From the NCBI GenBank assembly GCA_965237675.1, contig OZ250150.1, positions 3,200,001 through 3,264,000 of the forward strand: DNA of 64,000 nucleotides, given 5' to 3'. This document shows, piece by piece, positions 1 to 64,000 of this stretch (positions within the stretch are counted from its first letter, which is position 1; each line of letters starts with the position of its first letter). A program made the position numbers and the translations under genes. The notes under the pieces were generated by a model. It was not told the DNA's origin. It made no database searches and saw only the letters and a program-made list of their open reading frames with translations. This stretch comes from Candidatus Latescibacterota bacterium (GTDB taxonomy: Bacteria; Latescibacterota; UBA2968; GCA-2709665).

Positions 1-1
1 T

Positions 2-475
2 ATTCGAAGGGTACGTGATCTGGAGGATATTGCCCGGGGTTTTCACGGCGTGCGCGACGCGTATGCGATCAATGCCGGTCGGGAGATCCGGGTCATGGTA
101 AATGCCGGCCGGGTGGACGACGAACATGCCAAGGGTTTGTCCTTTGAAATCGCCCAGCGCATTCGGGAGGGAATGACCTACCCCGGCGAGATTCAGGTTA
201 CGATCATCCGTCAGACGGTCGCCACACAGTGGGCTGGCCGTTCCAATAAACGTCGCAAGGGCAGATCCCGAAACAAGAGAGGAGAACGCCGGTATGAAAA
301 AGGTCGGTCACGAAATGACGCTGACCGAAAGAATGTACGTTCCAGCAATCACAAAGGGGCTGTCTCTGACCTTCAGACATCTGCTCGGCAAGAAGATCAC
401 GATGCAATATCCGGAGGAAACATGGACAAAACCCAGCGGATACAGAGGGCTGCACAAGCTAACGAAGGACGATAA
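2..475 (+). CDS. rny: Ribonuclease Y, C-terminal part (5' truncated by window edge), with long basic tail overlapping nuoI
   Basis: Frame open from position 2. AYAINAGREIRVMV...IAQRIREGMTYPGEIQVTIIRQT matches the conserved RNase Y C-terminus. Confidence 0.85.
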   Translation: MRRVRDLEDIARGFHGVRDAYAINAGREIRVMVNAGRVDDEHAKGLSFEIAQRIREGMTYPGEIQVTIIRQTVATQWAGRSNKRRKGRSRNKRGERRYEKGRSRNDADRKNVRSSNHKGAVSDLQTSARQEDHDAISGGNMDKTQRIQRAAQANEGR

Positions 476-791
476 GGGTCGCCCGAAATGCGTGGCCTGC
501 TACATGTGCGCCGCGGCTTGCCCGGCGGAATGTATTGCCATCGAGGCCGAGGAGGCCCCGTGGGAAGACCGGGAGAAGCATCCCAAGCGGTTCGACATCG
601 ATATGCTGAGGTGTATTTTCTGCGGCATGTGTGTTGAAGCCTGTCCGGAAGACGCGATCGTAATGACGGAGCGAACCGAACTGGCCGCGGAGACCCGCGC
701 CGAATTGATCTATACCAAAGAGCAGCTGTTGGCGGTGGAAGACCGGGTAACGCTTACGCCGCCTCGACGGCCACTCGAAAATACGCGATGA
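294..791 (+). CDS. nuoI: NADH-quinone oxidoreductase subunit I (2x[4Fe-4S])
   Basis: TMQYPEE, YRGLHKL, CVACYMCAAACP and CIFCGMCVEACP motifs. GAGGAG upstream. Confidence 0.9.
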   Translation: MKKVGHEMTLTERMYVPAITKGLSLTFRHLLGKKITMQYPEETWTKPSGYRGLHKLTKDDKGRPKCVACYMCAAACPAECIAIEAEEAPWEDREKHPKRFDIDMLRCIFCGMCVEACPEDAIVMTERTELAAETRAELIYTKEQLLAVEDRVTLTPPRRPLENTR

Positions 792-812
792 GTGGTCGGG
801 TGGTTGGGTTCC

Positions 813-1193
813 ATGGCCGAGCTCTATAGCGAAATTGTCCTCGATCATTTCAGGAATCCGCGCAACGCAGGTGCGATGCACGATGCGGATGGCGTCGGTT
901 CGGTCGAAAATCCGGCGTCGGGTGCGGTGGTGTCGCTTCAGCTAAAAATTGCAGATGAACAGATTGTGCGGGCCTTGTTTCAGGCTCAGGGTTGCACGGC
1001 CACGATCGCCGCTGCTTCCGTGTTAACGGATATGGTGGTCGGTCTGTCGGTTGCGGATGCGGGGGCGGTTACCCGGGCGGATGTCGAGTCCGAGCTGGGC
1101 GGACTGCCGCCCACAAAAAAACATGCGGCAGCGCTGGCCAGAGATGCGGCCAGGGCGGCTGTCGCGGATTTCAGGGCCCGGGTGAGGGCCTGA
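813..1193 (+). CDS. IscU/NifU N-terminal-like scaffold protein retaining only one of three Cys
   Basis: YSEIVLDHFRNPRNAG, GCTATIAAAS and LPPTKKH motifs. ATG at 813. Confidence 0.85.
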   Translation: MAELYSEIVLDHFRNPRNAGAMHDADGVGSVENPASGAVVSLQLKIADEQIVRALFQAQGCTATIAAASVLTDMVVGLSVADAGAVTRADVESELGGLPPTKKHAAALARDAARAAVADFRARVRA

Positions 1194-1266
1194 TGGTTTT
1201 GATTTTGTTGAACAGAAAAGGACAGGGTGCGTCCGTTCCCTGTCCTTTTGGGCTTGGTTGGCGGCC

Positions 1267-2517
1267 ATGGCAATGGATTGCGAAACCGAACAGCGGAAGT
1301 TGACTACGCAAATCAAGGGGCAGGCACACGGGATGGGTTTCAACCCCGTGGGTGTAGCGCACGCCGGGCCGCCGGAGCACTGGGGCTTTTACCTGGACTG
1401 GCTGACGCGGGGGTATGCCGGCGAGATGGCTTATCTTGGCCGGAATCTCGACCGCAGATCCCATCCCGAACAGGTGCTTCCGGGCGCAAAAACCGTCCTT
1501 TGCGTGGGGATGAACTACGATCAGGAGACCAGGACGCCTCCTGCCGATGGCCATCCCAGGGGAAAGATCTCCAGATATGCGCGTGGAGACGACTATCACG
1601 ATCTGATGGCCGCCCGCCTGAAGCGTCTGCTGGAATGGATTCAGGGCCTGGTTCCGGAGGCGAGGGGCCGTGTCTACGTGGATACGGGACCTGTGCTGGA
1701 GCGCGATTTCGCCGCTCGAGCCGGCCTCGGGTGGTTCGGAAAGCACACCAACCTCATTCATAAGCGACGAGGGTCGTGGTTTTTCCTTGGAGAGATTCTG
1801 CTTACGATACCTCTGGTCTACGACCGTCCCGTCGCCGACCACTGCGGAACCTGTACGCTGTGTATGGACGCCTGCCCGACCGCCGCGATCCCCCAGCCAT
1901 ACGTACTGGATTCCAATCGGTGCATCTCGTACCTGACGATTGAGTTGAAAGACGCTATTCCCAGGCCTTTTCGGGAACAGATTGGGAACTGGGTCTACGG
2001 CTGCGACATATGCCAGGAGGTCTGTCCGTGGAATCGGAAACATGCCACGCCGACCAATGAGCCGGCTCTTAAAGCACGCGACGGTCTGGACGCGGCCGAT
2101 CTCACAGAAATGCTGGCTATGGACCAGGCGACGTTCAGCCGGAAATTTCGGGGAAGCCCCATCAAACGTGCCAAACGGCGAGGGTTGTTGCGGAACGCCG
2201 CCGTGGCTCTGGGCAATCGCGGCACGGTGGCCGATGTTCCCGCTCTGACGGGCGCGCTATCCGATGATGAGCCCCTGGTCCGTGGGCACGCGGCCTGGGC
2301 ACTGGGCCGTATCGGCGGCCCCGCCGCGCGCCGCTCGCTTTCAGCGGCCCGCGGCGCTGAGAAGGACGCCGCCGTCCGCGAGGAAATCCGACTGGCGATT
2401 GACGAGGTCGACAGAGGGGTCGAAGGCAAGGAACCACGTGACCGGCCGGAGAAATTAACCAAATCATTGAAGACGGACAATCATCCTGGAGTGCCGAATG
2501 CGGCTTCTGGACATTGA
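1267..2517 (+). CDS. queG: tRNA epoxyqueuosine(34) reductase QueG with C-terminal HEAT repeats
   Basis: ISRYARGDDYH, VDTGPVLER, CGTCTLCMDACPT, RCISYLTIE, GCDICQEVCPWN, VRGHAAWALG. Confidence 0.93.
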   Translation: MAMDCETEQRKLTTQIKGQAHGMGFNPVGVAHAGPPEHWGFYLDWLTRGYAGEMAYLGRNLDRRSHPEQVLPGAKTVLCVGMNYDQETRTPPADGHPRGKISRYARGDDYHDLMAARLKRLLEWIQGLVPEARGRVYVDTGPVLERDFAARAGLGWFGKHTNLIHKRRGSWFFLGEILLTIPLVYDRPVADHCGTCTLCMDACPTAAIPQPYVLDSNRCISYLTIELKDAIPRPFREQIGNWVYGCDICQEVCPWNRKHATPTNEPALKARDGLDAADLTEMLAMDQATFSRKFRGSPIKRAKRRGLLRNAAVALGNRGTVADVPALTGALSDDEPLVRGHAAWALGRIGGPAARRSLSAARGAEKDAAVREEIRLAIDEVDRGVEGKEPRDRPEKLTKSLKTDNHPGVPNAASGH

Positions 2518-3874
2518 GCGATCATCGGACATACATGTGGCGGACGAAGTGGCCTCGCCCGTACCGGATGCAGCGCGTCGGGTTTATGTCGAGACCTACG
2601 GCTGTCAGATGAATGTGTCCGACACGGAACTGATGATGGGCGTTTTGAAGAAGGCGGGTTTCCGGCGGGCGGACGGTCTCGAAGACGCGGACGTGGTACT
2701 GTTGAATACCTGCGCCATTCGAGAGCGGGCAGAGGAGCGGGTGGTGGGCCGCCTGTCTCAGCTGAGCCAGGCGAAGCGTACGCGTCCCGACCTCGTGCTC
2801 GGCGTGAGTGGATGTATGGCCAAACATCTTGCCGAGCAACTCCTGAGCAAGTTGCCGTACGTCGATCTCGTGGTCGGGCCCGATTCCTATCGCCGCCTGC
2901 CCGAATTAATCGAGGAGGCGTCCGGAAGTCCCACTCTGGACGTTCGGCTCGATCGGCACGAGGATTACCTGGAACTGGATCCGGTTCGCCAGGAAGGCGC
3001 CAATGCCTGGATTACAATCATGCGTGGCTGCGACAAGTTCTGCACGTTCTGCATTGTTCCCTATGTGCGCGGTCGGGAGCGGAGCGTTCCTGCCGATGAC
3101 GTGTTGCGGCAGGCCCAGATGGCTGCGTTGGAGGGGTTCCGGCAGGTGACCCTTCTCGGGCAGACCGTGAATTCCTATCATGACGGCGAAACCGATTTTT
3201 CCGATCTGTTGAAGATGGTGGCCGGGGTCAAGGGTATCCGGCGGATTCGTTTTACGTCACCGCATCCCAGCGATTTTTCGGAAAAACTGATCGAGACCAT
3301 GGCGGCAGAGCGGAAGATTTGCCGTTTTATCCACTTGCCGGTGCAGTCCGGCTCCGACACGGTCTTGAAGTCCATGAAGCGAACCTATTCCACGGGCCAC
3401 TACCTGGACCTTGTTGCGCGACTGAGAACGGCTCTGCCCGGGCTATGTCTGTCCACGGATGTCATCGTGGGATTCCCGGGAGAGGCGGACTCGGAATTCG
3501 AGTTAACCATGGCGCTGATGCGACACGTGCGGTACGATTCGGCATATATGTTCAAATATTCGCCCAGAAAGGGTACGGTGGCCTACCGGGAGATACCCGA
3601 TACGGTGTCGGAGAGCGAAAAGGCACAACGGCTGGAGGCCGTCATTACCCAGCAGACCAGGATCTCGGGGGAGATCAACCGGCGTTATGTTGGGCGTTTG
3701 CAGGAGGTGCTCGTGGAGGGCGATGCGAGGCGGGGCAGGGGGCAGGCGGTCGGAAAATCGGACGGATTCAAAACCGTTGTGTTTCCAAGGAACGACGTCA
3801 AAACCAATACCTTCGTGAATGTCAGGATCACCGGCGCAACATCACACACGTTGATAGGACAAGCAGAACCCTGA
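2498..3874 (+). CDS. miaB: tRNA-2-methylthio-N6-dimethylallyladenosine synthase MiaB
   Basis: [34 protein letters not shown] radical SAM motif, C-terminal TRAM domain. Confidence 0.95.
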
Positions 3875-3908
3875 GCGGCGGCGTGCGATTTACGGCCGGC
3901 ATGCGTTT

Positions 3909-4796
3909 ATGGTACTACAAATCGAAAACCAGAACCCGAGGAGAAACCGGAGGTTGCCGGACTGGTTCCGGGTACGCGCGCCCGGCAATATCGGGTACCG
4001 GGAATTGAAACGCCTCATGCGGGAACTGGATCTGCACACCGTTTGTGAGAGCGCACAGTGTCCGAATATCGGTGAATGCTGGGGAGCGGGCACGGCCACA
4101 TTTATGATTCTGGGAGACATCTGCACTCGCAGTTGCGGATTTTGCGCGGTGAAGACCGGGCGGCCCGAAGGCCTCGACGAGGAAGAACCCGGACGGGTCG
4201 CCGAAGCCGTACAGCGACTGGGGCTGCGACACGCCGTTGTGACGTCCGTAAACCGCGACGAACTGCCGGACGGCGGTGCGTCGATATTTGCAGCCACAAT
4301 ACGGGCGATTCACCGTCTGCGTCCCGAGACTCGTGTCGAAGTCCTGATTCCCGACTTTCAGGGAAACTGGCGGGCGTTGGATGCGGTGATGGCCGCCGGC
4401 CCCGACATTCTGAACCACAATGTGGAGACGCCGCCCAGGCTTTATCGCTTCATGCGCCCCCAGGCGAATTACGCCCAGTCCCTCGAATTGTTGCGTCGCG
4501 CCAGGGTTACAGGCGCCGGAATTAGAACGAAATCAGGCATTATGGTTGGTGCGGGCGAGACTTTGGAAGAAGTGTACCAGACCATCGACGATATTGCCGA
4601 ACAGGGTACGGATATTTTGACCGTGGGTCAATATTTGCAACCCTCGTCGGCCCACGTTCCCATTGCCAGATTCTACCATCCGGACGAGTTCGGGAAGATC
4701 CGGATTTTTGCGGAGACGCAAGGATTCCTCCACGTGGAGTCGGGTCCGCTTGTACGGAGTTCCTACCACGCCGCAAACCACGCTGTTGCAGGGTGA
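3909..4796 (+). CDS. lipA: Lipoyl synthase
   Basis: [37 protein letters not shown]. Confidence 0.96.
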
Positions 4797-4800
4797 TACT

Positions 4801-5193
4801 GTGTTTAGGTTGAATCGATGGCGTCCGAAGGGCGCGTGCCGATCCGGTCATTCCGCTCCGGCCGGCCCAGGGCGGAATCAGCGGTTTTTTCGGGTGGCCT
4901 CGGTGCATGAAGTTCCGCCTGGGACTGGAAAGTTGGTCATGACGATGGGCCGCGAAATCGGGCTCTTCAATGTCGGCGGCAGAATTGAGGCGATCGACAA
5001 TATCTGTCCGCATAACCAACGCCCAATTGGCACAGATGGGCTCGAGGGCGGCATGTTGACCTGTTTCTGGCACAACCTGAGGTTCGATCTTGAATCTGGC
5101 GCTTGTCCCGAGGCGCCACATTTCAGAATCAGAAAATACCCGGTGCGTATCCGGAAGGATGAGATTTTCGTCTCCACGGACGTAAAGGCCTGA
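4801..5193 (+). CDS. Rieske [2Fe-2S] ferredoxin
   Basis: CPH...CFWH Rieske ligands. Start uncertain (GTG 4801 chosen). Confidence 0.8.
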   Translation: MFRLNRWRPKGACRSGHSAPAGPGRNQRFFRVASVHEVPPGTGKLVMTMGREIGLFNVGGRIEAIDNICPHNQRPIGTDGLEGGMLTCFWHNLRFDLESGACPEAPHFRIRKYPVRIRKDEIFVSTDVKA

Positions 5194-5215
5194 CAGGTTG
5201 CCGGGCGCTTTGGAG

Positions 5216-5244
5216 TTGACTTGAATATTCGAGTTCAATACATT
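5216..5244 (+). promoter_or_regulatory. Putative sigma70 promoter for the GWxTD gene
   Basis: TTGACT-17 nt-TACATT. An overlapping TTGAA...TTCAA inverted repeat may be an operator. Confidence 0.5.
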
Positions 5245-5331
5245 GTCTTTTTCGGCCGGGGGCAGGACGCTCCGGGTCCGCAGGTGATTCCTGGCGGCAA
5301 ATAGCTCCACAACATCTCGGAGACCTGGGAA

Positions 5332-6708
5332 ATGAGAAATATGAATCGGCTTTGGATAGGCGTCTCGCTGGTTGCGAGTGTTACGACCTGGTGCTCGCAG
5401 GGGCTATGTGAGGAGATGCAGCCCGTGGATTTGCCCCGGATGGGTGAAGGAAAGTTGGAGTTTTTCACGGACACCGCCGGATTCCAGGGATCAGTCGGGT
5501 ATACCCGCCAGGAAATCTACGTTCTTCTCGATGCCAGCCAGTTGAAATTCCGACGAAAGAAGAAGCGGTACGAGGCGGAAATGGAATTGGCCGTTTCGCT
5601 GGCCGATTCGGGGGGCGTCGTTGTCAACGAAGAGACCTGGAAGCGAAAGGTCTGGGTCGAAAACGCCGACGATATCGAAGGCGCGGGTCTGCCTTTTCGA
5701 GATGTGATCGGGTTCGATCTGGAGCCGGGCGCGTATCGCATGTCGTTAACGATTCGAGACCTCAAGCAGAAAAACAGTGGGTTGGCCAAGGGCATTTTGC
5801 GGGTTCGGGATTTTGAGGGGCAGACCTTGAAATCCAGCGACTTGCTATTCGCATCCGGTGTATCCAGGACGGACACGGACGGCAGGTTTTCGAGATATGG
5901 CTGGCTGGTGACGCCAAACGTGACGCGGACCTATCCGGTCGGCGGGGATATCGAGGTCTATTTCGAGATCTACAACCTGTCGCCTCCTGTTGAGGGAGCA
6001 GACAACACGTTCATACTGGGTTACAGCATGCTGGATACAACCGGCGCCTCGCTGATGAAGTTTTCAGACCAGCGCTTGCTGAAGCCAGGCACAAGCGCCG
6101 TAAAAACGGAGATCTTCAAAACGGGCGACCTGCCCCCGGGTTCGTATTATCTTCAAGTGGAGGCACTCGACCGGAGCAACCGCGCCGTTCTCAGGGCGAA
6201 GCGGTTGGTTTCTCTGGCCGTGCAGCAGGAACCCATGGAGTTGACGCAGGCGGAGCGGGACAATATTCGTTATTACAAAGATATTCGATATGTTGCCAAG
6301 GGTTCGCAGTTGAAGGAATACGACCGTCTGCAGAGTCGCCAGGATCAGATGGTGTTCCTCAAAGCGTTCTGGAAGGGACTGGATCCAACGCCGGCAACTG
6401 ACGAGAACGAACGCCTGATTCAACATTTACAGCGAATGCGGTTTGCAGAGAACAACTACGCGGCTGGCCGGGGCAAGCGCGGGTCGGATACGGACAAGGG
6501 GCGAATCCACATCAAATTAGGCGAACCGAGCGACATTCAATACAATCTGGCGGCTTCAAATGAAAAGCCGTTTGAAGTCTGGACTTACGAAGAACGGCGA
6601 GGTGTCCGTTTCATTTTCATGGATCGCCGTGGCGCAGGTATTTTTGAACTGGTGCACTCCACACATCCGGCGGAAACGTATAACCCGAGTTGGCGGTTGA
6701 TCGAATAG
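5332..6708 (+). CDS. GWxTD domain-containing exported protein
   Basis: Signal peptide. FWKGLDPTPATDENE and GSDTDKGRIHIKLGEP match the GWxTD domain pattern. Confidence 0.85.
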   Translation: MRNMNRLWIGVSLVASVTTWCSQGLCEEMQPVDLPRMGEGKLEFFTDTAGFQGSVGYTRQEIYVLLDASQLKFRRKKKRYEAEMELAVSLADSGGVVVNEETWKRKVWVENADDIEGAGLPFRDVIGFDLEPGAYRMSLTIRDLKQKNSGLAKGILRVRDFEGQTLKSSDLLFASGVSRTDTDGRFSRYGWLVTPNVTRTYPVGGDIEVYFEIYNLSPPVEGADNTFILGYSMLDTTGASLMKFSDQRLLKPGTSAVKTEIFKTGDLPPGSYYLQVEALDRSNRAVLRAKRLVSLAVQQEPMELTQAERDNIRYYKDIRYVAKGSQLKEYDRLQSRQDQMVFLKAFWKGLDPTPATDENERLIQHLQRMRFAENNYAAGRGKRGSDTDKGRIHIKLGEPSDIQYNLAASNEKPFEVWTYEERRGVRFIFMDRRGAGIFELVHSTHPAETYNPSWRLIE

Positions 6709-6761
6709 CGCGTGAAGGTGCCGGAAACCACGGGACCGGTTCGGTTCCGGGTGCGCGGTCT

Positions 6762-9700
6762 ATGTTGACGTCAAGCGGGGACCCATCCAAGGAAATTGCT
6801 GTGGATCCGAGATTTCTCCGGGAAGAAGGCATCGGGATATTTACCGGCAATGAGCTCATTGTCAAGGGCGGTCTGGAACACCGCATGGGACTGCTGACCG
6901 GCTATCCTGGTTCTCCGGTGGCTGAGGTCTTCGACGCCGCCGAACGCATCCGGGAACTGCTGGTTGAGAAGGGTGTGGTGGTGCAGATCGCCAATAACGA
7001 AGCGCTCAGTGCCGCGCGGTTGAACGGTTCCCAGATGACCCCCGTCCGCGCAATGGCGGTGATGAAGAGTGTGGGCGCGCACGTGGCGTCCGACGGTCTT
7101 GCGCTGGGCAATATGGCGGGGACGGCGCCCGGGGGCGCGGCGGTGGCGGTGTTTGGCGACGATACGTGGTCTGAAGGCACTCAGGTGCCCGCCGATTCCC
7201 GGTTTCTTGCCAAACATCTCTACATGCCTGTGCTGGCGCCGAGTACGTTCCAGGAAATCAAGGACTGGATCGGCGTCGCCTTCGATCTCTCGGAAAAAAC
7301 ACGCCTTTATGTGGCCTATCTCATTACCTCCAACCAGGCGGATGGAGGCGGCACCGTTACGGTCGGTCCGAATCGTTTTCCTGACCTGACGCCGCACACA
7401 CCCGTAACCATCGATACCCGGTCGATTCCGCTCGACGACCGGGTGATCATACCCCCCAGCACGGCCATCAAGGAGGAAGATGTACTTCATCGACGGATGC
7501 CGGAGTTGCTCGAATACGCCCGCGAATACAATCTGAATCGCATTCTTTATCCACCTGCTTCCGAAAAGAAGCGAATCGGATTCGTCAGTTCCGGCCTGTC
7601 GTACTGCTACCTGGAGCATGTGATGAATATGGTGGGGCTGGAAGGCAGCATTCCGATTTTGAAATATGGGCTGACGTATCCCGTGGACCCTGAGATTTTG
7701 AAAGCGTTCGTGGCGATTGTCGACGAAATATATGTCGTGGAAGAGAAGCGAGGGTTTCTGGAGGGGCAGGTCACGGCCGCGCTGCAGGGATTGCATCAGG
7801 ATGGAGAGATCGGCCCGTTCCGCATCTGGGGGAAGCGCTTTCCAGACGGCAAACCGGGTTTCCCGGACAGCAAGGGTATGAATCCATCCATCCTGCTAAA
7901 GGTGCTGGCGCCCGTGTTGATGGCCCTGGACGATCCCACTGTGCCCATCGACAGGGAGCGGATTGTGCGGGAGGTCGACCTTGTCGACGAGACCGCCAAC
8001 TATCGTGTGCAGGCGGCCGTTCGCACCCCCTCCTTCTGCCCCGGCTGCCCGCATCGGGATTCTGCAAGTGTGTTGAATCGGGTGATCGATGATTTCAGCA
8101 GTGCGGATTATATGCGGAAACACCATCAGAGAGACCCGGCCGACCTGGTATTTCATGGAGATATCGGTTGTTATTCCCTGTTGAAATACAAGCCATTCGA
8201 CCGGCTGATGCACAATTTGTCGGGGATGGGGTTGGGCGGGGGCACAGGCGCCGGTATCGATCCCTATATCAACAACAAGCAGCTTGTCTTTATGGGTGAC
8301 TCGACCTTTTTTCACAGCGGAATGGCAGCGATTTCCGATTCAATAAAACACGGTCAGGACATTACCTATGTCATTCTGGACAATAAAACGACGGCAATGA
8401 CGGGGCACCAGCCCACGCCCGGTGTGGACGTGGATATCCTCGGCAAGCCGACATTTGCCCAGGATATCGAACAGGTTGTACGGGGCATGGCAGGTGCGGG
8501 AGATAGCGTGTTTGTCGCGCGGATGAATCCAGCCGAACGGACGTCCTACAGGGAGACACTGGAGCGCGCACTGTTGAAGGATGGCGTGAAGATTGTGATT
8601 GCGGATAAGGAGTGCGGAATCACGTTCCACCGCAGGCAGCGCGCAATGCAGAACGAGATTGTCCAGGATAGAGGATACCTTCCCGAGGAACGGCATATCA
8701 ACATTACACCGGAGGTCTGTGAGTATTGTCTGGAGTGCACGCAGGCAACCGGTTGTAGTGGATTGACGGTCGAGGAGACCTTACACGGGCCCAAGATTGC
8801 CACGGATCTTTCCCTGTGTGTGGCGGATGGAGCCTGTACAAGGGTGACGGTTTCGAATGGCGATGGCACCTGCCCGTCGTTCGAGGAGGTTATTGTAAAG
8901 CGCAGCCGGCCCGCGCAGACGCAGACGGAAGCAATCGACCTTTCGAATCTGCCCGTGCCGGAGGTCAAGGCGTTTGACGCCACGTGGTACGCGTATATTG
9001 CGGGGGTAGGGGGAATGGGCATCAATACCATCGCCGCGATTCTCTCCGTTGCCGGTGCCAGGCAGGGCTATACCGTTCGGTTTACCAACAAAAAAGGGTT
9101 GGCCATCCGAAACGGGGCGGTGTATTCCCACGTGAGTTTCACGAAGGGCGACCGCGTCATTTCACAAATCACCCCGTACGGCCATGCCGATTTGCTTCTG
9201 GGCCTGGATATCCTGGAGGCGGTGCGCGGGCTGGAGTCCATGGGAAACGGGCGGGTCGCCAGCCCGGGACATACGACGGCGGTGGTGGAGACCGGGAAGC
9301 GCCACACGGTACTGACGCTTACAGGACAGGATGATTTCGATACCTTGGAACTGGAGGAAGTGCTGAAGCGGCACACGAATTCCGAGGGATATTTCGGGAT
9401 GGACCTGGGCGAGATTTCAGAGCGTTTCCTGGGCAATAAGATCTATGCCAACAGCATTCTTCTGGGGGTCGCCTATCAGCGGGGCGTGTTGCCGCTGGAA
9501 TTGGAACACATAAAATGGTCGATGGAACGCAATATAAAACCCAGCGACCTCGAGTCCAATTTGAAAGCGTTTGATCTGGGGCGTAAAATCGCGATTGATC
9601 CGGATGTCGTCGACAAGGAGACGCCCTCGATTTCCTACCGGGAATTGATTAAGGATAAGGCTGCCATTCTGGAACGCGGGAAGGGCCGGAAAGCGCGCGC

Positions 9701-10406
9701 TGCCTATCTTGAATTGGCCGCTGCGGTGGAGCCGCTGGCCCTGGCCGAAGAGGATTACCTGCAGTTTGCTCTGGGTGTGTACGATTTGATGCAGTGGGAC
9801 GGCGCGGACTATGCCAGGACTTACGTGCAACGGGTGCGGAAGGTGTACGACAACGACCGGCCGGAGCAGGGGTACGAGGCGACCCGTGCGGTTATCAGAT
9901 ACCTGCCCCGTGTGATGGCTTACAAAGACGAAATGTATGTCGCGCATCTGCTGACAAGCGAAGAGAAATACCGGCGCGACTGTGAGCGATACAACGTCTG
10001 TATCGAGCGTGGAGATCGGATTGCCTACCGCCACTTCAACCGGGGCAATTTCAATATACTCGGTTTCAACGTCTATCTCAAACTGACGACCCGGGACTGG
10101 ATGCTGAAGCTGATGAGACGCATGAAGTTCCTGCGCAAGCTGATGCCGGCGTGGCATAAACAGGAAAAGGCGTACCGGGATTGGTATGTCGAGTTTGTCG
10201 ATCGGTTTGAATTCGATCACGAAGAACGCTACGGAGACTACGTGCGGGTGTTCCGGTTACCGGACGAGGTGCGCGGATATCGCGAGGTGATCCGTCCCAA
10301 AATTCAGGCCGCGTATCAGGCGGCAGCGGCGATGATGAACGGCAACGCACGTCCGCAGTCCACTGATCGGTATCTTTCCATCGAGCCCGTCGTTGAACGG
10401 GTCTGA
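6762..10406 (+). CDS. Indolepyruvate ferredoxin oxidoreductase family protein, fused alpha/beta with C-terminal DUF6537-like region
   Basis: TGYPGSP, RTPSFCPGCPHRDS, GDIGCY, GDSTFFHSG, NKTTAMTGHQP, ferredoxin Cys cluster, AGVGGMG, AYKDEMYVA, PDEVRGY. Confidence 0.88.
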   Translation: MLTSSGDPSKEIAVDPRFLREEGIGIFTGNELIVKGGLEHRMGLLTGYPGSPVAEVFDAAERIRELLVEKGVVVQIANNEALSAARLNGSQMTPVRAMAVMKSVGAHVASDGLALGNMAGTAPGGAAVAVFGDDTWSEGTQVPADSRFLAKHLYMPVLAPSTFQEIKDWIGVAFDLSEKTRLYVAYLITSNQADGGGTVTVGPNRFPDLTPHTPVTIDTRSIPLDDRVIIPPSTAIKEEDVLHRRMPELLEYAREYNLNRILYPPASEKKRIGFVSSGLSYCYLEHVMNMVGLEGSIPILKYGLTYPVDPEILKAFVAIVDEIYVVEEKRGFLEGQVTAALQGLHQDGEIGPFRIWGKRFPDGKPGFPDSKGMNPSILLKVLAPVLMALDDPTVPIDRERIVREVDLVDETANYRVQAAVRTPSFCPGCPHRDSASVLNRVIDDFSSADYMRKHHQRDPADLVFHGDIGCYSLLKYKPFDRLMHNLSGMGLGGGTGAGIDPYINNKQLVFMGDSTFFHSGMAAISDSIKHGQDITYVILDNKTTAMTGHQPTPGVDVDILGKPTFAQDIEQVVRGMAGAGDSVFVARMNPAERTSYRETLERALLKDGVKIVIADKECGITFHRRQRAMQNEIVQDRGYLPEERHINITPEVCEYCLECTQATGCSGLTVEETLHGPKIATDLSLCVADGACTRVTVSNGDGTCPSFEEVIVKRSRPAQTQTEAIDLSNLPVPEVKAFDATWYAYIAGVGGMGINTIAAILSVAGARQGYTVRFTNKKGLAIRNGAVYSHVSFTKGDRVISQITPYGHADLLLGLDILEAVRGLESMGNGRVASPGHTTAVVETGKRHTVLTLTGQDDFDTLELEEVLKRHTNSEGYFGMDLGEISERFLGNKIYANSILLGVAYQRGVLPLELEHIKWSMERNIKPSDLESNLKAFDLGRKIAIDPDVVDKETPSISYRELIKDKAAILERGKGRKARAAYLELAAAVEPLALAEEDYLQFALGVYDLMQWDGADYARTYVQRVRKVYDNDRPEQGYEATRAVIRYLPRVMAYKDEMYVAHLLTSEEKYRRDCERYNVCIERGDRIAYRHFNRGNFNILGFNVYLKLTTRDWMLKLMRRMKFLRKLMPAWHKQEKAYRDWYVEFVDRFEFDHEERYGDYVRVFRLPDEVRGYREVIRPKIQAAYQAAAAMMNGNARPQSTDRYLSIEPVVERV

Positions 10407-10469
10407 TACGGAAGTCGGTGGCACCCAGGCAGTGTCTCAGTGCCGCTTCGCCCTGTCTCGGACGGAGAT

Positions 10470-11519
10470 ATGTTAAAAGTCGGGGTAGCCGGTTTGAGGC
10501 GTGGACGCAGCCTCGCAAAACCCTTTCACAACCATCGGAAAACGCGACTTGCGGCAATTTGCGATCCGGTGGCAAAGCTGCGGGAACAGGCGGCCAAGGC
10601 CTTCGGCGTCGGACAGACGTACTCGGAATTTGAAGCATTCCTTTCGGCGGACCTGGATGTGGTTGTCGTGGCGACTCCGGCGCCCCTCCATGCGGCTCAG
10701 TCCATTCGCGCGATGGAAGCTGGAGCACACGTTCTGTGCGAGGTTCCGGCAGTTTGGACGCTCGAGGAATGTGAGGCGTTGGCAGAAGCCGTACGGCGCA
10801 CCGGACGGATCTACATGATGGCTGAAAATATGAATTTCTACCATTATATTCAAGACTGGAAAACGAAAATCCGGTCGGGTGCGATCGGGCATGTCTTCTA
10901 CGCGGAAGCGGAATATATACACGATTGCCGGAAACTGATGCGAGGCCCGGAGGGGCAACTGACGTGGCGGGCATCGATGCCGCCCATCCACTATTGCACC
11001 CACAGCCTGGGACCGGTGCTGGATATCCTGGACGACCGGTGCGTTTCCGCCGTGGGCATGGCAACCGGCACGCATACCGCGCCCGAGATCGGTTCGATCG
11101 ACATGGAGGTGGGGTTGTTTCGGACGATGAAGGGTTGCGTCGTCAAGATCCTGTGCGGGTTTACCGTGACCCGCGAGCCTGCGATGCACTGGCAGATTTT
11201 CTACGGTACCGAGGGTACCCTGGAGAATAGGCGGGCACCGTGGGAAGAGGCCAAGATTTTCCGGTCGGGAGAGGGGCCTATGGTGACCATTCCGGCGGAA
11301 GACTCGGATCCGGATGCGCCGGAGGAGGCAATGGCGGGTGGGCACGGGACGTCGGAATATTATATGGTGGATCGGTTCGTTCGTGCGGTTAACGACCGCG
11401 CTCCCGTGCCGATAGACGTATACCGATCCCTTGATTTCTCAACACCCGGGCTTTGCGCGCATCTGTCCGCCCTGCAGGGAAGCGCACCGGTTGATGTTCC
11501 GGACTTCAGGGTCCATTGA
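10470..11519 (+). CDS. Gfo/Idh/MocA family oxidoreductase
   Basis: KVGVAGLRRG Rossmann start, HVLCEVP, YAEAEYIHD, GGHG motif. Confidence 0.85.
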   Translation: MLKVGVAGLRRGRSLAKPFHNHRKTRLAAICDPVAKLREQAAKAFGVGQTYSEFEAFLSADLDVVVVATPAPLHAAQSIRAMEAGAHVLCEVPAVWTLEECEALAEAVRRTGRIYMMAENMNFYHYIQDWKTKIRSGAIGHVFYAEAEYIHDCRKLMRGPEGQLTWRASMPPIHYCTHSLGPVLDILDDRCVSAVGMATGTHTAPEIGSIDMEVGLFRTMKGCVVKILCGFTVTREPAMHWQIFYGTEGTLENRRAPWEEAKIFRSGEGPMVTIPAEDSDPDAPEEAMAGGHGTSEYYMVDRFVRAVNDRAPVPIDVYRSLDFSTPGLCAHLSALQGSAPVDVPDFRVH

Positions 11520-11634
11520 GTGCTGCCATTGTCAGGCGGCAGGTGCCGGAGTTACCGGGGTCGCCCGTGCGTCACGATCCAGGCACCGACGCTTCCGGGG
11601 CGGTTCGGCGGGTTGTGGATGGTCCTTTGCTTCC

Positions 11635-11663
11635 TTGAACCGGGCGACCCAATCGCGTATATT
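11635..11663 (+). promoter_or_regulatory. Putative sigma70 promoter for hydroxypyruvate reductase
   Basis: TTGAAC-17 nt-TATATT. Confidence 0.5.
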
Positions 11664-11762
11664 CGACAGATAATTGAGGGGAATTTCTGAGATGGGTCCG
11701 ATGGAAGCCTCCGCGGGCCGACTGCATCGAACCCTATTTTCAATTTTCAAGGAGGGCACGTT

Positions 11763-12908
11763 TTGGCTGCTAACCAGTGGAAGACGTTCAACGCTTCGGG
11801 TAATCGGCGCGTGGTGGTTACCAAGGAACTTCCAGGCGACCGCTGGTTGAAGATTCTGGAAAAGGCGGAATGCTGCGTCGAATACAATACGTCCATCCGG
11901 ATATTGCAGGTTAACGAGATCAAAGCGGTCATCGGTGATCGATGCGACGGCGTGATCGGACAGCTTACCGAAGATTGGGGCGAACCGCTGTTCTCGGCAT
12001 TGAAAGAAGCAGGCGGCAAGGCGTATAGCAACTATGCGGTCGGATTCAACAATGTGGATGTGGATGCGGCTACAAAGAACGGGATCCCCGTGGGCAATAC
12101 ACCGGGCGTGTTAACGGAGACCACGGCGGAAATGGCGGTTGCGCTCACGTTCTCTGCCGCTCGGCGCGTGGTGGAGGCCGATGAATATATGCGCGGCGGC
12201 AGGTACGAGGGATGGCTGCCTACCCTGTTCCTGGGGCAGTTGCTGAACCGGAAGACCGTCGGCGTGGTCGGCGCGGGACGGATCGGCGCCACGTATGCCC
12301 GCATGATGGTCGAAGGGTTCAAGATGAACTTTATCTATTACGATCCCTATCCCAACGAGAGACTCGAGAACTACATTCGGGATTACGCCGCGTTCCTGGA
12401 GAGGCAGGGTGAGGAGCCTGTTAGCGTTACCAGAGCGGATTCCGTAGCCGAGGTGTTGCGCGAGGCCGACGTGGTCAGCCTGCATCCGCTTCTCGATCCG
12501 ACGACCCACAACCTGATGAACGAGGAAACTCTGAACCTGATGAAGAAAAAAGCGATTCTCGTGAATGCCAGCCGGGGTCCCGTCATCGACGAAAACGCGC
12601 TCGTGGCGCACTGCAGAAAAAATCCCGATTTCCGCGTCGGGCTGGATGTCTTCGAAGATGAGCCGGAAATGAAACCCGGCTTGAATGAGTTGAACAACGT
12701 GGTGATTGTTCCCCATATTGCGTCGGCAACGAGCTGGACACGCGAGGGCATGGCAACGCTCGCCGCCAGCAACGTGGCCGGCATTTTGAGGGGCTTCCCC
12801 ACGTGGGCCGACCAGGACGATATTCTGCTGTTTCTGACCGACGAGGCGCCCATGGCGTGCCCGAGCATTGTGAATGCCGAAGAACTGGGTCTGCCGGTCA
12901 CCGGGTAA
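11763..12908 (+). CDS. D-glycerate dehydrogenase / hydroxypyruvate reductase (plant HPR1-like)
   Basis: CDGVIGQLTEDWGE, GNTPGVLTETTAE, GAGRIG, RGPVIDE, PHIASA. TTG start after AAGGAGG. Confidence 0.9.
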   Translation: MAANQWKTFNASGNRRVVVTKELPGDRWLKILEKAECCVEYNTSIRILQVNEIKAVIGDRCDGVIGQLTEDWGEPLFSALKEAGGKAYSNYAVGFNNVDVDAATKNGIPVGNTPGVLTETTAEMAVALTFSAARRVVEADEYMRGGRYEGWLPTLFLGQLLNRKTVGVVGAGRIGATYARMMVEGFKMNFIYYDPYPNERLENYIRDYAAFLERQGEEPVSVTRADSVAEVLREADVVSLHPLLDPTTHNLMNEETLNLMKKKAILVNASRGPVIDENALVAHCRKNPDFRVGLDVFEDEPEMKPGLNELNNVVIVPHIASATSWTREGMATLAASNVAGILRGFPTWADQDDILLFLTDEAPMACPSIVNAEELGLPVTG

Positions 12909-12942
12909 TCAGACCGGTCATTTTTCGGTATATCGACAATAC

Positions 12943-12993
12943 AGCGGCGGGGTTCCGTGCAGAAATGGCGTGAGACCCCGCCGCTTGGTTTTT
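12943..12993. terminator. Hairpin between convergent genes (probable terminator)
   Basis: 11-bp stem AGCGGCGGGGT / ACCCCGCCGCT followed by TGGTTTTT. Confidence 0.55.
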
Positions 12994-13009
12994 CGTGGCA
13001 CACCGTAGG

Positions 13010-13870
13010 TCACTCGGTTATCTTTGCGATGGCAATGCCGGATTCACCGGCAACAGAGTAGAGGAGATAGGTGTCTGCGCCCTCCCGGTAGATCCCCGGG
13101 TCGCGAAGCTGGCGCACCCGCTCGGGGGCCCATCCTCGCTTCGAGGGTTGGAGGGGAAGATCCGTACCCTCGAAGTCGGTTTCGGGTTCGAGGATGACCT
13201 CTGCCTCTGAAGCCCGCCAATTCATCCAGTCCGGTGTCAGGTCGACTTTGGACCGCAGGATGCGTTCGGGGCGGCAGTCGTGAGCGTTGGAATAGAAAAC
13301 AGAGAGCGTGTTGCCATCCAGTTTCAGCGCGGTGTGGCGCTGATCGTCTGAGAATAGCACGGGACCGTGCCGGAAATCCGCGAGGCCATCCGACGATCGA
13401 TAGAAAATGCCGGGCATGCCCAGCGCATACGTCGCGCTCCGCCACAGGAAGACCCGGAAGTAGGAATTGCCGAGATCTTCGGGTCGAGCCGTGAAGTGAG
13501 TCCCGTCGGAAGACAGCGCGACTTTGGACTGTTGGCCCCTTCCCGGAACCGGTCCGTGGTAGTACATCCTGATTTCGCGATTCTCGTCGTCGATGTGGAC
13601 GTCCGGCGAGGCAAGGTGGCCCGACGTGTAGGCATCCTTGAGGTCCAGCACCCCGGGTTCGTAGGTTGTCCATGGGCCTGAAAGTCTGTCCGAATAGCCA
13701 AGGCGGATGTAATCGCCTCGATGGTGGGCAAAATAGAGGTAATACTCGCCGAGGGGGTTTGGCAGCCAGTGGGGCGCCCGGATGAGCGACGGTCCGTTGA
13801 TGTTGGCACCCATCCGCGAGTCCATGTGGGGCCGGATGATCGGATTGTTCGGCAGGCGTTCAACGCGCAT
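13010..13870 (-). CDS. Five-bladed beta-propeller glycoside-hydrolase-like protein
   Basis: NINGPSLI, YYLYFAHH, HLASPDV, QLRDPGIY blade motifs. Confidence 0.7.
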   Translation of the reverse strand: MRVERLPNNPIIRPHMDSRMGANINGPSLIRAPHWLPNPLGEYYLYFAHHRGDYIRLGYSDRLSGPWTTYEPGVLDLKDAYTSGHLASPDVHIDDENREIRMYYHGPVPGRGQQSKVALSSDGTHFTARPEDLGNSYFRVFLWRSATYALGMPGIFYRSSDGLADFRHGPVLFSDDQRHTALKLDGNTLSVFYSNAHDCRPERILRSKVDLTPDWMNWRASEAEVILEPETDFEGTDLPLQPSKRGWAPERVRQLRDPGIYREGADTYLLYSVAGESGIAIAKITE

Positions 13871-13959
13871 TGACAGTGTCTCCCTTAACCCGGCGGCGAA
13901 ATGACGTCGGCGGCGGCGCTCCGGACCGTGCGGTCTTTCACCTGTATTGGAGGTTGACG

Positions 13960-14940
13960 TTGGCGGAAAAGACCTTCAATAGACGCCTGTCGGTTGCGCC
14001 GATGATGGATTGGACCGACAGGCACGAACGGTATTTCCTGAGAATGTTCTCCCGGTATATCCTGCTCTATACCGAGATGATCACCGTGGACGCCATCCTC
14101 CGCGGCCGGCGCGAGCAACTCCTGGCCCATCATCACCTGGAACATCCGGTCGCGCTGCAGCTGGGCGGGAGCGATCCGGCGGCGCTGGCAAGCTGTTCGC
14201 GGATTGGTGAGGACTACGGGTACGACGAGATCAACCTGAACGTGGGCTGTCCGAGCGATCGGGTAAAGGCCGGTCGGTTCGGCGCGCGCCTTATGGCGGA
14301 ACCCGACCGGGTAGCCCGATGTGTGACGGCCATGCGCGAGGCGGTCGAGATTCCGGTAACCGTGAAGACCAGGATCGGGATCGACGACCGGGATTCCTAC
14401 GCGGACCTCGCCCATTTCGTGCGGACCGTATCCCGTGGCGGGTGCCGGGTTTTTGTCATTCACGCCAGAAAGGCCTGGTTGCAAGGGTTGAGTCCCAGGC
14501 AGAACCGGGAGATCCCGCCGTTGCGCTGCGAGGTGGTGTATCGTTTGAAGCAGGACTTTCCTGACCTGGAGATCATCCTCAACGGAGGAATTACAACCGC
14601 CGGACACGTGCGTCAGCACCTGAAATTCGTGGATGGGGCGATGATTGGACGTGAGGCGTATCAGAATCCCTATTTCCTGGCTTCGATGGACCAGATGTTC
14701 TACGGTGACACCCGCCCCGTTGCCGCGCGCGGGGAGATCCTCGAACGATTCTGCGAGTACGTCGACGATCAGTTGCGCGTTGGGATGCCGCTTGTTGGCA
14801 TGACGCGGCATATCCAGGGCCTCTTCCACGGAATGCCCGGAGCCCGTGCCTGGCGCCGTCACCTCAGCGAGAACGCGCACCGACCCGGATCGGGGGTGGA
14901 GGTGATTCAGCAAGCCGCGCGGTTCGTGCGGGGGCCGTGA
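13960..14940 (+). CDS. dusA: tRNA-dihydrouridine(20/20a) synthase DusA
   Basis: SVAPMMDWTDRH, ALQLGGSDP, NLNVGCPSDRV, HARKAWLQGLSPRQNREIPPL. TTG start after GGAGG. Confidence 0.93.
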   Translation: MAEKTFNRRLSVAPMMDWTDRHERYFLRMFSRYILLYTEMITVDAILRGRREQLLAHHHLEHPVALQLGGSDPAALASCSRIGEDYGYDEINLNVGCPSDRVKAGRFGARLMAEPDRVARCVTAMREAVEIPVTVKTRIGIDDRDSYADLAHFVRTVSRGGCRVFVIHARKAWLQGLSPRQNREIPPLRCEVVYRLKQDFPDLEIILNGGITTAGHVRQHLKFVDGAMIGREAYQNPYFLASMDQMFYGDTRPVAARGEILERFCEYVDDQLRVGMPLVGMTRHIQGLFHGMPGARAWRRHLSENAHRPGSGVEVIQQAARFVRGP

Positions 14941-14987
14941 AACAGGTTGTGAGTTGCGCCGAAAAGCGGACCGCGCGTTGCGGTATC

Positions 14988-15773
14988 CTACGACTGGAGC
15001 GCTTCCCGGCACGCTGCGACGAGTTCCTTATGGGATGTTGTATAACCGATGTTGACCTCCGTGTCGATTACGGCCGCCCTTGACAGATCCAGGCCCTCAC
15101 AGGTGTCGGTGACTTCAATGGCCGTCGTGCAGTCCCGGATGAGGACGATGTCATAACCACGGTCCTTCATCGCCCTCATGCCGTAGTCCCTGAACGGGAC
15201 GCACATATTGGCGGCAAAGCCCGCGTAAAAGAGGTGCAGGATCCCGCGGTGTTTCAGAAGGCGGTGCAGTTGGGCGCCGGTGACGACAACGTCGTCTCCT
15301 TCGCGAGGCTCGGCTTCGGGGATGATGCGGCGGTTTTGGATGATGTCTTCAAAGACCTGGTCGTGCGGATCTTTTGGCTGCGCCCATTTCTTGTAGTCGC
15401 CGGTTTTGGATCGGAACTCGGCGGGCGGCCATTCGTCGCGCGGCACGGACGAGCGGCCGAAAACCTCTTCATCGCCCGCAAACCGGGTCCAGGGCGCGTA
15501 GTGCCTGGCGCAGTCCGGGCTGGGCGCGTGGATAACGGCAGCACCGACGGATCGGAAGGCTTCGGCAACGGGAAGAATACGTTCAAGGGTGATGTTCCTG
15601 CCGCGTTCCAGGTGCGTGGACACAAAGTGGTCGCTCCAGACATCGACCAGCACCAGTGCGATCCGGTTCACCGGGTATTCGTGCTGCAGGATCCTGAGAT
15701 GGAATTCTTCTTCCGTAATGTACGCTTTCCTGGTGAGGTGGTAATATCGGACATCCAGTCGGATTGACTTCAT
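14988..15773 (-). CDS. Isochorismatase-family cysteine hydrolase
   Basis: ALVLVDVW and YAGFAANMCV catalytic motifs, LIRDCTTA. Confidence 0.8.
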   Translation of the reverse strand: MKSIRLDVRYYHLTRKAYITEEEFHLRILQHEYPVNRIALVLVDVWSDHFVSTHLERGRNITLERILPVAEAFRSVGAAVIHAPSPDCARHYAPWTRFAGDEEVFGRSSVPRDEWPPAEFRSKTGDYKKWAQPKDPHDQVFEDIIQNRRIIPEAEPREGDDVVVTGAQLHRLLKHRGILHLFYAGFAANMCVPFRDYGMRAMKDRGYDIVLIRDCTTAIEVTDTCEGLDLSRAAVIDTEVNIGYTTSHKELVAACREALQS

Positions 15774-15824
15774 GGGGGCCCCTTCCGTACTTGTCGGTGA
15801 TTTCTAACCTCCGGGCGCGTGGGC

Positions 15825-15854
15825 AATATGGGAACGAGTGAGTACCTGTGTCAA
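15825..15854 (-). promoter_or_regulatory. Putative sigma70 promoter for the isochorismatase-family gene
   Basis: Minus strand TTGACA-18 nt-CATATT. Confidence 0.45.
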
Positions 15855-16004
15855 GGACAACCCACGACCGGGCGTTCTCCGGCTATCGGATCTCGCTTTC
15901 ACGCACAATAATAAGGTTCAATCTCGTCCCGCTTTCAGGGGCGATATGGCCGTGTCGCTCAGGCCGGCGGCTATTCAGTCATTTGGAGAAAGGCGGTATC
16001 CACG

Positions 16005-17375
16005 ATGAAGAGAGAGCATATCTGGGCGCATCATGAATGGGATGCAACGATAAACTGGAAGCTGATGGAGGGCGGCTATGCGAACCGGCAGAGTGTCAGA
16101 CCGGGGGATGAGCTCGCATTCCATATTGCGAATTCGCGGTCGTACTATGAGATTTTCATTTTCCGTGAAGGAGCCAAGCGGGAACTGGTCAAGACAATCG
16201 AGGGAATGCGAGGGACGCTTCAGGAGGTTCCGGAGCTGGGTTATCAGGACGGATACGAGTGGGCGCCGACGGTGTCTTTCGTCGTTCCGGATACCTGGAC
16301 GAGCGGAATCTATGTTGCAACCTTCCCCACCGGACAGGGGTTGCGGGAGATTCTTTTCGTGGTACGACCCGGTTCTCCGGAATCGCCCATGTTGCTGACG
16401 GTTGCGACAAATACCTACCAGGCCTACAATAACGTGGGCGGCAAGTGCTTCTACGACTACATTTCGACGGATCGGCAGCACGCCAAGCTAGTCAGTTTTG
16501 AACGCCCCCTTCAGATGGAATGTCTGGGCAACTTCTATATCTGGGATCAGTTTTTCACGTCCTGGCTGGATGCGGAGGGGTACCGCGTCGATTATTGTGT
16601 GAACGGCGACCACGACGCGGAGCCCGATATTCTGAAAGACTACCGGGCGAACGTGCGCTTCGGTCACGACGAATACAACAGCCGGAACGAGTGCGAACAG
16701 CTGCAGCGATTCGTTCAGGATGGTGGCAATCTGGTTCTGTTCGGGGGGAACTGTTTCTGCCAGGAGATCGAGTTGAAAAATCAGGGTCGGCAGATTTACT
16801 GTGCAAAGCCCTATTATCACGATCATCCGACGCCCGAGCGGCCGGAGACGTCGTTTCTGTGTTTCCTCGACGATTTGCGCCAGAGGACCATCGGCTTGTT
16901 CTACACATCGTTTGTCCACACAAAGACACGCGATCCGAATGTGTTCCTGGCCCCTACGACCGAAGACTGGGGATACTTTCGTGTGTGCGATCCGGACCAC
17001 TGGGTGTTTGAGGGAACCGGATTGGCACAGGGGGACGAATTCGGCCGGGAGGATTCGATCGTCGGCGTGGAGGCGGATGCGGCGGATCTGGAATTCGTGA
17101 ACGGACGGCCGCGTTACACCGGCACGGACGGGGTGTCGCCGGAATACAGAATTGTGGCCATTGCGGATTGTATGACGCCCGACGGGCACCGGCTGGTTAA
17201 GGTTGGCGGAAAAGAGGGTGAAGCCCGTTGTTACGGTACCGTCGCCGTTAATGAAACGGAGTTCAAGGGCACGGTGTTCAACGCGGCGACAATCGAATGG
17301 GCGCACGGGCTATACAGGGACCGCGGCGTGGTCGCCACAATCACGCGTAACGTGCTCGACAGGTTGGCGACGTAA
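16005..17375 (+). CDS. N,N-dimethylformamidase large-subunit family protein (DUF6605-like)
   Basis: TNTYQAYNNVGGKCFYD, VSFERP, GHDEY, GGNLVLFGGN, HWVFEGTGL, GTVFNAATIEW. Confidence 0.8.
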   Translation: MKREHIWAHHEWDATINWKLMEGGYANRQSVRPGDELAFHIANSRSYYEIFIFREGAKRELVKTIEGMRGTLQEVPELGYQDGYEWAPTVSFVVPDTWTSGIYVATFPTGQGLREILFVVRPGSPESPMLLTVATNTYQAYNNVGGKCFYDYISTDRQHAKLVSFERPLQMECLGNFYIWDQFFTSWLDAEGYRVDYCVNGDHDAEPDILKDYRANVRFGHDEYNSRNECEQLQRFVQDGGNLVLFGGNCFCQEIELKNQGRQIYCAKPYYHDHPTPERPETSFLCFLDDLRQRTIGLFYTSFVHTKTRDPNVFLAPTTEDWGYFRVCDPDHWVFEGTGLAQGDEFGREDSIVGVEADAADLEFVNGRPRYTGTDGVSPEYRIVAIADCMTPDGHRLVKVGGKEGEARCYGTVAVNETEFKGTVFNAATIEWAHGLYRDRGVVATITRNVLDRLAT

Positions 17376-17435
17376 CGCGGATCGATCGCGATTCCTGGCG
17401 CGTCTGTTCGGAATTCTTCAAACCGGGTATCTCCA

Positions 17436-19103
17436 ATGTCGGATGCGGGCATTCGAATTCAACTGGATCTGAGAATCCCCATGAGAGACGGGGTGAACCT
17501 CTACGGCGCGGCATATCGGCCCGCGCAGGGAGAGCGGTTTCCCGTTCTGTTGATCCGGTCGCCCTACAGCACACAGCACCCCAGGTACGTGGAATGGGCG
17601 GTGCGTTTTTCAGGGTCGGGATACGCGGTGGTGATGGTGGACAGCCGCGGGCGTTACGAGTCGGAGGGCGAGTGGCGGGCGTACGTGGATGAGGCGAGAG
17701 ACGGCTATGACACGCAGCAATGGATCGGGGCACAGGCGTGGTGCGACGGAAATATCGGAATGTTCGGGATTTCCTATCCCGGTTTCACCCAGATCCTGCC
17801 GGCCCCCTACCGGAGTCGCTTCGTGAAGGGACTTATGCCCATTGCGAATCAGGAGGATAACTACGGGCATCTGCGGTACAACGGCGTCCTTCAGTTGCAG
17901 AATGCGATGAACTGGATCTGGCTCGGCGGGCGGACCAATCAGAATGCGCCCAGGGACCTGCTGGACTGGGAACGGATCTACCGGCGGCTGCCGTTGATTT
18001 CGGCGATGGATGGCATCGCGGAACGCCCGTTCTTCCGCGAGGTGGTCCGGCATAACGAATTCGACGATTTCTGGTCGTCCTACAGCATGAAAGGCCGGTA
18101 CAAGGAGGTGAGCGCGCCAGCCTATTTCGTGACGGGTTGGTACGACAATCTGGTCCACGAGGGCTTCAAGTGTTTTCGCGGTTGGCGGATGGAAGCCGGC
18201 GATGCCAGGACCCGGCGATTGAGCCGTCTGATGGTCGGGCCCTGGACACACTCACAGATCGGGAGCGCGGAACCGTTCGGGGAAATTGATTTCGGGTCGG
18301 ATGCCGCGGTGGATATTCCCGGTGAACATCTGCGCTGGTACGATCAGCGGCTGCGCGGAATCGACACGGGGATCGACGAGGAACCGCCCGTCAGGATTTT
18401 TGTGATGGGCCGGAACGCGTGGCGTTGGGAGAACGAATGGCCGTTGGCGAGGACGAAATACACAATATACTATCTCCACAGCGGCGGCCGCGCCAATTCG
18501 CTGCTCGGCGACGGAGAACTCAGCCCTGAAGCGCCAGCGGATGAACCGGTGGATCGGTTCGACTACGATCCCGAGCATCCGGTGCCGACCGTGGGCGGAC
18601 AGAGTATGTTCCCCGCCAACACGGGTCCCAGGGATCGGCGCACCGTGGAAGGTCGCGAGGATGTACTGGTGTATTCCACGGCAACGCTGGCGTCGGACCT
18701 GGAAGTGACCGGACCGGTGGAACTCACCCTGTTTGCCGCGTCGGATGCACCGGATACGGATTTTACGGCCACGCTGGTGGACGTACATCCGGATGGCAGC
18801 GCGATTCACATTACGGAGGGCATCGTGCGGGCGCGTTTTCGCGAGTCTTATCGAGAACCCGACCTGATTCGGCCCGGGGCGGTGGTGGAATATCGGATCG
18901 TTCTCTGGGAGACGAGCAATCTCTTCAAAGCGGGGCATCGAATCAGACTGGAGGTCTCCAGCAGCAACTTTCCGCGGTTCGACCGGAATCTGAATACGGG
19001 CAATACGCCCGGCCTGGATGATGACGTGCGGGTTGCACGCCAGACGATCTATCACAACAGCCGCTACGCTTCACGCCTTCGTTTGCCGGTGGTTCCCGGA
19101 TGA
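17436..19103 (+). CDS. CocE/NonD family alpha/beta hydrolase
   Basis: IPMRDGVNL, RSPY, GISYPG nucleophile, GWYD, GPWTH, SSSNFPRFDRNLNTG. Confidence 0.92.
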   Translation: MSDAGIRIQLDLRIPMRDGVNLYGAAYRPAQGERFPVLLIRSPYSTQHPRYVEWAVRFSGSGYAVVMVDSRGRYESEGEWRAYVDEARDGYDTQQWIGAQAWCDGNIGMFGISYPGFTQILPAPYRSRFVKGLMPIANQEDNYGHLRYNGVLQLQNAMNWIWLGGRTNQNAPRDLLDWERIYRRLPLISAMDGIAERPFFREVVRHNEFDDFWSSYSMKGRYKEVSAPAYFVTGWYDNLVHEGFKCFRGWRMEAGDARTRRLSRLMVGPWTHSQIGSAEPFGEIDFGSDAAVDIPGEHLRWYDQRLRGIDTGIDEEPPVRIFVMGRNAWRWENEWPLARTKYTIYYLHSGGRANSLLGDGELSPEAPADEPVDRFDYDPEHPVPTVGGQSMFPANTGPRDRRTVEGREDVLVYSTATLASDLEVTGPVELTLFAASDAPDTDFTATLVDVHPDGSAIHITEGIVRARFRESYREPDLIRPGAVVEYRIVLWETSNLFKAGHRIRLEVSSSNFPRFDRNLNTGNTPGLDDDVRVARQTIYHNSRYASRLRLPVVPG

Positions 19104-21193
19104 GTGAACGATCGTATCGAATTGGCGCGGACGTGGGCGGGACGTTTACCGATGTGATTCTCGTTGACAACGACGGGCATATCTGGACGCACAAAATACC
19201 CTCCACGCCGCCGGATTTCGAGCGGGCGGTATTGAACGCCATTGGGCATCTGTTGCACGAGGCCGCCGTACCGGGCGCCTCGATTCGGGACGTCGCGCAC
19301 GGCACCACGGTGGCGACCAACGCCGTCCTGGAGCACCGCGGCGCGAGGACGGCGTTGATTACCACGCGGGGTTTTCGCGACGTACTGGAATTGCGGCGGG
19401 TCAGGGCGCCGCAGATGTACGACTTGTTCTTCGACAAACCCGAACCGCTCGTGGACCGTTACCTGCGGTTCGAGGTCACGGAGCGCATCGCCGCCGACGG
19501 TGAAGTGCTGATTCCCTTAGACAAAACCGAACTCGAGGCGGTCAAAGCGGCGCTGACGCTGGAACAGGTGGAGTCGATTGCGGTGTGTACCCTTCATTCC
19601 TACGCGTTTCCGCGCCACGAACGTGCCATAGAGGCGTTTCTCAGAGACGCGTTGCCGGAGGTGCCGGTGTCTCTATCGTCGGAGATTCTACCGGAACGAC
19701 GGGAGTACGAACGCACTGCGACCACGGTCCTGAACGCCTATGTGCGCCCGGTGATGGAGCGTTATCTCCGGGCGATGCGGCGTGGTCTGCGAGAGCGAGG
19801 GATTCAGGCGCCGCTTCTGATTATGCAGTCCGCGGGCGGCCTGACGCCGGAAGCCGATGCGGCCCGGCGGCCCGTATATATTCTGGAATCCGGCCCGGCG
19901 GCGGGGGTTTTTGCGGCGCGTTTCGCAGGAGAGCGGCTGGGTATCGAGGACCTTATCACATTCGATATGGGAGGGACGACGGCGAAGGCGTCGATCGTTG
20001 AAGGCGGGGAGATTTACTACAGCCCGGAATACGAGGTCGGCGCATCCGTATCGGCGGGAAACAGATTGGTGGGCGGGGGCGGCGAGTTGATCCGGGCGCC
20101 GAGTATTGATATCGCGGAGGTGGGATCCGGCGGGGGCAGCGTGGCCTACCTGGACCGGGCGGGCGGGTTGCGGGTCGGACCCAGAAGCGCGGGCGCGGTG
20201 CCGGGGCCGGCCTGTTACGGCCGCGGGGGAGGTGAACCTACCGTAACCGACGCCAATGTGGTGCTGGGATATATCCGGCCGGGTGAACTGGCCGACGGCG
20301 AGGTTTCCGTAGACCCCGAGGCCGCACGAAGGGTCGTGCAAGATCGGATCGCGAAACCTCTGGGCATGGATCTGCTTGAGGCCGCCGAGGGCATCCACCG
20401 GATTGCCAATGCCCGGTCCATGCGGGCGTTGCGTGCCGTGTCCACCGAGCGGGGACGTGACCCGAGGGCATTCTCCCTGATCGTATTCGGTGGATCAGGG
20501 CCGATCCACGCGGCTGGCCTTGCCATGGAGTTACTCAGTCCGAGAGTCATCGTTCCGCCGTTGCCAGGGTTGTTCAGCGCGCTGGGACTTCTGTTCTCGG
20601 GCGTGGAACACCACGAAGTGTTCAGCTGCCTTCTCTCGGGCGACGGCTTGAACGCCGCAGCGCTGGGCGGCATTCAGTCGGATCTGAAACAGAAGATGCT
20701 GGCCCGGTTCGAGGCGGAGGGCTATTCCTCCGGACAGGTGGTATTGAACGACAGCGTCGACGTGCGCTTCAGAGGCCAAGCTTCGGAGATCCGCATTGCT
20801 GTGTCTGAATTCCCTGCGACTGACGCGGGCGTTCGGGGAGTTTGCGAAGCATTCGAACAGGAGCACCGGCGGCTGTACGGCCATTCGTCCGAACCCGACA
20901 ACCCTGTTGAGGTGGTTGCCGTTCGCCTGATCGGCAAAGCTGCCCTGGGCGGCCGGAGCCGGCAAATAAGGGCCGCGCAGCGGGGGGGCCGGAAGATGTC
21001 TGGCCGTATGGCGTATTTCGGAAAGGCATGGGGATCGGTGGAGACGCCCGTAGTCGACCGGGCCGACCTGACGGAGCCCCGACACGGACCCCTTCTGATT
21101 GATGAGTACGACACCACGATTGTGGTGCCTCCGGAAATGCGCGTGTACCGCGATGCGCAGGACTACTTGGTACTGGAAGGAAACAGCACGTAG
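19100..21193 (+). CDS. hyuA: Hydantoinase/oxoprolinase subunit A (N-methylhydantoinase A-like)
   Basis: DVGGTFTD, HGTTVATNA, ESGPAAG, DMGGTT, SAGAVPGPACYG, PTVTDAN. Confidence 0.9.
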   Translation: MSERSYRIGADVGGTFTDVILVDNDGHIWTHKIPSTPPDFERAVLNAIGHLLHEAAVPGASIRDVAHGTTVATNAVLEHRGARTALITTRGFRDVLELRRVRAPQMYDLFFDKPEPLVDRYLRFEVTERIAADGEVLIPLDKTELEAVKAALTLEQVESIAVCTLHSYAFPRHERAIEAFLRDALPEVPVSLSSEILPERREYERTATTVLNAYVRPVMERYLRAMRRGLRERGIQAPLLIMQSAGGLTPEADAARRPVYILESGPAAGVFAARFAGERLGIEDLITFDMGGTTAKASIVEGGEIYYSPEYEVGASVSAGNRLVGGGGELIRAPSIDIAEVGSGGGSVAYLDRAGGLRVGPRSAGAVPGPACYGRGGGEPTVTDANVVLGYIRPGELADGEVSVDPEAARRVVQDRIAKPLGMDLLEAAEGIHRIANARSMRALRAVSTERGRDPRAFSLIVFGGSGPIHAAGLAMELLSPRVIVPPLPGLFSALGLLFSGVEHHEVFSCLLSGDGLNAAALGGIQSDLKQKMLARFEAEGYSSGQVVLNDSVDVRFRGQASEIRIAVSEFPATDAGVRGVCEAFEQEHRRLYGHSSEPDNPVEVVAVRLIGKAALGGRSRQIRAAQRGGRKMSGRMAYFGKAWGSVETPVVDRADLTEPRHGPLLIDEYDTTIVVPPEMRVYRDAQDYLVLEGNST

Positions 21194-21224
21194 CATTTGT
21201 CGGACGAGGGAGAGACATCGAACG

Positions 21225-22979
21225 ATGCCGGAAACCGATCCCATAACGCGCGAGATTATGCAGAACGCGCTTGCGGCTGTCGCCGACGAGATGAGCGCCG
21301 CGCTCTACCGCACGGCCTATTCCACCATTGTGCGCGACTGCCTGGACTATTCCACGTCGTTGTGCAACGCGGAAGGGCAGATGATTGCGCAGGGTGTCAC
21401 GATTCCGCTGCATCTGGGGTCGGTTCCGTATGCCATGGCCGCCCTGTTTGAACGCTACGGCGACGAGATTGACCCCGGTGACGTCTTTATTCTGAACGAT
21501 CCTTTCGACGGCGGGATGCATATCCCGGATATTTTTATTGTGCGGCCGATTTTCTGGGAAGGCGAGCGGGTGGCCTTTGCGGTGAGCACGGCGCATCACC
21601 TGGACCTGGGGGGACGGTTGCCCGGCAGTTCGGCGTGCGATAACACGGAGATCTTTCAGGAAGGGATTCGCATTCCGTGGTTGAAGCTCTATCGCCGGGG
21701 CGAACCGGACGAGTCCATTTTCGCCCTGATCCGGGCGAATGTGCGGGTGCCGCAGATGACGATCGGGGATATCAGGGCGCAGTTGGCAGCCTGCCACATC
21801 GGGGAGCGGGCGGTGCATTCGTTAATTGAACGATACGGCCTGGATACGATTGTGGCGTGCGCAGATGATCTGATCGACTATACGGAGCGGTTGGTACGCT
21901 CGGAGATTGCGTCCTGGCCCGATGGATCCCATACCTTCACCGATTATCTGGATAGCGATGGCGTGGGCGGCCCGAGGGTTCGAATTCGGGTGACAGTGAC
22001 CGTACGGGGGGATTCGCTCACCGCCGATTTTACGGGTACGGACCCGCAGGTGCGGGGGGCGGTCAACAGCACGCTCTCGTTTACGGCAGCCGTGGTGGCA
22101 CTGTGCGTGCGCGCCGTGATGCGGGAGGAGATTCCGAACACGGAAGGGATGTTCCGGCCGCTGGAGATCATCGCGCCCGAGGGAACGCTCGTGAATGTGC
22201 GGATGCCCGGCGCGTCGTCGATGCGCGGCGTGACGGGGTTTCGGATGGCGGACGCGGTCTTCGGGGCGCTGGCCGGGCTGCTCCCCGACCGGGTGCTGGC
22301 GGCGGGCGAGGGCGGCAATACGCTGGTGATAATCGGCGGCCAACGTCAGGACCGGTCGCCCTACGTTTACTATGAGTTGCTCTCCGGAACCTGGGGCGCA
22401 CGGCCGGATCGGGACGGGAACGACGGTTTGTGCAATCCGGCGAACGTGGCCAGCAATATTCCCATTGAACAGGCGGAATGCGAATACCCTGTCAGAATCG
22501 ACCGGTACGGGCTGGTTTGCGACAGCGGGGGTGCGGGACGATATCGGGGCGGGATGGCGATCGAGCGGGAGTGGACGCTGCTGTCGGGCGAGGCGCACCT
22601 GGCGATTCGGTCCGATCGAAGAGACCATCTGCCGTACGGATTGTATGGGGGCGGGCCGGCGACGGGATCGAACAACGTGCTTTATTTTAAAGATGGCAGT
22701 AGAGTGTTGCCGACGATGATTTCAACCACGATGTCGGCCGGTGAGCGAATCTACCACCGCCAGGCGGGTGGAGGCGGATGGGGCGATCCGATGGAACGGG
22801 ACCCCGCGGTCGTCGCGCGGGACGTGAAGAACGGGAAGGTGTCTGTGAAACAGGCGCGGGATCAGTACGGCGTGGTGTTGGACCCCGGGAACCTCACGGT
22901 GTGCGAGAGGGAAACCACGAACACGCGACAACGAATGGCGGCGCATGATGCCGGGCGGGATCGTCGGGATTCGGGTTGA
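21225..22979 (+). CDS. hyuB: Hydantoinase B/oxoprolinase family protein
   Basis: RTAYSTIVRD, LNDPFDGGMHIPD, HHLDLGG, DSGGAGRYRGG, GGGGWGDP. Confidence 0.9.
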   Translation: MPETDPITREIMQNALAAVADEMSAALYRTAYSTIVRDCLDYSTSLCNAEGQMIAQGVTIPLHLGSVPYAMAALFERYGDEIDPGDVFILNDPFDGGMHIPDIFIVRPIFWEGERVAFAVSTAHHLDLGGRLPGSSACDNTEIFQEGIRIPWLKLYRRGEPDESIFALIRANVRVPQMTIGDIRAQLAACHIGERAVHSLIERYGLDTIVACADDLIDYTERLVRSEIASWPDGSHTFTDYLDSDGVGGPRVRIRVTVTVRGDSLTADFTGTDPQVRGAVNSTLSFTAAVVALCVRAVMREEIPNTEGMFRPLEIIAPEGTLVNVRMPGASSMRGVTGFRMADAVFGALAGLLPDRVLAAGEGGNTLVIIGGQRQDRSPYVYYELLSGTWGARPDRDGNDGLCNPANVASNIPIEQAECEYPVRIDRYGLVCDSGGAGRYRGGMAIEREWTLLSGEAHLAIRSDRRDHLPYGLYGGGPATGSNNVLYFKDGSRVLPTMISTTMSAGERIYHRQAGGGGWGDPMERDPAVVARDVKNGKVSVKQARDQYGVVLDPGNLTVCERETTNTRQRMAAHDAGRDRRDSG

Positions 22980-23048
22980 CTGATAACGGAAAGCAGGATA
23001 TATTTTGGTAACTGGAATCTTCCCTGATATCAAAATCGGAGTTGGGCG

Positions 23049-23885
23049 ATGTCCTGGACGATAAGACGATTCGCTGTGTTGTTGATGTTGTTGGGCACGA
23101 CGGGCTGCGGCGCCTCGTTGTTGGAACTGTCGAAACGTGGAGACCTGCAGGCGGTAGAGCAGGCGTTGCAACGTGGAAGCAACGTGAATGCCAGGACGGT
23201 TCAGGGGCACAGCCCGTTGACTCTGGCGGCACGGGAGGGCCACCTGGCGGTCGTTCAGGCCCTGATTCAGGCCGGCGCGGATCCGGACGCTGTGGCGTGG
23301 TCATTAAGCACACATCCGCGCCCCCGTGCATTTCGCCACCAGGGGTCCGAACTTACGAGGGAACGTTTCGTGAACGCCGACAGTTCCGGGCCGCAGTCCA
23401 GGTTTATGGCCGAGCGTACCGAAATCGATGTGGTCTGGGTGCTGAAAGATGGGAAAACACCCCTGATGCTCGCCGCCGAAAGGGGTCACCTGGATGTGGT
23501 TGAAGCGCTGGTCGATAACGGCGCCGATGTGCGGTTGACAAGCGGCGGCTATTGGGCGCTCGACACAAAGCCTGATAGGGAGAACTTCGACTTTTCTGCT
23601 TACCCGAGTGTTCCCCAGCCTCGAGATCCTGGCGACGTCTCTGGCCATTTCCTTCAACACAGCCGCTATTATGGCCATGAATCTTATGAATACGGCGACT
23701 ACGTTGAAACGGAAGACGCCTCTGGCAAACTCTCCGCCAGTGCGTTTCATGGTTATCCCCGGCGGTTTTACGACTCGCCGGACAGAAAGACGGCACGGGA
23801 TCTGGCGTATGAGTACGGGCATGTGGACATCGTCGATTTTCTTCGAAAAGCCATCCGGAGGAGGCCTGCATCGAGTTCAAGATAG
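23049..23885 (+). CDS. Ankyrin-repeat lipoprotein
   Basis: Signal peptide with TTGC lipobox-like site. SPLTLAAREGH, TPLMLAAERGH and TARDLAYEYGH repeats. Confidence 0.85.
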   Translation: MSWTIRRFAVLLMLLGTTGCGASLLELSKRGDLQAVEQALQRGSNVNARTVQGHSPLTLAAREGHLAVVQALIQAGADPDAVAWSLSTHPRPRAFRHQGSELTRERFVNADSSGPQSRFMAERTEIDVVWVLKDGKTPLMLAAERGHLDVVEALVDNGADVRLTSGGYWALDTKPDRENFDFSAYPSVPQPRDPGDVSGHFLQHSRYYGHESYEYGDYVETEDASGKLSASAFHGYPRRFYDSPDRKTARDLAYEYGHVDIVDFLRKAIRRRPASSSR

Positions 23886-24005
23886 GACCCTGGAGTGGTC
23901 TTTTCCGTTGGAGATTCGGTCTCGTAAGATCTTTACCTTGCGAGGCCGTCTTGTTGATGTGGGTGAGTTGTGTCCATGGAGTTCATTATTACAGGGTTGT
24001 TGGTC

Positions 24006-24066
24006 TAACCATAATATAATACAATGACTTGAGTAAGGAAACTGCTTTTCTTGTGAATAATTCGGG
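24006..24066 (-). mobile_element. Isolated left-end remnant of an IS1380-family element
   Basis: Reverse complement matches 60140-60200 (left end of the intact IS) at 54/61 nt by manual alignment. Confidence 0.75.
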
Positions 24067-24196
24067 CTCGGTCAACGAAGCATGATAATGAAATTCACAC
24101 TTTTGATCTTACATCTGGCATGGAAGTGGACCCCGTCTTCGGTGTTTATCCAGGGCCGCAGGCAGTTCGTATATGGTCGGGGCGGTTGAGATACGG

Positions 24197-24224
24197 ATTG
24201 ACTTAAGGGACGAAGGGGGTATAT
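24197..24224 (+). promoter_or_regulatory. Putative sigma70 promoter for the second ankyrin gene
   Basis: TTGACT-16 nt-TATATT. Confidence 0.45.
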
Positions 24225-24273
24225 TCTCGATCAGAACGAGCAGTCAAAAAACGATTCGCAGCGGAGGCGGCCA

Positions 24274-24996
24274 ATGTCTCGAACGATCAAGCCATTTGCA
24301 TTTCTGTTGATCGTGATGGGTGTGGGGGGTTGCGGCGCCTCGTTGATGGAATTGTCACAGCGCGGAGACCTGCAAGCCGTGCAGCGGGCGTTGCACGATG
24401 GACACGACGTGAATGCCAGGACGGTTCAGGGGCAAAGCCCGCTGACGCTGGCGGCCAGGGAAGGGCACCTGGACGTAGTCCGGGCGTTGATTCAGGCCGG
24501 TGCGGAACTGGATGTCAGGGCCTGGACTATAGGCGCAAATTCGCGTACGCGCATCTACCGCCATCTGGCTCCAGAGCTTACCCGAGAGCGGTTCGTAAAT
24601 GTCGACAGTTCCGGACCTCAGTCCCTGTTCATGGCGCAGCGTTCCCGTGACCACGCCAACCTTGCGCTGAGAGACGGGAAAACGGCGCTGATGTTCGCCG
24701 CTGAGAGGGGGCACGTGGAGATCGTCAAAGCGCTGATCCAGGCAGGCGCGGACGTGCGTAAAAAAAGTGGCTCTACTCGAAGTCGTCTTTATGATCGTCG
24801 TGGACACGCCGGTGTCGACGCAAACAGCCGCACGCCTAAGAGGATCGGATATCTTAATCGTACGTATCCCCAACAGGTTCACGATTCGCCGGACAGAAAA
24901 ACCGCACAGGATTTGGCTTACGAGAATGGGCATATGGATATCGTGAATCTTCTAATAAAGGCCGACCTGCGGTTGCTTGAAGGGAGCAACAGGTAA
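24274..24996 (+). CDS. Ankyrin-repeat lipoprotein (paralog of 23049-23885)
   Basis: VGGC lipobox-like site and the same ankyrin blocks as the upstream paralog. Confidence 0.85.
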   Translation: MSRTIKPFAFLLIVMGVGGCGASLMELSQRGDLQAVQRALHDGHDVNARTVQGQSPLTLAAREGHLDVVRALIQAGAELDVRAWTIGANSRTRIYRHLAPELTRERFVNVDSSGPQSLFMAQRSRDHANLALRDGKTALMFAAERGHVEIVKALIQAGADVRKKSGSTRSRLYDRRGHAGVDANSRTPKRIGYLNRTYPQQVHDSPDRKTAQDLAYENGHMDIVNLLIKADLRLLEGSNR

Positions 24997-25115
24997 GTGC
25001 TTTCAGTATTGGTGCCAGGTGTCGGGACGGTCTCGTAATGGCGTTACCTTGCGAGACTGTTTTTTTACGTATGGGCGAGTTGGTTCCATCAGGTTCGCGA
25101 ATCGAAAGAAATACC

Positions 25116-26705
25116 ATGGATATGGTGATTTCGGGCGGGACGGTAGTTGACGGTACGGGTAGCCCGCCGGTCCGGGCCGACGTGGCCGTGGCCGACGGCC
25201 GGATCGTCGACGTCGGCCGGTTCCGGCGGCCGGAGGGCGTACCGTGTGTGGATGCGGCCGGCTGCTACGTGGCGCCCGGGTTTATCGATATTCACAGTCA
25301 TTCCGATTTCACCCTGGTCGTGGACCCGCGGGCGGTGAGTTCGGTCATGCAGGGCGTAACGCTCGAGGTGGTGGGGAATTGCGGGCATGGGTGCGCGCCG
25401 ATTGGCGACCCTGCGCGTGCCAGGTCGAACATATACGGGTGCAGGACCGGGCATGAGATTGACTGGCGTACCGTGGGCGAGTACCTGGATCGCCTGGAGG
25501 CGCAACGCCCGGCCGTAAATGTCATGACGCTGGTGCCCAACGGAAACCTGAGACTGGCGGTCTGCGAAGCCGTGGATCGCCCGTCCACGCCGGACGAACT
25601 CAGAAAGATGAAACGCCTGCTGGCGCAGGGGATGGAAGAGGGGTCCGTGGGGTATTCCACGGGCCTGGAATACGGTCCGGAGCGGGATTGTCCCGAAGAA
25701 GAGATCTCCGAGCTATGTGCGATCGCCGCGGAATACGGCGGGATCTACTCGACCCATACCCGCAACCGTATGGGCGAGGCGGAGGAGACCGTCGCCGAGG
25801 CGATTCGCACGGCCGAAACGGCCGACGCGCCCCTGCAGATCTCGCATATATCGTCCGTGGCCAGGCTCGCTGAAGACGGCCGGTGGGCGGTCGATCGGGC
25901 GCTAGAACAGGTGGACCGGGCGCGCAGGAGCGGGTTGGACGTGCAGTTCGATATGCACACGCGGCTTTTCGGGACCACCAACTTGAGCGCCGCTCTACCC
26001 CCGTGGGCGCTGGAGGGACGTTCAAAAGACATCGCGAGGCGGCTGCGGGATCCATCCTTACGCCGGGAGATGGAAAACTGCCGGAGTATCGTTTCCGCGC
26101 TGGCACGGGGCGACTGGAGTCGGATTGTTATCTTTCACTCGCCAGCGCAGCCGGAGCTTGCGGGGAAGAGTATTGCCGAACTGTCCGCCGCCGGAACCGG
26201 TAACGCCTTTGACGCAATCGCCGATATTCTGCTCGTTGGAATCGACTATCTGCACGAAATTATGGTGATCGCGTTCAGTTATTGCGAGGCGGACGTGCGG
26301 CCGGCATTCGAACACCCGTTCTGCATGGTCGGGTCCGACGCGACCGCGCTGGCCGCGGACGGCCCGTTGAAGGATAATACCTTCCACGGCGCCTATACGT
26401 GGGCATCCTGGTTTTTTCGGCATTTCGTCCGCGAACGGAAGTTGCTCAGCCCGCAGGAGGCCGTGCGCAGGTTGACAACTCTGCCGGCTTCGCGGCTGGG
26501 GTTGACCGACCGCGGTGTGATACGCAAACAGGCGCGGGCGGACCTGGCCATCTTCGATCCGAGCGTGTTTGCCGAGCGAGGCACGACGTTCGAGCCCAAT
26601 CGGACAGCCGCGGGTATGCGGCACGTGCTGGTCAACGGCGGCTTCACAGTAAGGGATGGCGATCTTACGGGACAGCGATTCGGCCAGGTGCTTCGCCGAG
26701 CCTGA
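25116..26705 (+). CDS. N-acyl-D-amino-acid deacylase (D-aminoacylase)
   Basis: APGFIDIHSHSD, GNCG, GYSTGLEY, QISH, VGSDA, RADLAIFDP. Confidence 0.88.
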   Translation: MDMVISGGTVVDGTGSPPVRADVAVADGRIVDVGRFRRPEGVPCVDAAGCYVAPGFIDIHSHSDFTLVVDPRAVSSVMQGVTLEVVGNCGHGCAPIGDPARARSNIYGCRTGHEIDWRTVGEYLDRLEAQRPAVNVMTLVPNGNLRLAVCEAVDRPSTPDELRKMKRLLAQGMEEGSVGYSTGLEYGPERDCPEEEISELCAIAAEYGGIYSTHTRNRMGEAEETVAEAIRTAETADAPLQISHISSVARLAEDGRWAVDRALEQVDRARRSGLDVQFDMHTRLFGTTNLSAALPPWALEGRSKDIARRLRDPSLRREMENCRSIVSALARGDWSRIVIFHSPAQPELAGKSIAELSAAGTGNAFDAIADILLVGIDYLHEIMVIAFSYCEADVRPAFEHPFCMVGSDATALAADGPLKDNTFHGAYTWASWFFRHFVRERKLLSPQEAVRRLTTLPASRLGLTDRGVIRKQARADLAIFDPSVFAERGTTFEPNRTAAGMRHVLVNGGFTVRDGDLTGQRFGQVLRRA

Positions 26706-26759
26706 CGGGCTTCAAACCGACATCGCGCTACTCCCGTATATTTCCCATGGAGGAGATTT

Positions 26760-27761
26760 ATGGAACGGAACCCGCTTTCAGGTCGGATAGTTTGGAGGTT
26801 CAGCGGCGACAATCCGGCGGTCGCGCCGGGTCAGCTGCACCCGGATATGGATAGTCGGCGCGCTGGCGCCGCGCATGTTGTGCAGGTCGGAGATCGATAC
26901 CGGATGTATTACTGGGGAACCGGAACGGATGGGTATCATCACATTCTGCTTGCCGAGAGCCACGTGGATGCGCCGAACGACTGGCGGCCGCTGGGCTCCG
27001 TGCTGGACCGGCAGCCCGGCACCGCGTATAACGATCAGGGGCCGGGGTTTCCGTTTGTGGTTCCGGGGGAAGACGGCCCGTGGCTCCTGTATTTCTGCGG
27101 GTGGGGCAAACCCAGGGCGGACGGCAAACTGCCCAATACCACGGGTGTGGCATTCAGCGATGACGGCGGATACCGGTTTGTTTGCCGGCAACGGCAACCG
27201 ATTTTGCCGATGGACCGGGACTGGGACCGCGAGGGAACCGGAAGCGTATTTGTCTTGCACGACGGCGACGGGTACCATATGTATTATACGGCCATCGGTG
27301 CCTATTTCGCCAGGCCCGAGGGCGCCAGGACGGGCCACGGGGATGTGATACCCCGTATAGGGGTCGGTTACGCGGTTTCGGCAGACGGGTTGATATGGAC
27401 CAAACCGCTGAATGGTCTGATGGTTAGACCAAGGGGTTTCGACACCGAACCCTACGAGTACATCTGTTCAAAGCCCTTCGTTTTGCGGGAACCTGAAGGT
27501 TACAGGATGTGGGTGAACACGTTTGGTACGGCCTATCGGATGAGGAGTCTGGTCGGATCCGACGGCCGGGACTGGCGATGGTGCAAAAGCGGATGCGATG
27601 GGGAGTTGGGTGTGGGCGCGCCGGGCGCGTTCGACGACAGACAGCGGTGTTACGTGAGTGTCGTAAAATGCGGCGACGAATATCGGTGTTGGTACACCGG
27701 CAACGGGTTCGGCGCAACGGGGATGGGTTACGCGGTGGGACGGGTTGAGAGTGAGCGATGA
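26760..27761 (+). CDS. Beta-propeller glycoside-hydrolase-like protein
   Basis: Repeated YRMYYW / YHMYYT / YRMWV / YRCWYTGNGFG blades and GVAFSDDG / GYAVSADG. Confidence 0.7.
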   Translation: MERNPLSGRIVWRFSGDNPAVAPGQLHPDMDSRRAGAAHVVQVGDRYRMYYWGTGTDGYHHILLAESHVDAPNDWRPLGSVLDRQPGTAYNDQGPGFPFVVPGEDGPWLLYFCGWGKPRADGKLPNTTGVAFSDDGGYRFVCRQRQPILPMDRDWDREGTGSVFVLHDGDGYHMYYTAIGAYFARPEGARTGHGDVIPRIGVGYAVSADGLIWTKPLNGLMVRPRGFDTEPYEYICSKPFVLREPEGYRMWVNTFGTAYRMRSLVGSDGRDWRWCKSGCDGELGVGAPGAFDDRQRCYVSVVKCGDEYRCWYTGNGFGATGMGYAVGRVESER

Positions 27762-27859
27762 TTGTGAATGGTCCGTTGGGGACCCGGCACGTCGCGTCCC
27801 TATCGCCGGCATGTTCGTTAGACCTTAATGTTCATTGCGTGTGATCGGGAGAACAGCAC

Positions 27860-28582
27860 ATGGAACTGGACGAGTCGAAACTGCGGCAGTACGAGCACGA
27901 TGGATATACAACGGTGGAACGGCTGATATCGACCGCTGAGGCGGCCGCGGTGCGGAAGCGGCTGATGGAATTGCTGGAGGGGGAGCACGACTGGCCGGAT
28001 CTGCATTTTCAGATATTGGATCCCGTGACGTTCCGCAACACAAGGGATGGGTTCGTGCCCATCGGCGTCCAGAGACCCGCCAAACAGGAGGCCGTCTTCC
28101 GGCAGATTGCAGACCACGTCAATTTACAGGGGGCGATGTCCCGGCTTATGGGGGGTCCGGTGAAGCGATTCACGGATCAGGCGTTAATCAAGAACCGGGC
28201 AATCGACGGCCAGTCGTTCTATCACCAGGATTCCTACTACTGGAAGATCCAGCCGAGACGAGGGTGCAATGCCTGGATCGCGCTGGATGAGGTGGGGGTG
28301 GACGCCAGCGCGTTGGGTATTCTACCCGGAACTCACAGGGACTGGAAACTGGCGACCCACGAGCGTTATTACGACGAGCCCAATTTTTACGCCGCGCGGT
28401 CGGGCGAAGCGTTCACCCGGTGGCGGATACCGACAGAGGGGCTGGACTTATCCGGGGAAGTGGTGTTGCCGATGCAGCCGGGGGACGCGGCTTTTTTCTC
28501 GAATTACACGTGGCATCGGTCAGAGGTGAACCGTTCGGGCGAGCACAAGACGGCCTACGCGATCGCGTATCAGTTGCGATAG
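27860..28582 (+). CDS. Phytanoyl-CoA dioxygenase (PhyH) family Fe(II)/2OG dioxygenase
   Basis: FYHQDSYYW HxD motif, WIALD, PGTH, WHRSEVNRS. Confidence 0.88.
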   Translation: MELDESKLRQYEHDGYTTVERLISTAEAAAVRKRLMELLEGEHDWPDLHFQILDPVTFRNTRDGFVPIGVQRPAKQEAVFRQIADHVNLQGAMSRLMGGPVKRFTDQALIKNRAIDGQSFYHQDSYYWKIQPRRGCNAWIALDEVGVDASALGILPGTHRDWKLATHERYYDEPNFYAARSGEAFTRWRIPTEGLDLSGEVVLPMQPGDAAFFSNYTWHRSEVNRSGEHKTAYAIAYQLR

Positions 28583-28677
28583 TCGCCGAAGACGGCGACG
28601 GTGGGAGCGGCGGAGTTGGCACATGCGCGGATAGAGATACGTCTGCATCCGTCATTGATAACACAGAGAGGGTCAGT

Positions 28678-30135
28678 ATGGTTCGAAGAAAGGAGCGTGC
28701 GCCGACCTCCCGCGTGCGCTTTGGCTTTGCACGGGTGGACCTGACGCCGCCCGTGGGGATTTATCATCGGATGTGGGGCGCGGCCAGGCACGACCGTGCA
28801 ACGGGCATTCACAGGCCGATTCTGGGTGACGTGCTGGTATTCGGGCCGGTGGACGCACCCGACGAAATACGGCTGATTCGGGCGCATCTGGACCTGGTCT
28901 GCCTGGTGGCCCAGCAGCATGCGGCGCTTGTGACGGCGCTCAGCATGGCCGCGGGGGTCGGACAGGATCGGGTGGACGTGACGTACTCCCACACCCATTC
29001 CTCCGGGTGGTACGCTCCGGATCGCTTCGATATGCCGGGCGGCGAATTGATTGAACCCTTCCTGAAGAACGTCGGGGAAAAGCTGGCGCAGGCCTGCGCG
29101 GAGGCGCTGGCGGGGGTACGGGAGGTGCTGATTACCTATGCCGACGGGCATTGTGACATGGCGGCCGACCGGGACTATCGGGATGACGTATTCGGGGGGT
29201 ACGTCTGCGGGTATAATCCGGACGGGAAGGGTGACGATACCCTGCTGGTGGGACGGATATGCGACACAGAGGGCAGGACCGCGGCGACGGTGGTGAATTA
29301 TGGATGCCATCCGACCACGCTGGCCTGGAAGAACACCCTGATAAGCCCGGATTACGTGGGTGCGATGCGGGATGAAGTGGAGCGGGTGACCGGGGCGCCG
29401 TGCACGTTCGCCCTGGCGCCTTGCGGGGATCTGGGCCCAAAAGACGGGTTTGTCGGAGAGTTGGAAGTCGCGGAGAAAAACGGACGTCAGCTCGGGTTTG
29501 CTGCGCTGTCCGTCTTTATGTCCATGGGGCCTCCGGGCACGGATTTCGAATACCAGGGTCCGGTGATCTCAGGCGCCACGCTTGGCACCTGGGCGCACGT
29601 GGGATTCGGAGATGGGCGTCTGCGCGCCGCTTCGGTCGTTTCCGGCGGCGTACATTCCGTGGACCTCCCGATAAAAAAACAGCGTGACCGGGAGGCGCTC
29701 CTGGAGGATCTGGCGCGGTGGTCGGAAGCCGAGCGGGCAGCCGACGCGGCCGGAGACGCCCTGCAGGCCCGATCGTGCGGCGCCCGGGCGGAGCGGGCCA
29801 GGCGCTGGCTCGCGCGGATTGCGAACCTGCCGCCGGGCGAGACATACCCGTATCGATTCTCCATATATCGAATGGGAGACGCAATCTGGGTGACCTGCGG
29901 CGGTGAGCCCTACAGCTTTCTGCAGGTCGAGTTACGTCGGCGATTTCCCGGATTTGTGATTCTGGTTTCTCCTCTTTCGGGCAATGTACAGGTTGCTTAT
30001 TTGTTGCGGAAAGACGCGTACGGCAAGGGACTGTACCAGGAGGAGCCGTCGAGTCTGGCGCCGGGCAGTCTGGAGACCCTGACCGAGGCCATTGCGGAAC
30101 GAATCGAAGAACTCGCGGTTGTACGTGAGTCTTGA
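28678..30135 (+). CDS. Neutral/alkaline ceramidase-like hydrolase
   Basis: ARVDLTPP, SHTHS, VNYGCHPT, ISPDYVG motifs. Confidence 0.7.
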   Translation: MVRRKERAPTSRVRFGFARVDLTPPVGIYHRMWGAARHDRATGIHRPILGDVLVFGPVDAPDEIRLIRAHLDLVCLVAQQHAALVTALSMAAGVGQDRVDVTYSHTHSSGWYAPDRFDMPGGELIEPFLKNVGEKLAQACAEALAGVREVLITYADGHCDMAADRDYRDDVFGGYVCGYNPDGKGDDTLLVGRICDTEGRTAATVVNYGCHPTTLAWKNTLISPDYVGAMRDEVERVTGAPCTFALAPCGDLGPKDGFVGELEVAEKNGRQLGFAALSVFMSMGPPGTDFEYQGPVISGATLGTWAHVGFGDGRLRAASVVSGGVHSVDLPIKKQRDREALLEDLARWSEAERAADAAGDALQARSCGARAERARRWLARIANLPPGETYPYRFSIYRMGDAIWVTCGGEPYSFLQVELRRRFPGFVILVSPLSGNVQVAYLLRKDAYGKGLYQEEPSSLAPGSLETLTEAIAERIEELAVVRES

Positions 30136-30149
30136 ACGGAGAGATCGAC

Positions 30150-31028
30150 ATGGCCGAACTGGTATATGATGCCGGCACCGATACGTATCAATTCGAGACG
30201 GAGGCGATGACCGGTGGAATTCGGGCATCGGGAGATTATCACGGGGTCTGGACACTGACGGACAGGAAAACCGGAAGACAGGTCATCCATCCGAAATATT
30301 CGGCATTGAACCTGTTTCGGTTATTTGCCGTTCATCAGGGCCTGGACCAACCGCGCCTGATGGACCGCATGGTCGAAGCCCGGGACAACGCCGTCGTGGT
30401 GCACTGGGCGGCTACGGAAACGCACCAGGGTGCCTTGACCGCCCGTTACGAGGTGTGCGAGCCGAATCGTATCGACCTGACGGTAACGGTGGCAAGCGAA
30501 GGGACCTATGCGGGGTATGAACTCTTCCTTTCCAACTATTTCGACAAGGCGTTACGACCCCATATCTATCTCCACGGTAGCCGTTACGGACGGGAGAGCG
30601 TGGACCCCGAGTTGGTCGTTCCCATGGTGAACGATGTCTTTCGAGGAACCGTCATTGTGTTTCCACGGGACCCGCATGCGGCGCGGCGCTGTGTGGACGG
30701 GCGGTGGAATCGCAGCGAAAGTAACTCGCCCACCGTGCAGATGTGTCCGGTGCGGTACTATGGGTATCCGTTTTCCTTCCTGACGGACAATCGGCTGGCC
30801 GTCGTGTTGATGTCTACGGAAGAGGACTGTTATGCCATCAGTACCCGTTACCACGTGGCGGACGAAGCCGATCGCATGACAGATTACAGCGCGTTTGATT
30901 TTTCTCTTTTCGGCGACGACCTCGTGCCGGGCAGTCGACGCACGGTACGTATGCGCCTTGTAGTGACGGAGGTCGACGGGGGAATGACCCAGCCCCTGGC
31001 GCATTATCAGGCGTTCTCGGGAGTTTGA
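30150..31028 (+). CDS. Hypothetical protein (possible beta-sandwich fold)
   Basis: Long ORF in operon position with an RBS-like GGAGAG. No recognised family. Confidence 0.65.
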   Translation: MAELVYDAGTDTYQFETEAMTGGIRASGDYHGVWTLTDRKTGRQVIHPKYSALNLFRLFAVHQGLDQPRLMDRMVEARDNAVVVHWAATETHQGALTARYEVCEPNRIDLTVTVASEGTYAGYELFLSNYFDKALRPHIYLHGSRYGRESVDPELVVPMVNDVFRGTVIVFPRDPHAARRCVDGRWNRSESNSPTVQMCPVRYYGYPFSFLTDNRLAVVLMSTEEDCYAISTRYHVADEADRMTDYSAFDFSLFGDDLVPGSRRTVRMRLVVTEVDGGMTQPLAHYQAFSGV

Positions 31029-31229
31029 ATGCACGCGGTTGTATCATCGATCGACCTGCGTCGGCCATCGCCGGGTCCAGGTATTCCCGCACGGAGCGCC
31101 CGATTCCGAGAGTTGGTTCAATTTTGAGGTTGAATGGGAACTGCCTTGTGCAAATTTTTAAAGGATGCCTGCTGCCTGGCGCGGCGAGGCGCCGTTTCTG
31201 CTCGACGTCGAAAATTCGTTAAGATACGG

Positions 31230-32426
31230 ATGATGAAAATCCTCGAACATGTGTGGTGGCGGTACTTGCTGACGTTCGGCCTGTTTCTGGCTGTGGCTGA
31301 CTGCGGCAAGACACCGCCCACCGTGGACGATGATCTGTACGAAGAGTACCCGGGGTTGCCCTACGGGATCATGATCACCCTCGCCGGCACCGGAGATGCA
31401 GGCAGGAACGCCACGGGATCGGGTCCTCTGGATACGCACCTGTATTTTCCCCAGGATATGACCGTTGGACCCGACGGTCGGACATACATTCTGGATTGGA
31501 ACAACAATCGCGTTCTTGTGATCGACAACGGAATCGTGCGTCCCCTGATCGGTAGCGGCGAACCGGGTGATGCGCTCGCGGGTCCGGCACTGGAGGTGGG
31601 CATCGACCACCCGACCCATATTTCGTTCGATCCCCAGGGAAGATTGATCCTTTCGGCCTGGCAGAATGCCAGGATCCTGAGGTATGATTTTACCACAGGC
31701 CGCGTCGAACCCATTGCCGGCCGGGGCGAACGCGGTTTCGGGGGCGACGGCGGCCCCGCTCTCGAAGCCTCGTTAAATCTTCCGAGTTCCACGGTCTTCG
31801 ACGAATCCGGCCGTATGTATATCTCGGATCAGGGCAACCTTCGCATTCGTATGGTGGATCTCAACGGTGTGATCTCCACCGTTGCGGGAACCGGACGGGA
31901 GGGACTTGCCGGGGACGGTGGTCCTGCCATTCTGGCCGACCTCTATGCACCGACAGGAGACGCGGCGCAGCCCGCCGGCCGGATTGCCATGGATAGCCGG
32001 GGCAACCTTTATATCGCAGATACGTTCAACAATCGCATCCGCATGGTGGATACCACAGGCAGAATCAGCACGGTGGCCGGCGGCAGCAGTATCGGCCCGA
32101 CTGCCGGAACGTATTCCGGAGATGGCGGACCGGCGACCGAGGCCAACCTCTCGCGCCCCAGCGACGTGGTCGTCGATGCGGAGGGAAACCTGTTTATTGC
32201 CGATACCGGTAACCATTGTATCCGCAAGGTGGATACCAGCGGTTTTATTACCACCCTGGCCGGCCGGTGTGGAGAGCCGGGTTTCAAGGGCGACAGCGAC
32301 CATCCCCGGTGGGGAAAACTCAGGAGTCCCTACGGGGTTGCACTCGATCAGGACGAGAATCTGTACATCGCCGATACGTTCAACCATCGGATTCGCGTGG
32401 TGTACAAGAATGTCGTCGAAAGATGA
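31230..32426 (+). CDS. NHL-repeat (teneurin-like) exported protein, probable lipoprotein
   Basis: Repeated GDGGPA...L..P..V..D..GNLYIADT.N.RIR.VD units. Hydrophobic N-terminus ending LAVADC. Confidence 0.88.
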   Translation: MMKILEHVWWRYLLTFGLFLAVADCGKTPPTVDDDLYEEYPGLPYGIMITLAGTGDAGRNATGSGPLDTHLYFPQDMTVGPDGRTYILDWNNNRVLVIDNGIVRPLIGSGEPGDALAGPALEVGIDHPTHISFDPQGRLILSAWQNARILRYDFTTGRVEPIAGRGERGFGGDGGPALEASLNLPSSTVFDESGRMYISDQGNLRIRMVDLNGVISTVAGTGREGLAGDGGPAILADLYAPTGDAAQPAGRIAMDSRGNLYIADTFNNRIRMVDTTGRISTVAGGSSIGPTAGTYSGDGGPATEANLSRPSDVVVDAEGNLFIADTGNHCIRKVDTSGFITTLAGRCGEPGFKGDSDHPRWGKLRSPYGVALDQDENLYIADTFNHRIRVVYKNVVER

Positions 32427-32491
32427 TCCGTCAATCGGTCAGCGGGGGACATGGTTTTCGGGTATGGATGCCGTTCCTCGAGGGAGTGTTT

Positions 32492-32995
32492 ATGGGCGGG
32501 ACAAAACTGGTTTGGATCACCGGGGTTGTGCTGGGGGCGGGTCTGATATTCAGTTTCCCCGATGTCGGGGCCGCAAAGGACGGAAAATCCAATCCTTTAC
32601 CTCGGGTGCAGGTCGTCACGCTCGAGGGAGATACGCTGAGTCTGGCCGAGGTCTGCGAAGGAAAGACATCCTTCATTTATTTGTGGGCCACCTGGTGCAA
32701 AACCTGCAAGAAGGATATGGAGAATGTCTTCAAGTTGCGGGAGAAATTCGGAGAGAGGGTGCAGGTCTTCGGCATCGCATGGAAGAATAGCGCGGAGGAG
32801 ATCCAGACCTACTTCGCCGGAAGGAAAGAATCGCTGCACAGCTACATCGATACCGACGGACGTGTGTTCGAGGCTTTCGACACCCGGTTGACGCCCACGG
32901 TTGTGATCGTAGACGGCCGCGGGGAGGTCCTTTTTTCCGGGTACGCTTCCTTTCGAAGATTCAGAAAATTGCTGGACAAGGCATTGAAAGGCTAG
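32492..32995 (+). CDS. TlpA-family thiol-disulfide oxidoreductase
   Basis: WATWCKTC active site, cis-Pro region LTPTVVIVDGRG, N-terminal signal/anchor. Confidence 0.88.
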   Translation: MGGTKLVWITGVVLGAGLIFSFPDVGAAKDGKSNPLPRVQVVTLEGDTLSLAEVCEGKTSFIYLWATWCKTCKKDMENVFKLREKFGERVQVFGIAWKNSAEEIQTYFAGRKESLHSYIDTDGRVFEAFDTRLTPTVVIVDGRGEVLFSGYASFRRFRKLLDKALKG

Positions 32996-33031
32996 TGTTC
33001 TGTCCCGGAAATAGATTGCCGAAATTCGGCC
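32992..33031 (+). repeat. 40-bp dispersed repeat, copy 1 (provides the tlpA stop codon)
   Basis: CTAGTGTTCTGTCCCGGAAATAGATTGCCGAAATTCGGCC, 38/40 identical to 46426-46465. Confidence 0.85.
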
Positions 33032-33071
33032 GCCGAGCGATGGCAACGCAGCGAGAAGGGATGAATCGGCG

Positions 33072-33107
33072 CCTGCCTGTGCGTGCTGCCTCACGCACGC
33101 AGACAGG
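33072..33107. repeat. REP-like imperfect palindrome
   Basis: CCTGCCTGTGCGTG...CACGCACGCAGACAGG. Confidence 0.55.
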
Positions 33108-33186
33108 GAAGAATGGTGACATATTTCTGGGAGGTGACACCGGTCGTCGATTGAACGCTAACCACAACGTTGGAGGAGCGTGGACG

Positions 33187-34161
33187 ATGAGACGAGTATT
33201 ACTGGTTTTTCCGTTGATCCTGCTCACCCACCTGGTTCTCGGAAACAAATCTGTTCTGGCGCAACCCGGCGTGAGTTGACGTCGTCCCGTGCTCCCGGGC
33301 GGGAGAATGCTCCAGGGCAGTCTGATTACCCAGGATCTTTTCGTTCTGAGCGTGAATTACGAGTATGAGTTTCTGGGCGATGCGATGTTTGGTACAGGGC
33401 CGATCCCCAACGTCAACCAGGAAGTCACCAGCATTTCAACGGTGTCGGTATTCGCAAGTTATGGGGTCAAGGAATGGTTCGGCGCCGCCGTGGTTCTTCC
33501 GTTTCGGTCCATAACCAACGACAAATTTCTTCTTCCAGGTCAGTACGACAACCAGTATCTGGGCGGCGATTATGTCCGGCATGCCGCCGGTCTCGGCGAC
33601 GTTGTTCTGATGTTGAACTTTGCCCCTCCTCTGCCGGAAGCATTGCCCGGGCTGCTTTTTTCGGCAGGTGTCAAGCTCGCGAACGGGTCGACCCATGCGG
33701 TCGATGAGTATGACCAGCGGTTCGCCGACTTACTGCAGGTGGGTTCCGGCAGCATGGACCCCATTTTCTCCGTAAGTCTGTCGCGCGACTTCAATAACCT
33801 GTTTTTCTCCGGTATGCTGTTCACACGCATTATTTCACGCGAGAATGTATATGGCTACAAATACGGGAACGAGTTTCAGGGCATCTTTTCAATGGAATAT
33901 ATGCATGGGGACATGTTTATTGCGGGTTTCAGCCTGAACCACGTTCACACGGCTCGCGATTATTTCCAATATGGAAAAATCGCCCGAAAACGCGGGGGCA
34001 CCTGGCTCTATGTCGCGCCGAAGCTGGGCGTACGGGCAATGGAAAATTTGAGCCTGGAGGCGAGATTGCCGCTTCCCGTTTACCAGAAAGTGAACGAAAG
34101 CCAGCTAACCTCCGATTATCAGTTCCACGTGGGCGCCACGTATCATTTTTTGGCTCGATAA
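33187..34161 (+). CDS. Outer-membrane beta-barrel (MetA/phenol-degradation 'transporter'-like), probable selenoprotein with in-frame UGA at codon 31
   Basis: GGAGGAG RBS and signal peptide MRRVLL...VLA. TGA at 33277-33279 is in frame with the 33289-34161 ORF. GLGD, QVGSGSMD and PVYQKVNESQL motifs. C-terminal GATYHF resembles a beta-signal. Confidence 0.72.
33288..33309 (+). promoter_or_regulatory. Candidate bacterial SECIS element
   Basis: CGT-G-CTCCC-[GGGC]-GGGAG-A-ATG hairpin. The G-rich apical loop begins 18 nt after the UGA. Confidence 0.6.
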
Positions 34162-34213
34162 GCGGCGAGAGAAGGCCGTGTAGCGTGGTTTTGGTAAAGA
34201 GCAGGAGGCTGCC

Positions 34214-34945
34214 GTGGCACAAAGAGACACCGAAAAGATGTGGGCCGAACTGGCGCCATTCTACGACGTATTGTATCTGTGGAAGGACTATGCGGCCGAG
34301 GCCGCACGGGTTCATCAATTGATCCAAACGCATCGGATGTCGTCCGGCAACACACTGCTGGATGTCGCGTGCGGGACCGGTGAACACACCCGGTTTCTTC
34401 GGGAGCACTACGATGTAACCGGTGTCGATCTGAATCGGGAAATGTTGAAGGTGGCGCGAAGGAAGATCCCCGGGGTCCCGTTACTTTGCCGGGATATGAC
34501 TTCTTTCGACCTGAAGCGTCGGTTTGACGCGGTTGTCTGCCTGTTCAGTTCGATTGCCTACGTCAGGATCTACCGGAACCTGAAGCGGACCATCGCTTGT
34601 TTTGGAAGACATTTGAAACCGGGTGGCATTCTTGTCATAGAGCCCTTTTTCACGACAGAGACATTTCTGCCGGGATCGATCCACGCAGGTACCCTTGAAG
34701 CCGAAGGCGTCAAGATCTCCAGACACACCGTGAGCAGGCGCCGCGGAAACCTGGCCGTTCTCGACTTCCATTTTCTTCTCTCAACCATGAAAGGCGTACA
34801 ATACTTTCGGGACACCCACGAATTGGCGCTCTTCGACCGGGAGCGATTCCTCGAAATTCTCTCGGACGCCGGACTTCGCACGTGGTATTACGAGGACGGA
34901 TTGATGCGAGATCGAGGACTCTACGTGTCGTTGAAAGCCCTTTGA
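34214..34945 (+). CDS. Class I SAM-dependent methyltransferase (TylM1/DesVI-like)
   Basis: KDYAAEA, LLDVACGTGEH, FDAVVCLFSSIAY, HLKPGG. Confidence 0.85.
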   Translation: MAQRDTEKMWAELAPFYDVLYLWKDYAAEAARVHQLIQTHRMSSGNTLLDVACGTGEHTRFLREHYDVTGVDLNREMLKVARRKIPGVPLLCRDMTSFDLKRRFDAVVCLFSSIAYVRIYRNLKRTIACFGRHLKPGGILVIEPFFTTETFLPGSIHAGTLEAEGVKISRHTVSRRRGNLAVLDFHFLLSTMKGVQYFRDTHELALFDRERFLEILSDAGLRTWYYEDGLMRDRGLYVSLKAL

Positions 34946-34992
34946 ACCACCGGATCTGGCGTCGGCCGACCGGGATCGCCCGTGAATGTCGT

Positions 34993-35021
34993 TTGATACG
35001 CCCTCTTTAAGAGCCTATATT
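34993..35021 (+). promoter_or_regulatory. Putative sigma70 promoter of the methylamine cluster
   Basis: TTGATA-17 nt-TATATT with a CTCTT-T-AAGAG palindrome in the spacer. Confidence 0.55.
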
Positions 35022-35136
35022 AGTTCGTAAAACGGCGGTCGGATGGCTTCGAACCTGAGGTCAACGCCTATGTGGCGCGATCGGTCAGGTCTGACGATGC
35101 GCCGTCCCCCTGACGCGAAGCCGGGAGTGAAATCTT

Positions 35137-36501
35137 ATGGAATCGCGTAGAGACAGTGGCAATGGAAGGACCGAGCGCAACCCCCAGGTTCTGGGCAAGA
35201 ATTTCATGTTTCCGCCCCACGTGATCGACGATATCCATATCAAGGCGAATCTGGGTCGGTATCGCATGCGCGGCATGGCGCTCTTCAAGAAGATTCCATC
35301 GTGGGACGACCTGACGTTTCTACCGGGTACGCTCACACGGTTCGTGATCGAAGGATATCGGGAAAAATGCGAAACCCGGACGGTGCTCGGGCCTATCGCC
35401 CGGCGGCCACTGGTGCTCGATATTCCCGTTTATATTACGGGGATGAGCTTCGGGGCGTTGTCCTACGAGGCGAAGGTGGCGCTGGCGAGAGGGGCCACAA
35501 TGGCGGGCACGGCGACCTGTTCCGGAGAAGGCGGAATGCTTCCCGACGAACGCCGGTATTCGGAGAAGTGGCTGTACCAGTGCATTCAGTCCCGATACGG
35601 GTTCAACCCACACCATATGCGTCTTGCCGACGGCGTGGAGTTTTTTATCGGCCAGGGATGCAAGGTGGGGCTTGGCGGACACCTGATGGGCCAGAAGGTG
35701 ACCGACCAGGTGGCCGAGATGCGGTCGTTGCCGGCAGGGATCGATCAGCGTTCGCCTGCAAGGCACCCGGACTGGCTGGGCCCCGATGATCTGGCTTTAA
35801 AGATTGAGGAGATCCGTGAGGCGACCAACTGGCAGATTCCCATTCAGTTGAAACTTGGCGCGGCGCGTGTGTACGACGACGTGCGGATGGCGGCCAAGAC
35901 GGGGCCCGACAGTATCTATATGGACGGGATGGAAGGGTCAACGGGCGCGGGACCCCATCTCGCCACCGAGGAGACGGGCGTACCGGGCATCGCGGCCATC
36001 AGGCAGGCCAGAAAGGCACTGGACGATGTGGGCAAGACCGGGGAGATAACGCTGGTCTATGCGGGCGGGATTCGCAACGGAGCCGACGTGGCCAAAGCAC
36101 TTGCGCTCGGAGCCGATGCGGTCGCCATCGGCACGGCGGCGATGGTGGCGCTGAACTGCAACAGAGATATCCCCGAGGCGGATTACGAGGGCACGGTTGG
36201 CGTGCCGGCGGGTTCCTGCTACCATTGTCATACCGGACTGTGTCCCGTGGGCGTGGCCACCCAGGACCCTGTGCTGCGCAGCCGCCTGGATCCCGATGAG
36301 GCGGCCGAACGGGTGTACAATTTCCTGCATACCCTGGCCATCGAATGTCAGATGTTCGCCAGGGCTTGCGGCAAGACCGATGTGCACTCCCTGGAGCCGG
36401 AGGATCTTGCCGCCCTGACGACGGAGGCTTCCGCCATGGCCGAGGTGCCGCTGGCGGGTACCCGGCACACCGTCGGGCATCCCGAGATGAACAGGTATTG
36501 A
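35137..36501 (+). CDS. mgsC: N-methylglutamate synthase subunit C (FMN-binding glutamate synthase family, GlxD)
   Basis: GMSFGALS, GQGCKVGLGG, IDQRSPARHPDWLGPDDL, CYHCHTGLCPVGVATQDP. Context with gmaS and tdm. Confidence 0.85.
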   Translation: MESRRDSGNGRTERNPQVLGKNFMFPPHVIDDIHIKANLGRYRMRGMALFKKIPSWDDLTFLPGTLTRFVIEGYREKCETRTVLGPIARRPLVLDIPVYITGMSFGALSYEAKVALARGATMAGTATCSGEGGMLPDERRYSEKWLYQCIQSRYGFNPHHMRLADGVEFFIGQGCKVGLGGHLMGQKVTDQVAEMRSLPAGIDQRSPARHPDWLGPDDLALKIEEIREATNWQIPIQLKLGAARVYDDVRMAAKTGPDSIYMDGMEGSTGAGPHLATEETGVPGIAAIRQARKALDDVGKTGEITLVYAGGIRNGADVAKALALGADAVAIGTAAMVALNCNRDIPEADYEGTVGVPAGSCYHCHTGLCPVGVATQDPVLRSRLDPDEAAERVYNFLHTLAIECQMFARACGKTDVHSLEPEDLAALTTEASAMAEVPLAGTRHTVGHPEMNRY

Positions 36502-36619
36502 GTATCGAAAAGGACCCCACGTTTCTATCAGGTAAGCAAACGGGGATCGTCAGATCCGGCGCCGGCCCTGCGCTATTCGGGTCGTTGCCGCGGTTGAATC
36601 GGGAAAACAGGAGAATCCG

Positions 36620-37036
36620 ATGGACAAAGCAGAAGATGTGAACTATTACCTGAAGTCCACGGGTATCGACTCGGACCGCGAGAGAGAAATCGGACAGCAC
36701 ATTGGATATCGGTACGATGTAAACTTGCTGCCGGATTATACGCTCCTGACCCCGTTCTTGAAGCGATACATCGAGGCGATGGGCTGGCGGGATCTGAATT
36801 GGTTGGAAGATGTACATATGGGATATGAAGATGGAAAGCCCGCTGTGTTCGACAGGAATATCAACGGATGGGTGCTGGTTCCCGAAGATATGGCATTGCC
36901 CGACAACCAGCAGGAGCGTGACATGATTGCGCGTGAACTGCTGGTCAAGTTTCAAATGTCCGAGAAGCATCCGATAATGGAACTCAGAGAGGCATACGAA
37001 ATAAAGTTCGAAGAGGATACCAGGGACGGCGGGTAG
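36620..37036 (+). CDS. Hypothetical acidic protein in the methylamine cluster
   Basis: AGGAG RBS, 138 aa, coding-like composition. No family recognised. Confidence 0.75.
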   Translation: MDKAEDVNYYLKSTGIDSDREREIGQHIGYRYDVNLLPDYTLLTPFLKRYIEAMGWRDLNWLEDVHMGYEDGKPAVFDRNINGWVLVPEDMALPDNQQERDMIARELLVKFQMSEKHPIMELREAYEIKFEEDTRDGG

Positions 37037-37221
37037 ACGCTGCAAACCACGGCGTTTCGCAGATGGCACGAAACGGGAGCGAACTTGCACCCGACCGGGA
37101 GATGTCTCGGGCCGCAGCGACGCCGTGTAAATTCCAGTCTCAGGGCGTTCTCAGACGGCGCGCCGCACCCTCGGCGCGTCCGATTCTTGTAGTTGGCATC
37201 CTCAAAAACCCGGGAGGCGTT

Positions 37222-38616
37222 ATGAGCAAGACCAAGATGTGGGGCCCAGAGGCGTTCTGGGGTATGGACTACGACTGGGATCCCCAGTGGTTATTGACGC
37301 CTGAGCAGGAAGCGCTCCAGGCGAAACTGATCGAACTCTGCCGGACAACGCTGCGGAATAACGCTGTCGAGAGCGATCGGAACCTGGTGTTTCCGCGGAA
37401 GAACTTCGAGGCGCTGGCTTCGCTGGGACTGCTGGGATTGATTGTGCCCGGGGAATGGGGAGGTCTGGGGGAGAACCATACGTGCACGGCGATGGTGGTG
37501 GAGACGCTTGCGCGATACGGTTGCGCCAGTACGGCGATGTGTTACACCATGCACATCGGCGCCGTGGCCGCGTCCATGTTCCGGGCGCACGACAACCCGA
37601 CGATTCAGGACTTGATGAAACGCCTCGACAGAGATGTCTTGGTGGGCACGTTATCCTATTCGGACCCCGAGACGGGTTCTCATTTCTGGTATCCGATTTC
37701 GTCGGGGGCCGAGCGGGTGGCGGGAGGCTGGAAGGTGCGCAAGAAGGCGTCGTGGACGACATCCGCGGGTTTTGCCGACTGGTACATCGTGCAGACGACG
37801 AGTCCGGATTTCGGAGGGGACTATTCAGATCTGTCCTGCTTTCTCGTGATGGCCGACGAGGTGAAAGCGGAGCCGTCCCTCTGGGATGGTCTGGGATTGC
37901 GGGGGAATCAGTCCGGCACGCTGGAGGTCGACAACGTGACGATGCCGGAGGACAGACTGGTGGGGCCCGTGGGCGACGGAGCGAACTCCAACGACGAGAC
38001 GGTGGATCCGTTTTTCCTGTTGTGCTCATCGGCATGCTGGAACGGGATTTCATTGGGGATGATCGATATCGCCAGGCGACACACAACAGCCAAACGGCAT
38101 GAGGATGTGGGCATGCGGGTGGCGGACTATCCCACGATCCAGGATTATGTGGGCGAGGCCGTGATCGATACCAATACCTCCCGTTCCTTTGTCTACCTGA
38201 TGGCCAGTGCGATGGACGATGTCACGAATCAGTGCGACTGGTCGATCCACGCGGATCTCTCGTGTATGCCGAGGTCACAGGTGCTGCACTGGATGTGGCA
38301 GGTGAAGTTCACGGCGGCAAAGAATGTGGCGAACGTCTCCGACAAGATGCTCCATGCGTGCGGCGGAACGGGGTACAAACCCGCTCTGGGTATCGAACGT
38401 TATCTGCGTGACGGCAAGGCGGGGTGGGTGATGGGGCCCACCAACGAGATCCTCCGCCAGTTTGTGGGCAAGAGCGTGTTGCTGGGATTCGACTCGCTGG
38501 ACTATTGGAACCAGTCCGTGAACGAGCGAATACTGAGGAACGAACTCAAGAAGATGGACGGCGAGAAAAAGAAGAAACTCGCACGGGAGCTTCTGGCTGA
38601 GGCCGATGAGGGGTGA
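37222..38616 (+). CDS. Acyl-CoA dehydrogenase-fold flavoprotein (possible group D monooxygenase)
   Basis: LIVPGEWGGLG, SYSDPETGSH, KKASWTTSAG, WDGLGLRGNQSG, IERYLRDGKAG. GGGAGG RBS. Stop overlaps the tdm start (TGATG). Confidence 0.85.
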   Translation: MSKTKMWGPEAFWGMDYDWDPQWLLTPEQEALQAKLIELCRTTLRNNAVESDRNLVFPRKNFEALASLGLLGLIVPGEWGGLGENHTCTAMVVETLARYGCASTAMCYTMHIGAVAASMFRAHDNPTIQDLMKRLDRDVLVGTLSYSDPETGSHFWYPISSGAERVAGGWKVRKKASWTTSAGFADWYIVQTTSPDFGGDYSDLSCFLVMADEVKAEPSLWDGLGLRGNQSGTLEVDNVTMPEDRLVGPVGDGANSNDETVDPFFLLCSSACWNGISLGMIDIARRHTTAKRHEDVGMRVADYPTIQDYVGEAVIDTNTSRSFVYLMASAMDDVTNQCDWSIHADLSCMPRSQVLHWMWQVKFTAAKNVANVSDKMLHACGGTGYKPALGIERYLRDGKAGWVMGPTNEILRQFVGKSVLLGFDSLDYWNQSVNERILRNELKKMDGEKKKKLARELLAEADEG

Positions 38617-40949
38617 TGCCTGCAAACGTCCAAACGATGGGGTCAGGATTGTTGAGATGGTCCCCCGGCAGGGAGCGCTACCGGGTGCCGGGCGGTGGGG
38701 CGATCGCCCTGGCGCTGGCACCGGGCGATCGGTTGGAGGTCGTGGACGTGGAGGGACGCCAGCGCTGCGAACTGGGCGTTTTCGGTCCGGATGGGAGTGC
38801 AGACGCGTCGCGGCTGGGTCTCCGTGCAGATGGCACGATAGCGGGTTTCGCGGCCGCGCTTGAGCGCGGGAACGAGAGCGCGCAGGCTGCTGCCGCGACA
38901 CTGCGGCGGAGGGGCATCGATCTGGCGGACGCGCCGGCGGTACAGGTCTTCGGCGGAGAGACGGTAGCAGGCGCCGAAGCGTGTTTCGCGGCCCTGCGGG
39001 ATGCCGTATGCGTGATTGCGGCGCCCGGCGGCCCGATGAGGGCAGATGCCCAGGATCCCCCCACGGACCTGGAGGTGGTGGTCAGGCGTACGCTTGCCCA
39101 AATGAAGGAACGCCCGCCGCTTCCCGCGCCCCTGGGAGACCTGCGTCTCGATTTGGAGGTGGACAGGGCGTCGGCAATCGCCTACGAGGTGAAGGCCGGG
39201 GAATACATCCAGGTCATTGACGTGGCGGGTCGCCAGTGTTCCGACTTTCTGGCATTCGACAGCAGACAACTGCAACGTGGGGTGGAACGAGGGTTGGATG
39301 CGACCACAACGCGGACGCTGACGGGCGCCGCCTATCCCGGCCCGGGCCTGTATTCGAAGTTTTACGATCAGGATATGCGGCCGCTGGTCGAAGTCGTTCG
39401 AGATACGGTGGGACGACACGATACGTTTGCGCTTGCGTGCACCGCGAAATATTACGAGGATATGGGGTATCCGGGCCACGTCAATTGTACGGACAACTTT
39501 AACGCGGCATTGGACCCGTACACAATACAGCCCCGGCGTGGCTGGCCCGCGGTGAATTTTTTTTACAATACGAGAATCGACCAGGATAACGTCCTGGTCA
39601 TGGACGAGCCCTGGTCTCGCCCGGGCGACCACGTACTTTTAAGAGCATTGACCGACCTGGTCTGCCTATCGTCCGCGTGTCCTGACGATATCGATCCCGC
39701 CAACGGCTGGGACCCGACGGAGATCCAGGTCCGCGTCTACCCCGAGCGGTACCGGTTTTCCAGAGGGATCGCGCACAGAATGACCCCAGACGCCGAGCCG
39801 AGGTTGACCAGGGAGACGGCGTTCCACGCGCGTACCTCGGCCATGACACGCGATTTCGAGGAGTATCGCGGCTACTGGCTGCCGTCGCGTTTTACCGCGA
39901 GCGGGGTCGTGGAGGAATACTACGCCTGCCGCGAGTCTGCGGTTGTGATCGATCTCTCCGCGCTTCGAAAGTTCGAAGTCCTGGGGCCGGATGCCGAGGC
40001 GCTGTTGCAGCATACGCTCACGCGCGACGTTCGCAGGCTTTCGGTTGGGCAGGTGACGTATTCGGCGATGTGTTACGAAACGGGCGGGGTGCTGGACGAC
40101 GGCACCCTGTTTCGGCTGGGATCTGAAAATTTCCGCTGGATCTGCGGCGATGATTATGGCGGTACGTGGCTGCGTGAGCAGGCAGGTCGGCTGGGTCTGC
40201 GTGTATGGGTGAGGAACTCGACCGATCAACTCCACAATCTTGCCGTGCAGGGTCCCGACAGCCGGGATATCTTGCGCAAAGTCATCTGGACGCCTCCGTC
40301 CCGCCCTTCGCTGGATGAATTGGGCTGGTTCCGTTTTACGGTGGGCCGAATGGGTGACGACAGCGGCCCGGCGGTGGTGGTTTCCAGGACGGGCTATACA
40401 GGCGAACTGGGTTATGAGATCTGGTGCCATCCCGACGACGCGCTGCGGGTATGGGATGGCGTCTGGGAGGCGGGTCAACCGCACGGCCTTGCCCCGATGG
40501 GACTGGAAGCCCTGGACGTGCTGCGGATCGAGGCGGGGCTGGTTTTTGCGGGCTGTGAGTTTGACGATCAGACGGATCCGTTCGAGGCGGGCATTGGCTT
40601 TACAGTTCCTCTCAAACGCAAGCACGAAGATTTCGTCGGTAGAGAGGCGCTGGTTCGCAGGCAGGCGCATCCGGAACGGGTGCTGGTGGGGCTGGAGGTG
40701 TCCGGAAACGAACCCGCCGGTACCGGCGATGACGTCTACGATGGGCGCGGTCGTGTGGGCGTGATTACCAGCGGCACCCGTTCGCCCATTCTGCGTAAGA
40801 ATATCGCGCTTTGCCGCATCGCGGTCGGGTACGCCAGGAATGGCGTTGAAGTGGAGGTGGGAAGGCTGGACGGCCACCAGAAGCGTATCCCCGCCCGGGT
40901 GGTGCGGTTTCCGTTTTACGATCCGGGGAAGACCCGGCCGCGTTCCTGA
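38616..40949 (+). CDS. tdm: Trimethylamine-N-oxide demethylase (DUF1989 + GcvT-like aminomethyltransferase)
   Basis: GRQCSDF, DTVGRHDTFALAC, GHVNCTDN, SACPDDID, then DLSALRKFEV and SRTGYTGELGYE. About 777 aa, matching the Tdm architecture. Confidence 0.85.
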   Translation: MPANVQTMGSGLLRWSPGRERYRVPGGGAIALALAPGDRLEVVDVEGRQRCELGVFGPDGSADASRLGLRADGTIAGFAAALERGNESAQAAAATLRRRGIDLADAPAVQVFGGETVAGAEACFAALRDAVCVIAAPGGPMRADAQDPPTDLEVVVRRTLAQMKERPPLPAPLGDLRLDLEVDRASAIAYEVKAGEYIQVIDVAGRQCSDFLAFDSRQLQRGVERGLDATTTRTLTGAAYPGPGLYSKFYDQDMRPLVEVVRDTVGRHDTFALACTAKYYEDMGYPGHVNCTDNFNAALDPYTIQPRRGWPAVNFFYNTRIDQDNVLVMDEPWSRPGDHVLLRALTDLVCLSSACPDDIDPANGWDPTEIQVRVYPERYRFSRGIAHRMTPDAEPRLTRETAFHARTSAMTRDFEEYRGYWLPSRFTASGVVEEYYACRESAVVIDLSALRKFEVLGPDAEALLQHTLTRDVRRLSVGQVTYSAMCYETGGVLDDGTLFRLGSENFRWICGDDYGGTWLREQAGRLGLRVWVRNSTDQLHNLAVQGPDSRDILRKVIWTPPSRPSLDELGWFRFTVGRMGDDSGPAVVVSRTGYTGELGYEIWCHPDDALRVWDGVWEAGQPHGLAPMGLEALDVLRIEAGLVFAGCEFDDQTDPFEAGIGFTVPLKRKHEDFVGREALVRRQAHPERVLVGLEVSGNEPAGTGDDVYDGRGRVGVITSGTRSPILRKNIALCRIAVGYARNGVEVEVGRLDGHQKRIPARVVRFPFYDPGKTRPRS

Positions 40950-41066
40950 TTGCGAAGCAACTTGCAAGTGCCGTCACGGAACGCCCGCCCGCCCCGTTTG
41001 AGGCCGCCGCGTGGCCCGCGGCGGTTGGCGCCGTATGCGACATTCCTCGCAGGAAAGGGGCATGGA

Positions 41067-41555
41067 ATGGCGTTAGATCCAATGGAGCAACGGCGGATTA
41101 TGGGTTGTTTTGCAACCGGCGTGACCGTTGTGACGACGGTTTCGGGCGGCGAGACCCGAGGGATGACAGCCAATGCGGTAACCTCGCTGTCCCTGGATCC
41201 TCCGCTGGTGATGGTGGCGGTGGACAAGGACGCGCAGATGCACGGGTACTTGAGGGGAAGCCGGTATTTTGCATTGAATATTTTAAGCGAGGACCAGGAA
41301 GCGCTCTCCACGCAATTTGCGCGCCCCGGAACCAAGGATTTTTCGAACGTGCCGACAACGACGGTTCGTACCGGGGCGCCGGTGTTCGTGGAGGCCCTCG
41401 GTTACGTGGAGTGTCGGCTCGTGGACGTATTGCGGGCTGGCGATCACGATATTTTCGTTGGAGAGATTGTGGCGGGCGATGCGGGGGACGGTCTTCCGCT
41501 GTTGTTTTACCGGGGAAAGTATCGGCGGATGATTGACGACGCGCCGCACGTCTGA
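41067..41555 (+). CDS. Flavin reductase (HpaC-like)
   Basis: FATGVTVVT, GMTANAVTSLSLDPPLV, AGDHDIFVGEI, PLLFYRGKY. Confidence 0.92.
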   Translation: MALDPMEQRRIMGCFATGVTVVTTVSGGETRGMTANAVTSLSLDPPLVMVAVDKDAQMHGYLRGSRYFALNILSEDQEALSTQFARPGTKDFSNVPTTTVRTGAPVFVEALGYVECRLVDVLRAGDHDIFVGEIVAGDAGDGLPLLFYRGKYRRMIDDAPHV

Positions 41556-41609
41556 TGCATTTTCATCGCATATGCGATTGCTTTCTTCAAGTTCATACGG
41601 GGGATAGAT

Positions 41610-43004
41610 ATGGATAACGAACTCAGTGCGTTGACCGTCATTTTTACCGAGTTCTATTACTGGGTATGTATTGTACTCATGTTCCTGATCCACGTCGGCT
41701 TCTGTCTATACGAAGTGGGTGTGTCCAGGCGGAAAAACATGATGCACACCCTGATGAAAAACGCAATGCTGATTCCCCTGGTGACCGTGACGTTCTATTT
41801 TTTCGGGTGGTGGATCTATTTTGCAGTGCAAAACGGTCCGGGTATCACGGGCGGGCTGATTGAAGCCGCATGGGCTGCGCCCTGGAATGAACTGATGGGC
41901 ACCCATATGGGCGGCAAACCGCATAGTGAGGGGTTGACAAAGGCGGATACGGCTCTCTGGGCGCGGTTGAACGGCGTGTTCTGGGCGGCGTTCCTGCTGT
42001 TTTCCTGGACGGCGGGTTCGATTCTATCGGGCGCGGTGATTGAGCGCATCCGATCCAGCGCGTTCTGGATTTTTGCCGTGTTGGTGGGTTCCATCACGTG
42101 GGTGATCGACGCGGCCTGGGGATGGTCGGCCGACGGGTGGATGGTGCAGGTACTGGGGTATCACGACGCGTATGCGTCGGGCGTGATCCACGCCATCTGT
42201 GGCGGATCCGCGCTGGCGATTCTGTATCACCTGGGACCGCGCATCGGCCGGTTCAAGCCGGACGGCGCCCCGAGGAATTTCCCTCCGCACAACACCTGGC
42301 TGGTGATTATCGGACTGTTCCTGATCTATACGGGATTCTGGGGCTTTTATGCGGCTTGCAACGTGCCCATTATGGATATCGATCCCTCCGCCGACCGGGC
42401 TTTCTTTTCGGCAACCACGATTTATCTGACCGCGACGACGTTGAGCGCCATTACCTTCAACTTCCTGATGTCGCTCGCAGGTGGATTGATGATGGGGTAT
42501 TTCGTGTCCAAGGGCGATCCGTACTGGACATTTTCGGGCGGATTGGCGGGCATCATCACGGCGTCGGCGGGAAACGATCTGTACCATCCGATGCAGGCGC
42601 TTCTCATCGGCGCATTCGGTACGTTCTGCATTTACAAGTTGCACAATTGGGTCGAACGCCGTTTCAGAATTGACGATGCCGTGGGGGCCGTTGCCGTGCA
42701 TGGTTATGCCGGGGTGATCGGGGTGATTGTCGCAGGATTCGTACTCTGGGGGTATCCGGGTGCGAACCCCGCGTACGCCCCGATTACGCCGTGGGGACAG
42801 ACCCTAGGCGCCGTCATTATGTTTTTCGTGCTGGGTTTTCTACCTTGTTACGTCGTGGGGGCAATCCTCAAAAAGCTCGGGGTTCTCCGCATCCCGCGGC
42901 GAGTTGAACTGGCGGGTATGGATCACCGGACGATCGAGAACGAAACGGCGGATGCGAGCGATCTCGTTCAGCTCGAAATTGAGGAAGCGCAAGGAGGAAA
43001 CTAG
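41610..43004 (+). CDS. amt: Ammonium/methylammonium transporter (Amt family)
   Basis: Multi-pass membrane protein. SILSGAVIER, twin His (GVIH, AVAVHG), LGPRIGRF, RIDDAVGA. Confidence 0.88.
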   Translation: MDNELSALTVIFTEFYYWVCIVLMFLIHVGFCLYEVGVSRRKNMMHTLMKNAMLIPLVTVTFYFFGWWIYFAVQNGPGITGGLIEAAWAAPWNELMGTHMGGKPHSEGLTKADTALWARLNGVFWAAFLLFSWTAGSILSGAVIERIRSSAFWIFAVLVGSITWVIDAAWGWSADGWMVQVLGYHDAYASGVIHAICGGSALAILYHLGPRIGRFKPDGAPRNFPPHNTWLVIIGLFLIYTGFWGFYAACNVPIMDIDPSADRAFFSATTIYLTATTLSAITFNFLMSLAGGLMMGYFVSKGDPYWTFSGGLAGIITASAGNDLYHPMQALLIGAFGTFCIYKLHNWVERRFRIDDAVGAVAVHGYAGVIGVIVAGFVLWGYPGANPAYAPITPWGQTLGAVIMFFVLGFLPCYVVGAILKKLGVLRIPRRVELAGMDHRTIENETADASDLVQLEIEEAQGGN

Positions 43005-43013
43005 AGAGGGCCT

Positions 43014-44699
43014 ATGCGCGAGGATGGAGTGTTGCCGGATATCGAGATCGCGAGGCAGGCCGATTTGCTACCCGTTGTCCGGGTTGCTCAGAAAATGGGC
43101 GTGCCCGAAAATCATCTCGAGCTGTACGGCAGGTACAAGGCCAAGGTTTCGATGGATTTTTACGACGGCCTGGCAGGAAATCCAACGGGCAAGCTGGTCC
43201 TGGTCTCGGCGATCAACCCGACGCCTGCCGGAGAGGGCAAGACAACCACGACGGTGGGTCTGGGCGATGCGCTGAACCGGCTGGGAAAGCGCACGGCCAT
43301 CTGCCTGCGGGAACCTTCTCTTGGCCCCTGTTTCGGCATGAAAGGGGGCGCGGCGGGCGGAGGGGCGTCTCAGGTTGCGCCGATGGAGGACATCAACCTG
43401 CACTTTACGGGCGATATCCATGCAATCGGTGTCGCTCACAATCTACTGGCCGCGGCGCTGGACAACCATATTCACCACCGGAACAGGCTGGATATCGATC
43501 TCCGGCGCATCCTGTGGAAACGCGCCATGGATATGAACGACCGGGCGCTGCGGGATATTGTCATCGGTCTGGGAGGCAGGGGGAATTCCCTCCCTCGCGA
43601 ATCGGGTTTTGAGATTACGGTCGCGTCCGAGGTGATGGCCATCTTGTGCCTGTCCGAATCGCTCGAGGAACTGCGGGAACGGCTGGGCAGAATCATCGTG
43701 GCATATACACGTGGGAACGAACCGGTCACCGCAGCCGATCTCAATGTGCACGGCGCGATGGCTGTGCTGTTGCGAGACGCCCTGAAACCGAATCTGGTCC
43801 AAACGCTCGAGAACAACCCGGCAATTGTCCACGGCGGCCCGTTCGCCAATATCGCTCACGGATGCAATTCGGTGATTGCGACCAAGCTGGCGATGCGTCT
43901 TTCCGAATATACCGTAACCGAGGCCGGGTTCGGCGCGGACCTCGGCGCGGAAAAGTTCCTGAATATCAAGTGCCGGCAGTCCGGCATTCGCCCCGACGTG
44001 GTGGTGCTGGTGGCGACCGTCCGGGGTTTGAAATACCACGGCGGCGTGTCGCTCAGGCGGCTTGGGTTGCCCAACATGGCCGCGCTTGAAAAGGGGTTGG
44101 ACAATCTGAAAAAGCATGTCGAGAATATTCGACATTTCGGCTTGCCCGCCGTCGTGACCGTGAATGCTTTCCTTTCTGACACCCCGGGCGAGGTCAGTCT
44201 GATTCAGGACAAATGGGCCGACATGGATGTGCCGATCGTACCATCAGACCACTGGGCACGAGGGGGGGCCGGGGCGGAGACGCTTGCCCGTACGGTGGTT
44301 GAAACTGCGGAGACGACGAACCCCGATTTCACCCTTCTCTATAGTGATAATCAGGGGTTGTGGGAAAAGGCCCGAATCGTGGCTCGGGAGATCTATGGTG
44401 CGGCCGACATTGTGGGGGACAGACGCCTCAGAACCAGGTTCAAGAGGCTGGAGGAAGAGGGATTCGGAAGTCTGCCGGTATGCATGGCCAAGACCCAGTA
44501 TTCGCTTTCGACCGAACCGGGATTGAAAGGTCGGCCCGCGGGCTTCGACGTGCCCATCCGCGACGTGCGGGTGTCTGCCGGAGCCGGTTTTGTTGTGGTG
44601 TTCACCGGCGATGTCATGACGATGCCCGGGCTCCCGCGAACGCCTTCCGCCGAAGCAATCGATTTTGATGAAGCCGGACAGACCGTCGGCCTGTTCTGA
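43014..44699 (+). CDS. fhs: Formate--tetrahydrofolate ligase
   Basis: [65 protein letters not shown]. Confidence 0.97.
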
Positions 44700-44837
44700 A
44701 GGTGACGGTCAGGATCGCCATTGCGGCGTAACAAGGCACCCGGGAAGTGTGACGTCTTCCGGTGTGAGAGGCTATTGCAAGGGGTTTCGCATTAGATTTC
44801 TCGTTATTTTGCGTACACCAATGTAAGGAGGCGGCAG

Positions 44838-45068
44838 ATGAGAACGGGTTTGATAGACACGTGGGTGGGGAATCCGGCTGACGTGGGTCCGATGTATCCC
44901 TTTGTCGGGTACGAGGTTCCTCTCTTCGTGGTTTGTCTTGGCTTGTGGATAGCGTATACGTTTTGGCAGATTAGACACGAGAGAGCGAATTATCGGGACG
45001 AGTTGGATCACTTGGTCGAGGCGAGTCATCTCGCAACGGCAATAGAAGGTGAAGGCAAGAATTTCTAA
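44838..45068 (+). CDS. Small single-pass membrane protein
   Basis: AAGGAGG RBS, GPMYPFVG motif, one hydrophobic segment. Confidence 0.75.
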   Translation: MRTGLIDTWVGNPADVGPMYPFVGYEVPLFVVCLGLWIAYTFWQIRHERANYRDELDHLVEASHLATAIEGEGKNF

Positions 45069-45094
45069 CCTTGATTCTTGAGGGAGATCTGACG

Positions 45095-46429
45095 ATGACG
45101 CTGGACCAGGTAAAAGAATTCGTAGCCAGGAATGGAATAGACTTTTTTTTGTGTTCGTTTGTGGAGATGGGCGGGATGCCAAAGGCCAAGGTGGTGCCCG
45201 TCACACACCTTGACGACATGGCCTCGGATGGCGCGGGTTTCGCGGGGTTCGCGGCCGGGAATATGGGGCAGGGGCCGCACGATTCCGATATGATGAACAT
45301 ACCGGATTTTAATTCGATGACCGTATTGCCGTGGCGCAAGAATACGGCGTGGGTGGCGGGCAATATCCAGGTCGAGGGAGAGTCCTACGGGTATTGTCCG
45401 CGGACGATTCTGCGGCGGCAACTTGAAAAGGCGGAGGCGAAGGGATATCGGTTGAATCTGGGCGTGGAAGCGGAGTTCATCCTCCTGAAAAAAGACGACC
45501 AGAACAACTATGCGCTGGCCGATCCGCTGGACACATTGGAGAAGCCCTGCTATGATCTCGTAACCTTGCATCGCAACCTGGACGTAATGACCACGCTGAT
45601 CGGGTATATGCAGGAACTGGGTTGGGAACCCTATGCCAACGACCACGAAGACGCAAATTGCCAGTTCGAGATCAACTGGACCTATTCCGACGCGCTGACC
45701 ACCGCCGATCGGCAGACGTTTTTCAGATGGATGGTGAAAGTGAACGCGGAGCGGCACGGATACCACGCGACCTTTATGCCGAAGCCATTTTCACACCTGA
45801 CGGGAAGCGGAGCGCATTATCACCTGAGCCTGTGGGATCCTGAGAACAGGACGAACCTGTTTCTCGACGAGGCGGATGAAAACGGCCTGTCGAAGGAAGC
45901 CTACTGGTTTATGGCGGGTATCCTTAACCACGCAAAGGGGATTTCGGCCGTTTCCGCGCCGCTCGTGAACAGCTATAAGCGCCTAACGAGGGGCGCACCA
46001 CGTTCGGGCGCGTCATGGGCGCCGATCTGCATCACCTATGGCGGATCAAACCGGACACAGATGATTCGAATCCCGGGCGCGGGCCGTATCGAGAATCGGG
46101 CCGTCGACGGGGCGGCCAATCCATATTTGACGGCCGCGGCGATGCTGGCAGCCGGGCTCGATGGCATCGAAAACCGCATGGAACCGGGCAAACGCAACGA
46201 GGGCAATCTCTACGAGGTGCCCGAGAGCGAGTTGCAAGCGCAGGGTATCGACCTGTTGCCGGGTACCCTTGCGGAGGCGGCCGATCATCTGGCGGCCGAC
46301 GATGTGCTCCGGGAAGCGCTGGGCACTGAGTATGCGGACTATTACGTGCAGGTGAAGCGCGAAGAGTGGGCGGAGTACCATCTGCACGTCGACCAGTGGG
46401 AGCGGGAACGCTATCTGCCGATTTACTAG
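45095..46429 (+). CDS. gmaS: Gamma-glutamylmethylamide synthetase (GlnT-type glutamine synthetase family)
   Basis: AKVVP, DGAGFAGFA, NDHEDANCQFEINW, TFMPKPF, NRTQMIRIP, DGAANPYL. Context with mgsC and tdm. Confidence 0.82.
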   Translation: MTLDQVKEFVARNGIDFFLCSFVEMGGMPKAKVVPVTHLDDMASDGAGFAGFAAGNMGQGPHDSDMMNIPDFNSMTVLPWRKNTAWVAGNIQVEGESYGYCPRTILRRQLEKAEAKGYRLNLGVEAEFILLKKDDQNNYALADPLDTLEKPCYDLVTLHRNLDVMTTLIGYMQELGWEPYANDHEDANCQFEINWTYSDALTTADRQTFFRWMVKVNAERHGYHATFMPKPFSHLTGSGAHYHLSLWDPENRTNLFLDEADENGLSKEAYWFMAGILNHAKGISAVSAPLVNSYKRLTRGAPRSGASWAPICITYGGSNRTQMIRIPGAGRIENRAVDGAANPYLTAAAMLAAGLDGIENRMEPGKRNEGNLYEVPESELQAQGIDLLPGTLAEAADHLAADDVLREALGTEYADYYVQVKREEWAEYHLHVDQWERERYLPIY

Positions 46430-46465
46430 TGTTCTGTACCGGAAATAGATCGCCGAAATTCGGCC
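46426..46465 (+). repeat. 40-bp dispersed repeat, copy 2 (provides the gmaS stop codon)
   Basis: CTAGTGTTCTGTACCGGAAATAGATCGCCGAAATTCGGCC. Confidence 0.85.
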
Positions 46466-46509
46466 CATCGGGAACTGTGCAGTTTCGGGTAACGTCGCGA
46501 GGTTCGTTT

Positions 46510-47853
46510 ATGGAGAATGCAGCTAGTCGGCCGGTTCGAGAGGCGCCGCGGGGCGTGGGGGGATTGCTGCGGAATATCGGACCGGGCGTGGTTGTGTCGG
46601 GTTCGGTGGTCGGCTCAGGCGAGTTGCTGGTGACCACGCGCATGGGGGCGGAGGTGGGCTTCGCGTTCCTCTGGGGGGTGATCCTGGCGTGCGTGATCAA
46701 GTTCTTCATTCAACTTGAACTTGGGCGCCAGTGCGTTTTGCACAACAGCACGACGATACAGGTCCTGGACCGCGTGCCCGGAATACGGCTGGCGAATACC
46801 TCTTGGGCGGCATGGTTGTGCGTGCTGGGTTATTTTTCGGTGATGATTGCCGTGATCGGCATCCTCGGGTCCGTGGCCGGATTGATGGTAACCCTCTTTC
46901 CCGGCGTCCCGTACAACGTGTGGGCCGTGCTGATTTTTGCGGCCATCTCTGTGCTGCTTTACAGGGGCTTGTACGCTGACCTGGAGCGAATGATCACCAT
47001 ACTGGTCGCGGGCTTCAGCCTTGTCGTAATCGGGTCGGTGTTGGCGATGCAGGCGACGCCATACGCCGTGGGGGGCGCGGAGGTATTATCGGGGTTTCGC
47101 TTTACCCTGCCCGCGGACGGGGCGTTCGTGGCCCTGGCCGTGATGGGGTCCGTGGGCGCGACGGCTGTGGAATTGTTCATGTATCCATACTGGGTACGGG
47201 AGAAGGGATACGCGGATTTTGTGGGGCCCCGGGAGGATACGCCCGAATGGCGGGCGCGGTATCGGGGCTGGATGCGGGTGCTGAAGACCGACGCGCTGGT
47301 GTGCACCGGGATCGCGTTGGTGATTACCTGCGCCTACTATCTGCTGGGGGCCTCGATATTGAAGAAGCTGAACGTGGTCCCCCAGGGCATGGAGGTCGTG
47401 GAGCAGGTTTCGCTGATTTTTACCAGAAGCATCGGTCCATGGACGAAAAACGTGTTCATGTTCGGCGCTTTCTGTACGCTGTTTTCCACGCTGCTCGTGT
47501 TCACGGCCAGTTCCGGGCGTATCGGCGTGGATTTTCTCAGGAATACGGGCGTCGCCAGTCTGGATGACGAGGCGGTTCGTCTTCGGCTGCTGCGGGCATT
47601 GCAGATCGCATTTCCGTTTCTGTGGCTTTGTGTGACCGTTGCAACTCCAGATACGCCGCTTGCCCTGGTGCTGATCGGGGCCAACGCCAACAACCTGCTG
47701 CTGATTCCGATGGCCTACGGTGTGGTGCACTTGGCGATGCGCGCTGCGGACAGGGAACGGATGTCCGTCTGGACGGAACTTGGATTGCTGTTGACAATCT
47801 GGGCGATCGTCAACTTTACCGCAGTCAACCTGTATTTGAATTGGACGCGTTAA
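46510..47853 (+). CDS. Nramp-like (APC superfamily) transporter
   Basis: IGPGVVVSGSVVGSGEL, IKFFIQLELGR, YPYWVREKG. Many hydrophobic segments. Confidence 0.8.
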   Translation: MENAASRPVREAPRGVGGLLRNIGPGVVVSGSVVGSGELLVTTRMGAEVGFAFLWGVILACVIKFFIQLELGRQCVLHNSTTIQVLDRVPGIRLANTSWAAWLCVLGYFSVMIAVIGILGSVAGLMVTLFPGVPYNVWAVLIFAAISVLLYRGLYADLERMITILVAGFSLVVIGSVLAMQATPYAVGGAEVLSGFRFTLPADGAFVALAVMGSVGATAVELFMYPYWVREKGYADFVGPREDTPEWRARYRGWMRVLKTDALVCTGIALVITCAYYLLGASILKKLNVVPQGMEVVEQVSLIFTRSIGPWTKNVFMFGAFCTLFSTLLVFTASSGRIGVDFLRNTGVASLDDEAVRLRLLRALQIAFPFLWLCVTVATPDTPLALVLIGANANNLLLIPMAYGVVHLAMRAADRERMSVWTELGLLLTIWAIVNFTAVNLYLNWTR

Positions 47854-47882
47854 GGACCTGGAAAGACGCGGGATCCTCAAGG

Positions 47883-47905
47883 GCGGCCCGGCGGCCGTTT
47901 TTTTC
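47883..47905 (+). terminator. Rho-independent terminator
   Basis: GCGGCC-CGGC-GGCCGT stem-loop followed by a T-run. Confidence 0.7.
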
Positions 47906-47944
47906 TTGTACCCCATGCTGCGGGCGCGTGAACCACGGCGGCGG

Positions 47945-50296
47945 TCATTCCGATGTCTCCACCCAGATGGGTGTGCTCCATCCCCTGGCGCCCATGGCGT
48001 GCGCGACGTTGCTTGGGTATTGGGGGATGGGGTCGGGTGACAGGACTTCAAGGTAGTAGTAGTGCTTTCCGGGGCGATACCGGCGCAATTGGAATTCTCT
48101 TCGCTCTCCCCGGGTCTGGCCGATGAACCGGTCGTCGTGCATCAGACGCCCGTCCCGGTGGACGCGCAGGATGTATTCCCGGTCCGCTTCGCCCACGACG
48201 CGCCACTTCAACACCGGGTCGTCCTCGATGACAAGCGAGCTGCCCATCATCTGATCGTTGATCGTGAATTCGATCAGGATTTTCTGCCCGGCCGTTGCGT
48301 AACAGTGTCTCGCTTTGATCGCGTTCAGAAAGGCGGCACGGTCCAGGCGTTCGGCCCAGACGCCGGTGAGCGCGCCGCTCAAGCCGGGGTTTCGGTGGTG
48401 GCTGTCTCCGCTGCCGGTGAAGGCGAATTTATGGCCCGCATCGAGGTATCTGAAATAGATGTCGTAAAGGTCGATGTTGATCATCCAGGCGGCACACACG
48501 TCGATGCCCCACTCGACGTCCGTGTCGTAGAGGTTCCATTTCCCGTTGTGGGGGTGCGGGAGGGGGAGGTAGCCCTTTTCTTTGAACCAGGCGAGACACT
48601 CCCCGGTGTCCTTGTGGGTATGCCGCTCACCTTTCGTGTGGGCCTCCTTGTACTTGAAGTGAAGCAGGTCCATTTCCATTTCGTCGTCGTCCGACATCAC
48701 CGATCGGTGGTCCCGCCCGGAGTCCACCCGGTCGGTGATGGTCATTTCGTAGCCGGGAAACATGGCGAACTGTCCGGGTTCGTTCAGGACCATCGCGTTG
48801 CCTTTGACGTAGTCCCACTCGTAGTCCTTCAGGTGGCGCACGTTCTGACGGGTGGGCAGGTTCCAGAAGCAGTCGTTGTCGGAAACGGTCAGCCCGTCGA
48901 TCTGCGCTTTGTGCCGGGCGTAGTGGCCCAACTCATCCGGCTCGCCTTCCATTTCGATGGAGGCCGCCGAGTGGCAGTGCAGGTCCACCCAGAAGAGGTG
49001 GTATTTTCCGCTCTCCCCGCCGGGAAGCTCGTTGCGGGGGCGGTCCGTCTCTCGAAGTTTCTCGAACGGCAGCCGGACTTCCTTCCATTCGGTCAGGTCG
49101 ATGCGGCGGTTCTCAGGAGGCACAACGGGGAGGTCGGTGGAGAGTTGGACCCTTTCCAGGTACCGCTCATCGGTGATCATGTCCTGGGACAGGAGGTGGA
49201 CCGCCGTTCCGACCGAGCCGTTGTGGGGTAGCTCGTAGAAAATGTTCCCTTCTGCCACGTTGTAGGGTTCCGACCAGACGCCATCGGCGCCGGTATGGCC
49301 GAAGAGGCGTCCCCTGGACGCGAGTGTGCCCTGCTCGCTGTCCGCCTTGACCTCGTAGAAAAGCCAGACGCCGTCGGCTTCGGCGCCCTTGAGAATGGGG
49401 AAGAGCCGCCTGCCCATATGCCCCAGGTTGGGCGGTTTCGGGAAATCGGTCAACAGCCCGTAGTGGAGCGGCGCAATGTCGGCCCCTCCGTCCGCACCCG
49501 ACAGAGGCTCCCAGGACCGACCGTCCAGACGGGCGCCCCGCAATGAGTACTTCTGCTGGAGGGTGCTGCTTCGGTACATGACGTCCACGCCGCGCACCCA
49601 CACCGCCCAGAGTGCACCGCCGCCGTCCCGGCAGAGCGTCGGCCTGTTTTCCCACCCGTCGCCGCGGCTGATCTTGACCTCGTTCCGAGGGCCCGCCGGA
49701 TCGACCGCACAGCCGTAGATGTCGTAGGTGCGGTCGACGTAGCTGTCCCAGATGATATAGACGCCGTCCGTCCCCCGTTCGACCATCCTGGGCCGGTAAT
49801 TGTAGCGTACCCGGTTTCCGATCGAATACGTTGCGGTCTCGCCATCGGGGAGGGTTCTGATGATTTCGATGCGGCTGTCTCCCCTGACAGAGTGGGCCCA
49901 GCAGATCCAGAGGGCGCCGCTTTCGTCGACGAGGGCCTGCGGCTCCCAGACCTTCGCCGAAGTAGGCAGGACGTGGCATTTCCGGCACCGGGTGAACGCA
50001 TTTCCATCCTGTTTGCGGGTCCAAAACGCGTATTCCCGCCCGGTTTTTTCAAGCCAGACAAATACCACTTCACCCCCGTTCGGAACGCAGATAGGGCGCG
50101 TCTGCATGGTGTTGTTGGGGGAAAGCGGCTCGACGGGACCGGCGGTTTCCCCGACGAATTTCCGGACAAATGTCCTGGACCCCGCGGCGCCGTAGGCTGC
50201 CCAGGCGGTCCAGCACGTTTTGTCGTCACGAAGGGTGCAGAGGTTGGGATCGTAGTTGTCTTTTGAATAGACGCCCTCTGTGACGGCAAGGTTCAT
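47945..50296 (-). CDS. DUF3604/PHP-like metallohydrolase with N-terminal beta-propeller region
   Basis: FWVDLHCHS, PGYEMT, PHPH, GSGDSHHRNPG, LTGVWAERLDR, RHCYATAG, WSTPIWV. Confidence 0.75.
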   Translation of the reverse strand: MNLAVTEGVYSKDNYDPNLCTLRDDKTCWTAWAAYGAAGSRTFVRKFVGETAGPVEPLSPNNTMQTRPICVPNGGEVVFVWLEKTGREYAFWTRKQDGNAFTRCRKCHVLPTSAKVWEPQALVDESGALWICWAHSVRGDSRIEIIRTLPDGETATYSIGNRVRYNYRPRMVERGTDGVYIIWDSYVDRTYDIYGCAVDPAGPRNEVKISRGDGWENRPTLCRDGGGALWAVWVRGVDVMYRSSTLQQKYSLRGARLDGRSWEPLSGADGGADIAPLHYGLLTDFPKPPNLGHMGRRLFPILKGAEADGVWLFYEVKADSEQGTLASRGRLFGHTGADGVWSEPYNVAEGNIFYELPHNGSVGTAVHLLSQDMITDERYLERVQLSTDLPVVPPENRRIDLTEWKEVRLPFEKLRETDRPRNELPGGESGKYHLFWVDLHCHSAASIEMEGEPDELGHYARHKAQIDGLTVSDNDCFWNLPTRQNVRHLKDYEWDYVKGNAMVLNEPGQFAMFPGYEMTITDRVDSGRDHRSVMSDDDEMEMDLLHFKYKEAHTKGERHTHKDTGECLAWFKEKGYLPLPHPHNGKWNLYDTDVEWGIDVCAAWMINIDLYDIYFRYLDAGHKFAFTGSGDSHHRNPGLSGALTGVWAERLDRAAFLNAIKARHCYATAGQKILIEFTINDQMMGSSLVIEDDPVLKWRVVGEADREYILRVHRDGRLMHDDRFIGQTRGERREFQLRRYRPGKHYYYLEVLSPDPIPQYPSNVAHAMGARGWSTPIWVETSE

Positions 50297-50437
50297 TGTG
50301 AAGGCTCCTTGTTGGAAAGGGTGCAGCGAAGGGTGAAACGTCTGGGAGGGATCGGGGCCCCGGGGTCGGGATGCCCGGCACGGATTCTTCGCGGTGGGGC
50401 GGTCGCGGACGTCTTTATCATTCCTGCAATTGGGATA

Positions 50438-52066
50438 CTACCTTGATTTCCACGGTTCTCCGGATGCCGTAACTTCCTTATGGATCGTGGCGTCGGGTCC
50501 GAAGCGGATGTGGCGGAAAGCGAAGGCGATGTGGCGGTTTCCAAATATGGCGTGGGTAAGCCCCCACTCGCCCAGCGTAAGGACGATGGTTGCGGTCAGC
50601 CCGATGACGAGTGTGTGCCCGATCCACGTGGCGTAGGTACCTGCGGACTGGACGAGGGGAAGATGCGTCGGGTCGGTATGTGCAATCGAAGCCGCCAGGA
50701 TGGTACAGATGACGGCGTTAAATGTAATAAGCCCCTCCGTGACGAGGCGTTGTGGACTGAATTCGACGATCTTCAGTGCAAAGTTAAAATTGACGACCCA
50801 CCAGAGAAAGACCAGGTAAAATAGCTGGCCCTTACCCAGCCATGTATACGGAATGAATGAGAGGGGTTGCGAGCGGTGTGCCTGCACCAACCAGAAAATC
50901 GCGACGCCGAAGGCAATGTAAATCAGTTCCAGCCAGCCGATCCACCCTCTGGACCGCACGAACCAGCCCGCTACCGGCAGACCGTAGAGTCGTTCCGGCA
51001 GCGATTCCACTCTCTCGACCCAATTCTCGGAGGCTTTTCTGTGGTTCAGATAGGTGAGTCCCACCAGAACAACCCCTGTCGCGAACATCGCTGACCACGG
51101 GGGCAAAGGGGTCGTATCTGAGCCGGCCGGCGCAAGGGTCGATAGCAGCCCCATGGAAATGGCGATAGCGATACCGTGAAACAGGCCCTGGGTCTGTTCC
51201 ATGATACTGTGCCAATTGGTCTGCAATCCGGTGCGGATGTTCAGCAATTTCAGCAACTGACCCAGGCCGAAGCCGATTCCTCCGATGAACCCCGTGATTA
51301 GCCCGGCCAGGGCAAGACCGTACAGGTCGTACCGCCAACAGTAGATCAACAGACCGGCGGTGAGGCCGACGCAACCCGCCCAGTTGTCGCCTCTGGGGGG
51401 TGTCATCCGGAGCTTGAGGACGGCGACAAGCACCAGAAACGACACGAACCACCCGATCGTAAGGTGAAGCACCAACGACGTGGCGATGTCAAAGCCTCCC
51501 CGGAAGGAGACGACGATTAACCCGGCGGCCATCGCCACCAGGTTCGCCAGCCAGTCGGTATCGTACCAGGAGAGAGCGGCTCTGCCGGATCTTCTGCCGT
51601 CCGAGAAGAGCAGGTCTACCAGAACCGACTGCAGCGCCCACCCCGAGAAGATCGTGGCCAACGGCGTGAAGAAAAGCGCAAGCCGATCTCCGGTGAGAAA
51701 TACCGGCAGTGCGGTTCCCGCGCCGCCCATAAAAGCCCAAAGGAAGCCAATCACGAAAAGGTTGCCGAATCCGTAGAGCACAGAGGGCGGGTGGCCAGAG
51801 TGCGTGTAGCCTACCACGCCCATGTATGACATGCTCCCGCCGAAAGACCATCCGAGCGCGCCGAACATGGCGAAATAGTGGACGTGCTGCATCCAGTCGG
51901 AACGGCCGGAGATCAGCACGGCCGCAATAGCCGCCAGTGCGCCAGGTATGGCCGCGCCGTACTCGTGGCCGAAATTGCCGCGGATGCCCCATCCCACCGA
52001 TAGAGACAGGCCGCAAAAGGCCACGAGTTGCCATGTAATGCCCGTTGTTGCCAGTTGCAGGTCCAT
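50438..52066 (-). CDS. Hypothetical multi-pass membrane protein
   Basis: 542 aa with many hydrophobic segments. GWGIRGNFGHEYGA N-terminal motif. Confidence 0.75.
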   Translation of the reverse strand: MDLQLATTGITWQLVAFCGLSLSVGWGIRGNFGHEYGAAIPGALAAIAAVLISGRSDWMQHVHYFAMFGALGWSFGGSMSYMGVVGYTHSGHPPSVLYGFGNLFVIGFLWAFMGGAGTALPVFLTGDRLALFFTPLATIFSGWALQSVLVDLLFSDGRRSGRAALSWYDTDWLANLVAMAAGLIVVSFRGGFDIATSLVLHLTIGWFVSFLVLVAVLKLRMTPPRGDNWAGCVGLTAGLLIYCWRYDLYGLALAGLITGFIGGIGFGLGQLLKLLNIRTGLQTNWHSIMEQTQGLFHGIAIAISMGLLSTLAPAGSDTTPLPPWSAMFATGVVLVGLTYLNHRKASENWVERVESLPERLYGLPVAGWFVRSRGWIGWLELIYIAFGVAIFWLVQAHRSQPLSFIPYTWLGKGQLFYLVFLWWVVNFNFALKIVEFSPQRLVTEGLITFNAVICTILAASIAHTDPTHLPLVQSAGTYATWIGHTLVIGLTATIVLTLGEWGLTHAIFGNRHIAFAFRHIRFGPDATIHKEVTASGEPWKSR

Positions 52067-52067
52067 A

Positions 52068-52793
52068 TTACGGCGGCCCTGGGCCGGTGTCGATAACGAG
52101 ATTGCCGTAGTCGTCTACGTTTACCGTACACCCTGGGGGAATGAACGTTGTGGAGTCGATTTCCTCGACAATGGCGGGGCCCGGGAAGCGGTTGTCCGCC
52201 TTCAGACGATACCGGTCATAAATCGCCGTGGCTGCCCTGGCCGCGGACCCGGGCATGTGGACGTCGCGTTCGGCCTTCAGGGCGGCGTGCGCGGATGGTT
52301 TGCCTTTGGGAGCCCGCCGGTGGCTGGGGCGGGGAACGGCTCCCACGGCGGAGAGGCGTACATTGACGATTTCCGTGGGCTCATCCCGGGTTGCAAAACC
52401 GTACTGGCGCCGGTGTGCGGCGAAAAAAGCGGCGTTTAATTTCTCGGGAAGATCCTTTGACAACCGCCCGACGGGTACTCGAAGTTCGTAGGATTGGCCC
52501 AAATACCGCATGTCCGCCTCCCGGACGAATCGGATATTGGAGCGGGAGACGCCCTCACTCAAAAGCAGGCGGGTCGCATTCTCTTCAAATTCGCGGTAGA
52601 TGCCCGAAAGGCCGGGCAGGTCCAGGTCGTCCGTCTTTGAAATGTAGGTACGTACGTAGTCGTGACGCAGGTCGGTAACGAGCAGACCGAGCGCCGTGGT
52701 AACGCCCGGGCTGGGCGGTACGAGTACGGTGCGGATATGCAGCGCCTTTGCGAGCGCGGCGGCGTGGAGGGGGCCGGCGCCGCCGAAAGCGAC
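52068..52793 (-). pseudogene. Hydantoinase/oxoprolinase A, C-terminal fragment
   Basis: VAFGGAGPLHA, ALGLLVTD, DMRYLGQSYEL, GPAIVEEIDSTT. N-terminal two-thirds missing. Confidence 0.85.
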
Positions 52794-53148
52794 AGAGTCA
52801 TACGTCGCACGCTCTATCTTCCGCGAGTTCGTGATGCCTTCACAGTATGCATATAGCAGCAGACCCACCATCATTCTCGGATCGTAGGGCGGCTGTCCAC
52901 GCCTCGACCCATCAAAGAACCCATATATCGACGACAGATCCCGTTTGCCAATGATGTCCAAAATGAAATACGCCTTATGGTCTTTCGGAAGCCATTCCCG
53001 TAGGTCTGGAGGCAATAACATCAATTGGTCTGAATGATAATCTCGAAAACGCGTTGGAGTGTCCATCACTACCTCATAAATTGGGTTCTTGGCGACACTC
53101 CTAATATATGAAACTTTCACCCAATAGGGTACTCCGACAGACACCTAG
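52785..53148 (-). mobile_element. Truncated IS1182-family element (left end plus transposase N-terminus, ATG 53066)
   Basis: QLMLLPPDLREWLPKDH, GQPPYDPRMMVGLLLYAY, SRKIERATY. End sequence CTAG-GTGTCTGTCGGAGTA on the minus strand. Confidence 0.8.
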
Positions 53149-53152
53149 TGGG

Positions 53153-53476
53153 ATGTCCGCGCTAACAGCGATCCTCGACACGTATCGCGTCGAAACAAAA
53201 TCGAAGCGATACCAGGGAACGCAATTCGAGAATCTCATTGCGCTGTATCTGCGTCACGAGCCGGACTACACCGATCTCTATAGCGACGTTAGGGCCTATG
53301 CGGACTGGGCTCGAGGCGAAGGGAGCGAGTTGTCGAGACAACCGCTCCCTCGCCCGCCTCCATCCAATGCCCATAGCACAGGGAGCAGCCAGCGGCTCAG
53401 TTTAATACTTTCCTTAGCCACTGGCGCGGCCAGCAAATTCCTCTCCCATCTCCGCACACTTCTGCCGCGCCGCTGA
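53153..53476 (+). pseudogene. N-terminal remnant of a type ISP-like restriction-modification/helicase gene
   Basis: MSALTAILDTYR...QGTQFENLIALYLRHEPDYTDLYSDVRAYADWA resembles the Mrr-like N-terminus of such enzymes. Similarity is lost after about 55 codons. Confidence 0.55.
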
Positions 53477-53589
53477 CCAAAGAATGCTCTTCATTTTCGG
53501 TCATGATAAACCGAGGATTAACAGGCGCACTCGGCCAGCGCCGCCAGATAGACCGTCAGCAGCTCGGCGGTTACCGAAACGGCCGAGCC

Positions 53590-53912
53590 CGCCCAGAGGA
53601 CCATCCTGCGAAGAGCGATGATCTCCGTCTTGTGGCGCCTCTCGCCGTCCTTGTCCTAGGAGCGTGTCCGCAGCCTCCCTGTCAGGTGCACGCTCGCGCC
53701 CTTGACCAAGGTCCTCGGACGCGGATGCGGCTCCCCAGTTCACCACGGAATGCCACTCCGTGCGCTCGGTCCATCTGCCTGTAGCGTCCTTGACGCTGCA
53801 GTCGGTCGCGACAGATATCTCCCCCACGGACGTCCCAATCCGCGATTTCCTTGATGTTGGCGTCGGTACCCAGGTAGCCCAGCAGGTCGACGCAATTGAG
53901 ACTCTTCGCCCT
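53590..53912 (-). pseudogene. ssb: Single-stranded DNA-binding protein pseudogene
   Basis: AKSLNCVDLLGYLG / ISVATD...WTERTEWHSVV / VKGASVHLTGRLRTRS*DKDGERRHKTEI across frameshifts. TAG at 53656-53658. Confidence 0.75.
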
Positions 53913-54651
53913 CCGCCGATCTTCCGCGCGGGCGCAAGCCCTCCATGGCAGCAGGCGCCGCTACTGCGTAGCAGCGGAGAGGTTCTAGGGAGCTTGCGGA
54001 GCGGCGTAACACGGGAGCGGAGGACGGGAATTTTCCGGATGCGGCCGGCGTGGATCCTCCAGCAGAGCGCCATTGCGCCCCATAGTTCGTCGGGTAACCC
54101 GTAGGGGCAAATCCGCACGGAAGAGGCCCGACGTTGAGTTCACGGACCCGAGCGGCAGTCGGTGCCGGAGGAACAGCTCCTCCAACACCTGTAGATGCGT
54201 TCGAACGACGAACCCATCGCGGTACGTGGCAGGCCCCTCGCTCTTAAGGCGTCCGGCATCCGCTCCGCGTAGCAGTGCAGCAATCCTCGCTGACCTCGGT
54301 GCCTCGCCGGGTCCCCAGTTATTCGGTCGACGACCTCGCCATCGCTTCCCATAGCGCCCCGGGGCGCGGGCACAGCATGTACCAGCGGATGATGGTGGCT
54401 TCATTAAATGGTACAACCGCCTTTGCTGTATGGACTTACATCATGAATTCGCCTCAAGACGGCGTCCGGATCATAAGCGACAATCAGGCCGTTTGTTGGA
54501 GATGTCGGCACTATTCGGCACAGAACGCTTGATTTTGGCAATTCGTCAATGTAATTTATAAAGGATAATTCGCGGCATTGTGTCCGGATTTCGGTTTTCC
54601 CGGAGACCTTCGGGCTTTTACAGAAAACATGATGAACGAAGGACGAAGGCT

Positions 54652-54888
54652 ATGGATGAGAGATGTCTGACAGTCGATGACATTTGCAAATATCTGAATG
54701 TAAGCAACGAGACGGTCTACAAGTGGATCGAACAACGGGCCATGCCCGGTCATCGCGTCGGCCGTCGCTGGATGTTCAAGCAAGATGACGTGGATGCATG
54801 GGTTTGCTCCGTGCGGCTGACAAATCCGATAAGCCGGACACCGAGCAGTAAGGAGCGACCATGGCCGAACCGATACACGACAAGATAA
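54652..54888 (+). CDS. Excisionase-like helix-turn-helix DNA-binding protein (C-terminus probably frameshifted)
   Basis: LTVDDICKYLNVSNETVYKWI...MPGHRVGRRWMF. Confidence 0.8.
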   Translation: MDERCLTVDDICKYLNVSNETVYKWIEQRAMPGHRVGRRWMFKQDDVDAWVCSVRLTNPISRTPSSKERPWPNRYTTR

Positions 54889-55349
54889 AACGATCCCTGC
54901 AGTCAGCCGAAGGCCTGTATCACCGCTTAGTGTTGCTGGTGGGTGAGACCGGTACCGGTAAGACCGGCGTTCTTCGGGGTGTTGCCGAGGAGTTTGGGAC
55001 ATCCGTCATCAACGTCAATCTGGCGCTCTCAAGCGAACTGCTTGAGCTGACCGCGAACCAGCGGTCACTTCGGTTGCCGGGCATCCTCGATCAGATCGCG
55101 GACAAAGCACACCCACCGGTGGTGCTGGATAATCTTGAGATCCTTTTCGACAAGGACCTCAAGCAGGACCCCGTGCGGCTGCTGCAGGGCATTTCGAGAA
55201 ATCGGGCCGTAGTGGCTTCGTGGAACGGGACCTCTACCGGCGGGAGGCTCTTGTACGCTGAACCCGGCCACCCCGAGTACCGCAGCTTCGACTCTGTCGA
55301 TGCGCTGATCGTGGGCATGGATGGCACGGCCACGCTCGATTCGGCATAA
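54861..55349 (+). CDS. brxF: BREX type 3 P-loop protein BrxF
   Basis: YHRLVLLVGETGTGKT, LDNLEILFD, QDPVRLLQGISRN, YAEPGHPEYR. Confidence 0.85.
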   Translation: MAEPIHDKIKRSLQSAEGLYHRLVLLVGETGTGKTGVLRGVAEEFGTSVINVNLALSSELLELTANQRSLRLPGILDQIADKAHPPVVLDNLEILFDKDLKQDPVRLLQGISRNRAVVASWNGTSTGGRLLYAEPGHPEYRSFDSVDALIVGMDGTATLDSA

Positions 55350-55359
55350 CACATTATAG

Positions 55360-59106
<3,747 letters not shown>

Positions 59107-59107
59107 A

Positions 59108-59165
59108 AGTGACTAAGCGAGTGACCAACTCCACAGAGCTTGGTCACTCGTGAAGTGACCAAGCT
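59108..59165. repeat. Four AGTGACYAAS motifs forming alternative hairpins
   Basis: Copies at 59108, 59120 and 59154 (direct) and 59139 (inverted). Confidence 0.8.
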
Positions 59166-59190
59166 GAGACACAAGACACCAGCAAGGATT

Positions 59191-60144
59191 ATGAAGATGA
59201 AAGAAAACAGTTTGTTCGACTCGCTGCTTGAAGAGCCGCAGAAGCCCTCCGGTCCGGTGAAATGCCTTGGCATGAACTTTGAAAACCACGAGGCCCGCCG
59301 CGCTCACTTCACTGAGGAACTGCGCAAGAAGTTACAGGACCCCGAGTTCCGCAAGATCGAAGGCTTTCCCATCGGTAGAGACGAGGACATCCTGGAACTG
59401 AGCGATCCGCCGTACTACACCGCCTGTCCGAACCCGTGGATCGCCGACTTCATCGCCGAGTGGGAGGCACAGAAGCCGGAACAGCCCGATGGCTACCCCT
59501 ATCACCGTGAGCCTTTTGCGGCCGATGTGAGCGAGGGCAAAAACGATCCAATTTACAAGGCGCATTCCTATCATACCAAGGTGCCCTATAAGGCCATCAT
59601 GCGTTACATCCTCCACTACACGCAGCCGGGAGATATAGTGTTTGACGGATTCTGTGGTACCGGTATGACGGGCGTGGCGGCGCAGATGTCCGGCGACCGC
59701 GAAGTGGTCATGTCGCTTGGCTACCAAGTGAAGTCGGACGGGACCATTTTGCAGGAAGAGACGGATGAAGATGGCAATAAGTTTTGGCGACCGTTTTCAA
59801 GACTGGGCGAACGCCGAGCGATTCTCAATGATCTATCCCCAGCAGCAACTTTTATCACGTACAACTATAACAGTCCAATCAATCCATCGTCCTTCGAACG
59901 CCAAACCAATCGAATTCTCAACGATGTCGAGAAAGAACTTGGTTGGATGTATGAAACAAGACACACCGACGGTTCGCTATGCAACGTAGATTATTTTGTC
60001 TGGAGCGAAGTTTTTACTTGCCCGTCTTGTGCGGCACAATTGGTTTTTTCCGAAATGGCACTCGAGGGTGATACAGGGCGAGTGCGGAAGGAACTGAAGT
60101 GCAAATCATGCAACAGCGAAATGCAAAAGAATGATTTAGCCTGA
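59191..60144 (+). pseudogene. BREX-3 DNA methyltransferase (PglXI-like), N-terminal part, interrupted by IS1380
   Basis: LSDPPYYTACPNP, AHSYHTKVP, motif I VFDGFCGTGMTG, CxxC pairs. Stop codon supplied by the IS end. Confidence 0.85.
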
Positions 60145-61827
60145 ATAATTCACAAAAAAGGTAGTTTCCATACCCAAGTCATTGTATTATATTATGGTTA
60201 CGCAAATAACCTAATAACAATGAAACAGGAGGAAACTACCGTGGGAGTTCAAGATAAACATCACAGGTTGTCTTTCGCAAGTCTTTCTGGTAGGCAGGTA
60301 GAAGCCACGTTCGACGGGGGCGTGCTGACGACCGACGTCGGGGTGATGCTGCTTCGTGAGGTCGAGGCCAATGTCGGCATTTTGCATCGGATGGTTGCGG
60401 CGCTCACCGATCATCGACATCAAAGTTACGTACATCATTCGATGATGGACCTGATCAAACAACGTGTCTTTCAGATGGCCTGTGGGTATGAGGATGCGAA
60501 TGATTGCAAGACGTTACGCGAGGACCCCGGCTTCAAGGCGGCCTGTGATCGGTTGCCGTTGTCTGGCGCGGACCTGGCCAGTCAGCCCACGATGAGTCGG
60601 TTCGAGAACCGCATCAGCAGAACCGATTTGTATCGGATCGCCAAGGCCTTTGCGGATGTGTTTGTCGCCTCGTATGAGGAACCGCCGGAAGCCATTCTGT
60701 TGGACATCGATGACACCGAAGACAAGGTGCATGGGTCTCAACAGTTGTCGTTGTTCAATGCGTATTTCAATGGCTATTGCTACCAGCCCCTGCATATCTA
60801 TGAAGGCCAAACCGGCAAGTTGATCACGACGGTCTTGCGTCCTGGCAGGCGGCCTGCGGGTAAAGAGATCGTCACCATCCTCAAACGGGTGATCGCCTAC
60901 CTGCGTAAAGCCTGGCCCGACGTGGAGATCCTGTTACGTGGCGATGCGCATTTTTCGTGTCCGGAAGTGCACGTGTTGTGTGAGGAAGAAGATGTGTATT
61001 TTGTCCTCGGACAGAACGGCAACGCCAAACTCCTGCGGAAGGCACAGTCCTTGATAGACCAGGCCAAAACGCGGTATGCCGATTCCGGAGAAACCGTGCG
61101 CCTTTATCGCTGTTGGGCCTATCAGGCCGGCACCTGGGCGTGTCCACAACGCATCGTCTGCAAGGCGGAAGTGACACCGCAAGGTGTCAATATCCGATTC
61201 GTGGTCACCAACCTGAAGCGCGCCCAACCGTCATTCATCTACAAAACCGCCTATTGCACACGCGGCAGGATGGAAAACTTCATCAAAAATCACAAGACCT
61301 TTCTCCATTCCGATCGCACCTCTTGTCACACCTTCCAGGCCAATCACTTCCGTCTCTTTCTCCACAGCGCCGCCTATGTCCTGATGCACAGCCTGGCTGC
61401 AATCGGATTGCGCGGCACGAAGTGGACCAACGCACAGTTCAATACCCTGCAAAATCGTCTCTTGAAAGTCGCCGGGCGCGTTTGTGAGTTGAAAACTAAA
61501 ATCAAGTTCCATCTGCCAACGGCGTTTCCACTCAAACACCTTTATGGCAAGATCCTCTATAATCTGGCAACGGGTGTTCCATAACCCATCGACGTGCTGA
61601 CCCCGCCTTCACATTTGCATCGACCACCACCAAAGGTCATGGAGAAGTCTGTGCGCTTGACACGGGCATCGAGGTCAACCTGACGTCACGAGGCAAAGCA
61701 GGCGCCGCCCAAACGGCTTGAACACGCCAAATCCGTCACAGCCCATGCGCTTTCGTTTCTTGTCTCACTCGGAAGCTCTTTCTGCTTCCTTAAAATGCTC
61801 TATCTGACGATTCATGAATTAATCGGG
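60140..61827 (+). mobile_element. IS1380-family insertion sequence (1688 bp)
   Basis: IRL CCTGAATAATTCA and IRR TGAATTAATCGGG (11/13 match). TTAG duplicated at 60136-60139 and 61828-61831. Confidence 0.92.
60220..61584 (+). CDS. IS1380-family DDE transposase
   Basis: FDGGVLTTDVG, GYEDANDC..LREDP, LASQPTMSRFEN, LDIDDT, LRGDAHF, RGRMENFIK. Alternative GTG start at 60241 after AGGAGG. Confidence 0.93.
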   Translation: MKQEETTVGVQDKHHRLSFASLSGRQVEATFDGGVLTTDVGVMLLREVEANVGILHRMVAALTDHRHQSYVHHSMMDLIKQRVFQMACGYEDANDCKTLREDPGFKAACDRLPLSGADLASQPTMSRFENRISRTDLYRIAKAFADVFVASYEEPPEAILLDIDDTEDKVHGSQQLSLFNAYFNGYCYQPLHIYEGQTGKLITTVLRPGRRPAGKEIVTILKRVIAYLRKAWPDVEILLRGDAHFSCPEVHVLCEEEDVYFVLGQNGNAKLLRKAQSLIDQAKTRYADSGETVRLYRCWAYQAGTWACPQRIVCKAEVTPQGVNIRFVVTNLKRAQPSFIYKTAYCTRGRMENFIKNHKTFLHSDRTSCHTFQANHFRLFLHSAAYVLMHSLAAIGLRGTKWTNAQFNTLQNRLLKVAGRVCELKTKIKFHLPTAFPLKHLYGKILYNLATGVP

Positions 61828-63714
61828 TTAGAGATATCCTATGAAGAGAACTGGGATCCAATTCAGCGGATATCACACCAATCACCAAAGCGTGTTCCAT
61901 ACCTTATTGTTTATAGAAAGGACAAAGCTAAGCTATCAAAAAAGCCAGATGACCATGATTTGGAAGTGATTCGAAAGATTAGTGCTCTCCCGTACCCTGA
62001 GTTCCCGGTAGTAGAAATTCCCGATATGCAGATGATGCGAGTTGGACGAATGAAGCCGTCCAAAATTACCCATTTGCATCACTTTTTTTTAAAGCGCCCC
62101 TTGTTCACTCTCGCATCCTTTTGGAAGAAGGCTTCACAAATCCCCGATCCAGATCTTAGGGCAAAAGCCCTATTTTTTGTTGAGCAATCCGTTTGGGGGT
62201 TATCTGTGTTGGCAAGATATGCGCCAACCCATTTTTCACAAGTTAACCAGTATCTCTCAGGCGTTTTCTATATGGCCTCCCATATTGTCGACGTTTCTCC
62301 AAGGTACATTCTTGGGGGTAAGGCCAAAAGACTGGCTACCGTCTTTGGCAACCTCAGAGCCAAAAGACAGCATGTCGTAACAGCGACCCAGGATACGTCG
62401 AATCTAGGCGTGCCTGCAAACTCTCTGGATTACGCATTCATTGATCCCCCATTCGGGGAAAATATCTATTACTCAGATCTGAATATGTTAGTCGAATCCT
62501 TACATGGGGTGGTTACAGATCCCAAATCGGAGGCGATTATAGACCGGGTCAGGGGGAAGGAATTTGCTCACTACCAGCTGTTGATGACTGACTGTTTCCG
62601 AATGGTGTACGACTCATTGAAGCCGGGAAGATGGCTTACGGTTGAGTTTTCAAACTCCAATGCAAAAATTTGGAATTTGATCCAGACTAGTCTGGGTTCA
62701 GCAGGATTTGTAGTTTCGAACGTTTCTGCTCTGGACAAAAAGCAGAGGAGCTTTCAATCTATCGTTTCCCCGACGGCCGTAAAACAAGATTTGGTGATAT
62801 CTTCCTATAAGCCAAACGGCGGTTTCGAAGAGAGATTTAGAAACGAAGCAAAAACTGAAGAAGGCGTTTGGGATTTTGTCCGCAACCACTTGAGATATCT
62901 TCCTATCACGAAGCAACAGGGGGCCTCGCTGCAGTTTGTCCCGGAGCGTGATCCACGCATTCTATTCGACCAGATGGTGGCCTATTACGTCCACAAGGGT
63001 TACCTCGTGCCGATCTCCAGCCAGGAGTTCCAGATGGGGCTGGGGCAGCGCTTTATTGAGCGTGATGGCATGTATTTCTTGCCAGAACAATCGGCAGAAT
63101 ACGACAAGAAAAGGATGTCGTTTGGACAGTTTGTTCAAGCCACGCTCTTTGTTTCAGATGAAGAATCTTCTATTCAGTGGCTAAGCCAGTTGTTGGGACC
63201 AAAGCCACAGAGCTATCAAGATCTTTACCCGCAATTCATTCAAGAAACCCAACGTGCTTGGAACAAGAACGAATCTTCGCTAGAACTTTCGACTTTGCTC
63301 GAGCAAAACTTCCTTCGGTACGACGGCAAGGGCCCGGTGCCTGAGCAGATCCACGCCTACCTCTCCACGAACTGGAGGGAGCTGCGCCGGCTGCCGAAGG
63401 ATGATCCAACTCTGGTCGCCAAGGCCCGCGACCGCTGGTACGTGCCGGATCCCAACAAGGCGGGTGACCTGGAGAAGCTGCGTGAGAAGGCATTGCTCAA
63501 AGAGTTCGAGGAATACAAAGAAACAAAAAAGAGGCTGAAAGTCTTTCGTCTTGAGGCGGTCCGGGCCGGATTCAAGAAAGCCTGGCAGGAGCACGATTAT
63601 ACGGTCATCGTGGCAGTCGCGGACAAGATTCCCAACAACGTTCTGGAGGAAGATCCGAAGCTGCTCATGTGGTACGATCAGGCAGTAACAAGAACGGTTA
63701 GGGAAAGCCCATGA
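61795..63714 (+). pseudogene. BREX-3 DNA methyltransferase, C-terminal part (native sequence resumes at 61832)
   Basis: Motif IV LDYAFIDPPFGENIYY, LKPGRWLTVEFSNS, WYVPDPNKAGDLEK, FRLEAVRAGFK. Confidence 0.85.
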
Positions 63715-64000
63715 TTACCAAATGGAAAGTCTTTAACTTTAAGTCAATTCGGGAGGAAACCGAGCTTGATCTCGGGCCGCTTACGATTTTCGCTGGTGCG
63801 AACAGCAGCGGCAAGAGCACGTTTATTCAATCCGTCCTACTTGTTGCGCAAACATTGGCACATAAAGTCGGATCACGCTCTGTCGTATTGAATGGTGCTC
63901 TCACCAGTTTGGGCCAGTTTGATGACCTGAAATCCAACGGTGGCGAGTCAGACCAAATCACCATCAAATGCACATGTCGGCCGCTGACGGATCAGGAGGC
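63711..64000 (+). CDS. AAA/ABC-type ATPase (DUF3696/AAA_21-like), 3' truncated by window edge
   Basis: MITKWKVFNFKSI...LGPLTIFAGANSSGKSTFIQSVLL. ATG overlaps the methyltransferase stop. Confidence 0.8.
   Translation, partial: MITKWKVFNFKSIREETELDLGPLTIFAGANSSGKSTFIQSVLLVAQTLAHKVGSRSVVLNGALTSLGQFDDLKSNGGESDQITIKCTCRPLTDQE

Follow-up and report, generated by a model that had tools for sequence, protein, structure and literature searches.

The window analysed here, a stretch of 64,000 nucleotides from Candidatus Latescibacterota bacterium (contig OZ250150.1), very probably carries at 33187–34161 one gene that encodes an exported selenoprotein and whose apparent stop codon would be a codon for selenocysteine (Sec). 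This reading draws on the structure of the gene, the conservation of its TGA, the correspondence of Cys and Sec among its relatives, the covariation within a hairpin behind the TGA, and the Sec machinery of the genome. An earlier note on this DNA had proposed a precursor of 324 residues with Sec at mature residue 6, and this gene reading is supported, the three checks that it had named as possible refutations having all turned out in favour of selenocysteine. The coordinates of the features are collected in Table 1.

Table 1. Features of the probable selenoprotein gene and its surroundings, in positions of the window.
Feature	Position	Strand	Basis and remarks
NHL-repeat beta-propeller protein	31134..32426	+	directly 5′ of the redoxin gene; Pfam NHL 8e-28, TEN_NHL 1.8e-30
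TlpA/ResA-like periplasmic thiol:disulfide oxidoreductase (redoxin), WATWCKTC	32216..32995	+	longest ORF, true start probably further downstream
34-nt dispersed repeat in the redoxin–barrel spacer	33107..33140	+	37 genomic copies with at most 4 substitutions; link to the gene uncertain
Shine-Dalgarno-like GGAGGAG	33172..33178	+	8 nt 5′ of ATG 33187; seen in the sequence
Whole probable selenoprotein gene	33187..34161	+	324 codons + TAA, Sec = codon 31; frame open throughout when TGA is translated as U
Signal peptide, 25 residues	33187..33261	+	MRR, hydrophobic core, VLA|Q; by inspection
Mature N-terminal segment, 25 residues, QPGVSURRPVLPGGRMLQGSLITQD...	33262..33336	+	before the first barrel strand; predicted lumen plug
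UGA codon 31 = mature residue 6, probable Sec	33277..33279	+	conserved TGA, Cys relatives, Sec machinery
Putative SECIS core hairpin	33292..33305	+	CUCCC (33292–33296) / loop GGGC (33297–33300) / GGGAG (33301–33305); pairing, one covarying pair, likeness to selD
Predicted 12-stranded beta-barrel, COG4313 / FapF type	33337..34158	+	AF2 model and structure alignment
SAM-dependent methyltransferase	34214..34945	+	52 nt downstream; Pfam Methyltransf_25 4.8e-18; link to the barrel uncertain

The frame opens with MRRVLLVFPLILLTHLVLGNKSVLA|QPGVS, runs into the TGA at 33277–33279 and stays open for another 293 codons up to the TAA at 34159–34161, exactly as the earlier note had described. The ribosome-binding site that the note had called strong was recovered in front of the ATG, and GGAGG or GAGGA also lies upstream of the start codon in most of the homologous loci. 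As had been pointed out too, the downstream ORF has no signal peptide, which holds for the 290-aa ORF from GTG 33289 that an ORF caller would take. Signal-peptide traits were recognized in 38/38 homologues, whose N-termini open with basic residues, continue into a hydrophobic core and show an A-x-A-type site just ahead of Q[PG]G[VI][SN]U. No Cys was counted in the mature window protein, in keeping with the earlier statement, leaving Sec at residue 6 as its sole Cys/Sec residue, and the mature protein is free of Cys in 38 of the 39 barrel genes. The beta-signal-like end was found only in part, in that the protein does terminate in ...TYHFLAR while its last residue is not aromatic, a weak point of that claim; homologues end in ...YHLTF, ...YVFSL or ...YRFTL. 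Scanning 32900–34300 for sigma-70 promoters and terminators gave counts at the level of shuffled sequences, and one notable terminator-like site was seen at 34127–34141, within the 3′ end of the barrel gene.

Among the 38 homologous loci fetched, 37 are full-length, and the remaining one (L050) is a partial match of 24% identity without the TGA region. Together with the paralog in the same genome, all 38 full-length homologous genes carry a TGA at the same aligned position, and they are 37–94% identical and derive from independent assemblies. The consensus around the site, a signal peptide followed by AQ[PG]G[VI][SN]-TGA-RRP.LP, holds in 37/37 full-length loci and in the own-genome paralog, and the loci are labelled as Latescibacterota, ‘Gemmatimonadota’ bins, KSB1, Calditrichaceae and Marinimicrobia/Fidelibacterota. 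Likewise, a search of 168 genomes of the window's phylum found an in-frame TGA in 33/33 matches of at least 250 bits, and two copies of the barrel gene, one TGA each, in 15/15 genomes of the window's genus. Judged from these alignments, the recurrence of the signal peptide-TGA-barrel arrangement at one aligned position appears far beyond chance. In an alignment of 19 sequences including two Cys forms (A3), 17 invariant columns were found in the rest of the gene. As to the TGA itself, which the earlier note had wanted verified in reads, independent assemblies do keep it, while the comparison with contigs of four other public runs covering the site speaks only for the differences listed, among which none falls at 33277–33279.

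The proposal that ORF calling had missed this barrel extends to the public gene calls as well: for 16 of 18 database homologues, an NCBI record among them, the called protein begins downstream of the TGA and has no signal peptide, and the start codons chosen by the callers after the TGA vary between lineages. Gene callers thus split the family at the TGA in all places examined, and because of this splitting an outer-membrane protein with two copies in every one of the 15 genomes of the genus searched goes unrecognised.

The complete Sec machinery, for which the earlier note had suggested searching, was found in the genome, comprising selA (480.7 bits), a SelB wing domain within a frame of 652 aa (76.3 bits), a tRNA-SeC to which aragorn assigned the anticodon tca, and selD (363.1 bits), the last of which carries an in-frame TGA of its own. 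The selA, selB and tRNA-Sec genes are clustered at C1:4984019–4987314, and SelA was detected in 5 of 5 other genomes carrying the barrel gene. TGA is also the commonest stop codon of the genome, ending 1903 of 3671 six-frame ORFs of at least 300 codons, and it serves as the terminal stop of six intact barrel homologues and of the broken L040.

The hairpin CTCCC-GGGC-GGGAG that the note had spotted is present, its stem starting 12 nt past the UGA and its loop beginning 18 nt after the last UGA base. It was said to fit the geometry of bacterial SECIS elements, and the selD of the same genome agrees with that in having UGA, 12 nt, and a 5-bp stem with a GGUC loop (AGUCC GGUC GGACU), matching the barrel gene in spacing, stem and loop size. 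Pairing is retained in 155/155 cells (31 distinct sequences). At the middle pair, which falls on synonymous sites, covariation is seen (CG 24, UA 5, AU 1, UG 1), with a score reached by 0 of 500 shuffles and all slid controls lower, a signal that comes from one column pair because only one of the five base pairs is free to vary under the protein code. Since the Leu-Pro-Gly-Gly residues are conserved, selection on RNA and on protein cannot be fully separated here. The loop is NGGN among homologues and GGUC in L048, placing a G in the apical loop at an fdhF-like distance. An outer helix offered by RNAalifold (columns 5–8 with 48–51) was rejected, having several broken pairs and no compensatory change, and Rfam matched no model on 33100–33500 beyond a chance snoRNA-like match (E 0.12) on the opposite strand. 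A genome-wide scan for TGA, 11–13 nt and a 5-bp hairpin with a GG loop returned 44 candidates, selD and both barrel genes included; the scan is uninformative on the size of the selenoproteome, because most of the other 41 resemble spurious ORFs of a GC-rich genome.

Cys is the usual counterpart of Sec, and the claim that many related barrels carry N-terminal Cys motifs proved right. By hmmalign, Cys fills the Sec column in 125 of the 149 more distant relatives that scored best, and the others lack the N-terminus (13), have a gap (6) or another residue (5); these 149 are the best representatives out of 4413 relatives found at E 0.001 or better, with profile E values down to 1e-50. The Cys mostly belongs to a CC, CxC or CxxxxC motif right behind the signal peptide, and these proteins are continuous, the signal peptide being joined to the barrel. 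Homologues show TGA or Cys at the site, and no scatter of Trp, Arg or Gly replacements, which the earlier note had named as the mark of a simple nonsense mutation, was seen among them; the site is W in one database fragment of 172 aa (P0045), which reads GVSWRRPILPGG. A quick tree of 60 rows placed all 15 Sec forms, from Latescibacterota, KSB1, Calditrichota and Marinimicrobia, on one side of a single branch (SH-aLRT 99).

The AF2 model of the window protein, computed with Cys in place of Sec, has a mean pLDDT of 92.0 and a pTM of 0.88; at the N-terminus, the pLDDT of model 2 is 74 for mature residues 1–10 and 65 for 11–20, with a beta-bridge at residues 5–6 and a helix at 13–19. Foldseek matches lay at E 8e-10 to ~3e-10, with FapF on top (E 2.7e-10). 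VIA-align superposed the model on Pput2725 (4rl8_C) with Z 26.5 and an rmsd of 2.3 Å over 255/268 residues, and on FapF (5o65_A) with Z 23.9 and an rmsd of 2.6 Å over 244 residues. In the former alignment, mature residues 12–296 lie on chain residues 1–268, and residues 12–25 fall on the lumen-inserted N-terminus of Pput2725. The COG4313 barrel is described as having 12 strands, with ~14 N-terminal residues folded into the lumen (PMC4493636). For the mature protein of 299 residues, the prediction is hence an outer-membrane barrel with 12 strands and the COG4313 (Pput2725) / FapF fold, and the alignment ranges place the Sec, with moderate confidence for the N-terminus, on a segment predicted to occupy the barrel lumen. 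At the sequence level, a profile search of the PDB with the window protein gave nothing at E 1 or better, and no Pfam family matched it at E 0.01 or better, whether or not the N-terminus was included; the PF13557 threshold was reached by 3 of 9 Cys-type relatives tested, P0014 and P0019 have precomputed hits, and only some relatives reach 22–24 bits.

Upstream of the barrel gene lies the redoxin gene, whose product matched Pfam Redoxin (1.3e-13) and AhpC-TSA (1.2e-11), and the NCBIfam ResA, TlpA and DsbE models below their cut-offs. A WATWCxxC redoxin is encoded at most 1 kb upstream in 23 of the 39 barrel genes, across several phyla, while the paralog group has no redoxin upstream. A propeller gene follows the barrel gene in other lineages, and the NHL propeller of the window resembles that product only at the repeat level (best BLASTP E 0.003) and is not clearly the same protein. 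The methyltransferase neighbour is shared by L016 and L021, the two close orthologous loci that were compared, and not by more distant ones. No metal-handling gene was found between 19100 and 46426 of the window. In the spacer between redoxin and barrel, many contigs of the four runs break at the edges of the 34-nt repeat.

Other explanations of the TGA were weighed against the selenoprotein reading. If the TGA were a true stop, a 30-codon leader or regulatory uORF would precede a separate barrel gene with an internal start (such as GTG 33289 or ATG 33307), and this is exactly the layout that an ORF caller yields, start-like codons being present after the TGA in the window and 16 of 18 public homologue calls starting there. 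Such an arrangement would, however, leave a product with the fold of an outer-membrane barrel without any signal peptide, and it would not account for a ‘leader’ that keeps signal-peptide features in 38/38 genes despite its varying sequence, for a frame kept through the TGA in all of them, or for the continuous Cys relatives and the starts that differ by lineage, so we regard it as very improbable. A dead gene, or an assembly or sequencing error at the TGA, would come to mind were only one genome known, as a lone early in-frame stop resembles a fresh nonsense mutation; its chance is negligible given the same TGA in 38/38 homologous genes of independent assemblies and in both paralogs of 15/15 genus genomes, the four-run contigs without a listed difference at the codon, and a remainder conserved at the protein level with the 17 invariant columns of A3.

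Reading of the UGA as Trp, Gly or Cys, through near-cognate decoding or an altered code and without selenocysteine, would find a hint in the W of P0045, be it a real TGG or a TGA translated under a code with TGA = Trp. This is hardly credible in a genome where TGA is the commonest stop and terminates several barrel homologues, where the Sec machinery is complete (with SelA in 5/5 other carriers), and where a hairpin of selD geometry follows a codon that corresponds to Cys in 125/149 relatives. Finally, Sec might be decoded mainly as a switch, such that selenium supply decides on channel synthesis and the side chain has no chemical role, and a Sec only 31 codons into the frame would indeed let failed decoding abort synthesis early. 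That a Cys pair is conserved by relatives at the same place of the mature protein indicates chemistry at the Sec residue instead, and Sec lies in the mature protein, outside the cleaved signal peptide, next to a co-inherited thiol:disulfide oxidoreductase gene, all of which make a mere switch very improbable.

For the selenoprotein reading, we envisage that the ribosome would read UGA codon 31 as selenocysteine by the standard mechanism, with SelB and its Sec-tRNA(Sec) recruited by a minimal SECIS hairpin, 12 nt past the UGA, that the Leu-Pro-Gly-Gly-Arg/Ser codons themselves would encode. Removal of the signal peptide would then give a 299-residue barrel whose first ~25 residues lie in the lumen or thread it. 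As to the chemistry, to what the Sec binds and to what the redoxin does, we infer a tentative working model, in which Sec would replace the Cys pair of the relatives as a reactive, thiophilic site of the plug. Its ligand would be soft, either a metal ion or a species of sulfur or selenium; alternatively, Sec would enter a reversible selenenyl-sulfide and so gate the plug. Because the mature protein has no resolving Cys, reduction of the Sec would fall to the co-inherited CxxC thioredoxin of TlpA-like type in the periplasm. Against this model stand the lack of a metal-handling gene between 19 kb and 46 kb of the window, a paralog group with no redoxin upstream, and an NHL propeller that is not clearly the one following the gene in other lineages; moreover, if the Sec lies deep in the lumen, the plug would have to move for a periplasmic reductase to get to it. 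The channel might be gated by a metal or by redox state, as the earlier note had suggested, and the conserved thioredoxin neighbour and a Sec in the lumen plug would fit this; no metal gene lies within about 10 kb in the window. More speculatively, a single plug selenol might act as a selenium-based gate or hand-over site in the outer membrane, either capturing thiophilic cargo, be it a sulfane species, a selenium species or a soft metal ion, or bonding reversibly to a partner through Se-S, and being reset by the TlpA-like reductase. If so, redox chemistry would be performed by an outer-membrane channel protein, and the module would be ancient, given that the 15 Sec forms on one side of a branch come from Latescibacterota, KSB1, Calditrichota and Marinimicrobia.

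The family appears to be new among selenoproteins. The window protein matched none of the families of NCBIfam 20.0 at E 1 or better, NF041027 and NF049945 included, and its family is absent from the 2026 list of 119 selenoprotein families (PMC13188914, Table 1). Neither four GOS supplementary files nor four from deep-Sep contain the string URRP, and the GOS ‘hypothetical protein GOS_A’, considered as an earlier report, was rejected as unrelated in sequence. The protein would therefore add a third outer-membrane selenoprotein fold to the two catalogued, with a solitary Sec at the tip of a channel plug, outside any CxxU or UxxC pair. For the COG4313/FapF field, it suggests that the N-terminal plug is chemically active. 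Cys motifs occur at the Sec spot in a large uncharacterised branch (4413 relatives at E 0.001 or better), and the conserved redoxin partner leads to the hypothesis that the redox state of Sec depends on that reductase.

Among the known systems compared, the Cys-type relatives (AQ-x-CCSGGVP, CxC or SCGSxxCP directly after the signal peptide) are uncharacterised homologous barrels with Cys at the Sec column and, like the Sec forms, are directly followed by the gene of a probable lipoprotein partner, but have two Cys instead of one Sec. Of 24 metagenome loci tested, 23 have DUF3179 in this partner role, whereas the Sec forms have a propeller; a relationship of DUF3179 to the propeller downstream of Sec forms was rejected (hhalign probability 2.9%). 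HMA-domain, CusB-like or TonB-receptor genes stand beside some Cys-type loci and are absent beside the window gene.

TlpA-type periplasmic reductases act on the copper-binding cysteines of ScoI and CoxB, and the present locus is similar in that it would pair the gene of a membrane-anchored CxxC thioredoxin with that of a neighbour in which an exposed Cys/Sec has to be kept reduced in the periplasm; it differs in having no adjoining Sco or cytochrome oxidase gene and a redoxin below the TlpA, ResA and DsbE cut-offs. FapF, the amyloid-secretion barrel of Pseudomonas (5O65), shares the 12-stranded fold and the plugged lumen predicted for the window protein. FapF has a long periplasmic N-terminal coiled-coil domain, and we know of no Sec or Cys motif in it; fap-type neighbours are absent among the genes scanned, which encode the NHL propeller, redoxin and methyltransferase in the window, and redoxin and propeller at other loci.

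With the COG4313 / PF13557 (Phenol_MetA_deg) channel Pput2725 of Pseudomonas putida F1 (4RL8), the window protein shares, by prediction, the 12-stranded barrel and the N-terminus in the lumen, but it is only ~10% identical to 4RL8 and has 11 extra N-terminal residues, which would bear the Sec; in the Pput2725 paper, the word ‘cysteine’ occurs 0 times (PMC4493636). Hydrophobic or amphipathic molecules have been proposed as substrates of COG4313 proteins, of which the window protein gives no hint, no catabolic neighbours pointing to such a substrate being found around its gene. The 2026 catalogue holds two outer-membrane families among its 119, the GSU2204 / MtrB-PioB family (NF041027) and an FCYXU-type TonB-dependent receptor (NF049945) (PMC13188914). 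Both are, like the window protein, outer-membrane beta-barrels with a predicted Sec, but they belong to other folds and families of at least 22 strands and are far larger, whereas the window protein would carry its Sec at the extreme N-terminus of the mature chain.

The frame that the earlier note had proposed as a selenocysteine (Sec)-containing outer-membrane barrel gene, at window 33187-34161, was confirmed in its observed particulars, namely the in-frame TGA, the 293-codon continuation, the signal-less downstream ORF, the hairpin and the absence of cysteine, and the strong ribosome-binding site claimed for it corresponds to a GGAGGAG ahead of the ATG. The mechanical ORF list splits the gene into a 94-aa ORF up to the TGA and a 290-aa ORF from GTG 33289, the latter without an export signal. 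We consider it very probably a real selenoprotein gene that is consistently mis-annotated, and its product is predicted to be a COG4313-fold outer-membrane barrel carrying Sec on its plug.

Features of the barrel gene, its neighbourhood and related elements of the same genome (plain numbers, window positions; C1, contig of the window's genome G000)
Feature	Position	Strand	Remark
NHL propeller	31134-32426	+	first in the order propeller, redoxin, barrel, methyltransferase
TlpA/ResA-like redoxin with WATWCKTC	ends 32995	+	between propeller and barrel genes
Shine-Dalgarno-like GGAGGAG	33172-33178	+	read from sequence
ATG start of barrel gene	33187	+	frame reads MRRVLLVFPLILLTHLVLGNKSVLA then QPGVS before TGA
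In-frame TGA	33277-33279	+	mature residue 6
Hairpin CTCCC-GGGC-GGGAG	33292-33305	+	begins 12 nt past TGA
TAA end of barrel gene	34159-34161	+	293 further codons open after TGA
Methyltransferase	34214-34945	+	after barrel gene
Paralog, locus L052	C1:3813921-3814817	-	53% identical; same single TGA; hairpin core identical
selD, locus L009	C1:309559-310482	+	in-frame TGA of its own: ...RTCG-U-AAKV
TGA/GGCTG-CGGC-CGGCT repeat copies	C1, e.g. 1733621, 2209102, 4027173, 4045934, 5067982, 5216839	+	
TGA/GGCTG-CGGC-CGGCT repeat copies	C1, e.g. 3632108, 2252006, 383928	-	

The TGA is conserved, not accidental. A protein search gave 18 database homologues, of which 16 (253-289 aa, 35-89% identical) start past the TGA position and lack a signal peptide, while in the two most distant (330 and 339 aa) a signal peptide is present and cysteines align to the TGA. 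When DNA was fetched for 38 homologous loci in species-representative genomes and translated in the match frame, a signal peptide followed by AQ[PG]G[VI][SN]-TGA-RRP.LP was found in 37, the sole exception being L050, a 24%-identity partial match with the TGA region outside it; by record titles these loci belong to Latescibacterota, 'Gemmatimonadota' bins, KSB1, Calditrichaceae and Marinimicrobia/Neomarinimicrobiota/Fidelibacterota. An in-frame start, basic N-terminus, hydrophobic core and A-x-A-type site are present in all 38 genes compared (37 full-length fetched loci plus the own-genome paralog), and this layout places the TGA at mature residue 6, just where the earlier note had put Sec. Within the phylum, 24 of 168 genomes match at E ≤1e-20, every match of 250 bits or more (33/33) contains an in-frame TGA, and the window's genus has two copies in 15/15 genomes with one TGA per copy. 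Contigs from four other public runs cover the codon and, among the differences listed, show no change at 33277-33279; one of them, 5050 bases from an RNA library, which is not proof of transcription, covers 33143-34199 with 77 differences. Two weaker barrel-profile matches in other families of the phylum, G013:C2:1379181-1380071 (119 bits) and G038:C1:115667-116581 (110 bits), have one in-frame TGA each, and so could represent additional branches of the barrel family with Sec.

The Sec machinery is encoded in the same genome: selA (480.7 bits), a SelB-specific wing domain within a 652-aa frame, a tRNA-SeC with anticodon tca adjoining selA and selB, and selD; the gene set on which the proposal depended is thus complete, and SelA was found in 5/5 other genomes with the barrel gene. 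As TGA closes 1903 of the 3671 six-frame ORFs with at least 300 codons, and is the own terminator of six intact homologues of the barrel gene, the genetic code is not globally changed; the organism decodes UGA as Sec and elsewhere uses it as a stop.

The hairpin after the UGA was aligned in 33 sequences (31 distinct), and its five stem pairs are formed in 155/155 cells. The Leu, Pro, Gly and Ser/Arg codons leave four of the pairs no freedom; the fifth connects the third base of the Leu codon with that of the second Gly codon and varies in a compensatory manner (CG 24, UA 5, AU 1, UG 1, unpaired 0). The observed covariation score was reached by 0/500 shuffles and exceeds all slid registers, on evidence that is thin in that the stem is short and the covariation rests on one pair. 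The loop is NGGN (GGUC in L048), and selD of the same genome, serving as internal control, has UGA + 12 nt + AGUCC-GGUC-GGACU, equal to the barrel gene in spacer, stem length and loop size. In these features the hairpin behaves like a SECIS. An outer helix proposed by RNAalifold was unconvincing, and Rfam holds no model matching the hairpin. A crude SECIS-like scan also returned about eleven copies in C1 of a TGA followed by a GGCTG-CGGC-CGGCT hairpin, with one frame reading ...AR-TGA-KSPSGLRPALVAELL, which has the look of a repeated element and not of a selenoprotein.

Searching 1.84 billion representatives with a profile yielded 4413 relatives with E-values no higher than 0.001. Among the best 149 of these, aligned to the profile, the Sec column holds Cys in 125, a gap in 6 and another residue in 5 (G, G, P, W, S); the N-terminus is missing in 13, which include Sec forms shortened by gene callers. 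The N-terminal Cys motifs that the earlier note named for related barrels are therefore real (AQ-x-CCSGG[VT]P, CxC or SCGSxxCP, right behind the signal peptide), and homologues carry Cys or TGA at the site. The 172-aa fragment P0045 reads GVSWRRPILPGG and, unlike all other members, has Trp at the Sec-codon position; behind it may lie either a genuine TGG or a TGA that was translated with a code assigning Trp to that codon. A quick, midpoint-rooted tree was built from 60 rows, in which 15 of the 39 Sec forms were joined by 45 selected Cys or other forms. One branch (SH-aLRT 99) has all of these Sec forms on the same side, and their closest neighbours are the SCGSxxCP group and a variant carrying Pro at the Sec position. 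The Sec subfamily is marked by a URRPxLPGG motif and a lone Sec that lacks any partner Cys or Sec; the mature window protein contains 0 cysteines, and the mature barrel is cysteine-free in 38 of the 39 genes.

A WATWCxxC redoxin is encoded ≤1 kb upstream in 23/39 genes, comprising every member of the window's orthologue group (14) and the Calditrichaceae, KSB1, L041 and Marinimicrobia loci. No redoxin lies upstream in the second Latescibacterota paralog group. The orthologues of L052 lack an upstream redoxin and precede a gene for a ~350-aa propeller-like protein. At 12/12 loci tested outside the window's orthologue group, the next gene downstream encodes a propeller-like protein of 349-424 aa, with an invariant Cys near its N-terminus that may mark a lipoprotein. 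A 34-nt dispersed intergenic repeat (33107-33140) precedes the barrel ATG by about 47 nt and itself follows an imperfect hairpin (about 33078-33115). It has 37 genome copies on both strands at no more than 4 substitutions; contigs of the four runs break at its edges, and it is possibly promoter-like or REP-like. The window also carries two adjacent ankyrin-repeat protein genes (23049-23882 and 24274-24993), an arrangement unusual for free-living bacteria.

For the Cys forms, 80 loci on metagenome contigs were fetched (L053-L132), of which 28 were long, and 24 of these 28 were tested in the CCSGGVP branch. Directly downstream of the Cys-type barrel (AQTCCSGGVP), 23 of these 24 encode a DUF3179 protein with an invariant YCPLTG motif, which by hhalign is unrelated to the propeller of the Sec forms. 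Since DUF3179 is a listed selenoprotein family in a 2026 review (PMC13188914, Table 1), barrel and DUF3179 may form a functional unit; where the literature mentions DUF3179, no function is given. The 24 loci further include an upstream TonB-dependent receptor (five), an HMA-domain protein (two), a CusB-like protein with a heavy-metal-binding domain (one) and a nearby thioredoxin-like protein (two). No metal genes were found between 19 kb and 46 kb of the window.

By the standard route of Sec decoding, the hairpin would be bound by SelB carrying Sec-tRNA when the ribosome stands at the UGA, and the nascent chain would then be exported and inserted into the outer membrane. As the mature protein is cysteine-free in nearly all genes, an oxidised Sec could be resolved only by another protein, for which the co-inherited periplasmic CxxC redoxin would be the obvious candidate. 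The relatives have a Cys pair at this place, some beside metal-handling genes, which suggests that the plug carries a thiophilic site for binding or gating, served by the redoxin, a function we put forward tentatively, other functions together being more probable. A purely regulatory role, in which the Sec codon makes expression dependent on selenium, appears very improbable.

The 119 families in Table 1 of the review do not include the fold of the window barrel, and the outer-membrane families in that table are two, an MtrB/PioB-type barrel and a TonB-dependent receptor (PMC13188914). NCBIfam 20.0 has no match for the protein, and the URRP motif is absent from four supplementary files each of the GOS selenoproteome and deep-Sep papers. 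In openly accessible full texts, selenoproteins in these phyla were matched by a KSB1 paper alone, which notes selA, selB and selD.

The full precursor was modelled with 19 sequences at pLDDT 78.5, and the chain without signal peptide, with 60 sequences, at pLDDT 92.0 and pTM 0.88. The best structural match was Pput2725, the COG4313 channel of Pseudomonas putida F1 (4rl8_C; Z 26.5, rmsd 2.3 A, 255/268 residues), followed by FapF (Z 23.9) and autotransporter beta-domains (Z 19-20); Foldseek agrees on COG4313/FapF. The PF13557 model is not reached at sequence level, and the protein is a remote relative by its modelled fold. Mature residues 1-10 have pLDDT 74, with a beta-bridge at residues 5-6 (Ser, Sec) in both models. 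Alignments to pre-cleavage autotransporters, whose linker passes through the pore, begin at model residue 1. Pput2725 is a 12-stranded barrel with ~14 N-terminal residues folded into the lumen from the periplasmic side (PMC4493636), and modelled mature residues 12-25 overlie that segment. From these alignment ranges, rather than from coordinates, we infer that Sec lies inside the barrel lumen. In the model, the window protein differs from Pput2725 in that its mature residues 1-11 (QPGVSURRPVL) lengthen the lumen segment.

What the first reader, a model, noticed from the sequence alone, without database searches (positions are those of the whole stretch)
37222..41555. Candidate new two-component flavin monooxygenase (ACAD-fold + flavin reductase) flanking TMAO demethylase
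Seen: an acyl-CoA-dehydrogenase-fold gene is translationally coupled to tdm (TGATG at 38614-38618), and an HpaC-like flavin reductase follows tdm. The ACAD protein has RDGKAGWVMGPT where classical dehydrogenases have the catalytic IYEGT, and no ETF or CoA-ligase gene is nearby. Known: ACAD-fold oxygenase plus separate flavin reductase defines group D monooxygenases (DszC, HpaB/HsaA, and amino-sugar N-oxygenases such as KijD3). In characterised TMA pathways, Tmm (an FMO) makes TMAO and DmmDABC handles DMA, and neither is in this window. Inference: this pair is a non-homologous replacement for Tmm (TMA to TMAO) or for DMA monooxygenase.
Basis: partly seen in the sequence, partly recalled or inferred. 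Interest (0 to 1): 0.88.

Follow-up and report, generated by a model that had tools for sequence, protein, structure and literature searches.

The report
Likely non-FMO trimethylamine oxygenase beside Tdm
An enzyme shaped like an acyl-CoA dehydrogenase but lacking its catalytic residue, paired with a flavin reductase and always found with TMAO demethylase, probably oxidises trimethylamine in the many bacteria that lack the known enzyme for that step.

Summary
An ACAD-fold gene (37222-38616) overlaps tdm by TGATG, a PF01613 flavin reductase follows tdm, and the ACAD catalytic Glu is replaced (YEGT to MGPT).

The ACAD-fold protein belongs to a tight, uncharacterised family, 68-93% identical across at least seven phyla.
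- All 50 of 50 genomes carrying it also carry Tdm. Tdm lies within 10 kb in 41 of 46 loci with full flanks, on either strand.
- Among 59 Tdm-positive genomes from two unbiased class samples, the family and the known FMO-type Tmm never co-occur: Tmm is in 0 of 11 against 36 of 48 (Fisher p=5e-6).
- DmmA is independent of it (3 of 11 against 14 of 48).
- The window's genome has no Tmm, DmmA or TMADH-like gene.
- Animal homologues about 52% identical are fused to an NAD(P)H FNR-type reductase, which argues that the fold receives electrons.
- Eight loci carry a MIO-less HAL-type lyase, the kind that releases TMA, beside the pair.

Best reading (about 0.55): a two-component TMA N-oxygenase that feeds Tdm, a non-homologous analogue of Tmm. 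Replacement of Dmm is not supported. There is no biochemistry. Four of 50 genomes hold both Tmm and this enzyme. The co-occurrence statistics are not corrected for phylogeny.

The parts
37222..38616 (+). ACAD-fold protein P0001 (464 aa), the predicted oxygenase component. It lacks the ACAD catalytic base (MGPT in place of YEGT) and has N- and C-terminal extensions.
   Evidence: AF2 model pLDDT 93.0. Foldseek finds the ACAD fold, with TM normalised to the target about 0.9.
38614..38618 (+). TGATG stop/start overlap between the ACAD-fold gene and tdm (translational coupling).
   Evidence: Direct ACAD-then-Tdm order on the same strand, with a gap of at most 500 nt between the tblastn matches, occurs in 19 of 80 loci.
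38616..40949 (+). TMAO demethylase Tdm (777 aa): DUF1989 plus GcvT THF-binding domains.
   Evidence: NF053776 1245.3 bits, above the 1100 cut-off. Pfam DUF1989, GCV_T and GCV_T_C.
41067..41555 (+). HpaC/HsaB-like NAD(P)H:flavin reductase P0003 (162 aa), the predicted reductase component.
   Evidence: PF01613 152.9 bits. A homologue lies within the locus in 52 of 80 loci, and in 35 of the 46 with full flanks.
41610..43004 (+). Amt-family channel, a candidate importer of amines or methylammonium.
   Evidence: PF00909 198.6 bits. TIGR00836 190.7 bits, below its cut-off. It recurs beside the pair in distant phyla including cyanobacteria.
43014..44699 (+). Formate-tetrahydrofolate ligase (C1-THF handling downstream of Tdm).
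   Evidence: NF010030 862.4 bits, above the 652 cut-off.
45071..46429 (+). Type III glutamine-synthetase-like protein, a candidate gamma-glutamylmethylamide synthetase.
   Evidence: TIGR03105 586.5 bits, above the 469.6 cut-off. The GmaS role is inferred from context.
35137..36501 (+). Stand-alone glutamate-synthase FMN-domain protein (MgsC-like).
   Evidence: PF01645 303.1 bits. It is 84-98% identical in the related loci that carry it.
36620..37036 (+). P0124, a conserved 138-aa protein of no known family. It always follows the MgsC-like gene.
   Evidence: No Pfam or NCBIfam hit. 66-92% identical in related loci. No usable Atlas hit.
37157..37180 (+). GC-rich hairpin followed by a T-rich tail in the 185-nt gap upstream of the ACAD-fold gene. 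It may mark a transcription-unit boundary or an attenuator.
   Evidence: a consensus scan only. No Rfam match in 32000-48500.

Best explanation
P0001 and P0003 form a two-component flavin-dependent trimethylamine N-oxygenase, a non-homologous functional analogue of the FMO-type Tmm. The reductase uses NAD(P)H to reduce free flavin. The ACAD-fold protein binds the reduced flavin and reacts it with O2 to give a C4a-hydroperoxyflavin, and the lone pair of TMA attacks it to give TMAO. The translationally coupled Tdm then splits TMAO into dimethylamine and formaldehyde, which is captured as methylene-THF. The C1 unit passes to the folate enzymes encoded alongside. The Amt-type channel may admit the amine. 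Shown here: the fold, the loss of the dehydrogenase base, the reductase partner, the strict linkage to Tdm, and the complementarity with Tmm. Inferred: the identity of the substrate, the flavin chemistry and the direction of flux.
For: (a) Not a dehydrogenase. The catalytic Glu is replaced by Gly and the alternative base position by Phe. The flavin-site motifs are kept (the motif assignment is recalled).
(b) It receives electrons. A PF01613 reductase lies 117 nt after tdm, and a reductase homologue lies in 52 of 80 related loci. Homologues 36-52% identical are naturally fused to FAD_binding_6 plus NAD_binding_1 reductase domains.
(c) It is tied to Tdm. Tdm is present in 50 of 50 family-bearing genomes, against a background of 37 of 401 and 22 of 400. 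It lies within 10 kb in 41 of 46 full-flank loci, 29 on the same strand and 29 on the opposite strand. In an unbiased sample all 9 genomes with a copy at least 68% identical were Tdm-positive.
(d) It is complementary to Tmm. Among 59 Tdm-positive genomes, Tmm is in 0 of 11 with the family and in 36 of 48 without it, p=4.8e-6. Tmm passes its cut-off in only 4 of 50 family-bearing genomes.
(e) DmmA is independent of the family: 3 of 11 against 14 of 48, p=1.
(f) The window's genome has no Tmm, DmmA or TMADH-like gene. It does have an N-methylglutamate pathway elsewhere.
(g) Eight of 80 loci place a HAL-family lyase beside the reductase-ACAD pair, and all 8 lack the Ala-Ser-Gly MIO motif. Such MIO-less lyases release TMA (passages of 10.1101/2025.08.13.670108).
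Against: There is no biochemical or genetic test and no expression data. Four of 50 family-bearing genomes also have a true Tmm. In L040 and L065 it sits in the same cluster, and in L058 just beyond the locus end, so the two are not strictly exclusive. The co-occurrence tests treat genomes as independent. The handles carry no taxonomy, so no phylogenetic correction was possible. The family's short branches across phyla suggest cassette transfer, which inflates apparent independence. By sequence P0001 scores higher against true ACADs and the uncharacterised Rv1679 family (219 bits) than against group D oxygenases (HsaA 60, SfnB 58, DszC 51 bits). PF08028, typical of that group, is below its cut-off (20.9 against 22.7). 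No reductase lies in the locus in 11 of 46 full-flank loci, including the cyanobacterial ones. Twelve of 59 Tdm-positive genomes have neither enzyme, so Tdm does not require an upstream oxygenase. The DMA-to-MMA step stays unassigned in this genome, which leaves room for another role.
Confidence: 0.55

Rival explanations
1. The pair N-hydroxylates dimethylamine, either instead of TMA or as well as TMA. Tdm or a relative then rearranges N,N-dimethylhydroxylamine to methylamine plus formaldehyde, so the oxygenase and Tdm together stand in for the missing Dmm.
For: Forty-four of 50 family-bearing genomes lack DmmA, as does the window's genome, although genes for methylamine use are present. So the DMA-to-MMA step has no assigned enzyme. 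Three of the 4 genomes with both Tmm and the family lack DmmA. A flavin hydroperoxide can N-oxygenate secondary amines (established FMO chemistry, recalled).
Against: DmmA shows no complementarity with the family: 3 of 11 against 14 of 48. In L052, L076, L077 and L078 dmmA sits in the same cluster as the family. Most Tdm-positive genomes lack DmmA whether or not they have the family, so the gap is general. I found nothing on whether Tdm accepts a hydroxylamine; the terms were absent from the Tdm structure paper.
Confidence: 0.15
2. The pair is a reduced-flavin oxygenase for a different substrate that enters the same pathway, for example another tertiary amine whose N-oxide Tdm demethylates, or a sulfur or other C1 compound. 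On this reading Tmm is absent for ecological reasons.
For: The substrate is inferred from context only. A paralogue about 60% identical occurs in Tdm-less genomes, beside a FadH/OYE-type Fe-S flavoprotein, cupins, PhyH and, in one case, a GcvT-like protein. So the wider family is not confined to TMA. The animal fused homologues also occur in freshwater and terrestrial species.
Against: The 50 of 50 linkage to Tdm, the translational coupling and the complementarity with Tmm specifically are most simply explained by TMA. MIO-less TMA-releasing lyases sit beside the pair in 8 loci.
Confidence: 0.2
3. It is a genuine acyl-CoA (or acyl-carrier) dehydrogenase or reductase, acting for example on a trimethylammonio-acyl-CoA from carnitine or betaine breakdown.
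For: The best solved-structure and Pfam matches are ACADs. There is a weak match to crotonobetainyl-CoA dehydrogenase (64 bits, cut-off 540).
Against: There is no acidic residue at either known base position. No ETF, CoA ligase or CoA transferase was found among the 46 window ORFs scanned. The partner is a free-flavin reductase, and homologues are fused to NAD(P)H reductase domains.
Confidence: 0.04
4. The ACAD-fold protein oxidises the C-N bond of an amine (an amine dehydrogenase or oxidase resembling nitroalkane oxidase), and the flavin reductase is unrelated.
For: Amine oxidation by hydride transfer needs no carboxylate base. That an ACAD-fold oxidase exists is recalled.
Against: The reductase partner recurs in 52 of 80 loci. 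Fusion to an NAD(P)H reductase in animals makes no sense for an enzyme that must dispose of electrons. This reading does not predict complementarity with Tmm.
Confidence: 0.04

Closest known systems
Tmm, the bacterial FMO-type trimethylamine monooxygenase (NCBIfam NF058570)
   Same: The predicted reaction (TMA to TMAO) and the genomic partner (tdm) are the same. The two are mutually exclusive in the 59 sampled Tdm-positive genomes.
   Different: There is no homology. Tmm is a single-component NADPH/FAD Rossmann-fold enzyme. This is an ACAD-fold protein that depends on a separate flavin reductase. The window's genome gives no NF058570 or PF00743 hit.
Group D two-component flavin monooxygenases (DszC, HsaA, SfnB, the oxygenase of p-hydroxyphenylacetate hydroxylase)
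   Same: ACAD fold, loss of the dehydrogenase base, and a partner PF01613 reductase.
   Different: Scores are far below their family cut-offs: HsaA 60.1 against 450, SfnB 57.7 against 430.9, DszC 51.1 against 850, HpaH oxygenase 36.1 against 650. The substrate here would be a small aliphatic amine, not an aromatic, steroid or sulfur compound.
ACAD-fold amine N-oxygenases (nitrososynthases KijD3 3m9v/4kcf, DnmZ 4zxv, ORF36 3mxl)
   Same: Amine N-oxygenation by an ACAD-fold enzyme supplied by an external flavin reductase (function recalled). Homology is detectable at 48-53 bits.
   Different: Those enzymes act on the primary amino group of TDP-amino sugars in antibiotic biosynthesis. This would be a catabolic enzyme acting on a tertiary methylamine. 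They are distant in sequence, ranking below two dozen ordinary ACADs.
Rv1679/FadE16 family 'acyl-CoA dehydrogenase' (NCBIfam NF049984)
   Same: It is the nearest curated model (219.1 bits). Relatives about 30% identical share the M-[G/A]-P motif in place of Y-E-G, and an invariant His.
   Different: The score is far below the 600-bit cut-off. No function for that family turned up in my search listing. The Tdm-linked family is separated from these relatives by a long branch (length 1.97, support 100).
DmmDABC / heme-dependent oxidative N-demethylase (PF11927 alpha subunit)
   Same: It belongs to the same pathway and lies in the same cluster in four related loci.
   Different: It is an unrelated haem-PAS enzyme (recalled). 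Its distribution is independent of this family, so the family does not appear to replace it.

Membership tests
Classical acyl-CoA dehydrogenase (EC 1.3.8.x) | ACAD three-domain fold and Pfam domains | tested here: met
   PF02771 58.0 bits, PF00441 39.1 bits, PF02770 33.3 bits (at its cut-off). The AF2 model matches ACAD structures with TMt 0.84-0.92.
Classical acyl-CoA dehydrogenase (EC 1.3.8.x) | Catalytic carboxylate base (Glu of YEG, or the alternative helix-G Glu) | tested here: not met
   Gly aligns with the Glu, and Phe sits at the alternative position. This holds in all 43 sequences of alignment A1.
Classical acyl-CoA dehydrogenase (EC 1.3.8.x) | ETF or another electron acceptor and acyl-CoA-forming enzymes in the neighbourhood | tested here: not met
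   None among the 46 window ORFs scanned. The rest of the genome was not searched for ETF.
Group D two-component flavin monooxygenase | ACAD fold without the dehydrogenase base | tested here: met
Group D two-component flavin monooxygenase | Dedicated NAD(P)H:flavin reductase partner | tested here: met
   A PF01613 gene in the same gene array. It recurs in 52 of 80 loci. Homologues are fused to an FNR-type reductase.
Group D two-component flavin monooxygenase | Sequence membership in a curated group D model (PF08028, HsaA, DszC, SfnB, HpaH-C2) | tested here: not met
   PF08028 20.9 bits, below 22.7. The NCBIfam scores of 36-60 bits compare with cut-offs of 430-850.
Group D two-component flavin monooxygenase | O2- and reduced-flavin-dependent oxygen insertion | not testable with these tools
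   Needs an enzyme assay.
Rv1679/FadE16 family (NF049984) | Score above the curated 600-bit cut-off | tested here: not met
   219.1 bits.
Tmm (NF058570 / FMO PF00743) | Homology to the FMO fold | tested here: not met
   P0001 has no FMO domain. It can only be a functional analogue.
Tmm (functional class: TMA monooxygenase) | Genomic linkage to tdm, and presence where TMA oxidation is otherwise unencoded | tested here: met
   Tdm in 50 of 50 genomes. Tmm in 0 of 11 against 36 of 48.
Tmm (functional class: TMA monooxygenase) | TMA-dependent formation of TMAO | not testable with these tools
   Needs an assay or genetics.

The most novel reading that the evidence does not exclude
The oxygenase-reductase pair and Tdm form a self-sufficient, iterative demethylation module. 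The oxygenase N-oxygenates TMA and then DMA, the latter to N,N-dimethylhydroxylamine, and Tdm rearranges each product to the next lower amine plus methylene-THF. This would supply the DMA-to-MMA step that has no enzyme in 44 of the 50 family-bearing genomes. The reductase-fused orthologues in crustaceans, corals, brachiopods and annelids would then be a second, non-FMO route to TMAO in animals.
Probability: 0.12. Interest if true: 0.92.

Novelty: new variant of a known kind. Interest (0 to 1): 0.78.

Why it matters
TMA oxidation to TMAO is currently ascribed to FMO-type Tmm, and environmental surveys count tmm to estimate who consumes TMA. If this family does the same job, such surveys miss TMA oxidisers in Latescibacterota, Gemmatimonadota, Acidobacteriota, Verrucomicrobiota, cyanobacteria and many soil and freshwater Alphaproteobacteria.

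In the two class samples it accounts for 11 of the 23 Tdm-positive genomes that lack Tmm. It would also add a catabolic small-amine N-oxygenase to the ACAD-fold oxygenases, and would give a first functional handle on the uncharacterised Rv1679-like clade that shares the M-G/A-P motif.

The fused animal homologues raise a testable question about TMAO synthesis in marine invertebrates. The claim can be tested directly with two small soluble proteins and with cultured carriers (Xanthobacter flavus, X. oligotrophicus, Labrys okinawensis, Dongia deserti, Virgifigura deserti).

Tried and rejected
- Dmm replacement: rejected as the main reading, because DmmA is independent of the family and co-clustered with it in four loci.
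- TMA/DMA dehydrogenase in the window's genome: the only OYE-family hit is a 542-aa protein with weak matches.
- orf33289 and the methyltransferase upstream as divergent MgsA/MgsB: BLASTP shows no similarity.
- Fold search: it returns only generic ACAD-fold hits and does not separate oxygenase from dehydrogenase.
- Literature: no paper linking an ACAD-fold enzyme to TMA oxidation or to tdm was found. No function for Rv1679 appeared (listing only). PDB codes 5GJ7, 5Z8T, 8I4P and 7W0J occur in no held paper. The Tdm cryo-EM paper has no passage on hydroxylamine or analogue substrates. Supplements are closed and were not seen.
- Rfam: no match in 32000-48500 at E<=0.1.
- ESM Atlas for P0124: no usable hit.
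- My first crude ORF clustering picked antisense ORFs in high-GC loci, recognising only 61 of 80 ACAD genes. The linkage counts therefore rest on tblastn.
- The careful tree search did not finish, so only the quick tree is reported.
- No complex prediction was run, because I make no binding claim.

Full report
**What is in the window.** Between 33.3 and 47.9 kb all genes lie on the + strand.
- An unknown ORF (33289-34161).
- A SAM methyltransferase (34214-34945).
- A stand-alone glutamate-synthase FMN-domain protein (35137-36501; PF01645, 303 bits).
- A 138-aa protein of no family, P0124 (36620-37036).
- The ACAD-fold protein P0001 (37222-38616).
- Tdm, P0002 (38616-40949; NF053776 1245 bits, cut-off 1100).
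- A PF01613 flavin reductase, P0003 (41067-41555; 152.9 bits).
- An Amt-family channel.
- Formate-THF ligase.
- A type III glutamine-synthetase-like protein.
- An Nramp-like transporter.

The TGATG overlap at 38614-38618 is real. The window is G000:C1:3200001-3264000 of a 5.6-Mb genome that is 99.93% complete. Its nearest relatives in public genomes are titled Latescibacterota MAGs.

**The ACAD-fold protein is not a dehydrogenase.** HMMER alignments to solved ACADs put RDGKAGWVMGPT against RDAKITQIYEGT. The catalytic Glu therefore faces Gly, and the alternative base position faces Phe (which positions count as base positions is recalled). In a 43-sequence alignment M404 and P406 are nearly invariant. 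This includes relatives only about 30% identical, so the whole Rv1679-like neighbourhood lacks the Glu. H111 is invariant. The AF2 model is confident (pLDDT 93.0, pTM 0.91). Foldseek returns only generic ACAD-fold hits. By sequence the nearest curated model is Rv1679/FadE16 (219 bits, cut-off 600). Group D oxygenase models score 36-60 bits, far below their cut-offs. The third-best solved relative (5gj7/5z8t, 88.7 bits) is deposited as a 'flavin-containing monooxygenase' and also lacks the Glu.

**It receives electrons.** The adjacent HpaC-like reductase is one line of evidence. An exhaustive profile search adds another. At 50% clustering the family collapses to one full-length representative (74% identical, 833 bits). 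The next relatives score 570, 518, 421 and 326 bits. The 770-aa relative (52% identical) and the 882-aa relative (36% identical) carry C-terminal FAD_binding_6 and NAD_binding_1 domains. They are animal proteins, from lobster and an ostracod. A follow-up search found the fused form in decapods, a stomatopod, an isopod, amphipods, barnacles, krill, an annelid, a brachiopod, corals and a chiton. A fusion to an NAD(P)H reductase fits an enzyme that consumes reducing equivalents, not one that must dispose of them.

**Linkage to Tdm.** A scan of one genome per species found 243 relatives, and the best 80 loci were kept.
- By tblastn, Tdm lies in 58 of the 80 loci and a reductase homologue in 52.
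- Among the 46 loci with at least 8 kb on both sides, 41 have Tdm, 35 have the reductase and 33 have both.
- Tdm is on the same strand in 29 loci and on the opposite strand in 29, so the linkage survives rearrangement.
- I searched the whole genomes behind 50 of the 80 loci. The tool takes at most 50, and I chose those on longer contigs. Tdm was found in 50 of 50, with 45 over the cut-off. The other five were partial or N-terminally short forms.
- The background frequency of Tdm is 37 of 401 in a class sample centred on Xanthobacter and 22 of 400 in one centred on a Burkholderiales genome.
- Searching P0001 over the same 401 genomes gave 11 hits at E<=1e-100. The nine with a copy at least 68% identical are all Tdm-positive. 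The two Tdm-negative genomes hold only a 60% paralogue.

**Which step does it serve?** The window's genome has no FMO/Tmm, no DmmA and no TMADH-like protein. The PF11927 search is validated by hits in 3 of 5 cultured carriers.

In the 50 family-bearing genomes Tmm passes its cut-off in 4 and DmmA is found in 6.

In the two unbiased samples there are 59 Tdm-positive genomes. Eleven have the family, 36 have Tmm, none has both and 12 have neither.
- First sample: Tmm in 0 of 9 family-positive against 19 of 28 family-negative genomes, p=3.9e-4.
- Second sample: 0 of 2 against 17 of 20, p=0.043.
- Pooled: p=4.8e-6.
- DmmA: 3 of 11 against 14 of 48, p=1.

The pattern is what a replacement of Tmm predicts. 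It is not what a replacement of Dmm predicts.

Eight of the 80 loci also carry a HAL-family lyase next to the reductase-ACAD pair. All eight lack the Ala-Ser-Gly MIO motif. Characterised MIO-less members of that family are trimethylammonia-lyases that release TMA (passages of 10.1101/2025.08.13.670108).

**Results against the reading.**
- Four genomes have both Tmm and the family. In L040 the classical tdm-tmm pair lies a few kb from the ACAD-fold gene. In L065 tmm is its immediate neighbour. In L058 tmm lies just beyond the locus end.
- The statistics treat genomes as independent, and handles carry no taxonomy. The family tree has very short internal branches across phyla, which points to transfer of a cassette (quick tree only).
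- By sequence the protein is nearer to ACADs than to known oxygenases.
- Eleven of the 46 full-flank loci have no reductase nearby.
- Nothing here measures activity, and no RNA data were available.

**The unfilled step.** The genome encodes a complete-looking N-methylglutamate pathway 1.3 Mb away: GmaS-like, MgsA/B/C-like and SoxA/B/D-like genes. Nothing known converts DMA to MMA. The same is true of most Tdm-positive genomes sampled (34 of 48 without the family). The gap is therefore general and is not evidence about this enzyme. It does keep open the bolder reading, in which the oxygenase also N-hydroxylates DMA and Tdm completes the demethylation.

**Comparison with what is known.** In function the pair most resembles Tmm, to which it is unrelated. 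In mechanism and architecture it resembles group D two-component oxygenases and the ACAD-fold nitrososynthases, but it fails their sequence-membership tests. Five literature searches found no paper that links an ACAD-fold enzyme to TMA oxidation or to tdm. Supplementary files could not be seen. I therefore rate it as a new variant of a known kind.

**Verdict.** Confidence is about 0.8 that it is a reduced-flavin oxygenase working in the TMA/TMAO pathway. Interest 0.78.

Noticed in passing
P0126, P0138, P0303-P0366 (not in the window): Animal homologues, 36-56% identical to the bacterial family, are fused to a cytochrome-b5-reductase-like FAD/NAD module (about 770 aa). They occur, often in several copies, in decapods, a stomatopod, an isopod, amphipods (including the hadal Hirondellea gigas), barnacles, krill, an annelid, a brachiopod, corals and a chiton. 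They form one clade in a quick tree. Many of these animals accumulate TMAO, but freshwater and terrestrial species have the gene too.
   Followed up: partly
window 35137-37036; related loci: The stand-alone glutamate-synthase FMN-domain protein and the 138-aa P0124 always travel together. Across phyla they are 84-98% and 66-92% identical. In other lineages they follow MgsA-like (GATase) and MgsB-like (GXGXG) genes. In this window's clade an unrelated ORF and a methyltransferase stand there instead. P0124 has no family or Atlas hit.
   Followed up: partly
L115 = G000:C1:4528001-4548000: A second methylamine locus holds a GS-III-like gene, GATase, two GXGXG proteins, a GltS-domain protein and SoxB-, SoxD/SoxA-like genes. 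This looks like an N-methylglutamate pathway 1.3 Mb from the window.
   Followed up: partly
L028, L031, L037, L039, L046, L048, L049, L053: A MIO-less HAL-family lyase (GGAGE where ASG is expected) sits beside the reductase-ACAD pair, usually with a fatty-acid-desaturase-family protein. It is a possible betaine trimethylammonia-lyase module that supplies TMA.
   Followed up: partly
L116 (G090) and L117 (G441); also L110, L111, P0127: A divergent paralogue clade (50-63% identical) occurs without Tdm. It sits beside a 750-aa FadH/OYE-type Fe-S flavoprotein, cupins, a PhyH dioxygenase, glycosyltransferases and, in L117, a GcvT-like protein.
   Followed up: partly
L075, L080 (cyanobacterial loci) and L071 (an uncultured bacterium): The Tdm of three of the 50 genomes lacks about the first 140 residues of the model and scores 814-830 bits, below the cut-off. 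Two of these genomes are cyanobacterial. The cyanobacterial loci have no flavin reductase within 10 kb but do have an Amt-family gene.
   Followed up: no
window 16005-17375: A protein with the N,N-dimethylformamidase beta-subunit-like C-terminal domain (PF20254, 212.6 bits) lies 20 kb upstream. True DMFases release dimethylamine (recalled).
   Followed up: no
window 19100-22979 and 52068-53144: Caprolactamase/hydantoinase-type alpha- and beta-like genes lie at 19-23 kb. The ORF at 52068-53144 combines an IS1182 transposase N-terminal match with a caprolactamase-alpha C-terminal match, which suggests a gene disrupted by an insertion.
   Followed up: no
window 55375-64000: GC content falls from about 0.6 to 0.49-0.51 after 60 kb. 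The region holds an IS1380 transposase (60220-61584) and a 1243-aa P-loop protein with a weak BrxC-like match. It is probably a mobile or defence islet.
   Followed up: no
window 23049-23885 and 24274-24996: Two paralogous ankyrin-repeat proteins stand in tandem.
   Followed up: no
family-wide: The Tdm-linked family is 73-93% identical between Latescibacterota, Gemmatimonadota, Acidobacteriota, Verrucomicrobiota, Alpha- and Gammaproteobacteria and cyanobacteria, with very short internal tree branches. This means either unusually strong constraint or recent spread of the cassette between phyla.
   Followed up: partly
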